From Bulleidia sp. (GTDB taxonomy: Bacteria > Bacteroidota > Bacteroidia > Bacteroidales > UBA932), in the NCBI GenBank assembly GCA_963623745.1, contig CAVFMX010000046.1:201-64200 (forward strand): a DNA stretch of 64,000 bases, written 5' to 3'. Each line of letters starts with the position of its first letter. The first letter of the stretch is position 1. The translations under genes and the position numbers were made by a program. This document shows positions 1 through 64,000 of this stretch, in pieces. The notes under the pieces are model-generated. The model saw only the letters and a program-made list of their open reading frames with translations. It ran no database searches and had not been told where the DNA came from.

Positions 1-771
1 GAGGGCACTGACAGCCATCGGCATGGCGAACTTGGCCGCCCCGCCGATCCTTGCCGCAATCCTGAGGGATCTCGGGCCGTTCTTCGCCGAGAGTTCCTTG
101 GTCAGCTCGAACACGCTGAACTCCCGGCTGACACCGACATTCCGCTCGATGTCCGCCACAGTGATCTGTTTTGTCCCTTCCGGCAGGTTTTTCAGCATCT
201 TGTCGGTCTCGACAGCGATCCGCCCCAGATTCGTCCCGGCCGACTCCGCCAGCAGAGCAGCGGCCTCGGGATCAATGGACAGTCCCCGGTCGGAATAATA
301 CCGGGAGATCCAGGAAGGCATCTCGTAGTCCCTCAACGCGTCGGATTCCACCACGATCCCGTTTTTGGAAGCCTGTTTGTACAACGCCTTCCGCTTGTCT
401 GCCGAAGCCCCGCGCATCAGAAGCACAAGGACAGTGGAATCCAGAGGATTCTCGCAATAGATGGAGAGTTTCTCCAGATCCCGCATAGCCTGAGCGTCCT
501 TGACCACCACAAGCTGCCTTTCGGCCATCATAGGGAACCTGCGGGCGGCCGTGATGACAGTGTCCGCATCCACATCCGCACCATAGCAGATTGTCTCGTT
601 GAAATCCCGTGAGGCCTCGTCGAGGGCGTTATCCACAACCGCGTCGCAGACCATGTCCGTGTAGTACGGCTCGTCCCCCATCAGAAGATAGACGGGGGCG
701 AACTGTCCTGACCTGACAGCGGTGATTATCTCACGGCACTGACTGCCGGCGTCAACTGTACCTTTAGCCAT
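1..771 (-). CDS. holA: DNA polymerase III delta subunit (3' end runs off the window)
   Basis: Not in the ORF track. Manual translation from ATG at 771 gives MAKGTVDAGSQCREIITAVRSGQFAPVYLLMGDEPYY...ARRFPMMAERQLVVVKDAQ...NLGRIAVETDK, typical of Bacteroidetes HolA. The frame is open to the window edge. Confidence 0.92.
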   Translation of the reverse strand, partial: MAKGTVDAGSQCREIITAVRSGQFAPVYLLMGDEPYYTDMVCDAVVDNALDEASRDFNETICYGADVDADTVITAARRFPMMAERQLVVVKDAQAMRDLEKLSIYCENPLDSTVLVLLMRGASADKRKALYKQASKNGIVVESDALRDYEMPSWISRYYSDRGLSIDPEAAALLAESAGTNLGRIAVETDKMLKNLPEGTKQITVADIERNVGVSREFSVFELTKELSAKNGPRSLRIAARIGGAAKFAMPMAVSAL

Positions 772-782
772 CGAAGGCTTCT

Positions 783-3050
783 TTAATAATTGAGATCCAA
801 CGTCTTGCGGATGTCCGCCGACGAAGCGCCGACAAGAATCCTGTAGTTGCCTCTCTCGGCCACCCAGTCGTGCTTCCCGGCATCGAAATAGCTGATGGAA
901 GCCTTGTCCAAGGTGACTTTCACCTCGCCCGACTTGCCTGGCTCAAGGAATATCTTGCCGAAACCCTTGAGTTCCTTCACAGGACGCTCGACCGAACTCT
1001 CAAGCGCGCTGACATAGACCTGCACGATCTCCGCGCCGGCCACAGAACCGGTGTTCCTGACAGGAACCGTGACGGTCAGACCCTTGTCGATCGAGCCGGA
1101 AGTCTTCGGCTCGTCATATTCAAAAGCGGTGTAGCTGAGACCGTGGCCGAACGGGAACGCCGGCTTGACGGCACCGCGCTCGAACCAACGGTAGCCCACG
1201 AAGATTCCTTCCGTGTAGGTCTCGTCGTAGATGATCTTGTCCTGAATGCCCATCTTGACGGTCTCCTTGCGAGGGATCCCCGGGTACTGGATCTCAGACC
1301 GGACAGGATAGTCGGCAAGCGTCGCGCCGATCGTGAACGGAAGTTTGCCGGAAGGGGTCACATCGCCGGAAAGCACATCGGCAAGGGAATGTCCGGCCTC
1401 GCTTCCGAGGTACCAGTCCTGAACTATCCCCCGCACCCTGTCAGCCCACGGCATCGCCACGGCGTTCCCTGAGATGTTCACCACCACCAGATTTGGATTG
1501 GCGTCGGCAAGAGCTTCAATCACCGCGTCCTGTGAATATGGCAGGCCGTAGCTTTCCCTGTCGGAACTCTCCGCGTCCTGATGCGCGCTCTTGTTCAGAC
1601 CTCCGATGAACACCACATAGTCAGCCCTCTTGGCGGCGGCCACGGCATCCGCGATCAGCCTCTCCGCAGTACGGCTCTCACTGAGGTCCTGTCCGGTGGT
1701 CACGCCATTGTACTGGCCGCCGGTGTCGCCGACATAACCGCGCTCATAGATGACCTCCGAGCCCGTGAACCTTTCCCGGATTCCGTCAAGAGGAGAGACC
1801 TCGTTCTTGACCTTGAGAGAGGAGCTTCCTCCGCCGACGGTCATCATCTTGACGGCGTTCTCGCCGACGACAAGAATCTTTTTCGCATCCTTTATCGGAA
1901 GGATTCCGCCGTCATTCTTGAGAAGCACGATGGACTCTGCCCCGATCCTTCTGGCTGCGGCAATGTGTTCCGGACTCACGAACGAACCGAAAGGACGGTT
2001 CCTGTCCATGACAGTGCGGAACATAAGCCTCAGAACCCTGCGGACCTTGCCATCAAGCACGTCCATGCCGTACTTGCCCTCATTGAGGCCTTTCAGGTAA
2101 GGGCCGGAGAGGTTATAGCTGTCGTAGGCGTTTGAGACAGACCAGCTCAGTCCGTTGGTGTAGGTGCCGAACTCCATGTCCAGACCATTGTTCACGGCCT
2201 GATCCGTGTCGTGGGTTCCGCCCCAGTCGCTGATCACGACACCGTCGAAACCCCACTCGCCCTTGAGGATGTCGTTCAGGGTGTACTGGTTCTGGCAGCA
2301 CCACTGGTTCCTGTAAAGATTGTAGGAACCCATTATCGCCCAAGCTTTTCCCTCGGTGACAGCTGCCTTGAAGGCCGGAAGATAGATCTCGTAGAGAGTC
2401 CTGTCATCCACAGTCACGTTTGTCGTGAACCTGTTGAGCTCCTGATTGTTGAGAGCGAAATGCTTCACGCAGGCCGCCACCCCGTTGCTCTGGACTCCCT
2501 GAACGTACGGCACGACCATGCGTCCCGAAAGGTAAGGATCTTCACCCATATATTCAAAGCCGCGTCCGTTGAGAGGGGTTCTGCAGATGTTGACTCCAGG
2601 TCCCAGAAGCACGTCCTTCTTGCGGTAGCGCGCCTCCTCGCCGATGCTCCTGCCGTAAAGCGCCGACATCTCCGTGTTCCAAGTGGCGGCAAGAGCCGTC
2701 AAAGCGGGGAAAGCCGTGCAGGAGTCACTGGTCCACCCCGCCTGGCTCCATTTGTCCCAAAGGACCTCCGCGCGGATTCCGTGGGGGCCGTCGGTGGTCC
2801 AGACCTCCGGGATGCCAAGTCTGGGCACTCCGGCGGAGCTGAACTTGGACTGGGCGTGCAGCACGGCCACCTTCTCCTCGGTCGTCATCCTTGAGAGGAC
2901 GTCCTCCACCCTATCCTCGATTGTTTTCGTCTCATCAAGAAAGACAGGCCCGCCGTTTCCGGCAGCCTGTCTTCCGACACCTCTCTGCTGACAGCACGCA
3001 GTCACGATTCCCGCCACGGCCATCATGCCAAAAATCAGTCCGGTTTTCAT
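783..3050 (-). CDS. Glycoside hydrolase family 3 beta-glucosidase, probable lipoprotein
   Basis: TDGPHG, GRGFEYMGEDP, KHF, ISDWG (nucleophile) and IVLLKN motifs, C-terminal Fn3-like region (QVYV..RPVKELKGF). N-terminal signal ends in a Cys. Confidence 0.93.
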   Translation of the reverse strand: MKTGLIFGMMAVAGIVTACCQQRGVGRQAAGNGGPVFLDETKTIEDRVEDVLSRMTTEEKVAVLHAQSKFSSAGVPRLGIPEVWTTDGPHGIRAEVLWDKWSQAGWTSDSCTAFPALTALAATWNTEMSALYGRSIGEEARYRKKDVLLGPGVNICRTPLNGRGFEYMGEDPYLSGRMVVPYVQGVQSNGVAACVKHFALNNQELNRFTTNVTVDDRTLYEIYLPAFKAAVTEGKAWAIMGSYNLYRNQWCCQNQYTLNDILKGEWGFDGVVISDWGGTHDTDQAVNNGLDMEFGTYTNGLSWSVSNAYDSYNLSGPYLKGLNEGKYGMDVLDGKVRRVLRLMFRTVMDRNRPFGSFVSPEHIAAARRIGAESIVLLKNDGGILPIKDAKKILVVGENAVKMMTVGGGSSSLKVKNEVSPLDGIRERFTGSEVIYERGYVGDTGGQYNGVTTGQDLSESRTAERLIADAVAAAKRADYVVFIGGLNKSAHQDAESSDRESYGLPYSQDAVIEALADANPNLVVVNISGNAVAMPWADRVRGIVQDWYLGSEAGHSLADVLSGDVTPSGKLPFTIGATLADYPVRSEIQYPGIPRKETVKMGIQDKIIYDETYTEGIFVGYRWFERGAVKPAFPFGHGLSYTAFEYDEPKTSGSIDKGLTVTVPVRNTGSVAGAEIVQVYVSALESSVERPVKELKGFGKIFLEPGKSGEVKVTLDKASISYFDAGKHDWVAERGNYRILVGASSADIRKTLDLNY

Positions 3051-3344
3051 TTATGCTTCGAATTTCTTTTCTTTTGTCCTTACGATCTTCTCCTTCATCA
3101 GATCGACAGCGGCGCTGACGGCATCCTCGAAAGAGGCGGAATTCCTTTCGATGACAAGGTCCTGACCATAAGCCCTTGCCTGAATCCTGACATTCTTGTT
3201 GTCCGGCTCCTTGAGCAAAGATAAGGTCACCTCCATTCCGTCAAGGCTTTCGCTGAATCTGGAAAGCTTCGAGACCTTTTTCTCCACATAGTCGAGCAGT
3301 TTCTGATCCGCGTCGAACTTCAGGGATTTTACTCTAATCTCCAT
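3051..3344 (-). CDS. hpf: Ribosome hibernation factor HPF/RaiA (short form)
   Basis: MEIRVKSLKFDADQKLLDYVEKKVSKL...SFEDAVSAAVD. Follows xerC as in other Bacteroidetes. Start moved to ATG 3344. Confidence 0.88.
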   Translation of the reverse strand: MEIRVKSLKFDADQKLLDYVEKKVSKLSRFSESLDGMEVTLSLLKEPDNKNVRIQARAYGQDLVIERNSASFEDAVSAAVDLMKEKIVRTKEKKFEA

Positions 3345-4308
3345 TTTTACCTCCGCTTTTTGCCCTTGGATGGGCGTTAACATAAACTTTTTTCAGTTTC
3401 TCGACGGTGTTGTGCGTGTAAACCTGCGTCGCGGCGAGCGAAGAGTGTCCCAAAAGCTCCTTTATCGAGTTGAGATCCGCCCCCTCGTCCAGAAGTTCAG
3501 TGGCGAGGGAATGCCTCAGCACATGTGGAGACTTTCTCCCGGTGATGCTTCCGATCCGCCCAAGCGCTCTCTTTATCGCCCTGTCCACAAAAACCGGATA
3601 GAGTTTCAGACCCTTGCCGGTGACTGCCAAAGGCTCGTCCGCCGATCTCGCGCGGCCGACCATCGTTTCAACTGATTGTAAATATAATGAAATTTCCTTA
3701 CACAGCGAAGAAACCAGCGGAATTTCTCTCACCTTGTCACCTTTCCCCCTCACCGTCATCGTCCGCCGGGAGAAATCCACGTCCCCTATCCGGAGGCCGA
3801 TCAGCTCCGCCCGCCGCATCCCAGTGCAAAAAAGCACCGACACGATGAGCCTCTCCAGTCTTCTTGAATATGCCAGCCCAGAGGCCTTGTCAGTCCCAGT
3901 GACCAGCGTCAGGTTCTCTTCGGACGCGTCACAGTCCGTCCCGGCGAAATATTCTTTCATCGCCTCCTCCCTGTAGAACTCCGGCAGCCTTTTTTCCGCC
4001 TTGGGCTTCGCCACTGCGCGCACCGGATTGGCAGTCAGCTTCTTCTCTTTCATCAGGTAGCGGCAGAACCCGGACAGCACCGACAGGTGCAGCCTCACCG
4101 TCCGGGGGCAGTCCTTCCTTTCCTCCATGAGGAAAACCTCATAGCTCCTGATGACCTGAGGGCGGAGCGACTCCAGCAGAGCCTCATCGCTTCCCGCCCC
4201 GCGGAACTCCGCGAACCCGGACAGCGCATCCGAATAGATCGCCCGCGTCCGGAAAGAGTATCTCCGGATGTCCCTGATGTAGGAAAGATAATCTTCAATC
4301 AACCCCAT
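3334..4308 (-). CDS. xerC: Tyrosine recombinase, XerC-like
   Basis: Catalytic motifs TGMRRAEL, GKGDK, SPHVLRHSLAT and LLGHSSLAATQVYTH. Chromosomal xerC-hpf context. Confidence 0.85.
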   Translation of the reverse strand: MGLIEDYLSYIRDIRRYSFRTRAIYSDALSGFAEFRGAGSDEALLESLRPQVIRSYEVFLMEERKDCPRTVRLHLSVLSGFCRYLMKEKKLTANPVRAVAKPKAEKRLPEFYREEAMKEYFAGTDCDASEENLTLVTGTDKASGLAYSRRLERLIVSVLFCTGMRRAELIGLRIGDVDFSRRTMTVRGKGDKVREIPLVSSLCKEISLYLQSVETMVGRARSADEPLAVTGKGLKLYPVFVDRAIKRALGRIGSITGRKSPHVLRHSLATELLDEGADLNSIKELLGHSSLAATQVYTHNTVEKLKKVYVNAHPRAKSGGKNGD

Positions 4309-4448
4309 GTCACGATTCCGCATTCATGAATAATGGCTGTAAATTTACGAATATTCACGAATATTCCCGGGGTCGCCGGCACCTCACCGCGCAATACCGC
4401 GCAATGAAGTAGGAAATCGTCCGGACTTTGCGTACCTTTGCCGGCATC

Positions 4449-5123
4449 ATGAGAAAACTTATCATCTTACAGACGGCAGTGCTGCTGGCATTGTGCGTCT
4501 CCTGCACCGGAGCCGCCGATGGACCGGCCCTGCGGAGCGGGGATCTGCTTTTTGTCCGGATTCCGTCCGGCTACAACCTTGGCGAGGACTCCATGTCAGA
4601 GGCCATCGCCTCTTCCACATCCGGCGCTGACTCCTCAAAAATGACAATCCATGTCGCCATGCTTGAGGTGAGGGGAGACTCCACATGGATCATCGACGCC
4701 ACCATAAAGCGCGGGGTCGCCAGATACCCGCTGGACACCTTCCTGACGGACTTCACCCTAAAGGACGGAAGCCTCCCCGTTCTGGAAGTCAAAAGACCCC
4801 GGGTCAGCGGGAAGCAGGCCCTCAGGTTCGTGGAGAACGCGAAGAGTTTCATCGGCCAGCCCTATGACGTGCATTTCCTGCCGGACAACGGAGCCATGTA
4901 CTGCAGCGAGCTGGTCTATCACTCCTGCGTCACCTCCGACGGTTCCCACCTTTTCAGCGAGTACCCGATGAACTTCCTTGCTCCCGACGGGCATATGCCC
5001 CAGTACTGGACCCAGCTTTTCGCACTTCTGGGTCAGGAAGTTCCGCAAGGCGTCATGGGAACCAACCCGCAGGCAATGTCCGCGGAACCCGTCCTGAAGG
5101 ATGTCGGCGTGCTCAGGCGGTGA
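4449..5123 (+). CDS. YiiX/YebB-like permuted papain-like (NlpC/P60) amidase lipoprotein
   Basis: LRSGDLLF, HVAM (His before Cys), GQPYD and MYCSELV motifs. Lipobox-like LCVSC. TACCTTTG promoter at 4433-4440. Confidence 0.82.
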   Translation: MRKLIILQTAVLLALCVSCTGAADGPALRSGDLLFVRIPSGYNLGEDSMSEAIASSTSGADSSKMTIHVAMLEVRGDSTWIIDATIKRGVARYPLDTFLTDFTLKDGSLPVLEVKRPRVSGKQALRFVENAKSFIGQPYDVHFLPDNGAMYCSELVYHSCVTSDGSHLFSEYPMNFLAPDGHMPQYWTQLFALLGQEVPQGVMGTNPQAMSAEPVLKDVGVLRR

Positions 5124-5150
5124 CCCGGCATAACTTTTTTCTTACGGCGG

Positions 5151-6818
5151 TCAGGAAATCTGACGGGAGAGGCAGCGGGCGAGGGCGGCTAAAAGGATGA
5201 GGACGGCCATGAGGGTGGAGAGACGGCCGATGAAGTCACCATGGACGACGAAGAAAGTCTGAACGTCACATAGGCCGACCGTGCCTCTCAATGTCTCCGG
5301 CTGCCACCAGGATGTGCGGGAGACCACTTCACCTGACGGGTCGATGATGGCGGAGATGCCGGTGTTGGCGCTGCGGGCGATCCAGCGGCGGGTCTCTATG
5401 GCGCGGAGACGGGAATACGACAGGTGCTGGACATAGCCGGGAGTGTCGCCCCACCATGCGTCGTTGGTGATCACGGCCAGAAGCCGGGCGCCGCCGCGGA
5501 CATATTCAGTGCAGTACTCCCCATAGACCGATTCGTAGCAGACGGCGCAGCCGACGGGGAAGGTCTCCCTGACGGCGACGGCCCCCTCGGCAGCGAAACC
5601 ATCGGTGCCGGAAACTGAGGCGGCATCACCGGAAACGGGAGCATATTCATTGAAATGCAGCGGTGTGGCCTTTCCCTGACCTACGCAGCGTCCCATCACC
5701 CCTCCGAGCCAGTCGTCCACCTTGCGGAAGAACGCCGGATAGGGAGTCATCTCAACCCCCACTACAAGCTTGCTTTTATGGAAAATCTCCGGAGAACTGA
5801 ACGCATCCAGCATCAGGGCGGAGTTGTGCGTCTCCATCCAGCCCCCGTCGCCGGCGCGGCGGGCCGTGTGGGACGGTCTCAATGCCCTCTTCAGATAGGT
5901 TCGTGAAGAGGCTCCTACAAGCAGGCTGGCATTGGGATGTCCGGCAAGAAAGGACGTGAACCGCCGTACGGTAGGGCTGGAGGACGGATCGTTGGTCACC
6001 ACGTCCCCCGTGAAGGTCTCAGGAGCCACCAGAAGCACCGGCACGCTGTCCGGAATGTCAGCGAACTGACCTATCAGCAATTCATTCTGCTCATCCTGCG
6101 TCATGCCTCCGAACTTGTCGTACGGATCGATGTTCGGCTGCGCGATGACAACGTCAAGGGTCTCTTCACAAGGCTCCGGCTTCAGGAACATCGACAGGAC
6201 GGGAGGTGCGACGAACAGCGTCAGCGTGCCGAGAATAGCCGCCGACTTCGCCTTCATGTTGAATGTCTTCCAACGTCCGGAAGTCAGGGATTCAAGGATC
6301 CCGGACACGCTGAGATTGGCAGCCCAGACAAGCAGCGAGCCGCCGAGCGTGCCGGTGTACTCATACCATTGGATCCACCCCGTGGTGCGGGCGAAGGCGT
6401 TTCCGAGCACGAGCCAGGGCCAGCTGATCTGCGCGGTTGTGAGGTACCACCGCTCCCACGCGATCCAGGCAAAGGCAAGGAATATGTACGGAAGCGCACC
6501 GCCGAGCCTCTTGCGGCTCCAACGGAACAGCCCGAAGACCAGCGACATCTGAAAGGCGTTGGCGAGGATCGCGAAAATCCCCCCGCCGACCGTGGCATTG
6601 CAGACCCAGAAGGTCGTCGCCGCGTTCCAGAGCGCGAAGCACAGGTAATGCCACAGGCAGAACCCTTTCATTCCGTCCGCAGAGGCGATTTTCTCCGCCC
6701 GAAGCAGAGGGACAAAGGCCACCAGGGACAGCCAGCCCGTCCCCGGAACCAGGAACGGAACACTCAAAAGAGCCGATGACAGAAGCACCGGCAACAGGAT
6801 TGTCAATTTTCCGTACAT
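5151..6818 (-). CDS. lnt: Apolipoprotein N-acyltransferase
   Basis: Multi-TM N-terminus with WPWLVLG and QPNI. Nitrilase triad APET / HKSKLV / VCYES, then NDAWW and RSANTGISA. Confidence 0.92.
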   Translation of the reverse strand: MYGKLTILLPVLLSSALLSVPFLVPGTGWLSLVAFVPLLRAEKIASADGMKGFCLWHYLCFALWNAATTFWVCNATVGGGIFAILANAFQMSLVFGLFRWSRKRLGGALPYIFLAFAWIAWERWYLTTAQISWPWLVLGNAFARTTGWIQWYEYTGTLGGSLLVWAANLSVSGILESLTSGRWKTFNMKAKSAAILGTLTLFVAPPVLSMFLKPEPCEETLDVVIAQPNIDPYDKFGGMTQDEQNELLIGQFADIPDSVPVLLVAPETFTGDVVTNDPSSSPTVRRFTSFLAGHPNASLLVGASSRTYLKRALRPSHTARRAGDGGWMETHNSALMLDAFSSPEIFHKSKLVVGVEMTPYPAFFRKVDDWLGGVMGRCVGQGKATPLHFNEYAPVSGDAASVSGTDGFAAEGAVAVRETFPVGCAVCYESVYGEYCTEYVRGGARLLAVITNDAWWGDTPGYVQHLSYSRLRAIETRRWIARSANTGISAIIDPSGEVVSRTSWWQPETLRGTVGLCDVQTFFVVHGDFIGRLSTLMAVLILLAALARCLSRQIS

Positions 6819-6826
6819 GTCACGTG

Positions 6827-6834
6827 CAAAGATA
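6827..6834 (-). promoter_or_regulatory. Bacteroidetes sigmaA -7 element (TATCTTTG) for lnt
   Basis: Exact TAnnTTTG match 8 nt upstream of the lnt ATG. Confidence 0.55.
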
Positions 6835-6839
6835 AGGCG

Positions 6840-9374
6840 TCAGAACCGGAACTCCAAACCGAAGTTGACCACAAAGCGGTTGTCATGCGGAACCTTCACG
6901 CCGTCCTTCAACTCGTAGCGGTGGGTCATCCTCCAGAAGGTGTCGATGCGGAGGACTCTGAAGATGTTCGTGACACCCACGCCCATCTCCACGTAAGGAC
7001 GGTTGAGCTTGTCCATCTTCTCCGGGAAAAGCATCACGGAACCGAAGGAATCATCCCCCCTTATCCCGTTGTTCTCCTTCCGGATCGTGCCGTAGGCGGC
7101 CCTCACGGAAGCCACCTCGCGCCATTGCAGCCTTCGCAGCAGAGGAATCTTCCCGAGGAAGAATCCCTTGAAGTTATGTTCCCAGAACAAGGTCGTCCAC
7201 AGGTCGGAGGCGAACTCGTAGTAGTTCATGCAGGCAAACGAATGCCTTGAGAATGTGTAGGTTCCGTTACCTTCATGGATCTTGAGCATCGGGTACGGCA
7301 CCCTCCCTATGATCATTCCCGTGTTCAGGTCGAACCGGGAAAGTCCCACAGGCGGAACCGTCAGGGTGTACTGGACCGTCAGTTCGGGACGGAAGCAGGA
7401 ATATTCATTCTTCCCTATCCCTTTCGCCGATCCGATGAAATCGAATGTCACCACCGGGTACTTGGAGTACATGTAGTACTTTTCGAAAGCGCCACGGGTC
7501 ACGATCTCATCTTTCGAGAAGCGAAGCTGCGCATGCGCCTGGTTGTACCCGACCGAGTTGAACACCTTCCCGTCCGGAGAGACCATCGGCACAAATCTGT
7601 TCGAGAAGATCCGGCGGCTCTCCAAGGCGAGGATCATGTTGAAATTCTGGGACCACTCCTTCTGGAAGGACATGGCGTAGTCATTCACCATGCTCATCTT
7701 CTGGCTGTTGGCTTTGGTGAGGATTGAGGACACCAGACTTCCGCTGCCATAGACCGTAGGTCCGCTGCCGAGCTGCATCACATCGTGCTTGTACGACAAG
7801 GTCAGTTTGGCGGTCGGCTGGTTGTTGAACATGTACTCAAATGTCCCCCCTCCCTTCAAGGTCCTGTCCTTGAAGCCGTAGGCGGCGTAACCCATGACCC
7901 TGAACCTCCTGCTGAACTCCTTGGTCGTCCTCACGCCCAACTGGACGCGTCCTCCCTCCAGATCGTTGAAACTGAACAGTGATGAGTACGGGCCGAATCC
8001 GACATATTTCGTGTTCAGGAATCCGTTGACGAGCATGTCGGCCACGGCATAGACATCCTTGTAGAGAGGAACCTGCTTGATGGAGTCCACCATGTCGTAG
8101 ATTCCCTGCTCCTTCTCGCTCAAAGGGTAGGGCCTGACACTCTGCCAGTAGTTCTCGTCATTGTTGATCACATCCTTCCCGGCCTGCACCTGGGCGCTGA
8201 TGTCGTCCCTGTCATCCCTGTAGGTGGTGGTGAAATCCGGATTCGAATAGTCTATCTGCCTGTTGCCCAAGAAAGTGACCATCTTCGAGGAATCACGTGT
8301 CGTGAGCGAGAAGTCCACGTACATCCTGTCCTGCTTGTAGAACCACGTCGAATCCGGCAGGCGGCGGTTCTCCACATCGATGGTCATGTCCCTGACCCAG
8401 TTCACGTTGGAACCTTTCTTAAGCCGCACATGGATGTCCCGGAGGGCATATTCCCCGGCATCGATGGACATCTCGCCGTCGAATGTCGGCGAGGAGACCC
8501 ATCGGGAAGGATGGAAGCGGATCTTGTAGGTCTTGCGCCCCTCCACCTGAAGGCTGTCAACCAGATAGTAGTTGTAATATGTCATTCCGGAGGAGGACAG
8601 CGGCGACGGGATCTCCACCTGAAAGATGTTGATGTAGTTGTCGTAGAAATTCGTCTTCACGTACATGTTGCCCGTGAACTGAGACAGGACCGGATTCCTG
8701 TCCACCCCCGAGATCCTGGACGCGGTGATGACCTCCCTGTCGGACGGAGGATCCTTCCTGTGGTAGTACCGGGAAGTCGTCTCGGAGATCAGCACCGGAA
8801 GGTAAGGATGGCCGGAGACCACGGATGTGTCCATGTAGTCATAGACGAACCTGAAGGACTTCGGGAGGAAACTGCTGATCATCGGGTTCTCCGGATTGGT
8901 GACATCCAGCTCCATCTTCGTGTAGACATCACAGCTGTACAGACGGCGCTTCTCGGGATTGTTCCTCTCCTTGGCCTCGTCGATTTTCCGGAGGATCGAC
9001 CGCATGTACCGGTCATCCGGCTTCACGACAGCCGCGTTGAGTTCGTCATGGACTGGTCTCAGTCTGAAATTCACCTCGTTGAAACTATGCAGGTTCACTT
9101 TCGTCACCTGCTCCTCGTAGCCAAGGATGGAGGCGGACAGCAATGACAGCGTGTCCCTGGTCTCCAGAAAGAAGTACCCGTCCAGATCGGCCGAGACTCC
9201 GACCGTGGAGTTCTTGAAATAGATCCCCGCGAACGGGATGCCCTCGCCCGTGGACGCGTCCACCACACGTCCCTTGACCTTTGTGGCCTGGGCTGCGGCA
9301 TTGTCAGGAGACAAGGCCGCCAGAAGAACGGTGACAGACAGGATTCGAAGTATGTGTCTCAAACTTGATGTCAT
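6840..9374 (-). CDS. Outer-membrane protein with N-terminal carboxypeptidase-regulatory-like domain and DUF5686 barrel
   Basis: Signal peptide, VKGRVVDASTGEGIPFA...SILGYE, YTKMELD and TNFYDNY. C-terminal aromatic ending FGLEFRF. Confidence 0.8.
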   Translation of the reverse strand: MTSSLRHILRILSVTVLLAALSPDNAAAQATKVKGRVVDASTGEGIPFAGIYFKNSTVGVSADLDGYFFLETRDTLSLLSASILGYEEQVTKVNLHSFNEVNFRLRPVHDELNAAVVKPDDRYMRSILRKIDEAKERNNPEKRRLYSCDVYTKMELDVTNPENPMISSFLPKSFRFVYDYMDTSVVSGHPYLPVLISETTSRYYHRKDPPSDREVITASRISGVDRNPVLSQFTGNMYVKTNFYDNYINIFQVEIPSPLSSSGMTYYNYYLVDSLQVEGRKTYKIRFHPSRWVSSPTFDGEMSIDAGEYALRDIHVRLKKGSNVNWVRDMTIDVENRRLPDSTWFYKQDRMYVDFSLTTRDSSKMVTFLGNRQIDYSNPDFTTTYRDDRDDISAQVQAGKDVINNDENYWQSVRPYPLSEKEQGIYDMVDSIKQVPLYKDVYAVADMLVNGFLNTKYVGFGPYSSLFSFNDLEGGRVQLGVRTTKEFSRRFRVMGYAAYGFKDRTLKGGGTFEYMFNNQPTAKLTLSYKHDVMQLGSGPTVYGSGSLVSSILTKANSQKMSMVNDYAMSFQKEWSQNFNMILALESRRIFSNRFVPMVSPDGKVFNSVGYNQAHAQLRFSKDEIVTRGAFEKYYMYSKYPVVTFDFIGSAKGIGKNEYSCFRPELTVQYTLTVPPVGLSRFDLNTGMIIGRVPYPMLKIHEGNGTYTFSRHSFACMNYYEFASDLWTTLFWEHNFKGFFLGKIPLLRRLQWREVASVRAAYGTIRKENNGIRGDDSFGSVMLFPEKMDKLNRPYVEMGVGVTNIFRVLRIDTFWRMTHRYELKDGVKVPHDNRFVVNFGLEFRF

Positions 9375-9396
9375 AGCGTTGTCCGGAAGACCGGGA

Positions 9397-9801
9397 TCAC
9401 CGGATCCTGTCGATCTTCAACTGTTGGATCTTGTACCGGTCGCCGCAGTTGCTGACGAAGATCGTGACCTCAAAAACCTCTCCTCCGGCGTTCAGGAATC
9501 CGAGGGCGTACTTGGAGTTGGACCGCGACGCCGTGTGCTGGATCTCGAACGAGCGGGGAGTGTGTTTGTCGAAGAAGGCCTTGAGGATCTGCTTAGCCTG
9601 ATTCTTGCTGGAATCATTGGTCGTGGACATGATCGTTATCTCAAGATTGTCGTCGAACCAGACCGACAGCCGTTCCGCGTCTCCCCGTCCAAGGTACTTC
9701 GCGATCGGCACGAACACGTCGTAATTGTCGGCGGCCGCATTGCCGCCGGCGCAGGACAGAAGCACGGAAACCGCGACGAATATCTTTGCGATGACCTTCA
9801 T
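9397..9801 (-). CDS. DUF4783 domain secreted protein
   Basis: Signal peptide, LSVWFDDNLEITI...SKNQAKQILKAFF..HTPRSF. Confidence 0.75.
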   Translation of the reverse strand: MKVIAKIFVAVSVLLSCAGGNAAADNYDVFVPIAKYLGRGDAERLSVWFDDNLEITIMSTTNDSSKNQAKQILKAFFDKHTPRSFEIQHTASRSNSKYALGFLNAGGEVFEVTIFVSNCGDRYKIQQLKIDRIR

Positions 9802-9903
9802 GGTAAAATGTGTGCTTCCTTACAAATTCCGAGCCACTTCCCTTTAAATCTTTCTTGAAAAATCAAATCACCTTTGTTATTTTTGTACCGTAAGTTGACG
9901 GTC

Positions 9904-10377
9904 ATGAGAATCATCTTGCTGACAGTAGGTAAGACCGACATAGCATGGGTACGTGAGGGTCTGGAGACATATTCCTCCAGGCTGTCGCATTACGTGCCGT
10001 TCAGCGTCAACGGGATTCCCGAACTCAGGAACACGTCCGCTCTCAGCAAGGCTCAGATCAAGGACAGGGAAGGTGAACTCATCCTCAAGAACATAAAGCC
10101 TTCGGACAGGGTCATCCTGCTGGACGAGCACGGAAAGGAGTACCGTTCGGTAGAGTTCGCCGAGGAGCTCGTGAAGATGACCGCCGGAGGCGGCAAGGAC
10201 ATCGTGTTCGTGATCGGCGGAGCCTACGGCTTCAGTGACGCGGTCTATGCCAGATGCGACGGGAAGATGTCCCTTTCGAGGATGACCTTCTCACACCAGA
10301 TGGTCAGGGTGATCTTCACGGAGCAGCTTTACAGGGCGTTCACCATAATCAAAGGAGAACCTTACCATCACGAATGA
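9904..10377 (+). CDS. rlmH: 23S rRNA pseudouridine-1915 N3-methyltransferase
   Basis: LLDEHGK, FVIGGAYG, SLSRMTFSHQMVR and EQLYRAFTIIKGEPYHHE. Confidence 0.96.
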   Translation: MRIILLTVGKTDIAWVREGLETYSSRLSHYVPFSVNGIPELRNTSALSKAQIKDREGELILKNIKPSDRVILLDEHGKEYRSVEFAEELVKMTAGGGKDIVFVIGGAYGFSDAVYARCDGKMSLSRMTFSHQMVRVIFTEQLYRAFTIIKGEPYHHE

Positions 10378-13300
10378 GCATCAGGAAGTTCGGCATAAGG
10401 ATCTGGCTGGCGGGAGGTTTTCTGGCTCTCGCCGTCATTCTTCCGCTCTTCGCGCTGTACGTCGGCAGACTGCCGGGCGACACGGAAAGGAAAGCCGCCA
10501 AGGTCAGCCGGACCGTCACCGGCAGGATGCACCTCCTTGACGAATACATCGACTCGGCCCTCACGATCGACCGTCGGGTCTGGACAAGCCACAGCGACGT
10601 GCCGTCCGACATGGTCATCTACAGGTACATCGACGACACGCTCCAGTCGTGGATCAACCAGTTTCCGGTCCGGAATGACGACATCGCGTCCAGAATAGTG
10701 TTCCCGAGGCTGTCAAAACCGAGGGAAAGCATCCAATCCCCTCTCGCCGATGTAACGCCCGAAGTGTCGTTCGTCAATTACGGTCAGAAATGGTACCTCG
10801 TCAAGTCCGGGAGCATCGGAAACAGGAAGGTGATCGCGGGACTTGAGATTGTCGATTCGATGTCCGACGAGAGTCCGAACGGAGTCAACAGAAAACTCGG
10901 CCTGGGTCGGAAACACGCCATTGTCCCATTGTCGGAAAGCAGCGGTTCCGCCGTCATCATCGACGGCAAACCCGTGTTCAAGATCGTGGAGAACCACCTC
11001 TGGGGAGAGAACATCCGGAGCAGTTCCAGGCTCTTCTCCCCGACGGTCTATGCCGACGGCAGGCTGTTCAACTCGCTGGGGGCCGTGCTGGTAGCTTCGC
11101 TCCTGATCATCCTCTGCGTCGGCTGCGCGTTCGCGGCAAGGAACGGCATCTTCCGGCGGATCCTCAAGGCCGGGCACCGCAAACGGATCCTTGCGCTGTA
11201 CGCGGCAGGCATATTCCTCATGATCGCCGGAATCCTTGTCTTCATCCATGTGATCTTCCGGAGCATCATCCTGAACTCCAACATCTCGCTCGAACTTTAC
11301 CGGCTGAACGATCTCGGCATGTTCAGCCTTCTCGTGTACCTGACCCTGATCAGTCTGCTGATGACCGTTCCGCTCCTGACGCAGATGCTCATGCCCGCGC
11401 TGAAACACCTGACCGGGTTCCGGCACAACCTCTTCTCCGCCGGAAGCCGGACTGTCACAGCCATCGTCTTCGCCATCTACATGGGGACCACGGCCGGCAC
11501 GCTCGGATTCCGCAAGGAACAGAACAGGGTCAACGTGTGGGCCAACCGGCTGTCCATCGAAAGGGACATCAGTCTGGAACTTGAGCTGCGCAGGGTGGAG
11601 GACAAGATCGCCGCGGACCAGCTGATCTCCACACTGTCAGCCATCAAGAAGAGCGACCTCACCATCCTCAACAGAATCATCGAGAGCTACATGCTGAGGA
11701 TCTCGCAGGACTACGACATCACCGTGGAGCTTTTCCCTGAAAACGAGCAGGACAAAGGTGTCATCGCCTATTTCACGGAGATGGTCACCAGAGGCTCACC
11801 CATCTCCGAGGGATCCAGGTTCAGATACATGCGCGACACCGGAGGACACAGCCTGTACGCCGGCAGTTTCGCCTACTACAACTACGGGAGCGGGGTGACG
11901 ATGATGCTCCTGCGGGTGTCTCCGAAATCAAGCCGCGAGAACAAGGGCTACGCCAGGCTGCTCGGCTACTCCGCTCCCGGAGACGTGCTGATCCCGCCGA
12001 GGTACTCCTACGCCAAGTACTCCGGGAAGACCCTGACATCCTACAAAGGCAACTACTCCTACCCGACAGTCGTGGATGACGACCTTGAGGAGGAGATCGA
12101 CGAGGCCGTGGACGGAGTGGTGCGGATGAACGGCTACACCCATTTCATCAACAGGGTCTCCGACAATGACCTGATCATCGTCTCAAGGCCGAAGACCGAT
12201 GACTTCACCTACTTCGTGGCGTTCCTGTTCCTGACCCTGGTCTTCTACTTCTGCCTGTCCCTTCTGACCCTCACGCGGATCCATCCGAAACTCCGCGAAA
12301 GCAACTACTACAAGTCCAGGATCAACGCGGCGATGATGTCAGCCCTGATCATGACGCTCATCGCCCTTGCCACAGTCAGCGTGCTGTTCGTTTACCGCAG
12401 GAACAACTCCAACCTGAAATCATCGATGGCGGACAAGATCAACTCGCTGCAGACCCTTCTCCAGACAAGATGCCGCTACGTCGATGATTTCGGCGAACTC
12501 AGCGCACAGACGGCCTCGGGAATCTTGGAGGACATCAGCAACACGATGAAATCCGACATCACGTTGTACACGACGGCCGGCAAGGAGTTCCGCTCCACCA
12601 CACCGGAGGTGTTCGACATGATGCTCATGGGATCCAGAATGAATCAGGACGCGTTCGAAAGCATCATCTACAAGAACAAGCGGTACTACATCGGGATGGA
12701 GGACATCGGCTCCAGGCGGACATATTTCCTCTACGCCCCTGTATTCAACGCCCAGGGCAAGATGATCGCCATCATGTGCTCCCCTTTCACGGACGAGAGT
12801 TTCGACTTCAAGTCCGAGGCAGTGCTGCACTCCATCACCGTCATCACGATGTTCATGATCCTCCTGCTGCTGGCGAGGTTCATCACGGCGAAGGCTGTGG
12901 ACAGGATGTTCAAGCCTCTCTCCGAGATGGGGCGCAAGATGAATGAGGCAAGCATCAACAATCTTGAATACATCGTTTACGAGCGGGACGATGAGGTCTC
13001 CCGTCTGGTGCGGGCCTACAACCTGATGGTGCACGACCTGTACAACTCCACCAGAAGGCTCACACAGGCCGAAAGGGACAAGGCCTGGGCCACGATGGCG
13101 CGTCAGGTAGCCCACGAGATCAAGAACCCTCTGACTCCGATCAAACTCCAGATCCAGAGACTCATAAGGATGAAGAAGAACGGCAATCCGGCCTGGGCGG
13201 AAAGATTCGACGAGATCTCCGAGGAAGTCCTCAAGCAGATCGACCTGCTCGCGGACACCGCCAACGAGTTCTCGACATTCGCGAAACTCTACACGGAGGA

Positions 13301-13778
13301 GCCTGTCGAGATCAACCTTGACAGGCTCCTGAAGGAGGAGATCGACCTGTTCGACAGCCGGGAGAACATCCGGTTTTCCTACATGGGACTTGAGAACGCC
13401 ACGGCAAGGGGACCGAAGCCTCAGCTTACACGGGTGTTCGTGAATCTGATCAACAACGCTGTGCAGGCGATAGAGAACGCCCAGGCGGAGACCCGGGACA
13501 ACGGCGGGGAACCTTTCACCGGAAGGATAGTGGTGTCCCTGAGGCTGTCCTCCAAGGACGGTTTCTACGACATCGTGTTCGAGGACAACGGCCCAGGGGT
13601 CAGCGACGAAAACCGTTCAAAGCTCTTCACGCCGAACTTCACGACAAAGAGCAACGGCACCGGCCTGGGGCTTTCCATCTGCAGGAACATTCTTGAAAAA
13701 TGCAACGGCGAGATCTTCTACTCCAAGTCCTTCTCCCTCAAGGGAGCCTGCTTCACCGTCCGCTTCCCGCGCGGATAG
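10374..13778 (+). CDS. Large multi-TM sensor histidine kinase (NtrY-like HAMP-HisKA-HATPase core)
   Basis: ARQVAHEIKNPLTP H-box, NLINNA, DNGPGV, FTPNFTTK..GTGLGL. ATG overlaps the rlmH TGA. Confidence 0.88.
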   Translation: MSIRKFGIRIWLAGGFLALAVILPLFALYVGRLPGDTERKAAKVSRTVTGRMHLLDEYIDSALTIDRRVWTSHSDVPSDMVIYRYIDDTLQSWINQFPVRNDDIASRIVFPRLSKPRESIQSPLADVTPEVSFVNYGQKWYLVKSGSIGNRKVIAGLEIVDSMSDESPNGVNRKLGLGRKHAIVPLSESSGSAVIIDGKPVFKIVENHLWGENIRSSSRLFSPTVYADGRLFNSLGAVLVASLLIILCVGCAFAARNGIFRRILKAGHRKRILALYAAGIFLMIAGILVFIHVIFRSIILNSNISLELYRLNDLGMFSLLVYLTLISLLMTVPLLTQMLMPALKHLTGFRHNLFSAGSRTVTAIVFAIYMGTTAGTLGFRKEQNRVNVWANRLSIERDISLELELRRVEDKIAADQLISTLSAIKKSDLTILNRIIESYMLRISQDYDITVELFPENEQDKGVIAYFTEMVTRGSPISEGSRFRYMRDTGGHSLYAGSFAYYNYGSGVTMMLLRVSPKSSRENKGYARLLGYSAPGDVLIPPRYSYAKYSGKTLTSYKGNYSYPTVVDDDLEEEIDEAVDGVVRMNGYTHFINRVSDNDLIIVSRPKTDDFTYFVAFLFLTLVFYFCLSLLTLTRIHPKLRESNYYKSRINAAMMSALIMTLIALATVSVLFVYRRNNSNLKSSMADKINSLQTLLQTRCRYVDDFGELSAQTASGILEDISNTMKSDITLYTTAGKEFRSTTPEVFDMMLMGSRMNQDAFESIIYKNKRYYIGMEDIGSRRTYFLYAPVFNAQGKMIAIMCSPFTDESFDFKSEAVLHSITVITMFMILLLLARFITAKAVDRMFKPLSEMGRKMNEASINNLEYIVYERDDEVSRLVRAYNLMVHDLYNSTRRLTQAERDKAWATMARQVAHEIKNPLTPIKLQIQRLIRMKKNGNPAWAERFDEISEEVLKQIDLLADTANEFSTFAKLYTEEPVEINLDRLLKEEIDLFDSRENIRFSYMGLENATARGPKPQLTRVFVNLINNAVQAIENAQAETRDNGGEPFTGRIVVSLRLSSKDGFYDIVFEDNGPGVSDENRSKLFTPNFTTKSNGTGLGLSICRNILEKCNGEIFYSKSFSLKGACFTVRFPRG

Positions 13779-13790
13779 CGGGGTGGGCAA

Positions 13791-14384
13791 TCAGAAAACC
13801 AGCATCGCTGCACAGAAGACAAGGGCTGCCGCGAGAATTGCGTCAATCAGACGGCCGTACCTTTCCGAAAGGTTGTTGAGGCCGGAGCCGGCGACAAGCC
13901 ACACCAGATTCGCCACCGGTCCCGCCAGCGTCAGCAGGGCTCCGACCTTCGCAAGTTCGGCAAAGGAACTTGAATATGGCAGCACGAATGTTCCCAGAGC
14001 CGTCAGGCAGAACATCCAGACTTTGGCGTTGGTGACTTCAATGATGATTCCTGTCCTGACGGTACAGGATTTCGCCATCTCCTCCCTGGACTGGCCGGAT
14101 TTGATGACGATCATCGCCGCGAGACAGACCATGTAGAGAGCTCCGGCGTAGGACAGCCATCTGACATAAGGGCCAAGCGCGTCGCCGAGAAAATGGGTCA
14201 CCAGCACAAGTGTAGTGTCGATGAACAAGAAACCGATCACAAAGCCCCACCAGACCCTCATCGCCCGCTTCCTTCCGAAGTGGATGCCCGAATGGAAAGC
14301 GCACAAGTTGGACGGGCCCGGCGTGTAACCCAACGCAAGGATGTAAAGCAGCAATGACGGAAGCATCTGTGACGGCATGTTCAA
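13791..14384 (-). CDS. LysE/RhtB family amino-acid exporter (EamB-like)
   Basis: TPGPSN, GALYM and NAKVW motifs, about 6 hydrophobic segments. Confidence 0.82.
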   Translation of the reverse strand: MNMPSQMLPSLLLYILALGYTPGPSNLCAFHSGIHFGRKRAMRVWWGFVIGFLFIDTTLVLVTHFLGDALGPYVRWLSYAGALYMVCLAAMIVIKSGQSREEMAKSCTVRTGIIIEVTNAKVWMFCLTALGTFVLPYSSSFAELAKVGALLTLAGPVANLVWLVAGSGLNNLSERYGRLIDAILAAALVFCAAMLVF

Positions 14385-14417
14385 AATTAATCAGAATATT
14401 CAAATAATCCAAATGAC

Positions 14418-14453
14418 GCAAAAGAGACCCGCCTTCCGGGGCGAGCCTCTCTT
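14418..14453 (-). terminator. Intrinsic terminator after tRNA-Arg
   Basis: Minus strand AGAGGCTCGCC-ccggaa-GGCGGGTCTCT followed by TTT (stem includes G-U pairs). Confidence 0.6.
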
Positions 14454-14454
14454 G

Positions 14455-14526
14455 TAGTCCCAATAGGAATCGAACCTATATTTAAGGTTTAGGAAACCTC
14501 CGTTCTATCCGTTGAACTATGGGACC
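14455..14526 (-). tRNA. tRNA-Arg (CCT)
   Basis: GGTCCCA...TGGGACT-A acceptor stem, anticodon loop TT-CCT-AA, GGTTCGATTCC T-arm, no encoded CCA. Confidence 0.95.
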
Positions 14527-14547
14527 GTTAGTTTTCCACCGAAGAGA

Positions 14548-14730
14548 CTACTCAGCGCTCTTCTCGATGATCTGACGTCCTCTGTAGTAACCGCACTCAG
14601 GGCAAATGTGATGATACATCACCGTTGCGCCGCAGTTTGAGCAGGTAGCGAGAGTCGGTACCGGAGCGAAGTCATGGGTCCTTCTTTTGTCTCTTCTCTG
14701 CTTTGAGACTTTGTGTTTCGGATGTGCCAT
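14548..14730 (-). CDS. rpmF: 50S ribosomal protein L32 (Zn-ribbon form)
   Basis: MAHPKHKVSKQRRDKRRTH...CSNC...CPECGYYRG. Confidence 0.97.
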   Translation of the reverse strand: MAHPKHKVSKQRRDKRRTHDFAPVPTLATCSNCGATVMYHHICPECGYYRGRQIIEKSAE

Positions 14731-14751
14731 AGTTAATTATTCTTTAATTTA

Positions 14752-15294
14752 TCATTTCACTTTATCCATCAGATCCTTCAGTGACGCGAACGGCAATGAG
14801 GCATCTTTTTTCCCTCGGGAATCCTCCCTCTGATCATCTTCAGAACTCAGACATCTCAAGATTTCCTGATCGCACTCCCCTTCGGGATGCACCCTCTGGA
14901 CCGGAAGCGAAAGGCATACATAGTCATAGACCACCTGACCGAGATCAAGATCCGCATCCGATTCCGGAAGCCAGACTATCTCCCTCTCTCCTTCGGCGGC
15001 ATCGCTGCCGGAGGCCGGTTCCTGACCGAATTTGACGCTCAGGCGGAAACCCGTCCCGACCGGAAGTTTCAGATCCTCAAGGCATCGGTCGCAAGCCACA
15101 GTGACTTCACCGTTGACCTCACAGTCAACTCCGATGAAATGCCCCGACTTCTCGGCGGACACCTCCACATCAAGATCCGCGGCCAGAATCTCTGAATTCT
15201 CAAAACGCTCAAAGAACTCCTTCCCGACCCTCCAACGGAACTCCGTCCGTCCTTGGACCAATCCATTTATTGGAACCACAAAATTCTCTTCCAT
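14752..15294 (-). CDS. yceD: DUF177/YceD family protein
   Basis: CDRCL and LSLP..H..GEC motifs, immediately upstream of rpmF. TACCTTTG at 15321-15328. Confidence 0.88.
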   Translation of the reverse strand: MEENFVVPINGLVQGRTEFRWRVGKEFFERFENSEILAADLDVEVSAEKSGHFIGVDCEVNGEVTVACDRCLEDLKLPVGTGFRLSVKFGQEPASGSDAAEGEREIVWLPESDADLDLGQVVYDYVCLSLPVQRVHPEGECDQEILRCLSSEDDQREDSRGKKDASLPFASLKDLMDKVK

Positions 15295-15371
15295 CGATCC
15301 GGTAAACAGATTAAGGGTTGCAAAGGTATAAATTTTTTTCCGAATATGAAATCTTTTCGTGAATAGTTTGA

Positions 15372-17183
15372 CTATTCGTCATCACCGGAGTTGCCCGAAC
15401 GCTTCCTGTCCATCGGATCAAGAAGGATCTTGCGCATCCTCAGATGGTGCGGGGTCACCTCCACAAGTTCGTCTTCACGAATATATTCAAGCATCTCCTC
15501 AAGGGACATCTTCACCGGCGGCGGCAGCGTGACCTTCTCGTCAGAGCCGGCGGCGCGTACGTTGGTGAGCTTCTTCGTCTTGCAGATGTTGATGTTGAGA
15601 TCCCTCTCCCTGGTGTGCTCGCCCACGACCTCGCCGCAGTAGATGTCCTCTCCCGGATCGATGAAGAACTTGCCCCTGTCCAGAAGCTTGTTCATTGAAT
15701 ATGCTATCGCGGTTCCGGTCTCAAGGGACACGAGCGAACCGTTGGTCCGGTTCTCGATCTCCCCCTTGTAAGGCTGGTACTCCTTGAACCTGTGCGCCAT
15801 GATGGCCTCGCCCTGTGAGGCGGTCAGAAGGTTGCTCCTGAGTCCCATCAGTCCACGGGTGGGGATGTCGAAATTGAGAAGGGTCCTGTCCCCTCTCGGC
15901 TCCATGTGCAGAAGCGCACCCTTCCTGCGGGTGGCAAGCTCGATGGCCGCTCCCACGAACTGCTCCGGAACCTCGATGGAGAGATCCTCGATAGGCTCGC
16001 AACGCTGTCCGTTGATGGTCTTGTCCAACACCTTGGGCTGTCCGACCTGGAGTTCGAATCCCTCGCGGCGCATCTCCTCGATGAGCACCGACAGATGCAG
16101 GACGCCACGTCCATAGACCACGAACGAGTCGGCGTTCAGCCCCGGCTTTACCTTAAGGGCAAGGTTCTTCTCCAGTTCCTTGTCGAGACGGTCCTTTATG
16201 TGCCTTGAGGTCACGAACTTGCCGTCTTTCCCGAAGAACGGGGAGTTGTTGATGGTGAAGAGCATGCTCATCGTAGGCTCGTCGATCGAGATAGGAGGGA
16301 GAGCCTCCGGATTCTCGCTGTCCGTGATCGTGTCGCCGATCTCGAATCCGTCGATGCCGACGACGGCGCAGATGTCACCGCACCGGACACTGTCCACATT
16401 TGACTTTCCGAGACCGTCGAACACCATGAGCTGCTTGACCTTGTGCTTCTCAACCACGTCATACCTCTTGCAGAGGCTGACCTGCTGGCCGGTCTTGAGT
16501 TCGCCGCGGGTGAGTTTGCCGACGGCGATACGTCCGACGTAAGGGGAATATTCAAGTGAAGTCACCTGAAGCTGAGGGGTGCCTTCGACAATCTTAGGTG
16601 CGGGGATCTCGGTCAGGATGGCATCCAGCAACGGGGTGATGTCCGAAGTCGGATTCTTCCAGTCCTCCGACATCCAGCCTTGCTTGGCGCTTCCGAAGAT
16701 CGTCTTGAAGTCAAGCTGGTCATCCGTGGCGTTCAGGGAACACATCAGGTCGAACACCTCTTCCTGAACCTCGTCGGGACGGCAGTTCGGCTTGTCCACC
16801 TTGTTGACGACCACGATGGGCTTCTTGCCCAGCTCAAGGGCTTTCTGAAGCACGAAACGGGTCTGAGGCATACAACCTTCGAAAGCATCGACGAGCAGCA
16901 GCACGCCGTCCGCCATGTTCAGAACCCTCTCGACCTCTCCTCCGAAATCGCTGTGACCCGGAGTGTCTATAATGTTGATCTTGACATCCTTGTAGGTGAC
17001 CGACACATTCTTCGCGAGGATCGTGATACCTCTTTCCCTCTCAATGTCGTTGTTGTCGAGAATCAGCTGGCCAAGATTCTCCGGCTGACGCACCAGATTC
17101 GCCTGATAGATCATCCTGTCCACAAGGGTAGTCTTGCCGTGATCGACGTGCGCTATGAGCGCGATGTTCCTAATCTCTTGCAT
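15372..17183 (-). CDS. typA: Translational GTPase TypA/BipA
   Basis: AHVDHGKTT, ERGITILAKN, DTPGHSDFGGEVER, NKVD and GRGVLHL. Confidence 0.97.
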   Translation of the reverse strand: MQEIRNIALIAHVDHGKTTLVDRMIYQANLVRQPENLGQLILDNNDIERERGITILAKNVSVTYKDVKINIIDTPGHSDFGGEVERVLNMADGVLLLVDAFEGCMPQTRFVLQKALELGKKPIVVVNKVDKPNCRPDEVQEEVFDLMCSLNATDDQLDFKTIFGSAKQGWMSEDWKNPTSDITPLLDAILTEIPAPKIVEGTPQLQVTSLEYSPYVGRIAVGKLTRGELKTGQQVSLCKRYDVVEKHKVKQLMVFDGLGKSNVDSVRCGDICAVVGIDGFEIGDTITDSENPEALPPISIDEPTMSMLFTINNSPFFGKDGKFVTSRHIKDRLDKELEKNLALKVKPGLNADSFVVYGRGVLHLSVLIEEMRREGFELQVGQPKVLDKTINGQRCEPIEDLSIEVPEQFVGAAIELATRRKGALLHMEPRGDRTLLNFDIPTRGLMGLRSNLLTASQGEAIMAHRFKEYQPYKGEIENRTNGSLVSLETGTAIAYSMNKLLDRGKFFIDPGEDIYCGEVVGEHTRERDLNINICKTKKLTNVRAAGSDEKVTLPPPVKMSLEEMLEYIREDELVEVTPHHLRMRKILLDPMDRKRSGNSGDDE

Positions 17184-17274
17184 ATTCCATTAAAAAATCT
17201 TGCAAAATTACGGATTTCCGATGGAAAACCGAAAGATTGCAAGATTTTTTTCTTTTCCGGCGCTTCGGCGGCAC

Positions 17275-18729
17275 CTACCAGTTATCCGATCTGAACGGCA
17301 CAGCCGGCAGACTGCGGTGTCCTGTGAGATTCCCGATCTGGAAGTCGCGGAAGCAGTAACGCACCGCCACAGGAGCGGGAACCTTGTCGCTCTTGACGAT
17401 AATCTTGTTCCATGCTCCGAGACGGGCCTCGGCAGGATAGAAGACCTTGTCCTCGCCGGCCACCTCAAAGCCGTTGATTCCGTGCCAAGGGCTGAAGCCG
17501 TTGCCGCCGTCACGGAAAGTCACCTCTATCTCATTCCCATTGACCGTCATGCTCTTGTACCGGGGACCCTCATAAGGAAGGTAACTCATCCCATAAGTCT
17601 TGTTGAGGGCCATGTAGGCCAGACGCTGTCCGACCTCCTTCTTCTTGCAAGGGTGGATCTGGTCATATTCATGGGAGTACGCAAGGTCGTTGGTGCAGGC
17701 GATGCCGCTGTTCGGGATGATGTCCGCGGCATTGTGCTGGGCCTCCCTGATTCTCGCTCCGACGGTTCCGTCTCCGCCGTAAATGTACGGAGCCAGCTCA
17801 ACCTCGTAGAACGGAAGGTCGCCCTGCCCCCAAAGGCCTCTCCAAATGCTGACCATCCTGGCGAGCCTTTCGGCATAGTGCGCATAGCCTCCGGCGTTTG
17901 TCTCGCCCTGGTACCAGATGAAGCCGTTCAGGGTGTAGTTGCGGATCGGGTACAACATTCCGTTGTACATTATGAAAGCGTTGCAGGAGTTGTACCAGCC
18001 GCCCGGATCCCTCTTCGGGGCATACTGCCCGGTAGGCAAGGTGTTCTCCGGATAAGTCCTCACGACATCCTCCGGCATCCAGCTTTCCACCGCCGAACCG
18101 CCCCAGTTGCAGGACACGAGTCCCACAGGCACATCCAAAACGGCATTCAGCATCTTGGCGAAGTGCCAGCCCACGGCCGTGAACGAGCCTGCTGTCTCGG
18201 GCGAGCTGACCTGCCAGGCTCCCTCCACCGTTTCCTGAGGAGCCTCCGCGCCCGTCTTAGGAATCTTCACGAGACGGATCTTATCCCTGTACGCCCCCGA
18301 CAGGGCAATCTCTTCAATCGCCCCCTCGACCGGACACGAGCCGAAACCGTTCAGCGGCATCTCCATGTTGGACTGCCCGCCGCAAAGCCAGACCTCCCCG
18401 ATCAGGATGTCAGAAAGGGTGACGGAGCCGTCCTTGTCGGAGATGGTTATAGAATGTGGCGTGTAACCCGCGGCCGGAGTCTTGACTGCAAGTTTCCAGT
18501 TGCCGTCACGGTCGCTTCTCACCGAATATTCTTCAGCGTCCCATGTGGTTTTCACCGACACCTTGGAAGAAGGCGCGGCCTTTCCCCAAAGGTTGGCGTC
18601 GGATTTCTGCCGGAGGACCAGATGGTCGCTCAGGATCTGAGGAAGCTCTACTTTAGCCTCTGACGTGGCGGACGCGGCCGCTCCGGCCACCATAACCGCC
18701 ATGACTGTTCTTAGGAATCTGTGGTTCAT
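17275..18729 (-). CDS. Sialate O-acetylesterase family (SASA, SGNH) carbohydrate esterase
   Basis: GEVWLCGGQSNME, WGGSAVESW, WYQGETN and DQIHP motifs, signal peptide. Confidence 0.88.
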   Translation of the reverse strand: MNHRFLRTVMAVMVAGAAASATSEAKVELPQILSDHLVLRQKSDANLWGKAAPSSKVSVKTTWDAEEYSVRSDRDGNWKLAVKTPAAGYTPHSITISDKDGSVTLSDILIGEVWLCGGQSNMEMPLNGFGSCPVEGAIEEIALSGAYRDKIRLVKIPKTGAEAPQETVEGAWQVSSPETAGSFTAVGWHFAKMLNAVLDVPVGLVSCNWGGSAVESWMPEDVVRTYPENTLPTGQYAPKRDPGGWYNSCNAFIMYNGMLYPIRNYTLNGFIWYQGETNAGGYAHYAERLARMVSIWRGLWGQGDLPFYEVELAPYIYGGDGTVGARIREAQHNAADIIPNSGIACTNDLAYSHEYDQIHPCKKKEVGQRLAYMALNKTYGMSYLPYEGPRYKSMTVNGNEIEVTFRDGGNGFSPWHGINGFEVAGEDKVFYPAEARLGAWNKIIVKSDKVPAPVAVRYCFRDFQIGNLTGHRSLPAVPFRSDNW

Positions 18730-18906
18730 GCTGTGATCATTATGTTTTATGTTCTTAATGTTCTCACCCCGGAAACATCATCGCCGATGAGTTCAAGGCG
18801 CATTTCACAAATATACCGATAATCTCAGGACTTCCGAAGTTTTTCTTTCCCGGATTGGGGAATCAACCTCATTATTGGCTATATTTGCGTCATATTTATT
18901 ACGTAT

Positions 18907-20253
18907 ATGGCGAACAAACTTTGGGACAAGGGATTCAAGGAGGACGAGAGGATCGACGCTTTCACGGTGGGGAATGACCGTGAGCTGGATCACGAGCTCG
19001 CCCCTTATGACATAATGGGCACTATTGCTCACATCACGATGCTTCAGAGCGTGGGGCTTCTTTCGAAGGAGGATCTGGACAGGCTGCTTCCGGAGCTCAA
19101 GGAATTATATTCATCAGCATGCAAGGGGGAGCTTTATGTGGAGGAGGACGTGGAGGACATCCACTCGCAGATCGAGCTGATGCTGACCCGGCGGCTTGGG
19201 GATGTCGGCAAGAAGGTCCACACGGGGCGCTCCCGCAACGACCAGGTGCTGGTGGATCTGAAACTCTACGCCAGAGCCGAGATCGAGAAGACCGTGCTCA
19301 AGGTCGAGTCGCTTTTCAGGACGCTTCAGGAGGCCAGCGAGAAGTACAAGGACGTGCTGATCCCGGGCTACACCCACTTGCAGGTGGCGATGCCGTCCTC
19401 TTTCGGGCTTTGGTTCGGAGCCTACGCCGAAAGCCTCTGCGATGACCTCAGCATGATGAGAGCCGCCTGGGACGTGGTGAATCTCAACCCGCTCGGCTCC
19501 GCAGCCGGCTACGGCTCGTCCGCTCCGCTGGACAGGACTCTGACCACGAAGCTGCTCGGTTTCGAGGACCTGGACTACAATTCGGTCTATGCGCAGATGA
19601 CCAGGGGAAAGATGGAAAGGGCCGTCGCGTTCGCATATTCATCAGTCGCCGAGACCGTCGGGCGGCTCGCGATGGACGGCTGCCTTTTCTCAAGCCAGAA
19701 TTTCGGCTTCATCCATCTGCCGGACGCTCTGACAACCGGCTCCAGCATCATGCCGCACAAGAAGAACCCCGATGTGTTCGAACTCGTGAGGGCGCACTGC
19801 AACAAACTTCAGGGAGTGCCGAACACAATCCGCCTGCTCACCGGCAACCTGCCGAGCGGCTACTTCCGCGACATGCAGATTCTCAAGGAGGTCTTCTTCC
19901 CGATTTTCAAGGAGATGAACGACTGCCTCGACATTGTCGAATATGCCGTCCGCGGGATGGAGGTCGTCACCGATGTCATGAGCGATCCGAAGTACCGTCT
20001 GGCATTCAGCGTGGAGGAGGTCAATCACCTGGTGAAGAACGGAGTACCGTTCAGGGACGCCTACCGGCAGGTCGCGGACTCAATAAGGCAGGGAACTTTT
20101 GAATATCACGGTTCACTCCACCACACCCACGAGGGTTCGATCGGCAACCTCTGCAACGACCGGATCGCCGCCAAGATGTCCAGAATCGTGGCGGAATTCG
20201 GATTCGGGAAGGTTCACACGGCGGTCTCCGCCCTCACCTCACCGGAAGTATGA
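18907..20253 (+). CDS. argH: Argininosuccinate lyase
   Basis: HTGRSRNDQ, PGYTHLQ and TGSSIMPHKKNPD. TATATTTG -7 element at 18880-18887. Confidence 0.96.
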   Translation: MANKLWDKGFKEDERIDAFTVGNDRELDHELAPYDIMGTIAHITMLQSVGLLSKEDLDRLLPELKELYSSACKGELYVEEDVEDIHSQIELMLTRRLGDVGKKVHTGRSRNDQVLVDLKLYARAEIEKTVLKVESLFRTLQEASEKYKDVLIPGYTHLQVAMPSSFGLWFGAYAESLCDDLSMMRAAWDVVNLNPLGSAAGYGSSAPLDRTLTTKLLGFEDLDYNSVYAQMTRGKMERAVAFAYSSVAETVGRLAMDGCLFSSQNFGFIHLPDALTTGSSIMPHKKNPDVFELVRAHCNKLQGVPNTIRLLTGNLPSGYFRDMQILKEVFFPIFKEMNDCLDIVEYAVRGMEVVTDVMSDPKYRLAFSVEEVNHLVKNGVPFRDAYRQVADSIRQGTFEYHGSLHHTHEGSIGNLCNDRIAAKMSRIVAEFGFGKVHTAVSALTSPEV

Positions 20254-20303
20254 TCCCATCCGGAATGGAATCCGTAGAGCCGCCAACCGGTTTCTCGCAC
20301 TTT

Positions 20304-20375
20304 ACAAAACCGGAGAGCCACTAACCTGAATTTTGCACGTTACCAAAATTCAGAACAGTGGCTCTCCGGTTTTGT
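20304..20375. repeat. Long interrupted inverted repeat between convergent argH and argE
   Basis: 19-bp perfect arms ACAAAACCGGAGAGCCACT (20304-20322) / AGTGGCTCTCCGGTTTTGT (20357-20375), plus a 10-bp inner stem CTGAATTTTG / CAAAATTCAG. Confidence 0.85.
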
Positions 20376-20419
20376 CCGGTCAGGAATTCGGGTGCGTAAC
20401 GTCTTACACGCTACGGACT

Positions 20420-21457
20420 CTACAGCCGCAGGCCATCGAGCAGGGCGACGTAGGTCTCGATACCGTCCGCGATCTCGTCCAGGCGGATATATTCATTGGC
20501 GGAATGGGAGCGGGCGGAGTCACCGGGACCGATTTTAACGGTCGGGAAGCCGCAGAGAGCTTGGTTGCTGGTGGTCGGGGAGCCGAAAGGTTCAAGACCG
20601 AGCGAGAGGCCGCGGATAACGGCAGGATGCTCCGGCGGAAGATGCGAACTGCCGATTCTTGTGGAGCGTTCCTTCACCTCGCAGGAGACCGAGGACTTGA
20701 TCATCTCCAGAAGCTCGGGATTGGTGTACATCCCATTCGGGCGCACGTCCACCACAAACGTACACTTGTCAGGCACGACATTGTGCTGGGTCCCGGCGCT
20801 GATCTGTGTGACAGACATCTTGACCGGACCCAAAAAGTCGGAGATCCGGTCGAAACTGTGACTCCTGAACCACTGCACGTCCTTAAAAGCCTTGTAGATG
20901 GCGTTGACCCCCTCATTTCTGGCGGCATGTCCGCTCTTTCCCCGGACCGTGCAGTCCAGCACTATCAGCCCCCTCTCGGCAACGGCCATCCGCATCCCTG
21001 TCGGCTCGCCGATCACCCCGAAGTCTATGTGCCCCAACTCGGGCAGGATCAGATCCAGCCCCCCTTTCCCGCTGACCTCCTCCTCGGCGGTGGCGGAGAA
21101 GATTAGCCTGTACGGCTGTTCCTTCCGGATGAGTCTTGAATATGTCTCCAGAAGCGCGACGAGCGATCCTCCGTCATCATTGCTGCCCAAGCCGTACAGC
21201 CTTCCGTCCTCTACCTCCGGCGAGAACGGGTCACGGGTGTAGCCCGAGGCCGGCCTCACGGTGTCGATGTGTGCGTTCAGCAGCACGGCCGGCCTCCCGT
21301 CCGCCGGGCCTGACTCCACCCAAAGGTTGTTGCCCGACCTCCTGACATCAAATCCGTTGTCTTTCATCCATCCCTCAAGAAAATCAGCGGCCTTCCCCTC
21401 CTCCCTGCTGAAGGAAGGAATCAGGATCATATTCTTTAAAAGTTCTATCGTGTCCAT
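20420..21457 (-). CDS. argE: M20 family deacylase ArgE (acyl-ornithine/acyl-citrulline deacylase)
   Basis: NAHIDTV, GLGSNDDG, AEEE, GEPT, GKSGHAA and HSANE motifs. Lies in the arg cluster. Start taken at ATG 21457. Confidence 0.85.
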   Translation of the reverse strand: MDTIELLKNMILIPSFSREEGKAADFLEGWMKDNGFDVRRSGNNLWVESGPADGRPAVLLNAHIDTVRPASGYTRDPFSPEVEDGRLYGLGSNDDGGSLVALLETYSRLIRKEQPYRLIFSATAEEEVSGKGGLDLILPELGHIDFGVIGEPTGMRMAVAERGLIVLDCTVRGKSGHAARNEGVNAIYKAFKDVQWFRSHSFDRISDFLGPVKMSVTQISAGTQHNVVPDKCTFVVDVRPNGMYTNPELLEMIKSSVSCEVKERSTRIGSSHLPPEHPAVIRGLSLGLEPFGSPTTSNQALCGFPTVKIGPGDSARSHSANEYIRLDEIADGIETYVALLDGLRL

Positions 21458-21567
21458 ATAGTTCAAATCTTGTGTCCTCTTGAAAAAAGTCGAGAGTCCC
21501 GTTGACTTCATGGGCAAGAGGACATCTCTCTTTCTGCAAGGCATGCGTTTTTTCGGATGCGCGTCAC

Positions 21568-22213
21568 TTAACTTTTGCTTTTAAGGTATTCGGTCGGAGT
21601 TATGCCGTAGGTCTGGCGGAAAATCCGGTTAAAGGTAACGGTATTTCTCATTCCGCAACTCTCGGAGACGGCCATTATCGTCCATTCGGAATGTTCCCGC
21701 AGCAGCAGCGATCTGGAACACAAGGCAGTAATCCACAGTTTGTGCACTTGCAGCTGGCGATCTTTCTTCTGTGTTTCATAGAGTACCGCAAGTTCTTGAA
21801 CATCGGCGCGAGCCTGACGAGCCTGCAGAGTGTCTTTTATCTCCAGCACTTCGGCATAGGTGTCGGATGCCCGGCGGTATTCCCCCCATCTTCTCCATAA
21901 CCTCCTCCAAGCCCCACTTCGCAAAAAGCATCATGTTCCCTAAAGTATCGCTTTGTTTCCGGATTCTCCCGACAAGGCCTTCATAGATGTCCGCCGCCTC
22001 GGAGTAACGGCTCCGTTCGCGAAGATAGTCCACTATGAAGTAGTCTTTGGGATTGCTCCCCTCTGCCAGCGGAACCTCTTTCCACTTCTGGTAGGTGGAG
22101 TCGGCCGCGCACATGTCCGTGGAAAAGTCCGACTTGTCCGCCTGAAGGGAAGAACACATGACAAGGGGCAGTATTCCGCATAATAGCGTTATGAGATGTA
22201 AAAGCTGTTTCAT
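21568..22213 (-). pseudogene. Decayed membrane-anchored AraC-family regulator
   Basis: Two overlapping frames join at a G6 run (21882-21887). Signal peptide and helical region, then LAVLYETQKKD, a truncated TM, and only the last AraC HTH (WTIMAVSESCGMRNTVTFNRIFRQTYGITPTEY). Confidence 0.75.
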
Positions 22214-22521
22214 AATAGAAGCAAATATCCGCAAAATAAACGAATATCCTGTTACTTTATCAGCGGATTCGCATTAATTTTGACTCCTTGATTTTATCAT
22301 AAGAAGCTGTTTTGGAATAATTTCTCTCTCTTCTATACGGCCTTTCCGGCCATTTCCATCTTTGTCATCGGTCACGTAGCTACAGCTACGACAGGGACGC
22401 TACCAGCGCGGCTCTCATCTTCTTCATGCTGCTTCTGTCTTTTCCGTTCATCGCTCGTTGGTGAATTTACGCAATCTTACGGAAAATTTTCGGGCAGCCC
22501 GTGCGGAAAGGCGGGGAATTT

Positions 22522-22555
22522 ACAACATACTGTCCGGAACAAACAACATTCTGTC
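22522..22555. promoter_or_regulatory. 13-bp direct repeat with 21-bp period (candidate AraC-type operator)
   Basis: ACAACATACTGTC (22522-22534) and ACAACATTCTGTC (22543-22555), upstream of a minus-strand near-consensus -7 element TAAGATTG (22472-22479). Confidence 0.5.
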
Positions 22556-22608
22556 TCCTCTGACACGATATTATTGCCCGGTCCGCTGTAAAAGGTCAGC
22601 CAAGAAAA

Positions 22609-23397
22609 TCAGTCGTCGGTCTCGGGGTCGACGGTGATGGTGGTGCCGGCGTCAAGGGCGGAGGCGGAGGTGATGACAACTCGGGATACACCGGAGTTGA
22701 TGGCCTCGAAAGCGTTCTGGAGTTTCGGGATCATGCCGTCGGAGATGGTGCCGTCGGCGACCATCGGGGCGAAGTCGGAGCCGGTGATGGTCGGGATCAC
22801 GCTCGATGGGTCGTTCAGATTCTTCATCACGCCAGGGGTGGACGAGCAATAGGTCAGGGTCACGTCATAGACCGGGGACAGGGCCCGGGCCACGGACGAG
22901 GCGATGGTGTCGGCGTTGGTGTTCAGCATCGTGCCTTCCTTGTCGTGGGTCAGCGGAGCGAGGACAGGCGCGGCTCCGGACTCAAGGAGGGTTTCCAAAG
23001 CCTTGGAGTTGACGTACTTGACATCGCCCACGTAGCCGAAATTGATCGGTCGGACAAGCCTTTTCACGCTCATTATCAGGTTCAGGTCAGCCCCGGTGAG
23101 ACCGATGGCGTTTACCCCGAGAGCCTGCAGACGCGCCACCAGACTCTTGTTGACCAGTCCGCCGTAAACCATCGTGACAACCTTCAGCATCTCGGCGCTT
23201 GTGATCCTGCGGCCGTCGATCATCCGGGTCTCCACGCCCAACCGCGCCGCAACCTCGGTTGCGATCTTTCCGCCGCCGTGCACGAGAATCTTTCTGCCCT
23301 TAAGGCTTGAGAAAGACATCAGAAGGGACTGGAGAGATTCCTCGTTCTCCACAATCGCCCCTCCGACCTTGATTATGTTAAGCGAATCCTTTATCAT
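22609..23397 (-). CDS. argB: N-acylglutamate kinase
   Basis: IKVGG, VHGGG, GRRIT, NTNADTIA and GMIPKL. Confidence 0.94.
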   Translation of the reverse strand: MIKDSLNIIKVGGAIVENEESLQSLLMSFSSLKGRKILVHGGGKIATEVAARLGVETRMIDGRRITSAEMLKVVTMVYGGLVNKSLVARLQALGVNAIGLTGADLNLIMSVKRLVRPINFGYVGDVKYVNSKALETLLESGAAPVLAPLTHDKEGTMLNTNADTIASSVARALSPVYDVTLTYCSSTPGVMKNLNDPSSVIPTITGSDFAPMVADGTISDGMIPKLQNAFEAINSGVSRVVITSASALDAGTTITVDPETDD

Positions 23398-23409
23398 GTT
23401 CCAAAACTC

Positions 23410-24360
23410 CTACTGAAGATCCTCAAGCATCCTCTTCATCACCACCTGCGCGGAGACAACCCTGTTGGCGGCCTCAGGGATGACGATGCTGCGAGGAGAA
23501 TCTATGACCTCGTCGGTCACGATCATGTTCCTTCTCACAGGAAGGCAATGCATGAAGTAAGCGTTGTCGGTGACGGCCATCTGACGGGAGCCGACTGTCC
23601 ATGAGCGGTCCTGACTGAGAATCTGCCCGTAGTGCGAGACGGAGGACCAGTTCTTTGCGTAGATGAAATCCGCCCCCTCGAAAGCCTTCATCTGGTCGTA
23701 CTCCACACGCGCATTGCCGACAAACCGGGGATCCAGTTCATAGCCCTCGGGCTGTGTGATGACGAAATCCACATCGGCGGCGTTCATCCACTCGGCGAAA
23801 GAGTTAGGCACGGCCTGAGGCAGCGCCCTCGGATGAGGAGCCCAGGTCAGGACCACTTTCGGACGGGCGACACTTTTATATTCATTTATGGTGATGAGGT
23901 CGGCGAAGGCCTGGCACGGATGGACGGTGGCCGACTCAAGGCTTATGACAGGTTTGCCGGAATATTCAATGAACTGACGGAGAATGGTCTCACCATAGTC
24001 GAACTCCTTGTCCTTCAGGCCGGCGAAGGAGCGCACTCCGATGATGTCGCAGTAGCTGCCGATGACGGGGATCGCCTCGCGCAGATGCTCCGGCTTGTCG
24101 CCGTCCATCACCACGCCCATCTCGGTCTCAAGCTTCCAGCTGTCGCCGTTGACATTGAGGACTATCGAGTTCATTCCCAGATTCATGGCCGCCTTCTGGC
24201 TGCTCAGGCGGGTGCGCAGGCTGCTGTTGAAGAAGATCAGGATGATCGTCTTGTTCCTGCCAAGATTCTGCCATGCGAACGGAGCCGCCTTGACCTGCCT
24301 CGCTTCCTCAAGAGCCTTGCCGAGGTCGCCTATGTCGTCAACGTGAAAAAAACTTCTCAT
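23410..24360 (-). CDS. argF': N-acylornithine carbamoyltransferase ArgF' (probably N-succinylornithine-specific)
   Basis: SLRTR, MDGDKPEH, HPCQ, TWAPHPRALP and HCLPVRRN. Confidence 0.9.
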   Translation of the reverse strand: MRSFFHVDDIGDLGKALEEARQVKAAPFAWQNLGRNKTIILIFFNSSLRTRLSSQKAAMNLGMNSIVLNVNGDSWKLETEMGVVMDGDKPEHLREAIPVIGSYCDIIGVRSFAGLKDKEFDYGETILRQFIEYSGKPVISLESATVHPCQAFADLITINEYKSVARPKVVLTWAPHPRALPQAVPNSFAEWMNAADVDFVITQPEGYELDPRFVGNARVEYDQMKAFEGADFIYAKNWSSVSHYGQILSQDRSWTVGSRQMAVTDNAYFMHCLPVRRNMIVTDEVIDSPRSIVIPEAANRVVSAQVVMKRMLEDLQ

Positions 24361-25478
24361 AATACTTCCTCCAATGCATTGATGAATATGTCCACGTCCG
24401 CCTTGGTGAGTGTCAGCGGGGCAAGAAGGCGGATCATGTTCTTGCCGGAAACGCCTGTGAATATGTGCTTTTCGTAAAGGAGACGCCCCCGGATCTCCGC
24501 GATCGGCTCATTGAATTCGATGCCGACCATCAGGCCGCGGCCGCGCACCTCCCGGATCCTCGGCGAGGCAGGGATGGAGTTCTTGAGATACTCTCCCACC
24601 TCAAAGGCGTTCTCCACGAGGTTTTCCTCCTTGAATATGTCAGCGACGGCGTTCGCCGCGGCCATCGCGAGGTAGTTGCCTCCGAACGTGGTGCCGAGCA
24701 TCCCCTTAGTGGCCTCGAACTCGGGAGAGATGAGGACTCCGCCGATCGGAAAGCCGTTCGCCATGCCTTTCGCCATCGTGACTATGTCCGGCCGGATTCC
24801 GGCCCACTGATGGGCGAAAAACCGGCCGCCGCGACCGTAGCCGCTCTGGATCTCGTCCAGAATCAGCACGACGCCGGCTTCCTTTGTGGTCTGACGCAGA
24901 TCGCGCATAAACTGGTCGTCAGGGATGACGATTCCGCCGACACCCTGGATTCCCTCGATGATCACAGCCGCCACATCGCCCTTGGCGAGTTCGGCCTTCA
25001 CTGCCTCGATGTCGTTCAAAGGCAGGAAGGTGACATTGTGGTGCGAGTTGAAAGGGGCGGAATATTCCGGATTGTCGGTGACGGCCACGGCTCCGGACGT
25101 CCTACCGTGAAAGGCTCCTCTGAACGCTATCATCCTGTCCTTTCCGGTGTGGAAGGATGCCAGTTTGAGGGCGTTCTCGTTGGCTTCGGCTCCCGAGTTG
25201 ATCAAGAACAGAGAGTAGTTCCCGAGCCCGGAAAGTTCGCCGATTTTTCCGGCCAGTTCGACCTGAAGAGGATTCTTCACGCTGTTGGAGTAGAAGCCGA
25301 TCTTGTTCAGCTGACCGGTGACGGCGGCCACATATTTCGGATGGCAGTGGCCGACAGAGATGACTGCGTGGCCGCCGTAGAGGTCAAGGTACTCCTGTCC
25401 CTTGTCATCCCAGATTCTGGTGCCTTTGGCTTTGACGGGAGTCACGTCAAAGAGGCTGTACACATCAAATAAGTTCAT
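24357..25478 (-). CDS. argD: Acetyl/succinyl-ornithine aminotransferase
   Basis: NSGAEANE, FHGRT, DEIQSG and MAKGMANG (PLP Lys). Confidence 0.93.
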   Translation of the reverse strand: MNLFDVYSLFDVTPVKAKGTRIWDDKGQEYLDLYGGHAVISVGHCHPKYVAAVTGQLNKIGFYSNSVKNPLQVELAGKIGELSGLGNYSLFLINSGAEANENALKLASFHTGKDRMIAFRGAFHGRTSGAVAVTDNPEYSAPFNSHHNVTFLPLNDIEAVKAELAKGDVAAVIIEGIQGVGGIVIPDDQFMRDLRQTTKEAGVVLILDEIQSGYGRGGRFFAHQWAGIRPDIVTMAKGMANGFPIGGVLISPEFEATKGMLGTTFGGNYLAMAAANAVADIFKEENLVENAFEVGEYLKNSIPASPRIREVRGRGLMVGIEFNEPIAEIRGRLLYEKHIFTGVSGKNMIRLLAPLTLTKADVDIFINALEEVL

Positions 25479-25491
25479 GATTCGTTCTTGA

Positions 25492-26472
25492 TCAAAACCG
25501 GGTGCCCTTAAGGCGAAGACCCATGTCCTCGGGAAGTCCGAAGATAAGGTTCATGTTCTCGACCGCCTGGCCGGAAGCACCCTTCACCAGATTGTCGATG
25601 ACGCTGACCACGTGGAGCTTGCGTCCGTGCTTACGGACATTCAGCACACATTTGTTCGTGTTCACTACCATCTTCAAATCCGGATTGGTGTCTATCACGT
25701 GGACAAAAGGCTCGTCCTTGTAGTAGTCCTTGTACAGAGCCACGGCTTCTTCCTCGGAAAGGTCACAGTCGAAATAGACCGAAGCCAGGATGCCTCTGGT
25801 GAAATCGCCCCTGACCGGAACGAAGTTCAGTCCGCCGCCGTAGCTCGGAGCGAGAGTGTGCAGGGTCTCCCCTATCTCGCCCAGATGCTGGTGGGTGAAC
25901 GCCTTGTAAACGGAGAGATTGTCCGCTCTCCAGCTGAAATGCGTGGTCTCGGACGGAGCCTGGCCCGCTCCGGTGGAACCGGTGATTCCGGTCACGTGGA
26001 TCTCAGGCAGCCTGTCGGCCTTCGCCATAGGCAGAAGCGCCAGCTGGATCGACGTGGCGAAACATCCCGGGTTGGCGATGTGTCTGGCCTTCACTATCCT
26101 GTCCCTGAACGCCTCCGGAAGACCGTAAACGAAATCCTCCGCATCGGCCGCCAGACGGAAATCGTTGCTGAGATCGATGATGGCGCCTTTGTAGCTTCCC
26201 GGCAGGGAATGCACGAAGCCCTTTGACTTTCCGTGACCGGAGCAAAGGAAGATCACATCGGCCTCTTCTACAGGGGCATCCGCACTGAACTTCAGGTCAG
26301 TCTCCCCCAACAGATCCTGATGGGCCGACCAGACCGGCTCGCCGGCATGACTTCCGCTCTGCGCGAAGACAATCCTGACGTTCGGATGATTGGTCAGAAT
26401 CCGCAGAAGCTCGCCGGCCGTGTAGCCGGCGGCCCCCACGATCCCGACTTTTATGTACTCATTTAAATTCAT
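25492..26472 (-). CDS. argC: N-acyl-gamma-glutamyl-phosphate reductase
   Basis: GAAGYTA, IDLSNDFR, ANPGCFAT, GSTGAG and DNLVKGASGQA. Confidence 0.95.
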   Translation of the reverse strand: MNLNEYIKVGIVGAAGYTAGELLRILTNHPNVRIVFAQSGSHAGEPVWSAHQDLLGETDLKFSADAPVEEADVIFLCSGHGKSKGFVHSLPGSYKGAIIDLSNDFRLAADAEDFVYGLPEAFRDRIVKARHIANPGCFATSIQLALLPMAKADRLPEIHVTGITGSTGAGQAPSETTHFSWRADNLSVYKAFTHQHLGEIGETLHTLAPSYGGGLNFVPVRGDFTRGILASVYFDCDLSEEEAVALYKDYYKDEPFVHVIDTNPDLKMVVNTNKCVLNVRKHGRKLHVVSVIDNLVKGASGQAVENMNLIFGLPEDMGLRLKGTRF

Positions 26473-26511
26473 CAATACCATAAAATTATCTCACGACTCG
26501 GCAGCCGACGG

Positions 26512-27732
26512 CTACAGTTCCTTTTCAAGCTGGTCTCCTTCGTCCTTGTGGGCCGTGTAGTAAACGCGGAGCGGGGTGGACGAGACTTTGATGAAGCCCT
26601 TGGCATCCTCGCTGGTCCAACCCTTCTGCATCTCGCCGTACTCCCCGAACTTGGTCTTCACGAGGTCGCACGGAGAATCCACACCGACGGTCGAGAACGA
26701 CCACGGACGAAGTTCCATCGTCACCTTGCCGGTCACGTTCCTCTGGCTGCTCTCCAGCATCGCCTCGATGTCCCTCATCACAGGCTCAAGGTACTGGCTC
26801 TCGTGCAGGAACATCCCGTACCAGTTGGAGACCTGATCCTTCCAGTACTGCTGCCACTTGCTCAAGGTGAACTTCTCCAGGAACTTGTGGGCGGCGATGA
26901 TCAGCATCGGAGCCGCGGCCTCGAAGCCGACACGTCCCTTGATGCCTATGATCGTGTCCCCCACGTGCATGTCCCGTCCGATGCCGTACGGAGCCGCGAT
27001 GGACTCGATCTTCTGGATGGCGGCCACCTTGTCGGCGAACTTCTCGCCGTTCACGGCCGCGATCTCACCCTTTTCAAACTCGATCCCGATGGTCTCTGAA
27101 CCATCTTTCGTTATCTGTTTCAGATATGCGCTCTCCGGAAGCCCCTGCGTGGAGTCAAGAATCTCGCCTCCGCAGATGGAAGTCCCCCAGAGACCGACAT
27201 TGTAGGAATACTTAAGTTTCTTGAAATCAGCCTTGAAGCCGTGCTCATTGAGGTAATCGACCTCAAACTGCCGGGTCAGCGCCATGTCCCTCGTGAGGGT
27301 GATGATCTCGATTCCCGGAGCCATCACAAGGAACGTCATGTCGAAACGGACCTGGTCATTGCCTGCTCCCGTCGAACCGTGTGCTATGGCATCGGCTCCG
27401 ATCGACTTGGCATAGCGGGCGATCGCCATGGCCTGGAATATCCTCTCGGAGGAAACCGAAACCGGGTACGTACCGTTCCTCAGCACGTTGCCGAAAATCA
27501 TGTAACGGAGACTCTTGTCGTAATATTCCCGGGTTACGTCGAGGGTGACATATTCCTTCGCCCCGAGTTCGTGGGCGTGCTTCTCGTTGTCCTTCAGCTG
27601 CTCGGCGCTGAATCCGCCCGTGTCGGCGCACGCGGCATAGATCTCATAGCCCTTTTCCTTGGAGAGGTACATCACCGTGAACGATGTGTCAAGGCCGCCG
27701 CTGAAAGCGACCACCACTTTCTTCTTTTCCAT
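26512..27732 (-). CDS. argG: Argininosuccinate synthase
   Basis: AFSGGLDTS, HGSTGAGNDQVRF and GIKGRVGFEA. Confidence 0.96.
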   Translation of the reverse strand: MEKKKVVVAFSGGLDTSFTVMYLSKEKGYEIYAACADTGGFSAEQLKDNEKHAHELGAKEYVTLDVTREYYDKSLRYMIFGNVLRNGTYPVSVSSERIFQAMAIARYAKSIGADAIAHGSTGAGNDQVRFDMTFLVMAPGIEIITLTRDMALTRQFEVDYLNEHGFKADFKKLKYSYNVGLWGTSICGGEILDSTQGLPESAYLKQITKDGSETIGIEFEKGEIAAVNGEKFADKVAAIQKIESIAAPYGIGRDMHVGDTIIGIKGRVGFEAAAPMLIIAAHKFLEKFTLSKWQQYWKDQVSNWYGMFLHESQYLEPVMRDIEAMLESSQRNVTGKVTMELRPWSFSTVGVDSPCDLVKTKFGEYGEMQKGWTSEDAKGFIKVSSTPLRVYYTAHKDEGDQLEKEL

Positions 27733-27734
27733 AT

Positions 27735-28358
27735 TCAATCAATCCTTTTGTTGTCATTCTCCGCCGCGTCGATCCTGCGTATCCTTTCGAGCACGTCCTG
27801 AGGGATCTTAGCCGGAAGATGCTCCTCAGGATCGAAGAGCATGCCGGTGCAGATGCAGTACTTCCTGTCGGTGCGCTTCAGCACGTCAACATTGATGCAG
27901 CCTTCACAGCCTTTCCAGAAAGCCTCGTCGTTGGTGAGATCGGCGAAGGTCACCGGCTTGTAGCCGAGCTGGGTGTTCATCGTCATCACTGCGGCACCGC
28001 TCGTGAGACTGAAGATCTTGGCGTGGGGCCAGCGGGTACGCGCCAGCGAGAAGGTCAGATCCTTGATCCTCTTGGCAAGGCCGAGGCCACGGAAATCCGG
28101 ATGCACAATCAGACCGGAGGTCGTCACGTACTGCCTGTGCTCCCAGGTCTCGATGTAGCTGAATCCGGCGAACCTCTCGCCCTTGAGAGCGATCACGGCC
28201 TTGGCCTCCCTGATCTTCTGGGCGACATATTCCGGCCTTCTCTTCGCGATGCCGGTGCCCCTGACCTCAGCCGCCTCCTCTATCGTCCTTAGAATCTCAT
28301 CGACGTAAATGAGGTGCTTTTCCGAAGCGACCTCAACAGTCAATTCATCCTGCGTCAT
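27735..28358 (-). CDS. GNAT acyltransferase, Bacteroidetes-type N-acylglutamate synthase (ArgA substitute)
   Basis: GLIVHPDFRGLGLA acyl-CoA motif, C-terminal CEGC...CIC. Sits between argR and argG. Confidence 0.75.
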   Translation of the reverse strand: MTQDELTVEVASEKHLIYVDEILRTIEEAAEVRGTGIAKRRPEYVAQKIREAKAVIALKGERFAGFSYIETWEHRQYVTTSGLIVHPDFRGLGLAKRIKDLTFSLARTRWPHAKIFSLTSGAAVMTMNTQLGYKPVTFADLTNDEAFWKGCEGCINVDVLKRTDRKYCICTGMLFDPEEHLPAKIPQDVLERIRRIDAAENDNKRID

Positions 28359-28849
28359 CTTCTGTAAAGTTCGTTTGTTCTCTCTTTGCTGTCAATGCCT
28401 TTGAATATTCCGGCAAGCGAGGAGACCACCCCGTCGTGCCGGAAGCCTTCCCTCAGCACAAGCAGGATCGTGTCGTCTCCCGCCAGTGTCCCCATGACCT
28501 CGGGAAGACGGGCCTCATCGATGATGGAAGCGATCATCCCGGCATGGCCCGGCCGCGTCTTGATCACGGCCATCGAACCTGAGAACTCCAGGCTGTCTAT
28601 GCTTTCGGAAGACATCGCTGACCCGCGAAGCGCCTCGCGCAGCATCCCGGGCCGGGGAAGACTGTAGCTGTAGCCGACCCTGTCGTGGATCTTGGTGATC
28701 TGAAGTTCACGGATGTCTCTGGAGAGAGTGGCCTGAGCCACACTCAGCCCACGTTCCGTCAGAAGAGCCGAAAGCTCCTCCTGATTGGACACCCGGTTCT
28801 CCTTCACAACCTCCCTGATGATCTTTTGCCTTTCCTGTTTACCTTTCAT
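28355..28849 (-). CDS. argR: Arginine repressor
   Basis: QEEL, QATLSRDIREL, KTRPGHA and GTLAGDDT. Start reassigned to ATG 28849. Confidence 0.95.
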   Translation of the reverse strand: MKGKQERQKIIREVVKENRVSNQEELSALLTERGLSVAQATLSRDIRELQITKIHDRVGYSYSLPRPGMLREALRGSAMSSESIDSLEFSGSMAVIKTRPGHAGMIASIIDEARLPEVMGTLAGDDTILLVLREGFRHDGVVSSLAGIFKGIDSKERTNELYRR

Positions 28850-28855
28850 TGTAAA

Positions 28856-28900
28856 AGCATATTTATTCAAAAGCAGCGCAAATATATGTATAATTTTCCA
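28856..28900 (-). promoter_or_regulatory. arg operon promoter: -7 element flanked by two ARG-box-like palindromes
   Basis: Minus strand TGGAAAATTATACA (28887-28900), TATATTTG (28879-28886) and TGAATAAATATGCT (28856-28869), compared with the ARG core TGnATwwwwATnCA. Confidence 0.65.
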
Positions 28901-29056
28901 ATATTGGCACAAAATTCTTGAATATATCGGAAGCCTTGATGAGAACAATGGCTGTCCCGCGCAAAGAGGGGTGTAACGGGACACTCCCGAGAGCGGAAAA
29001 GATGGGATTCCGGACACGGGAGCAGCAGTACAATGAAAACAGAGATGGTGCGATCG

Positions 29057-30388
29057 CTACTTGAGTGAAAAACGCACTCCGAAAGTCAGGATGAAGTCCA
29101 GAGGACGTTCCTTGTAGATTGTCTGGACATCGGATCCGTCATCGAAATGGTAGCTGACGCCCGGTTCCACATAGAGTCCCGCATGGCCGGAAAGATTGAC
29201 CTGCAGACCGGCGGATGCGTTCAGCGACCAGAGCAACGGCTTGACATCAAGATTCTTCCTGGCATCGTCACCCTGTCTCTCTCCATAAAGCCTGTCAGTC
29301 GTGACGGACTTGCCGGACAGGCATTTTTCAGCCATGCCACCTCCGCTGAGATAGAGAGAGAACAGTTTCAAGCCATAGACCGAGGCCGAGACGTTCAACG
29401 GAACTCCCAAGTACCTCAATGTCTGTTCCGTTTGAGTGACAGTACCGCCAAGCTCATTGGAGAAGGTGCTGCGAAGGGTGGTATAGGCCAACCCTGTCTC
29501 CACGCTCAAATTCTTGCAGACAGGATAACTTGCTGTCAAGGCAAGTCTGACCGGACGCTTGTGATCGGAGCGGGAGACGGCGGTCGGAGCCTCGTCCCTG
29601 ACATTAGCCGTGGCAAGCGCCCTTGTCTGGAATCGGGGATCACCTACCGTAAAATCGCAACCATCCGTGATCAAGCCGTTGGACGACTCCGGGCCGGGAC
29701 CGTGATCGAACATCCTGAGATCATAGAGGTCCTCGTTGCTGAATCCCGCCGGGGCACCGGAGAACGACACGTCCAGAACAGCCGTCCCGCCCGCGGTCTT
29801 CCTGCCGTCATTGCTGGCGGAAAGATAGTCCGACCAGTCCTCATTCTCGTAGCCGGTGACTGACGGCAAGGCTTTTTTCGCAGGTTTTTCCGGCTCGGTC
29901 ACAACCACTTTCTCCTCAGTGTCCACAACCGAAGGCTCCGCATGAATCTGAGATTCACTGCTCTCGGAGTATGTGGCGGCCTCGCCCGGATTCCCGTTCC
30001 GTGCGGTTCCGGTCTGTACCGGACGCCTTGGCACACGGTTGTCCGCAAGCAGGACAGGCTCGCCGGAAGGCTCCACGACATCCGCAGAAGAATCAGGCCC
30101 CCCGTCTGAAATGACTGAAGAACGCTGACCGGAGGCCAGAATCCCCTGCTGACTGTCATGCGGCTCCACGCGGCCGGAGTCAAAGACACGAAGGCCGGCG
30201 AAAACGCCCAACGCGACCGCTGCGGCGGCGGCAGCGGCGGATCGCCACACCAAAGGCCGCAGGATCACCGCGTCCCTCCTCACCGGAGGGAGAGAAGACT
30301 CGATGTCTTCCCACAATCCGTCCGGAGATGGTTCCCCGTAGTCCTCCAACTTATCCCGCACGCTTTTCAGCCAATCATCATTTTCCAT
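29057..30388 (-). CDS. Anti-sigma factor with TM helix, disordered linker and C-terminal outer-membrane beta-barrel (Reo/Dma-like)
   Basis: DWLKSVRDKLEDY..PSPDGLWEDIE N-domain, one TM (AAAAAVALGVFAG), Pro/Ser/Glu-rich linker, barrel strands (LSVETGLAY, YLGVPL, LYVEPG, FGVRF). Overlaps the ECF sigma gene. Confidence 0.75.
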   Translation of the reverse strand: MENDDWLKSVRDKLEDYGEPSPDGLWEDIESSLPPVRRDAVILRPLVWRSAAAAAAAVALGVFAGLRVFDSGRVEPHDSQQGILASGQRSSVISDGGPDSSADVVEPSGEPVLLADNRVPRRPVQTGTARNGNPGEAATYSESSESQIHAEPSVVDTEEKVVVTEPEKPAKKALPSVTGYENEDWSDYLSASNDGRKTAGGTAVLDVSFSGAPAGFSNEDLYDLRMFDHGPGPESSNGLITDGCDFTVGDPRFQTRALATANVRDEAPTAVSRSDHKRPVRLALTASYPVCKNLSVETGLAYTTLRSTFSNELGGTVTQTEQTLRYLGVPLNVSASVYGLKLFSLYLSGGGMAEKCLSGKSVTTDRLYGERQGDDARKNLDVKPLLWSLNASAGLQVNLSGHAGLYVEPGVSYHFDDGSDVQTIYKERPLDFILTFGVRFSLK

Positions 30389-30953
30389 CGTGTAGTCTTT
30401 TATATTCATTAATCTGCCGTGCCAGAATGGCTCTCGCCCTGTGAAGCTGCGAAGCCGATGTACTTTCCGTGATTCCGAGCAGACCGGAGATCTCCTTGTG
30501 GCTCCTCTCCTCGAAGACATAGAGGTTAAGCACTGTCCTGTAGCCCTCCGGCAGCGCCCGGATCATCTTCTGGATCACATCCGGAGGGATGGTTCCGACA
30601 TAAGGATCATCATTGTCCTCCTCCACGTCCGGCAGATCCCATTTGTACTCGACGGTGTCCGTCCTCTTACGCTTGCGGAGCAGCTTCAAGGCCTCGTTGA
30701 CGGAGATCTGGCGCATCCATGCCTTCAGGGAACCCTCACCTCTGTAGTCGAACCTGCCGATGGACGAGAAGATCTTCACGAAACTGTCCTGAAGGACATC
30801 CCGCAGATCGCCGCTGTCGGACAGATAACGGGAACAGGTGGCCGCAAGATACCTTGAGTAGCAGTCGTAGATCTGCCGCATCGCGGTCCGGTCACCATTC
30901 CTTGCCTGTTCGACAAGAGTCTTTTCCGTGTCTCCCGGCAGTGTCCCCATCAA
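30378..30953 (-). CDS. ECF sigma factor
   Basis: DVLQDSFVKIF, AWMRQISVN, LPEGYRTVLNL and SASQLHRA. Confidence 0.92.
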   Translation of the reverse strand: MMGTLPGDTEKTLVEQARNGDRTAMRQIYDCYSRYLAATCSRYLSDSGDLRDVLQDSFVKIFSSIGRFDYRGEGSLKAWMRQISVNEALKLLRKRKRTDTVEYKWDLPDVEEDNDDPYVGTIPPDVIQKMIRALPEGYRTVLNLYVFEERSHKEISGLLGITESTSASQLHRARAILARQINEYKRLHDGK

Positions 30954-31643
30954 TCATTTATTCTGAAGGGCGAATCTGGAGCTGTACTTGACCTTGGCGG
31001 ATTGATCCCCGTCGCCGTCTTTCCAGTGCAATGTCAGTTCCTGTCCGTCCTTGACATCCCCAAGCAGGTCATCAATCTTGAAGGCGATGACTCCGTTGCC
31101 CAAAGCGACATTGCTGTTGTCACCGTTGTTGTCATGCCTGAGATACAGGTCATGAGTCTCAGGGTCAACAGCCAGATCCAGATAATGGATGATCTTACCG
31201 TCCCTCCCGAACCATGCGATGAAGTGAATGGTGAGATAGCCATCCTCGCAGCAGGTGATCCAATCATTGCACAAGGAGACCGCGACACTGTTTCCCTTCT
31301 TGAACTCGTCATCGTAGGCCACGGCACTCTTCGTGCGCACCGAGTCGATCCACTCGACCTTCACCTTCTTGGAGAAGATGTCGCTGGCATCCGAGAGCTC
31401 CGAGTACCTTAACAGCGCCCTGACCTCGCGCTTGTAGGGATTGGTCCATCCCTGAGGCTCAAGGGTCGTCTTCTCATCCACCTGAAAATAGTTCGCGCCG
31501 GAATCGGTCGTCTTTATGGTGACAAGGGCGTTGGGTCCCCAATAGACATTAGTGTCGTCATCGAGTTTCGAGCAGGATGACAACGATGCGGTCATGGCAG
31601 CCGCAGCTGCGGCGATGACCAGAATGATTCTGAAATTTTTCAT
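30954..31643 (-). CDS. NigD-like lipoprotein
   Basis: Lipobox LSSC, PNALVTIK, IDSVRTK, EDGYLTIHF and LRHDNNGD. Confidence 0.72.
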   Translation of the reverse strand: MKNFRIILVIAAAAAAMTASLSSCSKLDDDTNVYWGPNALVTIKTTDSGANYFQVDEKTTLEPQGWTNPYKREVRALLRYSELSDASDIFSKKVKVEWIDSVRTKSAVAYDDEFKKGNSVAVSLCNDWITCCEDGYLTIHFIAWFGRDGKIIHYLDLAVDPETHDLYLRHDNNGDNSNVALGNGVIAFKIDDLLGDVKDGQELTLHWKDGDGDQSAKVKYSSRFALQNK

Positions 31644-31773
31644 TTGTTCAATATATTTTAATGTTCATTTCCAACCAACCAAATCCTTTACCCGGAAATT
31701 CTTGCGTAAAAATGCGAAAAAAAATTTAACTTGCGCCCTGTTTTTGGAAGACGAGACAAACGGACTTGACGCG

Positions 31774-33273
31774 ATGAAGAGGATCACCCTGTACAGAGTG
31801 GGAATCTCCTTGATTCCTATTCTCATCCTAATTCTGCTTTTAGCACTGAACATCAGCATCTTCGGCAGCGATGCGATCCTCGGTGCCAGCCAGGTTGCAC
31901 TGCTTTTCTCCGCCGGAGTGGCGATGTGGCTGGCGATGTGGCTGTTCAAGGTGCCCTGGCAGGATTTCGAGGACGCGGTCAAAAGCAACATCGGGGATGT
32001 CACCACGGCGATCGTGATCCTGTTCCTGATCGGAGCGATCTCCGGAACCTGGACGATGAGCGGCATCGTGCCGACATTCATCTACTACGGGGTCAAGGTC
32101 ATCAGCCCGAAAATCTTCCTGCTGACCGCCTGCGTGATCTGCGCCCTGGTCTCCGTCATGACAGGCAGCTCGTGGACCACCATAGCTACAATCGGGGTCG
32201 CGCTTCTGGGAATAGGCAAGGCGGAGGGATTCAGCGACGGGATGATTGCAGGAGCGATCATCTCGGGAGCGTATTTCGGAGACAAGATCTCTCCCCTGTC
32301 CGACACCACGGTGCTGGCGTCCTCGATGAGCAGGGTGCCGATGTTCACGCACATCCGCTACCTGATGTACACGACCGTGCCGTCCCTCGTGATAACCCTG
32401 ACCATATTCCTTGTCCTCGGCCTTTCGCACACCGGTGACGACGCGGCGTTGATTGATGAATATACCGGCGTGCTGGGCGCCAAGTTCAACATCACCCCGT
32501 GGCTGATGGTTGTCCCCGCCCTTACGGCGATAATGATAGTCCGCAAGATGCCGGCGCTCATCGTCCTCGCCCTGTCAACCGCGCTGGCAGCTGCGGCGGC
32601 CCTGGTCTTCCAACCGGACATCATCAGGGAGATCGGCGAGAGTGTCTCCGGTTCAGGGACTCCGGCCAAGATCCTGTTCACCGGCACGATCGAGACCATC
32701 TACAACTCCGTCTCCGTCGAGACCGGCAACCCTGAGGTCAACCAGCTTGTGGCGTCGAAAGGGATGCTCGGAATGCTGAACACCGTCTATCTCATCATCT
32801 GCGCGATGTGCTTCGGGGCTGCCATGAACGCAAGCGGAATGCTGCGCCATCTGGCCTCGATGCTCCTGCCGATGACCAGACGCAGGGTAAGCCTCGTGAC
32901 CTCGACTGTGGCGACCGGAACCGCACTGAACGGCATCGTGTCCGACCAGTATCTGGCCATCATCTTGACTTCCAGCCTGTTCAAGGACATCTACGAGAGA
33001 GGAGGCTACGAGAACAGGCTCCTGAGCCGCGCAGTGGAAGACTCCGCGACAGTCACCTCTCCCCTCTACCCGTGGAGCAGCTGCGGAATGACCCAGGCGA
33101 CAATCCTGAGCGTACCGACCCTGACCTACCTGCCCTATTGCTTCTTCAATCTGATAAGCCCGCTGATGAGCGTGGCCGTCGCAGTGACAGGATTCAGAAT
33201 ATTCAGAAAGGTCACTTCCGGTTCTTCAGAAGATCCCGGATCTCCTCAAGCAGAACCACATCATCAGGTTTAG
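31774..33273 (+). CDS. nhaC: Na+/H+ antiporter NhaC family transporter
   Basis: [34 protein letters not shown] and PWSSCG. Confidence 0.88.
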
Positions 33274-33649
33274 GTGCCGGTGCCGCAGGGGCCGGAACTT
33301 CTTCCTTCTTCTTTCTCTGCAACTTCGCAAGTCCCTTGATGGCCAGGAATATGCTGAACGCGATGATGAGGAAGTTCACGGTCTCCTGAATGAAGTTGCC
33401 GTAGTTCAGCGTGACCGCCGGCTTCACGACCTCGGATCCGTCCATCACTGCCTTGTGGAGAACAAGTTTAAGGTCGGTGAAATCAAAGCCGCCGATCAGC
33501 ACACCGACGCTCGGCATGATGACATCGTTGACCAGAGAGGTGACGATCTTGCCGAAAGCGCCGCCGACAACAACACCGACAGCCAGATCCACCACATTGC
33601 CCTTCATCGCAAAGTCCTTGAACTCGGACCAGAATTTACTTTTCGTCAT
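33212..33649 (-). CDS. mscL: Large-conductance mechanosensitive channel
   Basis: [28 protein letters not shown] and LLEEIRDLL. Confidence 0.97.
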
Positions 33650-33657
33650 AATATGAA

Positions 33658-34404
33658 TCAGTTGTTTTTAAGTGTGTTTCTTACAAATTCCTCCGCCTCG
33701 GAGAGAGTCTCGATCTTCCCTACGTCAATCAGGCGCAGTTCCGGAGGCACGATCCCATGGACCGGATGCCTGTCACATTCCCGGACGTAAAAGTCCGTTA
33801 TGGAGAAGCGGTCGCCCCAGCCATCATCCTCAAAGGCTTTGAATATGCCGTCAGAGATGCAGTGGACACCGGCGAAGGCATATTTCCGGAACCTTGCCGG
33901 ATCGATGTCCCCGTAAGGGCTTCTGACCTCCCCCGTAGCGAGATTCGTCCAGCCTACCAGCCTCATGTCATCGTCGAAGAGGAAATACCTCTGCGTCTTC
34001 CGGTCGCTGACAAGGATGTTTGAAAGAGCGTCAGGTCTGGCCTGCGAGATGAACCATGACACATCGAGATCGGAGAGGATGTCAACATTGTGGACCAGAA
34101 ACGGGCCGCCTTCCAGCAGCGGACGGGCGAACCTGATCCCTCCGCCTGTCTCACGCAGAAGATCCCTCTCGTCGGAGAAGCGTACATTGACGCCGAAATC
34201 ATTCTGCTCATGCGTGTAGCCGATGATCGAGTCGGCGAAATGGTGGACGTTTATCACGAAGTCCGAGATTCCAGCCGCCTTGAGCTTTGACACGACATGG
34301 TACAGGAGAGGCTTCCCGGCGACCGGCACAAGAGCCTTGGGCAAAGTGTCCGTGATCGGCCTGAGCCTCGTCCCGAGACCGGCCGCGAAAATCATCGCTT
34401 TCAT
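33658..34404 (-). CDS. murU: MurU-like sugar-1-phosphate nucleotidyltransferase
   Basis: [33 protein letters not shown] and DVGK. Adjacent to an amgK-like gene. Confidence 0.75.
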
Positions 34405-35820
34405 CTACAGGATCTTCTCCATGTCAAGTTCCCTGTGGGAAACCGTGATCTTGATGTCGAACCTGTCCGCCAGATGCTGGGCGAGGTGTTCCGCACAGTA
34501 AACCGAACGATGCTGTCCGCCGGTGCAGCCGAAGCAGACCTGGAGGTGGGTGAACTTCCTCTCCATGAAGCATTTGACATGACCGTCAACAAGATCGTAA
34601 ACATTGTCCAGGAACTTCGCCACACCGCCGTCGTCCTCAAGGAACTTGATGACTTCCTTGTCCAGACCTGTGAACTGGCGGTAATGCTCGTACTTGCCCG
34701 GGTTGTTGATCGCCCGGCAGTCAAAGACGTAGCCGCCGCCGTTGCCGGTCGTGTCAACAGGGATCCCCTTCTTGTAGGCAAAGCTGAACACTCTTACTTC
34801 CAGACGTTTGTCCTCAGCGATGTTGTTGAACTGGGACATCGTTGTGAGTTTGGTGAGAATCCCGTTCAGGTAAGGATAGTCCTCGAACGGTTTCTGGAGG
34901 AGGCGCCGCAGGTTGCCCAAGGCGTAAGGGACGCTTGCGAGAAAATGCGGTTTCTTCTCGAAATAACCCCGGAAACCGTAAGCTCCCAGAACCTGCAGGG
35001 TCCGGAACAGGACGAACAGGCGGAGCCTCTCGTTGAAATGCTCCTCGTTGACCGAGGTATAGCCCTTCAATGCCCTTAAATAGGTCCGGATCATCTCCTT
35101 GCGGAGGTTCTCGGGATAGCGGGACCTGGCCTGCCAGATGAACGAGGCGACATCGTAGTAGATGGGGCCTCTGCGACCGCCTTGAAAGTCTATGAAGTAC
35201 GGTTCTCCGTCCTTCATCATCACATTCCGGGCCTGGAAATCTCTGTACATGAACGTGTCGCCCATGTCCTGCATCAGATCGGCCTTCAGCCTCTCGAAAT
35301 CGTCCTGAAGCATCACCTCGTTGAACTCCAGACCGGTCGCCTTCAGGAAGCAGTACTTGAAATAGTTCAGGTCAAAGAGGATCATCCGCTCGTTGAACTC
35401 CGGCTCCGGATAGCAGACCGACCAGTCCAGTCCCTCGGCTCCCTTGAACTGCATTTTCGGGAGCATCTCCATCGCGCGGCACAGAAGCCGGCACTCACCG
35501 TAGCTGTACTCTCCGCTCTCGCGTCCCCGGGTGACCACCTTGTAGAGCTGGTCATCACCGAGATCCTCCTGAATGTAGCGCATCCCGTCCTCACTGACGG
35601 CGAACACCTTGGGGACCTTTATGCCCTTACCGAGAAAATGCGAACTGAGGCTGATGAAGGCGTTGTTCTCCTCGCGGCTTGTTCCGATGACCCCTATGAT
35701 GGAGACATCCCCGCCCTTAAGCCGGAAATACCTCCTGTTGCTTCCGGAAGAGTTCAGTTCCTCCGACTCCCCGACCTTCCGGCCGGTGTAACTTTCAAAT
35801 AAAGAATGAAGATTGTCCAT
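34405..35820 (-). CDS. AmgK-like aminosugar kinase (APH fold) fused to a RapZ C-terminal domain
   Basis: GSNRRYFR, YRDFQARN, IDFQG, RTLQVLG, then SFAYKKGIP..VFDCR..NP and GCTGGQHRSV. Confidence 0.85.
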   Translation of the reverse strand: MDNLHSLFESYTGRKVGESEELNSSGSNRRYFRLKGGDVSIIGVIGTSREENNAFISLSSHFLGKGIKVPKVFAVSEDGMRYIQEDLGDDQLYKVVTRGRESGEYSYGECRLLCRAMEMLPKMQFKGAEGLDWSVCYPEPEFNERMILFDLNYFKYCFLKATGLEFNEVMLQDDFERLKADLMQDMGDTFMYRDFQARNVMMKDGEPYFIDFQGGRRGPIYYDVASFIWQARSRYPENLRKEMIRTYLRALKGYTSVNEEHFNERLRLFVLFRTLQVLGAYGFRGYFEKKPHFLASVPYALGNLRRLLQKPFEDYPYLNGILTKLTTMSQFNNIAEDKRLEVRVFSFAYKKGIPVDTTGNGGGYVFDCRAINNPGKYEHYRQFTGLDKEVIKFLEDDGGVAKFLDNVYDLVDGHVKCFMERKFTHLQVCFGCTGGQHRSVYCAEHLAQHLADRFDIKITVSHRELDMEKIL

Positions 35821-35826
35821 TGACAG

Positions 35827-37119
35827 TTAATTATACAACCAATACTTCCGGGAAAGGTTTCTGAACGCCTCTACATCCTTTGACCAATAGTCTGCGATGT
35901 CCTCAACCTTGAGACGCCTTGCGAATGCCTTCCTCACATAATCCGTACCGCAGACCTTGTCGAACATGCTGTCGCGTCCGCCGGAAAGGGCGAACGGATT
36001 CCTGTCCGGATAAAGCTCGTTCACCGCCTGCATCACGTAGAACTGGGTGAGAGTGCAGCAGGCGGCCTCATAGTCAGTGTAGTGGAACTGGACTCCGTGT
36101 ATGAGCTTTCCCTTGAGGCTGCCCGAGAACGGCTTGAAGTGTATTGTCCTGAACGCCACACCGGGGAGTTCGTAGCTGTCCAGACGGTCCTTCAAAGCAT
36201 CGGCGTCGATCCACTCCGCAGCGAAGACCTCGAACGGAAGGGTGTAGCCGATGCCTATGTTGAGGTACCCCTGGAACTCGCCGGCGATGCCGGAGGACGG
36301 ATAGTTAACGGCGGACTGAGGGTAAGGGATGTTCGGGGACGGAAGAACCCAAGGAAGATCCGTGTCCGGATAGAGCATATTCCTGTGCCACCCCTCCATC
36401 GGGATGACGGAAAGCCTGCATTTGAGCGGTGCCTCATTCCCTTTCTCCCCGCAGTTCAGGCCTTCCTCGTTCAGAAGGATGGCAAGCTCGCCGACCGTGA
36501 GACCATAGATGTAAGGGATCTTGAACTCGCTGACGAAAGAATGGAATCCGGGCTCCACGAGACATCCCTCCACCTTGTTGCCGCCCAACGGATCAGGTCT
36601 GTCGAGAACCATCACCTCTATGTCGTTCTCGGCGCAGGCCCTCATCACAAGGCCGAGGGTGCTGATGAACGTGTAGGAGCGGCTCCCGACATCCTGGATG
36701 TCATAGACGACAATGTCCAGACCCTCCAGCATCTCCTTGCTCGGCTTGCGGTTGGCTCCATAGACGGAATAGACCGGGATGCCGGTCTTCGCATCCTTGA
36801 AATCCTCCACGTGAGAACCGGCGTAGGCATCGCCGCGGACTCCGTGCTCGGGAGCGAAAAGCGCCTTGAGGTTCACCCCGGGAGCCTCATGAAGGATGTC
36901 TATGGTGGAGCGGAGGTTGTGATCCACTCCGCTCGGATTGGTCACAAGTCCGACATTCTTGCCCACAAGCCCCTCGAAGCCACGGCTTTCAAGGACTTCG
37001 ATCCCGGTGCGTACAGTCTGTCTCCCGGCGGCGGTGGCAGCGGATGAGGCGATGGCCGCGGCGGCGAACAGGACAAAGAATGTTCTTCTGGCAGGGTTCA
37101 TATATTCATTGATTGTCAT
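35827..37119 (-). CDS. namZ: Exo-beta-N-acetylmuramidase NamZ (DUF1343, GH171)
   Basis: LFAPEHG, YDIQDVGSRSYTF, LDRPDP, TVGELA and PSPNIP. Signal peptide. Confidence 0.88.
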   Translation of the reverse strand: MTINEYMNPARRTFFVLFAAAAIASSAATAAGRQTVRTGIEVLESRGFEGLVGKNVGLVTNPSGVDHNLRSTIDILHEAPGVNLKALFAPEHGVRGDAYAGSHVEDFKDAKTGIPVYSVYGANRKPSKEMLEGLDIVVYDIQDVGSRSYTFISTLGLVMRACAENDIEVMVLDRPDPLGGNKVEGCLVEPGFHSFVSEFKIPYIYGLTVGELAILLNEEGLNCGEKGNEAPLKCRLSVIPMEGWHRNMLYPDTDLPWVLPSPNIPYPQSAVNYPSSGIAGEFQGYLNIGIGYTLPFEVFAAEWIDADALKDRLDSYELPGVAFRTIHFKPFSGSLKGKLIHGVQFHYTDYEAACCTLTQFYVMQAVNELYPDRNPFALSGGRDSMFDKVCGTDYVRKAFARRLKVEDIADYWSKDVEAFRNLSRKYWLYN

Positions 37120-38441
37120 TTCTTGCCATATTCAGGATCGATCCTGCGGTCCGCGAGGAAGGTGACGGCGACGGTCGCTATGCAGCAGACAATCACCAGC
37201 CAGAAGAAGCCCCTGTAGCCGAGGGATTCCTGCAGGAAACCGGCGAACATTCCCGGGATCATCATGCTCAGAGCCATGAAGCAGGTGCAGAAAGCGTAAT
37301 GGGATGTCTTGAACTCCCCCTCGGAGAAGTACATCATGTAGAGCATGTAGGCGGTGAATCCGAAGCCGTAGCCGAACTGCTCGACGGCGATGCAGGTGCA
37401 GATGACGGCAAAGCTTTCAGGCTGCACCACAGCGAGATAGACGAACGACAGGCAAGGCAGTGTCATGAAAGCGGCCATGATCCAGATGGATTTCCTAAGG
37501 CCTATGCGGGAAGCGAGAAGCCCCCCGAGAATGCCGCCCAGAAGCAGGAATATCACACCGAGCGTCCCGTAGGCGACACCCACCTCCGCAGTCTGCATCC
37601 CAAGTCCGCCGGCATCTCTGGCCGCCACGAGGAACGGGGTGCACATCTTGATGAGGAGAGCCTCCGGAAGACGGTAGCAAAGCATGAATATGATCGCGAG
37701 CCAGACTCCCGGTTTCTTGAAGTAGGTCGTGACGGTGCGTCCGAAGCCGGCGAAAATCTCGGACACCGTGCCGACGGATCCTTCCTGCATGTTAGGCGCA
37801 TCGGACTCCGGCTTCGGGATCGCGAAGGTGTGGTAGAGCGTCAGGACCGTGAGCAGCACTCCGGAGCCGCCGATGGTCAGCTGCCAGGCCAGCGGAATGT
37901 TCCCGATCCTGGTCTCAAGCAGTCCGGCCACGGCCACGATCACACCGTTGCCGAACACGTTGGCAAGCCTGTAGAACGTGCTGCGGACTCCCACGAAGGC
38001 CGCCTGACTGCTCTGGCTCTGTGCCAGCATGTAGAAGCCGTCCGCAGCGATGTCGTGGGTCGCCGAGGCAAACGCAGCGAACACGAAGAGGATGAGCGTG
38101 AAAGAGAACAGGCTCATCGGCGTGCTTCCGGCTGCGATCGCCTCAGCGGACGGATGAGGCATCGTGAGAGCCTGGAGGACAAAGGCGACGGACATGATGA
38201 CCTGCATCGTGATGATCCACCACCTTTTCGTCCTGATGATGTCCACGAACGGGCTCCAGAGGAACTTGAGCGTCCACGGAAGGTAAAGCAGCGAGGTGAA
38301 AAGCGCCATCTGTCCGTTCGGCACGCCCATCTTGGCGAACATCAGGACGGAGACATTGTTGACCAGAAAATACGGAATGCCCTCCACAAAGTAGAGGGTC
38401 GGAATCCACATCCAAGGATTGCGTTCAGTGAAATTACCCAT
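37116..38441 (-). CDS. ampG: AmpG-family MFS muropeptide permease
   Basis: TLYFVEGIPY, PWTLKFLWSPFVD, SATHDIAADG and about 12 TMs. Confidence 0.85.
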   Translation of the reverse strand: MGNFTERNPWMWIPTLYFVEGIPYFLVNNVSVLMFAKMGVPNGQMALFTSLLYLPWTLKFLWSPFVDIIRTKRWWIITMQVIMSVAFVLQALTMPHPSAEAIAAGSTPMSLFSFTLILFVFAAFASATHDIAADGFYMLAQSQSSQAAFVGVRSTFYRLANVFGNGVIVAVAGLLETRIGNIPLAWQLTIGGSGVLLTVLTLYHTFAIPKPESDAPNMQEGSVGTVSEIFAGFGRTVTTYFKKPGVWLAIIFMLCYRLPEALLIKMCTPFLVAARDAGGLGMQTAEVGVAYGTLGVIFLLLGGILGGLLASRIGLRKSIWIMAAFMTLPCLSFVYLAVVQPESFAVICTCIAVEQFGYGFGFTAYMLYMMYFSEGEFKTSHYAFCTCFMALSMMIPGMFAGFLQESLGYRGFFWLVIVCCIATVAVTFLADRRIDPEYGKK

Positions 38442-38619
38442 TATGTGTCGGATCTTTGATTGACGGTATTCTTCTTAATTCTGTAAAGTTATACATTTTT
38501 CCCGAATACTCCATAAGGGTTCCATGAACAAAATCCCCCTCCATGCCAATGTCAACCATGTCCGGCACACTTCTGTCAGACAATGTCAGCGGTGTCAGGA
38601 CACCCCGGCGGCCTGACAA

Positions 38620-39534
38620 TCACTCTATCTCAGCGTCAATCATTATCGGATGATGGTCAGATCCCCACTTGAGCGTCATCAGTTCCGAGTCCTCGCAACG
38701 ATAGGTGCCTACCTTTATCCTTTTGCTGACGAATATGTAGTCAAGGCGCCAGCCATAACTCCGGTCCGTGTTGAAGCCGTGGTACGTGTTCTCCCTGCCC
38801 ACAATGTCCGTCGCCACAGCTCTGGAGTCGGACATCCCGCAGCTTTCTATGTAAAGGATTCCGGAACGGTCCGGAGTGGAGTTGAAATCACCCGTGTAGA
38901 ACATCGGCAGGCCTTCCGTGTTGATCTCTCCGGACTTCCGGACAAGCATCTTCACCTCTTCCATGTGGGCGGAAGGATTGTCATCAGGATGATGGACATG
39001 GGTGTTGAACACATAGAATTCCACACCGGTGGAGATCTCCTTGAAAAGACCCCATGTACAGGCGCGGGAATAGGTGGCGTCCCACGCCCATGTGTTAGGC
39101 GTGTCCGGAGTAAGCGAGTACCAGAACTGTCCGTCCTTCACGACCTCGAAACGGGATTTCAGGTAGAATATCGCGTCATTTTCATTCTTCAAGGCGTTTG
39201 TCTTGCCGGCTATGTCAAGACCGATCCTTCCATATTCCCCGCTTTTAAGGATTGAGTTGACCTGCCATGTCAGAGCCTCCTGACTGCCGACAATGTCAAT
39301 GTTGTAGTCCTCCATCATGCCGGTGATGACCTTCACCCTGTTGACCCATCTCCGGTTCGCATCAGCCGGAGTGGTCTTCTCGAAAAGCATGTTGTACGAA
39401 CAGATGCGTATCTTGTTCCCTGTCAGAGCCTCCGCCTTCTCGGAAGAAGACCCGGAGCCGCTTCCTCCCTCGTCTTTGGCGCAGGCGAAAAAGCCGAACA
39501 TGAGGGACAACGCCATGATCACTACTTTTTTCAT
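38620..39534 (-). CDS. Endonuclease/exonuclease/phosphatase (EEP) family lipoprotein
   Basis: Lipobox FFAC. SYN, GSQE, NTH, GDFN, LDYIF and SDHHP motifs are all intact. Confidence 0.88.
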   Translation of the reverse strand: MKKVVIMALSLMFGFFACAKDEGGSGSGSSSEKAEALTGNKIRICSYNMLFEKTTPADANRRWVNRVKVITGMMEDYNIDIVGSQEALTWQVNSILKSGEYGRIGLDIAGKTNALKNENDAIFYLKSRFEVVKDGQFWYSLTPDTPNTWAWDATYSRACTWGLFKEISTGVEFYVFNTHVHHPDDNPSAHMEEVKMLVRKSGEINTEGLPMFYTGDFNSTPDRSGILYIESCGMSDSRAVATDIVGRENTYHGFNTDRSYGWRLDYIFVSKRIKVGTYRCEDSELMTLKWGSDHHPIMIDAEIE

Positions 39535-39541
39535 GTCATAG

Positions 39542-39579
39542 AAAAAAACTCCCTGCCGTCGTCAGAGGACGGCAAGGAG
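39542..39579 (-). terminator. Intrinsic terminator inside the PUL, just before the EEP gene
   Basis: Minus strand CTCCTTGCCGTC-7nt-GACGGCAGGGAG-TTTTTTT. Confidence 0.75.
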
Positions 39580-39596
39580 AACCATTCAACCATTCA

Positions 39597-41330
39597 CTAC
39601 TTGAACATGATGTAAGTCGAGTTCGTCACATCATTGCTCTTTGTCCGAAGGCTTTTCGTGATGTCAACCCCGCTTCCGCCATCCTGAATCGCGCATGCCG
39701 CCATCTCGTTGATCGAGAAGGCTATCGCGTCAGTGCATCCGAGCGCTTCCAGTTCGGTGATTCCGTTCTTGAAAGTAATCCCCCTCGAAGGATAGTTCGC
39801 GGAATCGATGTACATTCCGTAGGAATCCGCATATCTCTCAGCCATGAGGATTATGAGATCTCCGTTCGGGCGTGTTCCCATCATGACCCGCGCCATGTGC
39901 GAGCCGTCCCACCAGTGGGACTTCATTCCGCTGTAGGCGTTCGTCTCGCTCCAGTAGTCAACTATGAACTTCCGGGCGCCTTGGGACGCGTTGCGGCCAT
40001 TGTCAAGGGTGACACCGTCCTTCAGGGTGCTGAACAGGAAGTATCTTTCCTTCAGCCAGAGAGCCGTATATTCTTTCTGCGCGGTTCCGTAGTTCTCGTT
40101 GTAATCATAGTTGACTGCCTTCACTCCATCATGCAGAGGAATCGAGTAGCCGGTAACGAATGCGTCCACATCCCAGATTTCGCCCTTGGACAGATCGAAC
40201 GCCGACTTGTCGGCACCGAACTGAGGCGTGTCGAACTTGTAAAGTTTTCCGTCAATGACTTCGGCGTAGTTTATTTCCGCTTTTCCGTCCTTTACTCCGA
40301 TAGTCGGAGGCGTGTAGTAATAGACGATGTTCCAGTCGGCATACGGCTCACGGACAATGGTTCCGCCGTTCATATACCCCGGCACAAGTTCCGGCTTCAG
40401 GAAGCCGACGGACATTCCGCCGACAAACAGATTGTAAGTGGAGTTTGCGGCGACCGCTTCGCCAAGCTTGGAGCTTGCGTACCAGTAATTCTTCCCTCCT
40501 CCATAATCGCCTGTCCGGGTCTTCATGTCCACATGACCCGCAGGAATGAGAGCCACAACGGCACGGCTTGATGTGGCGGCCTTGTTGATGTCAAGTCCGG
40601 TGTCCAGAGTCTTCTCGCAAAGTTTGATGTGTCCCGGAAGAACACCGCCTTGCTCAATGTATGAAGATGTTATGTTCTTCCATTCGGACGGCATGTTCAT
40701 CGATGTCGCGGAAAGGATGTACTCGTAAGTTTTGACATCGTCCTGAATCTTGATGGTCACAGGTCCGGTGAGATTCTGAGTGGATTTCGCCTGCGACGGA
40801 GAAATCATCTTGGCTCCGTCCTTGAGAATCACCTCGACTGTGGCAGACTCCAGTCCTTGCGAGGTGAAAAGCATAGTGACTGTCCTGTCGTTGCCGGGCA
40901 GCCCTTCACTGCTCTCCGTGCCGACAGTCGCGATGATGTTGTCGAGAGGACAATATTCGACGGCGGTTATGGTGTAGGAGACATCTACGAAGTTGTCCTT
41001 CGCCTTCACGATGCAGTCTTTGGTCAGGTCAACCGTTTCCGGAAGATTCTCCTCGCAGACAATACCATCGTCGAACGTGTACTTTATCGGAAGGTTGTTC
41101 CAGTTCGAAGGATCCTCCTTAAGATAGAATGTGATTCCCATTCCGTTGACAATGCCGTCAACCCAGACACCCTTGTCCTGGATCTGCGCCGCGACTATAG
41201 GACTCTTCACCTTCTCAGGATCATCCTGCCAAGGAATCGCGAAATCCGTAAGACCGTCGTACGGACTGCACGACATGAGCGCAAGGCAACCGCCAAACGC
41301 GAGCGTAAGAATTCTTGTTATCCTGTTCAT
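39597..41330 (-). CDS. Surface lipoprotein with two Ig-like N-terminal modules and a divergent phosphodiester-glycosidase (NAGPA)-like C-terminus
   Basis: Lipobox LMSC. Repeats VDLTKDCIVKAKD..SYTITA / QNLTGPVTIKIQD..YEYILSA. ARVMMG..NGDLIILMAE..RGIT..LEALGCTDAIAF resembles NAGPA. Confidence 0.55.
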   Translation of the reverse strand: MNRITRILTLAFGGCLALMSCSPYDGLTDFAIPWQDDPEKVKSPIVAAQIQDKGVWVDGIVNGMGITFYLKEDPSNWNNLPIKYTFDDGIVCEENLPETVDLTKDCIVKAKDNFVDVSYTITAVEYCPLDNIIATVGTESSEGLPGNDRTVTMLFTSQGLESATVEVILKDGAKMISPSQAKSTQNLTGPVTIKIQDDVKTYEYILSATSMNMPSEWKNITSSYIEQGGVLPGHIKLCEKTLDTGLDINKAATSSRAVVALIPAGHVDMKTRTGDYGGGKNYWYASSKLGEAVAANSTYNLFVGGMSVGFLKPELVPGYMNGGTIVREPYADWNIVYYYTPPTIGVKDGKAEINYAEVIDGKLYKFDTPQFGADKSAFDLSKGEIWDVDAFVTGYSIPLHDGVKAVNYDYNENYGTAQKEYTALWLKERYFLFSTLKDGVTLDNGRNASQGARKFIVDYWSETNAYSGMKSHWWDGSHMARVMMGTRPNGDLIILMAERYADSYGMYIDSANYPSRGITFKNGITELEALGCTDAIAFSINEMAACAIQDGGSGVDITKSLRTKSNDVTNSTYIMFK

Positions 41331-41352
41331 TTGTCGTTTTCTTTAATGTTGA

Positions 41353-42987
41353 TTATTTCGCGAGGGCGAGATCCTGGGCGTACTCATCGCGCTGCCAGTA
41401 CTGCGCTATCTCGACACCCGCCTCGGCCGCTTGCTGCACAGCATAGTTCGGGATCGGGACATACTGAGACTTAGGGACAATTCCTTTGGCAAGGAAGTTC
41501 TTCTGCGCAAAGCAGTTGAATCTGACCAGATCGATCTTGCGCTGTCCCTCGTAGAAGAGTTCGTGACCACGCTCGTCAAGAATCGCGTCAAGGAAAGCGG
41601 ACACGGATGCGGTCTTCGCCGAGGAGAGGCCGGAAAGACCGGCTCTCGCCCGCACCTCATTCACAGCCGCCACAGCCTCTGCGGAAACCGAATTGTTCAA
41701 GCGTGCGTCAGCCTCCGCGTACATCAGGAGCACATCGGCCCAACGTGCCATAGGGATGTCCATCGGTTGATAATTCTTCTTCACCTCAGGCTTGAACTTG
41801 TTGTTGATGTAGCCGTCCCATGTCGAACCGATGTTGTCCGGACCCACCTTGGCTCCGGTCTTCGTGACATAGGACGTGATGATGCACTTCGCCCTGAGGT
41901 CTCCGGATTCGAATGTTCCATAAAAGTAAGGTGATATGTTGTAGTACTGGGACCATGTGTTGGCGTAGTGGAACTCAGGGTTCGATGTGTCATCGTCAAG
42001 TTTGGCGTTGTTAGGATACATGTAAAGACAGGTGGCGTTGTAGTTGCCGAAATCCGCGCCTGTGGATGACGGATTGACACTTATCGACATGATGGTCTCA
42101 CAGTTGAACTTGTTGGCGGACGCGAACTGCTCCTGGAAAGGATTGGATCCGGTCTTGAAGAGGGCGTAGCCGGCGGCGGAAGCCTTTAGTTCATTGTACG
42201 CCTCTATGGCCTTCGCATAGTAGCCATCCATGTAATAGCCTTCATTCAGGCAGTGATGCATGAGCAGGAATCTTGCGAAATCCTTGCTGTAACGGCCTTT
42301 CTCCGTGACTTCCTCCCAGGACGGGACAAACCGGACCGCATTCTCGAGATCCGAGGTGATCAGTTCCGCCGCCGCCCTGAGTGTCGGACGCCGGTAATCA
42401 TTGAGCGCATCCGTGTCTTTCACCTTGTCAGGATCGGTGACATAGGGAAGAGGGCCGTACTTGTGCAGCATCAGGTACATGGAGAATCCACGCATGAGAT
42501 ACATCTCGCCGAGAAGTTCCTCCTTCCTTTCATCCTTAAGGACGTTGGACGGGGCGTTCTGGATTGTCTGCATGATCTTGGTCATGCGGGTGACGTTTGA
42601 CACAGTCTGGAAATGCGAACAGTAGGCATCCGAATAGCCACGGGAATATGTCGTGGCCTCCGTGAAATCCGCCTGCCCCCAGTAGAGCCAGGAGCTTGTG
42701 CCTCCCGTCATCCATGGGGCGTTGATGTCCGTAGGCATGTCAAAGACTTTCATCACGCCGCATGCCGGTCCGAACCAGCAGTTGATGGTTCTTCCGCCCA
42801 TTGTCGTGTTCCAGTAGGAGCTGAACGTTCCGTAGCACGAGACAACGAGCGAATTGTAGTCCTCCGCCGTTGAAGGATAGACGGACTGGATGAACGAGCC
42901 GTAAATCTTCGGGTCAAAGTTCCCCTCGCAGTTTGTCGTGGAGATGGCCGCGGCGGCGATCGCTATTATTGATAGATACTTTCTCAT
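41353..42987 (-). CDS. SusD/RagB family lipoprotein
   Basis: GEMYLMRGFSMY, RWADVLLMYAEA, VNEVRARAG and DERGHELFYEGQRKIDLVRF. Confidence 0.95.
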   Translation of the reverse strand: MRKYLSIIAIAAAAISTTNCEGNFDPKIYGSFIQSVYPSTAEDYNSLVVSCYGTFSSYWNTTMGGRTINCWFGPACGVMKVFDMPTDINAPWMTGGTSSWLYWGQADFTEATTYSRGYSDAYCSHFQTVSNVTRMTKIMQTIQNAPSNVLKDERKEELLGEMYLMRGFSMYLMLHKYGPLPYVTDPDKVKDTDALNDYRRPTLRAAAELITSDLENAVRFVPSWEEVTEKGRYSKDFARFLLMHHCLNEGYYMDGYYAKAIEAYNELKASAAGYALFKTGSNPFQEQFASANKFNCETIMSISVNPSSTGADFGNYNATCLYMYPNNAKLDDDTSNPEFHYANTWSQYYNISPYFYGTFESGDLRAKCIITSYVTKTGAKVGPDNIGSTWDGYINNKFKPEVKKNYQPMDIPMARWADVLLMYAEADARLNNSVSAEAVAAVNEVRARAGLSGLSSAKTASVSAFLDAILDERGHELFYEGQRKIDLVRFNCFAQKNFLAKGIVPKSQYVPIPNYAVQQAAEAGVEIAQYWQRDEYAQDLALAK

Positions 42988-42999
42988 TTCAGGGTGGAT

Positions 43000-45900
43000 T
43001 TAAAATTGAACCTTGACACCGACAGAGTAGGTCTTGGCCTGAGGGTAGTTGACGACCGTTGACTGACCGCCGCCAGTGTTTATCTCAGGGTCAATCATCG
43101 TGAAGTTCGTGAAGATGAACGGATTCTGCGCATCCGCATAAAGCCTGACACTGGTCACATAGCCTTTCAGGGCACGAAGCATCCTTGCATCGAAAGTATA
43201 GCCGAGAGTTATGTTTCTGACCCTCAGGAAAGACGCGTCCTCCCGGTTGTTATCGACCCCAAGAGAGTAAGGAAGCGTGGAGCATTTCTGTGCGGCATAT
43301 CCCACAAGCGTACCGTTCGGGTTGGTGATCGAGTTATAGTTCCCGAATGCCGTCAGGGCTATGTTCCGTCCCAAAGTCGTCAGGCTGTAGGTGTTCGCGT
43401 ACCCAAGTGCGTTGTTATACTTGGAGATCCCCACACGGCCGTAGCAGTAGATGTCGAGATCCCAATTCTTCCACGTGAAGGTGTTGCCGAAACCGAAATA
43501 GAACTTAGGGTCTCCGACATTCTCGCGATAGACATCGTTGACATCTATGACACCGTCATTGTTCTTGTCAACAATGATAGGGACACCAGGCATCTGCCAC
43601 GATTCGTCAAGCGACATCTGTGAGGCCGGCATGTTGCTGCGGTCCGAATTGATTATTCCGTCCGACTTGTAGTGATAGTAGTAGCTGACAGGCTCGTCAG
43701 GAAGCGGATTGCCGTCAGCATCAAGCTGATAGACCGCATAATCATAGTTGGCGACCCTCTTCACCCATGTGGTCGCATTTTTCGACCAGTTGAGAGATGT
43801 CGTCCAGGTGAAGTCCTTGGTGACGATGTTCCTGGTGTTGACGGAGATTTCGACACCCTGCCTTTTATAATGTCCGTCGTTGACAGGACGGCTCACGAAC
43901 ATGTCTTTCCAGCTTGCGTTCTCGTAGAGAAGCTGGTTGGTCTCATCGTTGCGGTAAAAATCCACACTGCCCCACACCCTGTCGTTGAGGACAGAGAAAT
44001 CAAGGGCGATGTTCTTCATCTCCGTGGTCTCCCAGGAGACATCGTCATAGTCCTCTCCGCTGAGGACATAAGGATGGTACTTGGTCTGTCCCTGATCAAA
44101 GGAGACTATCTTGCCAAGAGCATAGACCCCATACAATGACGTGCCAAGGTTGTCACGTCCGGTCTGGCCATAAGATGCGCGGAGTTTAAGGAGATTTACC
44201 CACGGCACATCCTTCAGCCATTGTTCGCCGGTGATCTTCCATGCGACGGACACCGACGGGAACACGCCGTATTTCTTTGACGGGAAGAATTTGTCCGTAC
44301 CGTCACGACGTACCGACGCCGAGATGACATACCTGTCAAGGAAGTCGGCGGACAGGCGCGCGAACTGGGACCTCTTCTCACTCGCCGAACGGGAAGAGTT
44401 CACCGTGAAAGGCCCTTCAGCGACACCGGCAAGGTCGTTCCCGATCGCATCATTGGTGTTCGTGTAATAGAAATAATGGTTGAAGTAGTTCGTGTAATAC
44501 ACTCCCATGCCGGCGACGGCCGTCAGATCAACCATGTCAGCCAGACGATGCCTGAACTCAAGCGTTCCCTCGATGGTCTGCTTCTGGTAATTGGTGGTGC
44601 CGATCTGTCCCCTTGACGTGTAGGTCTGGTTGAAGTAAACCGTTGAAGGGATGTAGTACTGCCGCTCCACGGTCTCCTTGTCCAGTCCATAGACACCCTT
44701 GAGTTTGAGCCAATCCTTCACGATGTCGATGTCGAGGTTGAAATTCGCGTAGATCGAGTTCTTCTCGGTGGTGTCGTCAATCTTGAGAAGTTCCGCCGGA
44801 TTCGGAACGCTTCCGAACATCGTGGCGTTGCCGTCCGCGTCCGTGGCGCCGAGAATCGGCGGATAAGTGACGGCTGCCTGATAAGCTCCGTAGCTGTGTC
44901 CTCCGACCTGATCTGCACCGACGGTGGAATTCTTGTACTTGTTGTTGTTATAGTTGAGGGTGGTCGAGAGTCTCACGAACGGGAACAGTTCGGCGGTGAC
45001 GTTGGTCCTGATCACGTACCTTCTCATACCCGAATTGTAAACCGTACCGTCCTGATTGAAATAGTTGAGGCCAAGATAGTAGCGCAGCTTGTCCGTGCCA
45101 CCCTGGACAGTGATGTTCTGGTTGTTGATGCTACCCGTCCTGAGAACATTCGATGTCCAATCGGTGTCTATGGTGTTGGCGGCGATATATTCAGATGAAT
45201 AGACCGGCTCCCAATTGCCGTCATACGCATTGTCCCCGTAAGGATAGACACCCTTGTTATAGTAGTAAGCTTCCTTGCTGAAAGCATTGGTGAGCCGCAT
45301 GAACTTGTCAGCGTTCAAGACCTTCAAGGTTCTCGTATTCTCCAGCCAGGAGTAGCTTCCGGACCAGGTGACCATCGGACGGCCCTGCTTTCCTTTCTTG
45401 GTCGTGATGATGACGACTCCGTCCGATGCTCCGATACCATAGATGGCGGCGGACGCATCCTTCAGGATCTCGATCGACTCGATGTCCTCAGGGTTGATGC
45501 CGCCAAGACCCGAACGGTTGATCGAGGACGTGAGATAGGATGAGCCGGCGGCGCCGGATTCGACGGCGGTGCTTGGCATCACCACTCCATCCACGACATA
45601 GACAGGCGTGCCTCCTCCACGGATGCTGATGCTCACCGCTCCGTCAGGCTGCGGACTCGAAATGTTGGACTGCACACCGGCGGCGCGGCCAAGGAGAAGA
45701 CCCGACACATTGCTGACAGCGGCCTTCGTGACTTTGTCCGCCGAGATGCTTGACACTGCGGTTGTAAGGTTCTTTCTTGTTGTCGTGCCATAACCGATCA
45801 CTACAGCCTCGTCAAGGCTTCTTCTTTCCTCCTCCAGGACGACATCGTACCGGGAACGTGTCCCGACCACAAAAGTGTTGTCAACATAGCCAAGCGAGGA

Positions 45901-46359
45901 GACGATGATCTCGTCGCCCTGCGCTGCCGTCATGGCATAGTTTCCGGAGACATCCGTGATGACACCGTCACCCGACGGGCGGCGCACGACAGCCGCACCG
46001 ATGACCGGTTCGCCGTTCTCGTCAACAACCTTGCCGGAGATGCTCATTCCGGGGTTGGACGACTTGACGGATTTTCTGATGGTCACTTTGGTTCCGTCAA
46101 TGACATAAGTCACATCCTGCCCATTCAGAATCTGGGCGATGGCCGACTCAATGGAATTCGCGTCAACGTTCACGATCTTCCCTGTGTTCAGATCCTCGGA
46201 AGCGAAGACGAATGACCAGCCGCTCTGTTTTTGAAGTTCAGTTATGGCTTTCCGCACAGTTGTATTCCTCAAGTGAATACTGATGTCCTGAGCGAATGCC
46301 GCTACCCCCCCCCATAACACAGCCGCAATCATGATGCAGGCTCTTAATTTAGGGTTCAT
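43000..46359 (-). CDS. SusC/RagA TonB-dependent transporter with N-terminal STN signalling domain
   Basis: STN-like N-terminus, DEAVVIGYG, INPEDIESIEILKDASAAIYG, RRDGTDKF, LKLRASYG and YPQAKTYSVGVKVQF. Confidence 0.95.
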   Translation of the reverse strand: MNPKLRACIMIAAVLWGGVAAFAQDISIHLRNTTVRKAITELQKQSGWSFVFASEDLNTGKIVNVDANSIESAIAQILNGQDVTYVIDGTKVTIRKSVKSSNPGMSISGKVVDENGEPVIGAAVVRRPSGDGVITDVSGNYAMTAAQGDEIIVSSLGYVDNTFVVGTRSRYDVVLEEERRSLDEAVVIGYGTTTRKNLTTAVSSISADKVTKAAVSNVSGLLLGRAAGVQSNISSPQPDGAVSISIRGGGTPVYVVDGVVMPSTAVESGAAGSSYLTSSINRSGLGGINPEDIESIEILKDASAAIYGIGASDGVVIITTKKGKQGRPMVTWSGSYSWLENTRTLKVLNADKFMRLTNAFSKEAYYYNKGVYPYGDNAYDGNWEPVYSSEYIAANTIDTDWTSNVLRTGSINNQNITVQGGTDKLRYYLGLNYFNQDGTVYNSGMRRYVIRTNVTAELFPFVRLSTTLNYNNNKYKNSTVGADQVGGHSYGAYQAAVTYPPILGATDADGNATMFGSVPNPAELLKIDDTTEKNSIYANFNLDIDIVKDWLKLKGVYGLDKETVERQYYIPSTVYFNQTYTSRGQIGTTNYQKQTIEGTLEFRHRLADMVDLTAVAGMGVYYTNYFNHYFYYTNTNDAIGNDLAGVAEGPFTVNSSRSASEKRSQFARLSADFLDRYVISASVRRDGTDKFFPSKKYGVFPSVSVAWKITGEQWLKDVPWVNLLKLRASYGQTGRDNLGTSLYGVYALGKIVSFDQGQTKYHPYVLSGEDYDDVSWETTEMKNIALDFSVLNDRVWGSVDFYRNDETNQLLYENASWKDMFVSRPVNDGHYKRQGVEISVNTRNIVTKDFTWTTSLNWSKNATTWVKRVANYDYAVYQLDADGNPLPDEPVSYYYHYKSDGIINSDRSNMPASQMSLDESWQMPGVPIIVDKNNDGVIDVNDVYRENVGDPKFYFGFGNTFTWKNWDLDIYCYGRVGISKYNNALGYANTYSLTTLGRNIALTAFGNYNSITNPNGTLVGYAAQKCSTLPYSLGVDNNREDASFLRVRNITLGYTFDARMLRALKGYVTSVRLYADAQNPFIFTNFTMIDPEINTGGGQSTVVNYPQAKTYSVGVKVQF

Positions 46360-46383
46360 TAAATTACGTTTTTGTGGTTGAAC

Positions 46384-47370
46384 TTAATTGAATATTATAG
46401 TGGATCCATTTATCTCACATCTTATCTTCCCTGTCGCCTCAAGGGATTTCAGGATGTCATCGAGAGTGCAGTCGTCCCCCACGAAGCAACAGTAGAATCT
46501 CGTGGACTTGAGCGCCTCGTCCGCAATCATCACATGTACCCTATAACGGCGTGAAAGTTCGTTGGCGATGGTCTGAAGAGTCGAGTTCTCAAACACGATG
46601 GCTCCGTTCATCCATTCGGCAGGAGAAATGGACGACTGCACGCGTACCTTCATCCGTCCGTCACCTTTGATGATCTCCGCCGTCTGACTGGCATTCAGAA
46701 CAGCATATTCCTTACCGCCGCCAAGAAGATTGTGGACTTCCGCGCTCCCCTCGACAACGGACACGGAAATGAAATCATTGTTGTCGTACGCGCTGATGTT
46801 GAATTTCGTCCCGATGTCCTTGATCGAGGCTCCGTTGACGTTCACGATCAAAGGTAGCGTCTCGTCATGCCTGACATCAAAGAAAGCCTCGCCGGAGAGG
46901 GTGATGTTCCTTTCCGTCATGCCAAAACTCCTGCGGTAGGAGATCCGGGAATCCGAATTCAACGTCACCACCGTCCCGTCCGACAGGGTCACGGAAGTGG
47001 TTGAACCGGCAGGCGCGGAAACCGAACACTCGGCAAGAGCGGCGGGTTCGCAGACACTCCTGACACCCTTGCGGAACGAGAGAGAAACACACAAAAGCAG
47101 ACAGGCGGCTCCGGCGAGTCCTATGGAAAGGCAGCGGACAAACACCAGCCTGCGCGTGGAGACATTCTTATGCACTTTCCTCTGGAAACGCGAATAAGCC
47201 TTCTCCGAGTCGAATCCGGCTCCACGGGAAGCCAGCCAGATCTCCCTTCTTTTCTGAAAATAAACCATGTTCGCCTTGTCTCCGGCAATCCACTCCTTGA
47301 GGAATCTCATCTCCTCAAGAGAAGCGTTGCCCGTGAGATAGGAGGCTATTATTACGTCTATGTCGTCCAT
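46384..47370 (-). CDS. FecR-family anti-sigma factor
   Basis: TM helix, LSDGTVVTLNSDS, LSGEAFFDV, GTKFNI and VVEGS. Confidence 0.92.
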   Translation of the reverse strand: MDDIDVIIASYLTGNASLEEMRFLKEWIAGDKANMVYFQKRREIWLASRGAGFDSEKAYSRFQRKVHKNVSTRRLVFVRCLSIGLAGAACLLLCVSLSFRKGVRSVCEPAALAECSVSAPAGSTTSVTLSDGTVVTLNSDSRISYRRSFGMTERNITLSGEAFFDVRHDETLPLIVNVNGASIKDIGTKFNISAYDNNDFISVSVVEGSAEVHNLLGGGKEYAVLNASQTAEIIKGDGRMKVRVQSSISPAEWMNGAIVFENSTLQTIANELSRRYRVHVMIADEALKSTRFYCCFVGDDCTLDDILKSLEATGKIRCEINGSTIIFN

Positions 47371-47441
47371 GCCTTTTTTATCTGTTCACATCATATTGAC
47401 AGGCAAAAAAGGCGTGCGGGTAGTGGAAAAACAGAAAAAAG

Positions 47442-47984
47442 TCAGAAAAGATAACTTTCCAAAGCGGCGGTCAGGCCTGAGAATGCCTCCCGCATGTGGT
47501 ATTTGACGGTGTTGACGGAAATGCCCAGCTCGTCAGAGATCTCGGCATAGGTTTTTCCCTCGAAACGGCTTTTCTTAAAGACACGGCGGGTCTTTTCCGG
47601 AAGACTGTCTATCGCTGATTTGATCTTGCCGTCAAGTTCTCTAAGGAGGAGTTGTCCCGTAGGATTCTCATAAGCGATGACATCCTCGTCAACTTCACCG
47701 CAGACCTCCTTTCTCACAAAATTCCGGTCAAGGAAATTGATGCAGCGGCGTTTGACCGCAGTGACAAGATACGGGCGGATCTCTCCCTTGATGTCCAGTC
47801 CTGAACCCATTTCCCAGATGTGGCAGAAAAGATCCCCTACGATTGTCTCCGCCGTGTAGGGATCCTTCACCATCATCTCGGCGAAGGCGCATAATGAGGA
47901 ATAATGATGCTCGAACAAGTAGCGGTAAGCATCATCATCATGGTTTCTGAGACCCCTTACTATGTAATCCTCGGACATTGACAT
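47442..47984 (-). CDS. ECF sigma-70 factor (Bacteroides expansion family)
   Basis: AETIVGDLFCHIWE and LPEKTRRVFKKSRFEGKTYAEISDELGISVNTVKYH. Confidence 0.92.
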   Translation of the reverse strand: MSMSEDYIVRGLRNHDDDAYRYLFEHHYSSLCAFAEMMVKDPYTAETIVGDLFCHIWEMGSGLDIKGEIRPYLVTAVKRRCINFLDRNFVRKEVCGEVDEDVIAYENPTGQLLLRELDGKIKSAIDSLPEKTRRVFKKSRFEGKTYAEISDELGISVNTVKYHMREAFSGLTAALESYLF

Positions 47985-48012
47985 CTCTTTCCCGTTCGAA
48001 AAACGAGTGCGT

Positions 48013-50238
48013 CTATCGTCTTTCCAACATGCTTGACGGGTAGTAGTGCAGGAGGATCCGGTCGTAGGTGTAGCCGCGGCTGGCCATCACGGCGGCACCG
48101 ATCTGGCAGAGACCGACACCGTGCCCCCATCCGGCTCCGTCAAGAACCAGCTTGTCGCCTACCCATTTCACCTCAAAGGCGGAACTCTTCAGGTGGGAGT
48201 CGGACAGCCAGCGGCGGATGATCAGTTCCTTGCCGATGACCATCGTCCTCCTGTCGCCGATGACCTTCAGCCGTTTCAGTCTTCCGGAAGGGCCTCTCTC
48301 TATCGGGACAAGATCCCTGATCGTGCCGAAATCGATCCCTGAGCGTCTGCGGACAAGGTCGGAGACCTCCGCCCTTGAATATTCAGCGGTCCATCTGTAG
48401 AAGTCCTTGGTTTCCAGATCGTAGTCGTTGAGCACCTGTGAAAGGATCTGTTCGTCCTCCGTGTCGCAGAACACGTCACCGCCCTCCTTGAAGTCCGGAG
48501 TGTCCGGAAGCGGCTGAAGGTAAGGATAGTCCTTGTCTTCCCAGCAGGTGCTGAAAAGTTCCATGCGTCCGCCGCAGCATTTGGAGAATCGGGCGTCGCA
48601 GATCTGTCCTTCAGAGGTGAGCACGAGTCCCCAGGTCTGGTCTACGGCCTTGCGGACGGTCTCACCCACAGCCATCGTAAGGCCTTGGTAGCGTTGGCAG
48701 TGGTCATCGGCACAGACATCGAAGAGGGTGTGGTCGTCGTGGTCGAACCATTTGATGTACTCTTCGTCTTCGGTCACTGAACTTGTCGATGTGGCCTCGG
48801 CCGTTTCAGCCGGATCCAGCCGCCGGGCATGCCGAAGCGACGGATTCCGACGATGCTCCATCTGTGCCAAAACCCATGATCTGGAAATGACCGCATGAGC
48901 CTTGAGGAACTCCAATCCCGCAGAGGCCTTCATCTCGGAGGAAATGACGCTCAGAAGATAGTCCTCGACACCGACGATGTTCACGGCCGTGACCTTGTCT
49001 CCGTCCACGATGAACTTGAGCGTCCCGGCGAACTTCTGCGTCACCTTGCGCTCCCAATGGAAATCCACCCCGATGGTCACCCCGTAGAGGATGAATGACG
49101 GCTCGGCGAACATCGTGGCCTCGGTCTGCGCCTCGAAGACCAGTTCATCGTAAAGCGCTCCGTTGTAGGAGATGCGGCCCTGCGAGTATTCCACTTTTTG
49201 CCGGCCGGCCCCGTCCGAGATGATCTCGAACTCGATCTCTCCGCCGGACATGATGCCGACCTCCAGCCTGCGCTGGGATCTGGTCAGCCTCCAGATGATG
49301 CCTTTCTCGGTCTCCTCGCTGACGGTGATCTCACGGATGACAGAGGTAAGGAGCGCGGCATCAAGCTTGTCATAGTCCTCTTGCCTCGGAGCCACGAACA
49401 CCCCGCCCAAATCCGCGCATCCGGGGCTCATCGCCAGATGATCCTCTCCGGTCGAGCAATAGTTGTGCGGACGGTGCTTTTCTCTGAACACGACAATGGA
49501 GCGGTACTCCCCCTCATGCACCCAGGCGAACAGGTTGATCTTCGGCTCGTCAGAATCTTCAGGGACAGGGGCGCAGTCCAGAAGCCGGTAGAAAAGCTTC
49601 GCCACGGACTTGGCCGTGCCTCCGCAAAGGACGAAAACCCCGGAAGCATATTCATCGAGATGGAAGAGCTTGGCTTCCTTGACATTCGTAAGGAATTCGA
49701 GGGTCTTGCCCTCGCCAACCGCCAACAGGGCGTCCACCCTGTTCTGGAGCGGCATCAGCCCTTGCGGACAGGCCTGGAAATGCATGTGGTCCGGTGCCGA
49801 GGCTCCGCTCACCGGACCGTTGTAGAATCCGAGATATTCATCATGCCCCCTGACGAAGTCAAGAAGATCCTGGTAGCGGTGCCAGATCGACTGGGGAGTG
49901 TGGTCGGAACTTGAGATCACCAGATGGGACGGGAAAATCGGGTACGGATTCAGCGTGACACGGTACTTGCGCCCCTTGCGGCCCTCGAACTCGATGTGCG
50001 TCTGTTCCGCGGGACGGTTCTCCGGACAGAGGAAACACGGCCTCTCACTGAGGGATTTCCTGTCCAACGCGGCCTCGGAAGAGATCTTCCTGCACGGGTT
50101 GTGCTGCACGGTCACTTCCAGACCGCCGATGTCAAAACGCTTGGTCTCCACTTTCTTGAGGTTGCGGTAATTCTCCGCGGCCAAAGGCCAGACCGAAAGC
50201 TGATCCTTGATGAATTTGTCGATTTGATTGTCCATCAT
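48013..50238 (-). CDS. DUF4922 (HxHxQ nucleotidyl-phosphorylase-like) - SpoIID/LytB fusion protein
   Basis: N-half: RPCFLC, NPYPIF, YNGPVSGASAPDHMHFQ. C-half: EDYLLSVISSEM, KAHAVISRS, DVCADDHCQRY, GWGHGVGLCQIGA, ILLHYYP. Confidence 0.85.
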   Translation of the reverse strand: MMDNQIDKFIKDQLSVWPLAAENYRNLKKVETKRFDIGGLEVTVQHNPCRKISSEAALDRKSLSERPCFLCPENRPAEQTHIEFEGRKGRKYRVTLNPYPIFPSHLVISSSDHTPQSIWHRYQDLLDFVRGHDEYLGFYNGPVSGASAPDHMHFQACPQGLMPLQNRVDALLAVGEGKTLEFLTNVKEAKLFHLDEYASGVFVLCGGTAKSVAKLFYRLLDCAPVPEDSDEPKINLFAWVHEGEYRSIVVFREKHRPHNYCSTGEDHLAMSPGCADLGGVFVAPRQEDYDKLDAALLTSVIREITVSEETEKGIIWRLTRSQRRLEVGIMSGGEIEFEIISDGAGRQKVEYSQGRISYNGALYDELVFEAQTEATMFAEPSFILYGVTIGVDFHWERKVTQKFAGTLKFIVDGDKVTAVNIVGVEDYLLSVISSEMKASAGLEFLKAHAVISRSWVLAQMEHRRNPSLRHARRLDPAETAEATSTSSVTEDEEYIKWFDHDDHTLFDVCADDHCQRYQGLTMAVGETVRKAVDQTWGLVLTSEGQICDARFSKCCGGRMELFSTCWEDKDYPYLQPLPDTPDFKEGGDVFCDTEDEQILSQVLNDYDLETKDFYRWTAEYSRAEVSDLVRRRSGIDFGTIRDLVPIERGPSGRLKRLKVIGDRRTMVIGKELIIRRWLSDSHLKSSAFEVKWVGDKLVLDGAGWGHGVGLCQIGAAVMASRGYTYDRILLHYYPSSMLERR

Positions 50239-50825
50239 AGTAATGCAAGTAAAGTGTCCTTGACTGATCTGAATTCCTGTTCAAAGTTCGGGGTGAACAC
50301 CCCCTTCCCGAGATCCGATTCAATCTCGGACATGTCCCGGTAACGTCCTTCCTCGACCTCGTCATTGTCAGGTTTCAGGACGAAGCCTCCCACTGCGGCG
50401 AAGACATTCACAAGTTCCTTCTCACGGACGGACTCCCAGACGTAGGACTTCAGGAATATGGGATTGAACTCTCTGAATCCCAGTTCCTCCGAGGCTTCCC
50501 TGTAAAGAGCTTCCTCCAACGTCTCGCCGTAATCCACGTGACCTCCCACCGCAGTGTCCCACATCCCCGGAAGAAGATCCTTCTTCATCGAGCGTTTCTG
50601 GATGTACAGACATCCCTCCCGGTTGATGATGTGAAGATGAACGACCGGATGCATTAGTTTCGACCCGTCATGCGCCGTCTTCCTTGTGGTCTGGCCGACG
50701 ACCAGTCCGTTCTCCTCCACGACAGGCACCATCTCCCCGCAGACGCGCGGACGGTCGCCCGGATTGTCAGCGGACGGCAGAGGCAGGATCACTGCCGGAG
50801 CGGCCGGGTAGATCAGTTCGAACAT
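50235..50825 (-). CDS. NUDIX hydrolase
   Basis: Nudix box GGHVDYGETLEEALYREASEELG. The start may instead be 50846. Confidence 0.88.
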   Translation of the reverse strand: MFELIYPAAPAVILPLPSADNPGDRPRVCGEMVPVVEENGLVVGQTTRKTAHDGSKLMHPVVHLHIINREGCLYIQKRSMKKDLLPGMWDTAVGGHVDYGETLEEALYREASEELGFREFNPIFLKSYVWESVREKELVNVFAAVGGFVLKPDNDEVEEGRYRDMSEIESDLGKGVFTPNFEQEFRSVKDTLLALL

Positions 50826-50829
50826 GGCG

Positions 50830-52515
50830 TCAGGCGATGGCGACAAGAATCAGCAACTGAGCCACCAGCACTCTCATGAACATGGACAGAGGATAGACAG
50901 TGGCATAGTTTACTGAAGGATAATCTGTTCCGTAGGCTCCCTGAGTGAATGCCAGGACAGCCGGGTCGGTGGTTCCTCCTGAAATCAGGCCGCAGATCTG
51001 GTAGAAGTTAAGCTTGCAGACATACCTTGCGACGAGTCCTATCGTGCAGACAGGGATGAATGTGATGAGAGCTCCATAGAGAATCCACCAGTAACCTCCG
51101 TCAAGGATCGAGCTGACGAAATTCTGTCCGGCTCCCAGACCGACGGCGGCCATGAAGAATGAAATACCCATCTCCCTGACCATCAAGTTCGCGCTCTGGG
51201 TCGTGTAAGTCGTGATCTTCCATTTCGGGCCGAAATAGCCGAGCAGGATGGCGATGATGAGCGGACCGCCCGCAAGTCCCAGCTTGATAGGCTGTGGAAT
51301 GCCCGGGATGGCGATAGGAATCGAGCCGAAAATCACACCCAGAGCTATTCCGAAGAAGATAGGGATAAGGTTCGGGCGGTTGAGGGTGGAAGTCTGGTTG
51401 CCCACGAGACCGGCGACCTCCTCTATTCCCATTTCAGGCCCCACGACCCTCAGCACATCCCCCATCTGGAGAATGAGGTTAGGCCTTGCCACAAGACCTA
51501 CGCCTGCCCTGATGACACGGGTGACGCTGACTCCGTAGTTGGCTCTGATGTTAAGGGTGCGGAGCGTGACTCCCGTCAATGAGGACTTCGTGACTGTGAT
51601 CTTCCTGTTGACCATCTTGGTGTCGATCTGCTCCCAGTCCTGAAGGTGCATCGGAACCTCCTCCCCGAAAGTGATCCTGACGGAGTCCACATTATTCTGG
51701 GATGTGACGATCAGAAGCTTGTCCCCTTTCTGAAGGACGGTGTCCTGTTTTGGAATGGACATGACCCCGTCCCGGAGAATGCGCGAGATCACGATGGAAT
51801 TGTCCAGATCCCTTGTAGCCTCCTTTATCGTGAGTCCGAAAATAGCCGGATTCTCTACCTCGCAGTGCACACGCCGAGCCACGTCATCATTGCCGTCGGC
51901 ATTGTCGAGTTCGGTTTTCTCCTTGTCAAGATCAACTTTGAACATGGCCTTGAAGAGCATGATGAGGCCTATCACGAGCAACACGCCCAACGGATACGCC
52001 ACCGCATAGGCCGAAGCAAGTCCGGAGGTCGCGGAGGCGATGTCGGACGCAAGGCAGTTTCCGCCCCGCATCGAGTCGGCCATCGTCTGCTGCGCGGCAC
52101 CAAGTCCCGGCGTGTTGGTCACGGCTCCGGACATCACGCCGACCATCGTCTTGAGATCCTCCCCCGTGACGAGATGGATCGCCACTGTCACACCTACTGC
52201 AAGCAGCACCAGCACGACGGCAAGCAGATTCAGTTGCAGGCCGCCCTTCTTGAACGAATGGAAGAACCCGGGACCTACCTGAAGGCCGACCGAGAACACG
52301 AACAGGATCAGGCCGAAGTCCTTCATGAAGCTGAGAACCGTGGGATCGACCCTGAGGCCGAAATGGCTCAGAAGGATCGCTACAAAAAGAATCCAGGTGG
52401 ATCCGATGGAAACACCTTTGATCTTGAATTTTCCAAGATACAGACCGGTCGCTACCACTACCGCGAAAACCAGAATCGAATGGGCGATTCCCGTCCCAAG
52501 AAACAAATCTCGCAT
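50830..52515 (-). CDS. AspT/YidE/YbjL family antiporter with TrkA-C domains
   Basis: GLILFVFSVGLQVGPGF, GAVTNTPGLGAA, YAVAYPLG, GLAGGPL and YATVYP. Confidence 0.9.
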   Translation of the reverse strand: MRDLFLGTGIAHSILVFAVVVATGLYLGKFKIKGVSIGSTWILFVAILLSHFGLRVDPTVLSFMKDFGLILFVFSVGLQVGPGFFHSFKKGGLQLNLLAVVLVLLAVGVTVAIHLVTGEDLKTMVGVMSGAVTNTPGLGAAQQTMADSMRGGNCLASDIASATSGLASAYAVAYPLGVLLVIGLIMLFKAMFKVDLDKEKTELDNADGNDDVARRVHCEVENPAIFGLTIKEATRDLDNSIVISRILRDGVMSIPKQDTVLQKGDKLLIVTSQNNVDSVRITFGEEVPMHLQDWEQIDTKMVNRKITVTKSSLTGVTLRTLNIRANYGVSVTRVIRAGVGLVARPNLILQMGDVLRVVGPEMGIEEVAGLVGNQTSTLNRPNLIPIFFGIALGVIFGSIPIAIPGIPQPIKLGLAGGPLIIAILLGYFGPKWKITTYTTQSANLMVREMGISFFMAAVGLGAGQNFVSSILDGGYWWILYGALITFIPVCTIGLVARYVCKLNFYQICGLISGGTTDPAVLAFTQGAYGTDYPSVNYATVYPLSMFMRVLVAQLLILVAIA

Positions 52516-52525
52516 ATCTGACTAA

Positions 52526-53311
52526 CTAAAAATCTATCCGCGCACAGAAGCACGGTTTGTCTTCAACTATACCTTCTATGAAATATGTCCTGTGTACGTC
52601 ACTCTCTTCGACGCTTCTGAATATTCTCACGGCCTCCCCCGGCCTGGTCTCCCTGATGAAGTTGATGCTGACGCTCTTTACAGGACTGGCGGCGACCTCA
52701 GCATAGTCAATGCTGTCCATAGCCCAGACCACATAGCGGGCGTTGTTGGTGTGACCCAGCACATCGATGTCCGAATATGCCGCCTTGTGGCATCCGATCT
52801 CCTCCGCGGGGATATTCTTAGGCATCACGACCTTTCCGCACGGTGCCGGAATCGCACTGTCGGTGCATTGGGTTGTCGCCGGAACCATGGTCAGAACCTC
52901 ATCGCTGCGCACAAGCTTTCTGGTCTGCACATTCATCACTATCCACGATGACGTGCACAGCACCAAGGCCTTTGATTTGTCCGCGAAGTCGATGTCACCC
53001 TGCCTTCGCAGCTCGAAGTCTCGCAGGAAGAACAGACCGTCCAGACCTTTGTGCCAAGTGTAGAGGGTTGTCTCGTCCGTCCATTCAGGAGGATTCAGAA
53101 AATCAATACGCATTCTGGACAGCACCCAGGCCGTGTGGTGCCTCTGAAGGTCGTCATAGCCGAAATGAAGAGCCCGGGCGGCCAGATACGCCATCTCCTG
53201 TGCATGGTCCATGAACGCCGCCGGCTTCAGACGGAACGAAGCGTCCGTGTCGTAGCACGGAATCGTCATGTCGGTGCTGAACCTGTTGTCCGAGACTTTT
53301 AGCTGTTCCAT
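52526..53311 (-). CDS. Acyl-ACP thioesterase (FatA/FatB-like)
   Basis: AWVLSR, FFLRDF, SDIDVLGHTNNARYVVW. Confidence 0.88.
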   Translation of the reverse strand: MEQLKVSDNRFSTDMTIPCYDTDASFRLKPAAFMDHAQEMAYLAARALHFGYDDLQRHHTAWVLSRMRIDFLNPPEWTDETTLYTWHKGLDGLFFLRDFELRRQGDIDFADKSKALVLCTSSWIVMNVQTRKLVRSDEVLTMVPATTQCTDSAIPAPCGKVVMPKNIPAEEIGCHKAAYSDIDVLGHTNNARYVVWAMDSIDYAEVAASPVKSVSINFIRETRPGEAVRIFRSVEESDVHRTYFIEGIVEDKPCFCARIDF

Positions 53312-53315
53312 AGCG

Positions 53316-54122
53316 TCAATAATTGATAATCCTCAGTTCCTCGGGTGTGTAGAGAACCGAATCGATGAAGTCCGGAGCGACGCGGGCGAGAAGCAGGAAC
53401 ATCCCGAGAGCCACCAGCGCCAGACCTATGACGCCCGCCACCACGATAAGAGCCGGTCTCCAGCCACGCTTCTTCGCCTTGCGCCTCACCTCTCCTTTAT
53501 CTGCCCCGGCATCTGTTTTGTCAGCCTCCGCATCCTTTTCACCGGTACAGGTTTTGTCCGCCGCAGCGCCTAAGACTTTGGAAACGAAGCCTTCCCCGTC
53601 AGTCACCTCGACAGGCCCGGCGACCGAGGCCGCCTTGACAGGCATCGCATCCGCCACCAGTTCCGCAACACTCCGCGCCACCTCGCCAGGGGTCTCCCCG
53701 TGAGTTTTCAGCGACACTGGTTCAAGTCCCACTCCGTAAGGGTAGATGTCCAGATCCTCGTCGGCAATAAAGAAAAAAGTGTTCTCCTTGGTGGCGCGCA
53801 GACGCCCCAGCCCCGGAAAAACCACCATTTTTCTGGTCTGAAGAGTGTTCCTCAGACCCGAGACGAACTCTGACAGAATCCTTCCGGAAGTCTCGGGATC
53901 AGTTCCGTTCGCCTCGGAATAGAACTCAACCAACCTCCGGTCATCCTCCGCCCACCGCTGCCTGAAAGACAGTCTGCGGTAGGGAGGATTGATCGTGTAG
54001 CCCTTGTCAGAGAAAGTCGAGGGCATCACCTCGGAGACGAAAGTCCCCAAGCCAGGCAACACAACCTCGTCATTGTCAAGGATCAGATCCCTGACCATCT
54101 CTGAAAACAAGTCTATGTTCAT
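53316..54122 (-). CDS. HU-CCDC81-like domain protein with C-terminal membrane anchor
   Basis: Two HU-like LPGLGTF / FPGLGRL motifs, PPYRRLSF, YGVGLEPV, acidic linker, TM near the C-terminus. Confidence 0.68.
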   Translation of the reverse strand: MNIDLFSEMVRDLILDNDEVVLPGLGTFVSEVMPSTFSDKGYTINPPYRRLSFRQRWAEDDRRLVEFYSEANGTDPETSGRILSEFVSGLRNTLQTRKMVVFPGLGRLRATKENTFFFIADEDLDIYPYGVGLEPVSLKTHGETPGEVARSVAELVADAMPVKAASVAGPVEVTDGEGFVSKVLGAAADKTCTGEKDAEADKTDAGADKGEVRRKAKKRGWRPALIVVAGVIGLALVALGMFLLLARVAPDFIDSVLYTPEELRIINY

Positions 54123-54144
54123 TCCCCTCCTCTGAAAATCCCTA

Positions 54145-54205
54145 CAAAGGTACACAAAAAAACCGCAAAAAAAATTTGCGTTAACCAGTTTTTATTGTAC
54201 CTTTG
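54145..54205. promoter_or_regulatory. Divergent Bacteroidetes sigmaA promoters (HU-like gene / tRNA-Asn)
   Basis: TACCTTTG on minus (54145-54152) and on plus (54198-54205), with a -33 TTTG at 54175-54178. Confidence 0.65.
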
Positions 54206-54245
54206 CATTCCCGAAAGGAACAACCTCCTTTTGAGGTTTGAAAAT

Positions 54246-54319
54246 TCCTCAATAGCTCAGTTGGTTAGAGCACCTGACTGTTAATCAGGGGGTCGCAGGT
54301 TCAAGTCCTGCTTGAGGAG
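54246..54319 (+). tRNA. tRNA-Asn (GTT)
   Basis: TCCTCAA/TTGAGGA acceptor stem, AGCTCAGTTGGTTAGAGC D-arm, CT-GTT-AA loop, GGTTCAAGTCC. Confidence 0.96.
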
Positions 54320-54366
54320 CTAAAAGAAGCGGTCTGAAAAAATTTCAGACCGCTTCTTTTAGCTCC
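54316..54366. terminator. 24-bp perfect inverted repeat, probable bidirectional terminator
   Basis: GGAGCTAAAAGAAGCGGTCTGAAA-aaa-TTTCAGACCGCTTCTTTTAGCTCC. Confidence 0.8.
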
Positions 54367-54531
54367 ATTCACCCCCAGTCACTTCGTGACAGCCCCGACG
54401 GGGCGTTGGGGAGTGTTCTCCCCAAACCCCTTGCGTCGCTTCGCTCCGATCGTGCTTTCAAGGCTTCGGCAGCGATTCTTGCAGACCGCTTCTGTCAGCT
54501 CCATTCACACCAGGCACTTCGTGGCAACCTC
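54346..54531. repeat. Degenerate ~50-bp direct repeat with 136-bp period around GC hairpins
   Basis: CAGACCGCTTCTtttAGCTCCATTCAC..CACTTCGTG at 54346 and CAGACCGCTTCTgtcAGCTCCATTCAC..CACTTCGTG at 54482. Confidence 0.7.
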
Positions 54532-54538
54532 AGAGGGA

Positions 54539-55240
54539 TTACAGCATGTTCATCAGGGTGGAGCGGTAGCTGTCACCGATGGGGATGGTCTTGCCGCCTG
54601 CCATCAGGATCACGCCGGAGCGGACTTCGGTGACTTTGGCGAGGTTGATGACGTAGGAGCGGTGGACACGGACGAAACGGGAGGCAGGAAGTTTCTCAAG
54701 GAGCTTGGAGAAACTCATCAGGACAACTTTCGGCATCGGCTCGCCGGAGAGGTAGATTTTCAGGTACTCGCTCATGCCTTCGATGTAAACCATGTCGGAG
54801 ATCTCGACCTTGATGATCTTGTAGTCTGCCTTGAAGAACACAAAGTCATCCGGCACCGACTGACCGGTCCCTGCGGCCTGAATCATCTCGAAACGGGAAC
54901 GCAGCTTCTCGGCGGAGGCGATGAACTCACCCAGCGTGTACGGTTTCAGCAGATAGTCCACGGCATCCACCTTGAATCCCTCTATTGCATATTCGGAATA
55001 GGCTGTCGTGAAGACCACCAGCGGCGGACGCTTCAAGGTCTTGACAAAGTCCATCCCGGAAAGATCCGGCATGTTGATGTCCAGAAACATAGCATCCACC
55101 TCATTTTCTTCCAGAACCTTACGAGCCTCGATGGCACTCGGGCAGGCAGCCGTCAGCGACAGGAACGGAACCTTGGAGATGTATTTCACGATCTGCCCGA
55201 GAGCCAGCGGCTCGTCATCCACCGCGATAACCCTTAACAT
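54539..55240 (-). CDS. LytTR family response regulator
   Basis: VDDEPLA, FLDINMP, FTTAYSEYA, DYLLKP and FVRVHRSYVIN. Confidence 0.95.
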   Translation of the reverse strand: MLRVIAVDDEPLALGQIVKYISKVPFLSLTAACPSAIEARKVLEENEVDAMFLDINMPDLSGMDFVKTLKRPPLVVFTTAYSEYAIEGFKVDAVDYLLKPYTLGEFIASAEKLRSRFEMIQAAGTGQSVPDDFVFFKADYKIIKVEISDMVYIEGMSEYLKIYLSGEPMPKVVLMSFSKLLEKLPASRFVRVHRSYVINLAKVTEVRSGVILMAGGKTIPIGDSYRSTLMNML

Positions 55241-56433
55241 AGTGAAACAGGTTTTGAAGGTAAGACCATAAGCACCTCATACTCGGCGGCGGTCTTGTCG
55301 ATGTGCAGGACAAAATCCTCTCCGTAGAGCAGCGAGAGCCTTTTCTGAAGATTGTCAAGTCCGATTCCGCCGGCTGTCCGCCCGTCCTCTTCGGAACTCA
55401 GGCTGTTGGCGCAGCGGAAGATGACTCTGCCGGATTCCAGTGCTACCGACAGACGGATGTGGCTGTCAGACCTATAACTTATTCCGTGTTTGAAGGCATT
55501 CTCCGCGACGGTGGCCATCAGAAGCGGAGGAACCTGAGCCCCGCCGTCATCCTCGGGGAATGAATATTCAATCCTCACGCTGTCGGTGTAACGCAGGCGC
55601 ATCAGGTACAGGTAGTGCCTCAGGAAATCAATTTCCTTTGAAAGAGGGACGGTCTGGCCGTTGCTGTCGTACAGGACATAACGCATCAGGCGGGACAGTT
55701 CCACGATGCTGTCCTTGGCCTTTTCCGGAGAATCATCCACCAGCGCATGAATGTTATTGAGCGTGTTCATGAAAAAATGCGGGTTGATCTGGCAACGGAG
55801 ATATTCAAGCTTGTACCGCAGATTCTCCTTCTCCAGCTCTTCCAGACGCTTTTTCTCAAGGGAGTAGTTCGCGTAGTATTTCGCTCCAAGATTGACTCCC
55901 AGCATCATGAGGGCGATGATGATTCTGCTGGCTTCGGCACCGACAGGCTTTTTGCCCCGCCCGTCGCGTGGAGGCTCCGCCCGCCTATATTCATTGCCCC
56001 CGCCAGATTCCTTCATTTCCGGCGGAGTGTCCGGCCGCTCCTCTCCGGACGGCATTCCACGGTCGTCCATGAAGTCTCGCGGCGGAGGCGGATTCTGACC
56101 CGGCCGCTCCATGGGTTCCGGTCTTCCGTCCGACAAACTTTCCGATTCAAACACATAGAATGAGAACGCACCCATCAGCGCCGCCACACACAGGATGTAC
56201 GGAACCACCCGCTTGGCACGGACAAGCATGGGGGCGACAAGCAGATCGTGGATGCAGAACAGCACCAGAAAAGGAAGCGTAGGCAGCAGGAACGTCGTCA
56301 GATAATGCGACAGGAAGCCTATCGCTGAATTCCCGGCGGACTCCCACCAGGCCGGCAGAGCCTCGACCAGGAATATCCCCGTCCAGACGGCGGCCTTCAC
56401 CGCCAACGATTTATAGTCCTTGAACATTCTCAT
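55234..56433 (-). CDS. LytS/YehU-type sensor histidine kinase
   Basis: QINPHFFMNTLNNI, ENAFKHG and GIGLDN. Four TMs with a Pro-rich loop. Confidence 0.93.
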   Translation of the reverse strand: MRMFKDYKSLAVKAAVWTGIFLVEALPAWWESAGNSAIGFLSHYLTTFLLPTLPFLVLFCIHDLLVAPMLVRAKRVVPYILCVAALMGAFSFYVFESESLSDGRPEPMERPGQNPPPPRDFMDDRGMPSGEERPDTPPEMKESGGGNEYRRAEPPRDGRGKKPVGAEASRIIIALMMLGVNLGAKYYANYSLEKKRLEELEKENLRYKLEYLRCQINPHFFMNTLNNIHALVDDSPEKAKDSIVELSRLMRYVLYDSNGQTVPLSKEIDFLRHYLYLMRLRYTDSVRIEYSFPEDDGGAQVPPLLMATVAENAFKHGISYRSDSHIRLSVALESGRVIFRCANSLSSEEDGRTAGGIGLDNLQKRLSLLYGEDFVLHIDKTAAEYEVLMVLPSKPVSLC

Positions 56434-56475
56434 TCCGATGCAAAATTACAACATAGTTCCGAATTGGCGGCGCCG

Positions 56476-56506
56476 GTTCGCTGAAGAAATCAGCCCGTTC
56501 GCTGAA
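56476..56506 (+). promoter_or_regulatory. LytTR-type operator: 10-bp direct repeat with 11-bp spacer
   Basis: GTTCGCTGAA at 56476-56485 and 56497-56506, about 30 bp upstream of an imperfect -7 element (TTACCTTG, 56535-56542). Confidence 0.72.
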
Positions 56507-56571
56507 AAAAGTGCACACAGGCACAATTGATGCCTTACCTTGCGGTCAGAAACCAATAAAAACGTGAGGAC

Positions 56572-58254
56572 ATGAAACGGTCTTATCTTGCATTTCTTCT
56601 GGTCTTGGGTTCCTGCGGCGGGAATCTGATAGACACCATCGACGATCCGTCAAGCGATGACTCTTCCTCAGACAACGAAGTCATCACGACCGATGGAACC
56701 ATCAGCATCGTGTACTCCGAGGACGGCGTGGCCGTCAGCGGAGACCCGTCCGGCTTCGTGTCCGTCAGCGGATGCGACGTGACGGTCAACAACACTTCAG
56801 AGGCTCTCATCACCTATGAGCTCAGCGGAACCGCCTCGGACGGCTTTTTCAAGCTGTACAGTTCCGTAAAGCAGGTGATTGAACTCAACGGCCTGAATCT
56901 CAAGAATCCGGACGGGGCGGCCATCAACAACCAGAGCCACAAAAGCACTTCAATCATCGTGTCCGGCGAGAACTACCTCACCGACGGCGCGGTCAACTCT
57001 TCCGGAGACTATCCGGACCAGACCTCCGACGAGGACATGAAGGCGGCTTTCTTCAGCGAGGGACAGCTGATCTTCAGCGGAGACGGAAGCCTCACCGTCA
57101 CGGCGAACGGCAAGGCCGGAATCACGAGCGACAACTATGTGGTCATCCAGGACGGAGTCTCGATCAATGTCACCTCCAAGGGCGGACACGGAATCAGAGG
57201 CAGCGAGAAAGTGACGGTCAGCGGAGGTACGGTCAACGTGAACACCTCGGCGACAGGGAAGAAAGGAATCTCCACGGACGGAGGATTCTCCCTCAGCGAC
57301 GGAGAAGTCACCATCATCTCGACAAGCTCGGCGGGAACCGTGGACGGAGAGTTGACCGGAGCGGCCGGGATCAAGGCCGACGAGTCCGTCGTCGTCGATG
57401 GCGGAAGCCTGAACGTGACCGTCAGCGGGAAGGGCAGCAAAGGAATAGCCTGCGACGGGGACGGCCATTTCAACGGCGGGACCGTCAAGGTCGTCGCCAG
57501 CGGCGCGAACTACGGGAGCTCTTCCTCACAGAATCCTTGGGGCGGTTCAAGCTCCTCTGAATCGAAATCCTCCAAGGGAATCAGATTCGAGGGCGACCTC
57601 TATTTCAATGGAGCCGACGTTGACGTGACCAGCGCGTCCCACGAAGGGATCGAGGCGAAAGGGACGATCACTATCACAGCCGGGAAGGTCAGCGGCACGG
57701 CAAGCGACGATGCCATCAACTCCGGCGGCGACATGACGATCAGCGGAGGAAAGGTCTATGCGTTCTCCAGCGGCAACGACGGCCTGGACGCCAACGGAGA
57801 CCTGTACGTCAAGGACGGCTACATCTTCGCCGTCGGCTGCGGCTCCCCTGAGGTCGCACTGGACGCGAACACCGAGGAAAGGCACCAGCTCTACATCAGC
57901 GGAGGCACATTGCTTGCGTTCGGCGGAGTCGAGTCCGGAGCCAGCATCTCGCAGCCTGTACTCAACGTGACAAGCTGGACGGCGAACGCATCATATTCCC
58001 TCTACAGCGGCGACACCCTTCTGGTTGAGTTCACAGCCCCGTCAAAGGGCGGCAGCGGAATCGTGATCTCGCACCCGAGCCTTGTCAGCGGCAGTTCCTA
58101 CACACTGAGGACATCTTCCGGAAGCACGACCCTGACAGCCTCGATGAGCGCACAAAGCGGTGACGGCGGCACCGGCGGCGGTGGCAGCAATCCCGGCGAT
58201 GGCGGCGGGAACCCTGGAGGCAACCCTGGAGGCGGCGGCCCGGGCGGCAGATAG
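56572..58254 (+). CDS. Cthe_2159/DUF4353 family beta-helix lipoprotein
   Basis: Lipobox LGSC, YELSGT, LNGLNL.NPDGAAINNQS, repeated (K/D)GI..G...I.GG.V coils, DDAINS, DGLDANG, Gly/Pro/Asn tail. Confidence 0.82.
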   Translation: MKRSYLAFLLVLGSCGGNLIDTIDDPSSDDSSSDNEVITTDGTISIVYSEDGVAVSGDPSGFVSVSGCDVTVNNTSEALITYELSGTASDGFFKLYSSVKQVIELNGLNLKNPDGAAINNQSHKSTSIIVSGENYLTDGAVNSSGDYPDQTSDEDMKAAFFSEGQLIFSGDGSLTVTANGKAGITSDNYVVIQDGVSINVTSKGGHGIRGSEKVTVSGGTVNVNTSATGKKGISTDGGFSLSDGEVTIISTSSAGTVDGELTGAAGIKADESVVVDGGSLNVTVSGKGSKGIACDGDGHFNGGTVKVVASGANYGSSSSQNPWGGSSSSESKSSKGIRFEGDLYFNGADVDVTSASHEGIEAKGTITITAGKVSGTASDDAINSGGDMTISGGKVYAFSSGNDGLDANGDLYVKDGYIFAVGCGSPEVALDANTEERHQLYISGGTLLAFGGVESGASISQPVLNVTSWTANASYSLYSGDTLLVEFTAPSKGGSGIVISHPSLVSGSSYTLRTSSGSTTLTASMSAQSGDGGTGGGGSNPGDGGGNPGGNPGGGGPGGR

Positions 58255-58276
58255 CAAACAATAATATTCATTGAAT

Positions 58277-58684
58277 ATGAAAACGAAGATATTCATGATT
58301 TTCCTCCTGTCGCTTTGCTCCCTGTCGCTGCCTGCGCAGGACAAGGCAAGCAAACGCGACATGATTGTCAAGGAGTGGAACATCGATGCCGGCACTAACC
58401 AGAAAGTGCTTGACCATCAGACAATCTACAATGAGAAAGGCAAAAAGGTCGAGGAGGCGGAATACGACCGCAAAGGCCAGAAATGGCGCAAGAAGTATGA
58501 ATATTCCCCCGACGGCAGCCTGCTGCGGGTGCTGATCTACGACTCCTCGAACAGGCTCGACAACATCCGCAAGTTCGAATTCAACGAACTCGGCCACAAG
58601 AAGACTGAATATGTCTATGACTCAAAGGGAAAACTCAAACGCTGCAAGGTGTATGAATATTCCTTCGCGGCCTCCGGTGACTGA
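58277..58684 (+). CDS. Small secreted protein with repeated Y-x-Y-D/N beta-hairpins
   Basis: Signal peptide ending LPAQD, repeats IYNEKG / EYDRKG / EYSPDG / IYDSSN / EFNELG / VYDSKG. Confidence 0.65.
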   Translation: MKTKIFMIFLLSLCSLSLPAQDKASKRDMIVKEWNIDAGTNQKVLDHQTIYNEKGKKVEEAEYDRKGQKWRKKYEYSPDGSLLRVLIYDSSNRLDNIRKFEFNELGHKKTEYVYDSKGKLKRCKVYEYSFAASGD

Positions 58685-59483
58685 CGACGGTCTTCTGGAC
58701 CGGTTCGAGCCGATCACGCTGGAGCGGATGGATTCCATCCGGCTGATGAACCGGACTGACACCAAGTTCGTCACCGACACCTTGACGCTGCGGGAAATCC
58801 TTGAAGACGCGCTCAGGCACGGCTACATGGCGTTCGAGACCGGCGGAGAACGGGTGCAGGCCTACGACAGCATCTATTTCGACACCAGGGATCTGACGAT
58901 GTTCACGGACCACCGCAGAGGAAAGCTTGTCAGGCAGAAGGTCAGAACCCGCGTCTATCGCGGCTCGGGGCTTTGCTTCCTTGAGGTCAAGAAAAAGAAC
59001 AACCATTCGAGGACCCGCAAGAAGCGCATGGAACTGCCTCCTGCTGATTTCAGGGATTTCAGGGACAATCCTGACGCCTGTCTCTGGCTGGCATCTCATT
59101 CCGATTTCCGAGGCGATGAGGTTTCCCCGTCCGTCGAGACATCGTTCAACCGGATCACCCTGGTCAACAAAGGTCTGACGGAACGTCTCACGATCGACAC
59201 CTCGGTGTCTTTCAGGAATTTGAGGACAAAGGCCACGGCCGATCTGGGTTCCGCGGTGATCATTGAGCTCAAGCAGGACGGCAGACTCCGCAGCGAGATG
59301 AAGGAAATCTTTCTGAAGCATCGAGTCAAGCCTTTCAGAATCAGCAAGTACTGCATGGGCACCGTCTTGACGGACTCAGGTGTGGTCCGCGGCAGATTCA
59401 ATCTGAAAATCAGAAATATTGACAAATTGAACAAAAACTTTTACATCAAATGTTACAATCCGGTATTACTCCGCCCGCTTTAG
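58653..59483 (+). CDS. VTC (polyphosphate polymerase) domain protein, CYTH/TTM fold
   Basis: LMNRTDTKF, SIYFDT, KVRTRVY, FLEVKKK, TRKKR, FNRITL, RLTIDT, IIELK and ISKY. Start uncertain (ATG 58653 or GTG 58677). Confidence 0.85.
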   Translation: MNIPSRPPVTDDGLLDRFEPITLERMDSIRLMNRTDTKFVTDTLTLREILEDALRHGYMAFETGGERVQAYDSIYFDTRDLTMFTDHRRGKLVRQKVRTRVYRGSGLCFLEVKKKNNHSRTRKKRMELPPADFRDFRDNPDACLWLASHSDFRGDEVSPSVETSFNRITLVNKGLTERLTIDTSVSFRNLRTKATADLGSAVIIELKQDGRLRSEMKEIFLKHRVKPFRISKYCMGTVLTDSGVVRGRFNLKIRNIDKLNKNFYIKCYNPVLLRPL

Positions 59484-60223
59484 ACGAAAGCGAGCTCCTG
59501 GGAATCCAGGCTCTCTCCGACCCGGTGATGAGCACGGCGCAGAGTCTTTCGGAACTCGCGCTGCGGTTCTTCCTCAACCTGCTGTCCTGCTGGGTGATAG
59601 TCTGCCTTCTGTACTATCCGAAAAGCCGCAGGAAAGACTATGTGTTCACCTTCCTGACATTCTCCTCGGCGATGCTGCTTCTGCTCTACGCCATGGGCAG
59701 GGTGGATGTCGGCGTGGGGCTCACGCTCGGACTCTTCGCCATCTTCGGCGTGATCCGCTACCGGACCGAGACCGTCCCGATCCGTGAGATGACCTACCTG
59801 TTCGTGATCATAGCGGTTGCGGCGGTCAACGGTCTCACGCCTCTGTTCAGGGTCACGGGCATTGTGGAGAACACTCCGCACTTCGCTCTCGGAACCGGAG
59901 ACCTGCTTGTGATCGTGGCGGCCAACGCCCTGTCGATCATCCTGATCTGGGTGCTGGAAAGCAGCCGGAGCCTGAGGAAATCCGGCTCGAAGATCATTCT
60001 GTACGACCGGATAGACCTGATCGTGCCTGACCGCCGTGACGAACTTTTCAAGGACATCGAGGAGCGCTGCGGCATCAAGCCGGTTGACATCACCGTCGGC
60101 AACATCGACTTCCTGAAAGATTCCGCCTACATCAAGGTTTACTACAACACCGAATCGGGAGCCGACTCGTCGGTCAATTCCATCGTAAGAAACAAACAAT
60201 TCATTGAAAATCAGAGTTTATGA
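59450..60223 (+). CDS. DUF4956 family membrane protein
   Basis: GLTLGLFAIFGVIRYRTETVPIREMTYLF, C-terminal YDRIDLI...DIEERCG. Confidence 0.85.
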   Translation: MLQSGITPPALDESELLGIQALSDPVMSTAQSLSELALRFFLNLLSCWVIVCLLYYPKSRRKDYVFTFLTFSSAMLLLLYAMGRVDVGVGLTLGLFAIFGVIRYRTETVPIREMTYLFVIIAVAAVNGLTPLFRVTGIVENTPHFALGTGDLLVIVAANALSIILIWVLESSRSLRKSGSKIILYDRIDLIVPDRRDELFKDIEERCGIKPVDITVGNIDFLKDSAYIKVYYNTESGADSSVNSIVRNKQFIENQSL

Positions 60224-61020
60224 GCATCATGAAAATATTCCCGAAAGCCGTCGCCGCAGTCGCGCTGGTTCTGCTGGCACAGGCATATTCAGAAATTTCC
60301 GCACAGGACATCAACGGCCGTGCCTCCGCCGAATTGGACTGGAAGGTCGCGAAAGGGTTCCATCTGAACGCCGAGTACGAGGTCCGCTCGAAGGACTCTT
60401 TCTCCGGAATCGAGAGGAACCAGTTCTCGCTCGGCGCGTCCTACAAGCTGAACAAGTTTCTGAAAACCGGCCTTGAGTACACTTTCATCGGCCACTACGC
60501 CAACTCTTCAGGAGAGTTCCGCCCACGGCACAGGCTTTCCGCCAACCTGACCGGAAGCGTGGATGCGGGCAACTGGCGCTTTTCTCTTCGGGAGAGGCTC
60601 CAGTTCACCCACAAGTCCTACGACATCAATCATTATCAGGAGGTTCTCAACCCTCTGACCCTGAAGTCCCGCCTGATGGCCAAGTACCGTGGATTCAAAA
60701 CCGTGGAGCCTTACGCCTACGTCGAGATCCGCAACATCTTCAACGCCCCGAAGTGCAGCGCCACCCACAACACCGCCACAGACTCGTGGACCGACTACGA
60801 GTTTCTCGGCTACTCCCACGCCTACGTCAACCGCGTCCGCGGAGCCCTCGGGCTGGAGTGGAACCTCAACAAGCGCAACAGTCTGGACTTCACTGTGATG
60901 TACAACCGCCACAACGAACTTGAGATCGACACCAACAAGGCCGGGACCAAGCTCAAGTCCTACGCCTGGCGGAACCCTTCCACCGCCACCGTCGCTGTCG
61001 GCTACAAGTTTTCGTTCTGA
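60220..61020 (+). CDS. DUF2490-like outer-membrane beta-barrel protein
   Basis: Signal peptide, amphipathic strands, RHR, SLRERLQF, EPYAYVE, RVRGALG, C-terminal VGYKFSF. Confidence 0.72.
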   Translation: MSIMKIFPKAVAAVALVLLAQAYSEISAQDINGRASAELDWKVAKGFHLNAEYEVRSKDSFSGIERNQFSLGASYKLNKFLKTGLEYTFIGHYANSSGEFRPRHRLSANLTGSVDAGNWRFSLRERLQFTHKSYDINHYQEVLNPLTLKSRLMAKYRGFKTVEPYAYVEIRNIFNAPKCSATHNTATDSWTDYEFLGYSHAYVNRVRGALGLEWNLNKRNSLDFTVMYNRHNELEIDTNKAGTKLKSYAWRNPSTATVAVGYKFSF

Positions 61021-61026
61021 AACGGG

Positions 61027-61056
61027 GCAAGACCTCCGCGGCTGCGGAGGTCTTGC
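61027..61056. terminator. Perfect 13-bp hairpin closing the VTC operon
   Basis: GCAAGACCTCCGC-ggct-GCGGAGGTCTTGC, 6 nt after the stop. No U-tract on the plus strand. Confidence 0.6.
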
Positions 61057-61105
61057 AAAATTCCGGGAAGATTCCTAAATTGCGCCAAGTAATCACGCTT
61101 GGTTC

Positions 61106-63214
61106 ATGACCCGGAGAACAAAACTCATCTTGTCACTGTGCCTGCTGGCTTTCCTGCCGGCGAAATCTTCAAGCCCGCTGTTCGCCGGGCCGGCAAAGCC
61201 GGGAATCATCACCGTGACCCAAAGCGACGGCAGCACGGTCAGGATCCGTGTCCACGGGGATGAGTTCCGCAATCATGTCACCACGGAAGAGGGCTACACC
61301 CTCGCCGCGGATGCTGACGGGGACTGGGCTTTCGCAAGGCTCGGAGACGACGGACTGCTCGTTCCGACTTCCGTCAAGGCGAAACCTGTCAGCCGGCTGA
61401 CTGATTCCGAACGCAAGATTCTCGGCACCGGGCTGCGGAAGAACCTGATGCCTTTGCGCCCGACCGACCTTCAGCAGAGACTTAAAGCCGTGCGGGCATG
61501 GTCGCCGTCAACCCGCTCCGTGGCGGACGATTGCATTCCGCCGCTTTTGGGAGGCACTTCCTGGAAGCCTGTCGGAAACAAGAAAGTGCTGGTCCTGCTC
61601 GCCGAGTACCCCGACATGCCTTTCACCCAAGGGAGCAACGAAGCTTTCAACGACCTTCTGAACTCCCGGAGCTACACGAAGAACGGAGCCACAGGAAGCG
61701 TCCGGCAGTACTTTCACGACAACTCCGGCGGGCAGTTCGACCCTGAGTTCACGGTGGCTGGGCCGTACAGGCTCTCCAAGAACAGAAGCTGGTACAAGGA
61801 CAGACCGGAGGAGATGGTCGCCGAGACCGCGCGTCTTGCCGACAGCGATGTGGATTTCAGCCATTTCGCGGAGAACGGCGTTGCGCATGACATCTTCGTC
61901 TTCTACTCCGGAGGGGCGGAAAGCACGGGCAACCCCGACGGAATCTGGCCGCACCGGGGCGGACTCAGCGGTCTGACCCTTGACGGAGTCACTGTCCCGG
62001 GCTACGCATGCAGTTCCGAACTGGAGCCGGGCATGCAGGGAAACAACATCCTCGCCGCGATCGGATCATTCTGCCACGAGTTCGGGCATATTCTCGGATG
62101 GCCGGATCTCTACGACACAGTCAACGGCAACAGCACCGAATGCGACCTTCCGGGATTCTTCTCGCTGATGTCCTACGGAACCTATAACAACTACAGCCGC
62201 ACTCCCCCGGCGCTCAGCATCCTTGAAAGATGGATGATGGGATGGGCGGAGCCGGAAGTGCTGGAGACGACGGGGGAATATTCCCTGCCGGCCATCACTG
62301 AAGGCAAAGGCTATCTGATCAGAACCGAGACCGAAGGAGACTACTTTCTCTTGGAATGCCGCGGAACCGGAAAGAACGAGTGGGACAGGAAAGAGCATCT
62401 CGACTACTACGATCAGGGTTCCGGCTGGGGACTTCTTGTCTATCACGTCAGGAACGAGAAAAACAGCTGGATGGGAAACGCGGTGAACGTGACCGCCGGA
62501 AAAGAACACTACACGATCCACTACTCCGATCCCGGCTCCAAGGGCGGTTTCTCTCCGCAGTACCTGCCGGACCACTGTTTCTTTCCGGGCGGAAAGAATG
62601 TGACATCCATCTACAGTGACGGCAATTCGAGGTTCGTGTCAGCCGACGGCAAGAAAATGATGGTCGAGATTCCGTCAATAAGGCTCGACGAGACTTTAGG
62701 CTCGGTAAAATTATCCGTCACGGAGCGCGCCGGAAGCATCACCGACCTCAAGTCCGAAGTCTTCCAGCACGACATCCTTCTGAGCTGGAAGGACGACCTC
62801 TCCTCAAGTTGGACTGTCGAGTGGAGTCCTGAGGGAAGCGGGACCGGAACGGAGACTCTCTCAGGACTGACATCCCGCGAGGCGCATATTCCTTTATTGA
62901 AGGATGGTCAGGAATATCTCATCACCGTCACCGGCGACAGGAACAGCAGGACATCCTTGACCCTCAAGACCGAGAAAACCGGAAGCGGATTCCCGAGGAT
63001 CCGACTCTCCAAGGCCAATCCGACATCGGAGGAAAAAGTCCTTATGATGTTGGTTGACTGCGGCGAAGCGGGCGACATCCAATGGACTGTGGACGGAGCC
63101 AGAACGGACGGTTTCGTCAACCTTCGCAAGGGTGAGCATTACGTTCAGGCGGTTCTGACAAAACCGGACGGCAGCGTTGAACATTTCGTCCGCTTCATCA
63201 ATGTCATTCTGTAA
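61106..63214 (+). CDS. M6 family (immune inhibitor A-like) metalloprotease
   Basis: Signal peptide, QSDG..GDE prodomain, GSVRQYFHDNS, IWPH, CHEFGHILGWPDLYD and SLMSYG. Confidence 0.9.
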   Translation: MTRRTKLILSLCLLAFLPAKSSSPLFAGPAKPGIITVTQSDGSTVRIRVHGDEFRNHVTTEEGYTLAADADGDWAFARLGDDGLLVPTSVKAKPVSRLTDSERKILGTGLRKNLMPLRPTDLQQRLKAVRAWSPSTRSVADDCIPPLLGGTSWKPVGNKKVLVLLAEYPDMPFTQGSNEAFNDLLNSRSYTKNGATGSVRQYFHDNSGGQFDPEFTVAGPYRLSKNRSWYKDRPEEMVAETARLADSDVDFSHFAENGVAHDIFVFYSGGAESTGNPDGIWPHRGGLSGLTLDGVTVPGYACSSELEPGMQGNNILAAIGSFCHEFGHILGWPDLYDTVNGNSTECDLPGFFSLMSYGTYNNYSRTPPALSILERWMMGWAEPEVLETTGEYSLPAITEGKGYLIRTETEGDYFLLECRGTGKNEWDRKEHLDYYDQGSGWGLLVYHVRNEKNSWMGNAVNVTAGKEHYTIHYSDPGSKGGFSPQYLPDHCFFPGGKNVTSIYSDGNSRFVSADGKKMMVEIPSIRLDETLGSVKLSVTERAGSITDLKSEVFQHDILLSWKDDLSSSWTVEWSPEGSGTGTETLSGLTSREAHIPLLKDGQEYLITVTGDRNSRTSLTLKTEKTGSGFPRIRLSKANPTSEEKVLMMLVDCGEAGDIQWTVDGARTDGFVNLRKGEHYVQAVLTKPDGSVEHFVRFINVIL

Positions 63215-63238
63215 CAGATCCTTGAATATTCAAAAGTC

Positions 63239-63664
63239 ATGAAAGTCCCGTTAAAGACAGTCACAGCGCTTCTGCTTTTCACCGCCCTCCTCCCCGCCTG
63301 CAACGGCGACAAGGAAGATGATCATCTACGGGAGGATTTTTCCGTCGCCGAGAGTCTTGGCATCTATCAGGACGGCAGCCAGACGCTTTCTTTCCTTAAG
63401 AACAAGCATCAGTACTACTGCAATCCCAAGGAAAGGATCCTGAGGATCATCGACAACGAAGGGACGAGGGACATCACCGTGAGACTGAGCGCGATGCCTT
63501 CCTCCTCCGAGGGCGTGAGCGGGACTGTCTCCGGGAACATGGGGATCACCGGATTCAGTTTCAGCGAACTGAGGATCCTCAAGATCGACAGCAGGACGGT
63601 CTGGCTCTGGTCGGACAAGGACAAGGCGGGATTCATCCTTCCGTCCGCCGGACTACAGATCTAA
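63239..63664 (+). CDS. Hypothetical lipoprotein
   Basis: Lipobox LPAC followed by an acidic stretch. Co-oriented with its neighbours. Confidence 0.7.
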   Translation: MKVPLKTVTALLLFTALLPACNGDKEDDHLREDFSVAESLGIYQDGSQTLSFLKNKHQYYCNPKERILRIIDNEGTRDITVRLSAMPSSSEGVSGTVSGNMGITGFSFSELRILKIDSRTVWLWSDKDKAGFILPSAGLQI

Positions 63665-63700
63665 AAGACTGACAATCAACAATCTCAATAATAAGAACGT

Positions 63701-64000
63701 ATGAAAAGATTCTTTGTGTTCTTGTTTGTGCTTCTGGCGACGTTATCTCTTGCGTCGGCCCAGACCATAAACGTAAAAGGTACCGTCATCGATGACAACG
63801 GTGCTCCCGTCATCGGTGCATCGGTGATGATCAAGGGGACCTTGAAAGGTGACATCACGGACGTGGACGGTCATTTCAGTCTCGGCGGCGTGAAAACCAC
63901 AGACATGCTGGCCGTCTCATGCATCGGGATGATCTCTGTGGAGATCCCTCCCCGGCCGGAAATCACAATACGTCTGAAAACCGACCATGAGCAGCTTGAC
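63701..64000 (+). CDS. SusC-like TonB-dependent receptor, N-terminal part (runs off the window)
   Basis: Manual translation: MKRFFVFLFVLLATLSLASAQTINVKGTVIDDNGAPVIGASVMIKGT..TDVDGHFS..SCIGM..IRLKTDHEQLD. Confidence 0.8.
   Translation, partial: MKRFFVFLFVLLATLSLASAQTINVKGTVIDDNGAPVIGASVMIKGTLKGDITDVDGHFSLGGVKTTDMLAVSCIGMISVEIPPRPEITIRLKTDHEQLD

Follow-up and report, generated by a model that had tools for sequence, protein, structure and literature searches.

Here we present a five-gene operon, found in a 64,000-nucleotide stretch of DNA (the window) from a gut-type Bacteroidales bacterium, and, reading from its sequence, give an even chance to the interpretation that it encodes a synthesis-coupled polyphosphate export system. 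The favourable observations are gene content and order, their conservation, Vtc4-type residues in the enzyme, the linkage of VTC to DUF4956, a repeat upstream of the operon and an efflux adaptor in a sister clade. The proposed mechanism starts on the cytoplasmic side of the inner membrane, where the Vtc4-like enzyme would use ATP to build polyphosphate. DUF4956, its constant partner, would move the chain outward; from there the polymer would leave through the basic DUF2490 barrel in the outer membrane and be bound on the cell surface by the beta-helix lipoprotein. The divergent LytS/LytTR pair would probably switch the operon on. The exported polymer would serve secreted CotH kinases or phytase-like propellers in other genomes. 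No description of polyphosphate export by such a route in bacteria was found in the literature searched; for Gram-positive pel loci, earlier publications record VTC, DUF4956 and CotH together.

How polyphosphate leaves the bacterial cell is an open question, for which the operon names concrete, testable parts. To our knowledge, the phosphoryl donor of secreted CotH kinases is unclear, and here too the operon supplies testable candidates. If the reading is true, functions follow for DUF4956, DUF2490 and Cthe_2159. A gonococcal surface-layer study leaves room for further gene products in the translocation of polyphosphate at the outer membrane (PMC10237660).

Table 1. Features of the operon and its divergent regulatory pair (positions in the window)
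Feature	Position	Strand	Description
LytTR-family response regulator	54539..55240	-	233 aa; Pfam Response_reg and LytTR
LytS-type histidine kinase	55234..56433	-	399 aa; PF06580, E 4e-26
Direct repeat TTCGCTGAA-N12-TTCGCTGAA	56477..56506	+	21-bp period; predicted LytTR operator
Cthe_2159-family beta-helix lipoprotein	56572..58254	+	560 aa, pI 4.3; PF14262, E 1.6e-40; predicted surface polyanion/metal binder
Small secreted YD/RHS-like beta-repeat protein	58277..58684	+	135 aa, pI 9.3; signal-peptide-like start
VTC enzyme, soluble, Vtc4-like	58677..59483	+	268 aa from GTG 58677; PF09359, E 7.8e-28; predicted polyphosphate polymerase
DUF4956 inner-membrane protein	59450..60223	+	257 aa; PF16316, E 1.2e-46; predicted enzyme partner
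DUF2490 outer-membrane beta-barrel	60220..61020	+	266 aa, pI 9.6; PF10677, E 1.3e-16; predicted polyanion passage
Hairpin, GC-rich	61027..61056	+	13-bp perfect stem; possible 3' end or stability element

The locus (54539-61020) consists of five packed plus-strand genes, divergent from the LytS/LytTR pair on the minus strand (54539-56433). The order is Cthe_2159 lipoprotein, small secreted protein, VTC, DUF4956 and DUF2490, spaced by a 22-nt gap and then overlaps of 8, 34 and 4 nt. All five genes that the sequence-only reading had claimed are present, with Pfam matches for VTC, DUF4956, DUF2490 and Cthe_2159, and the divergent pair is as it had described. It had also proposed a neighbourhood comparison, in which the gene order proved to be conserved across Bacteroidales and the VTC-DUF4956 pairing phylum-wide; the layout of one component per compartment is likewise kept among relatives. 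The identical five-gene order occurs in 31 of 73 Bacteroidales loci, and the exact seven-gene layout including the Lyt pair in 15 of the 73, loci sharing gene order being kin rather than independent cases. These 73 are the loci that have 3 kb or more on each flank, out of 107 Bacteroidales loci left after de-duplication; Bacteroidales counts were made after removal of 5 duplicate loci, set flank limits left loci close to contig ends out of each count, and a 54-position fragment (G082:C160) was left out of the sample. Chance falls far short of explaining the arrangement. The genes flanking the operon encode an HU-like protein, a thioesterase and an M6 peptidase; the downstream peptidase was ruled out as a member, its homologue being absent from the loci of 32 relatives.

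The LytS-type kinase has, by hydropathy and homologue comparison, membrane segments together with a Pro/charged loop that varies. Of 73 Bacteroidales loci, 23 have a LytS or LytTR gene no more than about 8 kb from VTC. LytTR operators are direct repeats with a period of about 21 bp upstream of their target, a spacing and position that the repeat at 56477-56506 fits. This conserved LytTR-type repeat is absent from the earlier account of the locus. Upstream copies were found for 15 of the 26 loci that have a Lyt gene and for 5 of the 58 that lack one, and in none of 68 downstream control stretches; genome-wide there are 5 loose matches, and the one before the operon is the only exact double copy. 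Judged from sequence, the LytTR regulator likely controls the operon.

The open frame of the VTC enzyme spans 58611-59483, with the GTG in Table 1 as the likely start (residue numbers here are counted from 58668). In a Foldseek search with the predicted model (pLDDT 93), ranks 1-7 were VTC-complex entries (E 6e-14 to 5e-13, TM about 0.6), with Vtc4 at the top (E 6e-14), above the hydrolase YgiF (4.5e-9). A single-sequence search against solved structures gave nothing relevant, so profiles were needed: profile A6 matched Vtc4 over its full length (positions 5-245, E 2e-24), and the matches of a broad enzyme profile at E<=1 were confined to VTC-complex chains. The VTC domain fills the 268 residues, with no SPX domain, other Pfam domain, fused membrane helix or hydrophobic segment.

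Eight of nine yeast active-site residues are kept: K200, R264, R266, K281, R361, E426, S457 and K458, named as catalytic Vtc4 residues in 10.1101/2023.01.27.525886, correspond to K33, R93, R95, K108, R162, E200, S226 and K227; the non-catalytic Vtc2/3 lack K458. All eight columns are held in 81-89 of 89 aligned proteins, counts that are partly circular because the proteins were collected with the VTC profile; the polymerase-specific Lys is present in 88. The chain-exit residues R196, K294, R373 and K428 of Vtc4 are also retained, at positions where hydrolytic tunnel enzymes carry an acidic patch (PMC4641920). In particular, K202 sits two residues beyond the metal Glu, versus E171 in AtTTM3 (in an inferred register, without superposition), and the patch of four Glu that forms metal site 2 is mostly replaced by Arg/Lys. 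The N-terminal motif of hydrolytic tunnel enzymes is ExExK; in the window enzyme it is R-x-D-x-K, with D31 as the sole remaining acid. Because eight of the nine active-site residues are kept and the acidic patch is mostly missing, synthesis is favoured over hydrolysis. By sequence the enzyme is Vtc4-like, and the same residues make a fairly strong case for predicted polymerase activity. Some of its positions do count against export: the counterpart of Y359 is F160 (across the 89 proteins Tyr in 44 and Phe in 42, Phe marking the window's clade), and the yeast Y359F change yields less polyphosphate (10.1101/2023.01.27.525886); in addition, T198 is replaced by Asp/Glu in 88/89, and R280 is not retained. 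No report on the activity of bacterial VTC enzymes was found in the freely accessible articles searched.

DUF4956 accompanies VTC in 50/50 phylum-wide loci (directly downstream in 48), is present in 95/96 Bacteroidales loci, and is annotated beside the enzyme in all four annotated Alphaproteobacteria and Deinococcus records. The Arg residues of its RxRT motif are found in 99-100% of 154 sequences. Its model (pLDDT 77) has five predicted membrane helices followed by an ACT-like domain. Weak MgtC matches at E<=0.001 were obtained for 8 of 23 homologues, the window protein itself giving none, and the best score (27.5 bits) is below the Pfam cut-off of 31.4; ACT-type matches are also weak. The earlier suggestion of a Vtc1-like channel so far finds no support at the sequence level: none of the 23 proteins resembles DUF202/Vtc1 at E<=0.5, and no conserved basic residues lie mid-helix in the predicted membrane helices, both points against export. 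The monomer model matched no solved fold at E<=0.001 (best Z 8.3, an unrelated helical bundle), and the DUF4956 and barrel profiles are unrelated. Since the family is MgtC/ACT-like rather than Vtc1-like, its channel role is unproven, and the evidence that it could be the conduit for the chain is weak. Two apparent VTC-DUF4956 fusions were set aside: a 526-aa read-through (P0271), a lone sequence on a 2-kb contig and 1 of 8000 scored long candidates, is a probable artefact, and a 778-aa frame (L173) is a spurious upstream extension.

Of the outer components, the best solved-structure match for the DUF2490 profile is KdgM (E 0.0017, profile positions 41-194); an Atlas score of 0.89 against KdgM/NanC porins is a lead only. 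R56, R103, R105, K149, R151, E169 and R207 are conserved. As KdgM is an oligogalacturonate uptake porin, the nearest solved relative of the barrel speaks against export, as does a buried Arg/Glu/Tyr network that a preprint describes in many DUF2490 models; a role as polymer passage is weakly suggested. The lipoprotein has a lipobox-like Cys at residue 16, matches PDB 4peu (E 4.5e-10) and carries a conserved Asp/Glu/Asn array; positions kept in at least 85% of 44 sequences include E358, E361, K363, D379, D380, N402, D403, D406, E427, D431 and E435. Its gene is optional (44/73 Bacteroidales loci, 3/50 phylum-wide), which leaves the surface display proposed earlier unsupported. The small secreted protein gene occurs in 72/91 Bacteroidales loci and 2/50 phylum-wide. 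Its product has no Pfam family, and many K/R/E/Y are conserved across 82 sequences; among its Atlas look-alikes, 12-56% of members bear RHS_repeat or DUF2963, at a recognition score below threshold. It is possibly a periplasmic link, the case for a part of either protein in export being weak. The hairpin said to close the operon is real (region 61018-61075: -30.8 kcal/mol, z -5.0), and closing is plausible at most: neither strand has a U-tail, a terminator scan has no entry for it, and the 70 nt 3' of the barrel gene share no common hairpin among the 35 loci listed, so that a conserved terminator is unsupported. With a single full copy in the genome, it is not a REP-like repeat either.

Both directions, synthesis/export and import/hydrolysis, had been offered for the operon. 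The former is favoured by the polymerase-type basic residues and by the efflux adaptor of the sister clade, and we hold an outward direction with moderate confidence by analogy. This EmrA/HlyD-type adaptor (E 1.5e-20 to EmrA) is found in 30/50 phylum-wide loci; in the window's clade a DUF2490 barrel takes its place (13/50), and 7/50 loci have neither. A TolC-family gene lies beside the adaptor in one locus, and in another a phosphate-selective porin occupies the barrel slot. Against export, the window's clade, its own operon included, lacks the adaptor gene, and a quick tree explains the adaptor/barrel split by a single change (support 83). The window's genome encodes six adaptor-like genes, all on contigs other than the window's.

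Phosphate-linked neighbours of VTC elsewhere (a PiT transporter, phytase-like genes, phnDCE, the phosphate-selective porin and CotH), with the Vtc4-like active site, uphold the polyphosphate link drawn earlier. Among 300 sampled Bacteroidota genomes, 47 (about one in six) have VTC; all 47 have CotH kinases, versus 71 of the 253 VTC-negative ones, and a CotH gene lies inside 12/50 loci. Among tractable organisms, VTC as well as CotH scores in Bacteroides thetaiotaomicron, Corynebacterium glutamicum and Methanosarcina acetivorans. Not finding CotH in the window's genome (79% complete) counts against export; nor was it found in 3 of 18 VTC-positive genus members and 5 of 14 other families. Within the genus, VTC occurs in 18/36 genomes, PPK1 in 1/36 and PPK2 in 0/36. 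VTC and PPK1 occur together in 7 of 14 VTC-positive families, so their complementary distribution, confined to the genus, was rejected as a general rule.

The near-absence of PPK1/PPK2 in the genus argues for an alternative that we consider unlikely, in which the enzyme stands in for PPK and its polyphosphate stays in the cytoplasm, DUF4956, as an MgtC-like membrane anchor or sensor, controls the enzyme via ACT, and the envelope proteins import phosphate or a phosphorylated substrate. The MgtC-plus-ACT architecture, the PiT, phytase-like and phnDCE neighbours, and the loci with neither adaptor nor DUF2490 agree with it; moreover, LytS/LytTR pairs often regulate uptake genes. An efflux adaptor would be useless for an internal store, however, the seven families with both genes mean that VTC is not a simple PPK substitute, and no PPX to reuse the store was found in the (incomplete) genome. 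Less probable still is transfer of ATP phosphate to an acceptor of a different kind, either a primer linked to lipid or sugar or a short oligophosphate, modifying a surface glycan or protein, with the barrel or beta-helix perhaps catalytic. It would suit the Gram-positive pel linkage, an O-antigen-ligase-type gene linked to VTC in one locus (L183), the clade-specific F160 and D31, the tight tie to kinase-family CotH, and the buried charge network of the DUF2490 models; against it, the 112 Bacteroidales loci compared show no conserved glycosyltransferase or glycan gene near the enzyme, and the enzyme retains the basic exit residues by which Vtc4 guides a linear chain. Import and hydrolysis, in which an external polyanion, either polyphosphate or an acidic oligosaccharide, is caught by the surface beta-helix, taken up through the KdgM-like barrel and DUF4956, and hydrolysed by the enzyme or used by it in reverse to make ATP, is improbable: the binding of polygalacturonic acid by Cthe_2159 (10.1101/401869, citing Close 2014), the KdgM resemblance and the acidic residue at position 31 favour it, and the mostly replaced acidic patch, the polymerase-specific Lys, the adaptor and TolC as export parts, and the lack of conserved sugar-degrading genes oppose it.

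Returning to synthesis-coupled export, a wider reading can be offered tentatively. VTC-DUF4956 would be a third, widespread bacterial polyphosphate synthase that extrudes its chain through the inner membrane during synthesis; the way outside would lead through outer modules that can replace one another (adaptor/TolC, DUF2490 barrel, phosphate porin). There the polymer could supply secreted CotH kinases with their missing phosphoryl donor, or act as a metal-binding surface polyanion on Cthe_2159 beta-helices. Eukaryotic VTC would descend from a common ancestor with this system, its channel being unrelated.

Among known systems, the KdgM/NanC acidic-sugar porins share a small barrel and conserved Arg with DUF2490, the profile match being weak and DUF2490 another Pfam family. 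MgtC/SapB proteins, like DUF4956, have a helical membrane domain followed by an ACT-like one, and MgtC has been linked to phosphate metabolism (as cited in PMC12345266); DUF4956 differs in scoring below the Pfam cut-off in all 23 cases, in its invariant RxRT motif and in its tie to the VTC enzyme. The hydrolytic tunnel enzymes (AtTTM3, E. coli YgiF, CYTH) have the common tunnel fold and invariant metal-binding Glu; unlike them, the window enzyme has a second-site patch that is largely Arg/Lys, and they give lower fold scores and no sequence-profile match.

In print, the VTC/DUF4956/CotH trio appears at Gram-positive pel loci only (10.1101/768473; PMC12345266, SIR_1592-1594); we found it without adjacent pel annotation in Deinococcus and 12/50 Bacteroidota loci. 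In Streptococcus intermedius, deletion of DUF4956 or CotH reduced aggregation and shifted Pel levels in opposite directions, SIR_1592 was likewise read as membrane helices plus an ACT-like domain, and the polymerase mutant still aggregated, which tells against export (PMC12345266). The pel accessory genes place the same enzyme and membrane families side by side, as in the window; in contrast, the window operon lacks pelDEAFG and CotH, and its diderm host adds a barrel, small secreted protein, beta-helix lipoprotein and LytS/LytTR pair. Finally, the eukaryotic VTC complex (yeast Vtc4/Vtc3/Vtc1; PDB 3g3q, 7ytj, 8i6v) shares the tunnel fold, eight of nine triphosphate/metal-site residues including the catalytic Lys, a mostly basic chain exit and the constant pairing of enzyme with membrane protein. 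The bacterial enzyme differs in being stand-alone and soluble, without SPX or fused helices and with Phe for Y359, and in having a partner of MgtC/ACT type where the eukaryotic complex has the three-helix Vtc1; to this core the operon adds periplasmic, outer-membrane and surface parts.

The operon is real and conserved, and synthesis-coupled polyphosphate export is its best single explanation, one that we place at about an even call. All five plus-strand genes and the divergent two-component pair proposed in the sequence-only reading were found as described, and Pfam recovered the domains it had named (Cthe_2159, E 1.6e-40; VTC, 7.8e-28; DUF4956, 1.2e-46; DUF2490, 1.3e-16), with His_kinase and Response_reg/LytTR in the divergent pair. 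Pfam gave no family for the small gene, and NCBIfam had no name for any of the five. The operon genes are spaced by one 22-nt gap, followed by overlaps of 8, 34 and 4 nt, and their GC content resembles that of the remainder of the window. The most likely enzyme start is GTG 58677; residue numbers count from 58668 for the enzyme (minus 3 for the GTG start) and from 59468 for DUF4956 (plus 6 to convert). The closest named homologues are mostly from animal-gut Bacteroidales, some labelled Candidatus Cryptobacteroides.

The AlphaFold model of the VTC-domain enzyme (pLDDT 93) matched Vtc4 best (E 6e-14), with YgiF and other tunnel enzymes at 4.5e-9 and weaker, and a profile of 46 bacterial homologues matched VTC-complex chains only, covering Vtc4 at nearly full length (E 2e-24). 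Nine site residues and seven basic exit residues of Vtc4 are named in the accessible portion of 10.1101/2023.01.27.525886. Eight of these nine site residues are kept (K33, R93, R95, K108, R162, E200, S226 and K227), K227 being the Lys missing from Vtc2 and Vtc3, and Vtc4 Y359 is replaced by F160. Five of these exit residues are also kept (R196, K281, K294, R373 and K428, Vtc4 numbering); R280 is not retained in the enzyme, and K300 had no confident mapping. According to the part of PMC4641920 consulted, the basic residues of Vtc4 are matched by four glutamates in hydrolytic tunnel enzymes; in an inferred register, the window enzyme has R29, D31, K118 and K202 at these positions, leaving one acid. 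Across 89 aligned VTC proteins, K91, R93, R95, Y97, E106, K108 and K118 never vary; K227 is found in 88, E200 and K202 in 87 each and R29 in 85, whereas at position 160 there are 44 proteins with Y and 42 with F. These counts are partly circular because the proteins were gathered with a VTC profile. The enzyme is more likely a polymerase than a hydrolase.

The conservation of gene neighbourhood that had been proposed as a check was borne out: DUF4956 is found with the enzyme in all 50 loci of the phylum-wide set and in 95 of the 96 Bacteroidales loci whose flanks are long enough. It also adjoins the enzyme in Nitratireductor, Aminobacter, two Deinococcus records and, by our own profile, two actinobacterial records. 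The DUF4956 model (pLDDT 77) shows five helices and then an ACT-like domain, and it gave no clear match to solved structures. Weak MgtC matches were seen in 8 of 23 homologues (best E 4e-6, all under the cut-off), and DUF202 in none of the 23. Helix 3 ends in an RxRT motif that hardly varies across 154 sequences and that, because of the ACT domain, would be cytoplasmic. In a group of three plasmid loci (L142:7372-11412, L144:7421-9733 and L145:5635-12475), alphaproteobacterial plasmids combine DUF4956-VTC with a PiT transporter and/or a phytase-like gene, and on a Deinococcus plasmid a HAD phosphatase gene and phnDCE lie close to DUF4956-VTC.

The enzyme was present in 47 of 300 Bacteroidota genomes that were drawn evenly and are each at least 90% complete. 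CotH was found in all 47 of these genomes and in 71 of the 253 enzyme-negative ones (Fisher p 9e-23, overstated since kin are not independent). It lies inside 12 of the 50 phylum-wide loci (10 by Pfam, one by a later search and one by our own profile only), and phytase-like propellers are in five. The link is looser within the genus (15 of 18 enzyme-positive genomes vs 8 of 18), and CotH occurs in 9 of 14 other enzyme-positive families. Four genus genomes (G000, G014, G015 and G028; 77-89% complete) have the enzyme with no CotH match, and in all four the operon includes the beta-helix, a hint of other clients. Two loci with a deep-branching VTC type, L052 and L183, have a divergent CotH near or between DUF4956 and VTC; in L183 an O-antigen-ligase-type gene and a sugar methyltransferase follow just downstream.

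None of CotH, PPK1, PPK2 and PPX was found in the window's own genome (1.88 Mb, 79% complete). Across the 36 genomes of the genus, 18 have the enzyme, one has PPK1 and none has PPK2; PPK1 is also present in 7 of the 14 other enzyme-positive families. A role in cytoplasmic phosphate homeostasis seems unlikely to us, and phosphorylation of another acceptor by the enzyme is a distinctly doubtful reading. In one locus, L060 (G042:C14:28253-31932), VTC and a PPK2 gene are ~2.4 kb apart.

The phylum-wide loci, which were taken around enzyme matches, bear on direction. An EmrA/HlyD-type adaptor of ~355 aa, whose profile matches EmrA (E 1.5e-20), MacA and AcrA, occurs in 30 of the 50 and DUF2490 in 13; none has both and seven have neither. 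A TolC-family gene is added in one locus (L177). In another (L162:10125-11129, genome G207), the slot that holds the barrel in other loci, here between DUF4956 and CotH, is taken by a match to phosphate-selective porin O/P (22 bits, cut-off 20.9). In a quick tree with 76 rows, a branch with support 83 has the adaptor loci on one side, and the window falls inside the barrel clade (support 99), so that the exclusivity of adaptor and barrel represents one event; the case for an outward direction in the window thus comes from the sister clade. The barrel is basic and has conserved Arg and Glu residues. Among solved structures its profile best matches KdgM (E 0.0017), a porin for acidic oligosaccharides; porins as such set no direction of transport. 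DUF2490 is a putative porin of unknown function in the part of PMC4827864 consulted. Excerpts of a preprint (10.64898/2026.07.29.741452) describe 238 DUF2490 models, out of 2,789, with two Arg, two Glu and a Tyr in a buried network, so some of the conserved charges may lie outside the lining of an open pore. Import with hydrolysis is very unlikely; synthesis-coupled export is the reading that we prefer.

The beta-helix lipoprotein matches PDB 4peu (E 4.5e-10) and keeps an Asp/Glu/Asn array; cellulose and polygalacturonate binding by the Cthe_2159 family is cited in the section available of 10.1101/401869. Not every locus has it: it occurs in 44 of 73 from Bacteroidales and in 3 of 50 phylum-wide. 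Its C-terminus (window 58180-58254) is a Gly/Pro-rich tail, with a basic or aromatic last residue in most homologues. The small secreted protein is basic, is present in 72 of 91 Bacteroidales loci and, from an Atlas lead, bears a weak YD/RHS-like resemblance; five distant barrel loci have an unrelated small lipoprotein in its place (table).

The hairpin said to close the operon does have its stem, which lacks a U-tail and had no common counterpart in 35 related loci. Just after it, on the same strand, lies an M6-family metallopeptidase gene (61106-63214), whose neighbourhood with the operon is not conserved. LytTR proteins bind direct repeats such as that before the lipoprotein gene. Of 26 loci with a Lyt gene, 15 have a loose form of this repeat upstream, vs 5 of 58 loci without one, and it occurs in none of 68 downstream control stretches; since the pattern was derived from the window itself and the loci are kin, these counts show conservation, not binding. 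In L120 and L139, a LytTR-type repeat 64-83 nt before VTC, with no Lyt gene nearby, suggests that the operator travels with the core genes. The Pro/charged loop of the kinase varies in length (window 55950-56150).

Coordinates of the hairpin, the upstream repeat and the lipoproteins in the small-protein slot
Feature	Source	Coordinates	Remarks
Hairpin	window	61027-61056	perfect 13-bp stem, z -5.0
Direct repeat, 21-bp period	window	56477-56506	within the 138-nt space upstream of the lipoprotein gene
~140-aa lipoprotein	L186	8193-8642	no Pfam match
~140-aa lipoprotein	L190	7477-7893	no Pfam match
~140-aa lipoprotein	L195	8165-8575	no Pfam match
~140-aa lipoprotein	L196	8203-8628	no Pfam match
~140-aa lipoprotein	L197	9409-9816	no Pfam match

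Elsewhere in the window, a cluster resembling an uptake locus for peptidoglycan recycling (34405-47370) comprises FecR, SusC/SusD, a NamZ muramidase, an APH-RapZ fusion and an AmpG-like MFS transporter. A DUF4922-SpoIID fusion lies beside a NUDIX gene (48013-50238), and 18907-27738 is an ordinary arginine biosynthesis gene cluster.

In print, pel genes of streptococci, clostridia and bifidobacteria are reported to have cotH, DUF4956 and a polyphosphate polymerase gene as neighbours (10.1101/768473, in part). In the portion of PMC12345266 consulted, the DUF4956-like gene is described as MgtC plus ACT, and aggregation in sputum medium fell by >50% in the DUF4956-like and CotH mutants, whose Pel levels changed in opposite directions. 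Aggregation persisted in the polymerase mutant, and this speaks against a strictly linear pathway in that assay. The trio is stated there not to have been found outside pel loci, a statement that fails for the loci compared here. In the parts seen, the genes are merely listed in PMC11677781, PMC10434189, PMC6848847 and PMC13454231, and the eukaryotic VTC complex is treated in PMC9911596 and PMC10657179; "VTC" in PMC6514570 is an unrelated domain. In B. thetaiotaomicron, BT3498-99 carry the annotations DUF4956 and DUF2490 (PMC10434189). The operon is not a member of the yeast VTC complex, from which it differs in having no SPX domain, no Vtc1-type subunit and a replacement at Y359, but it is like the yeast machine in its enzyme.
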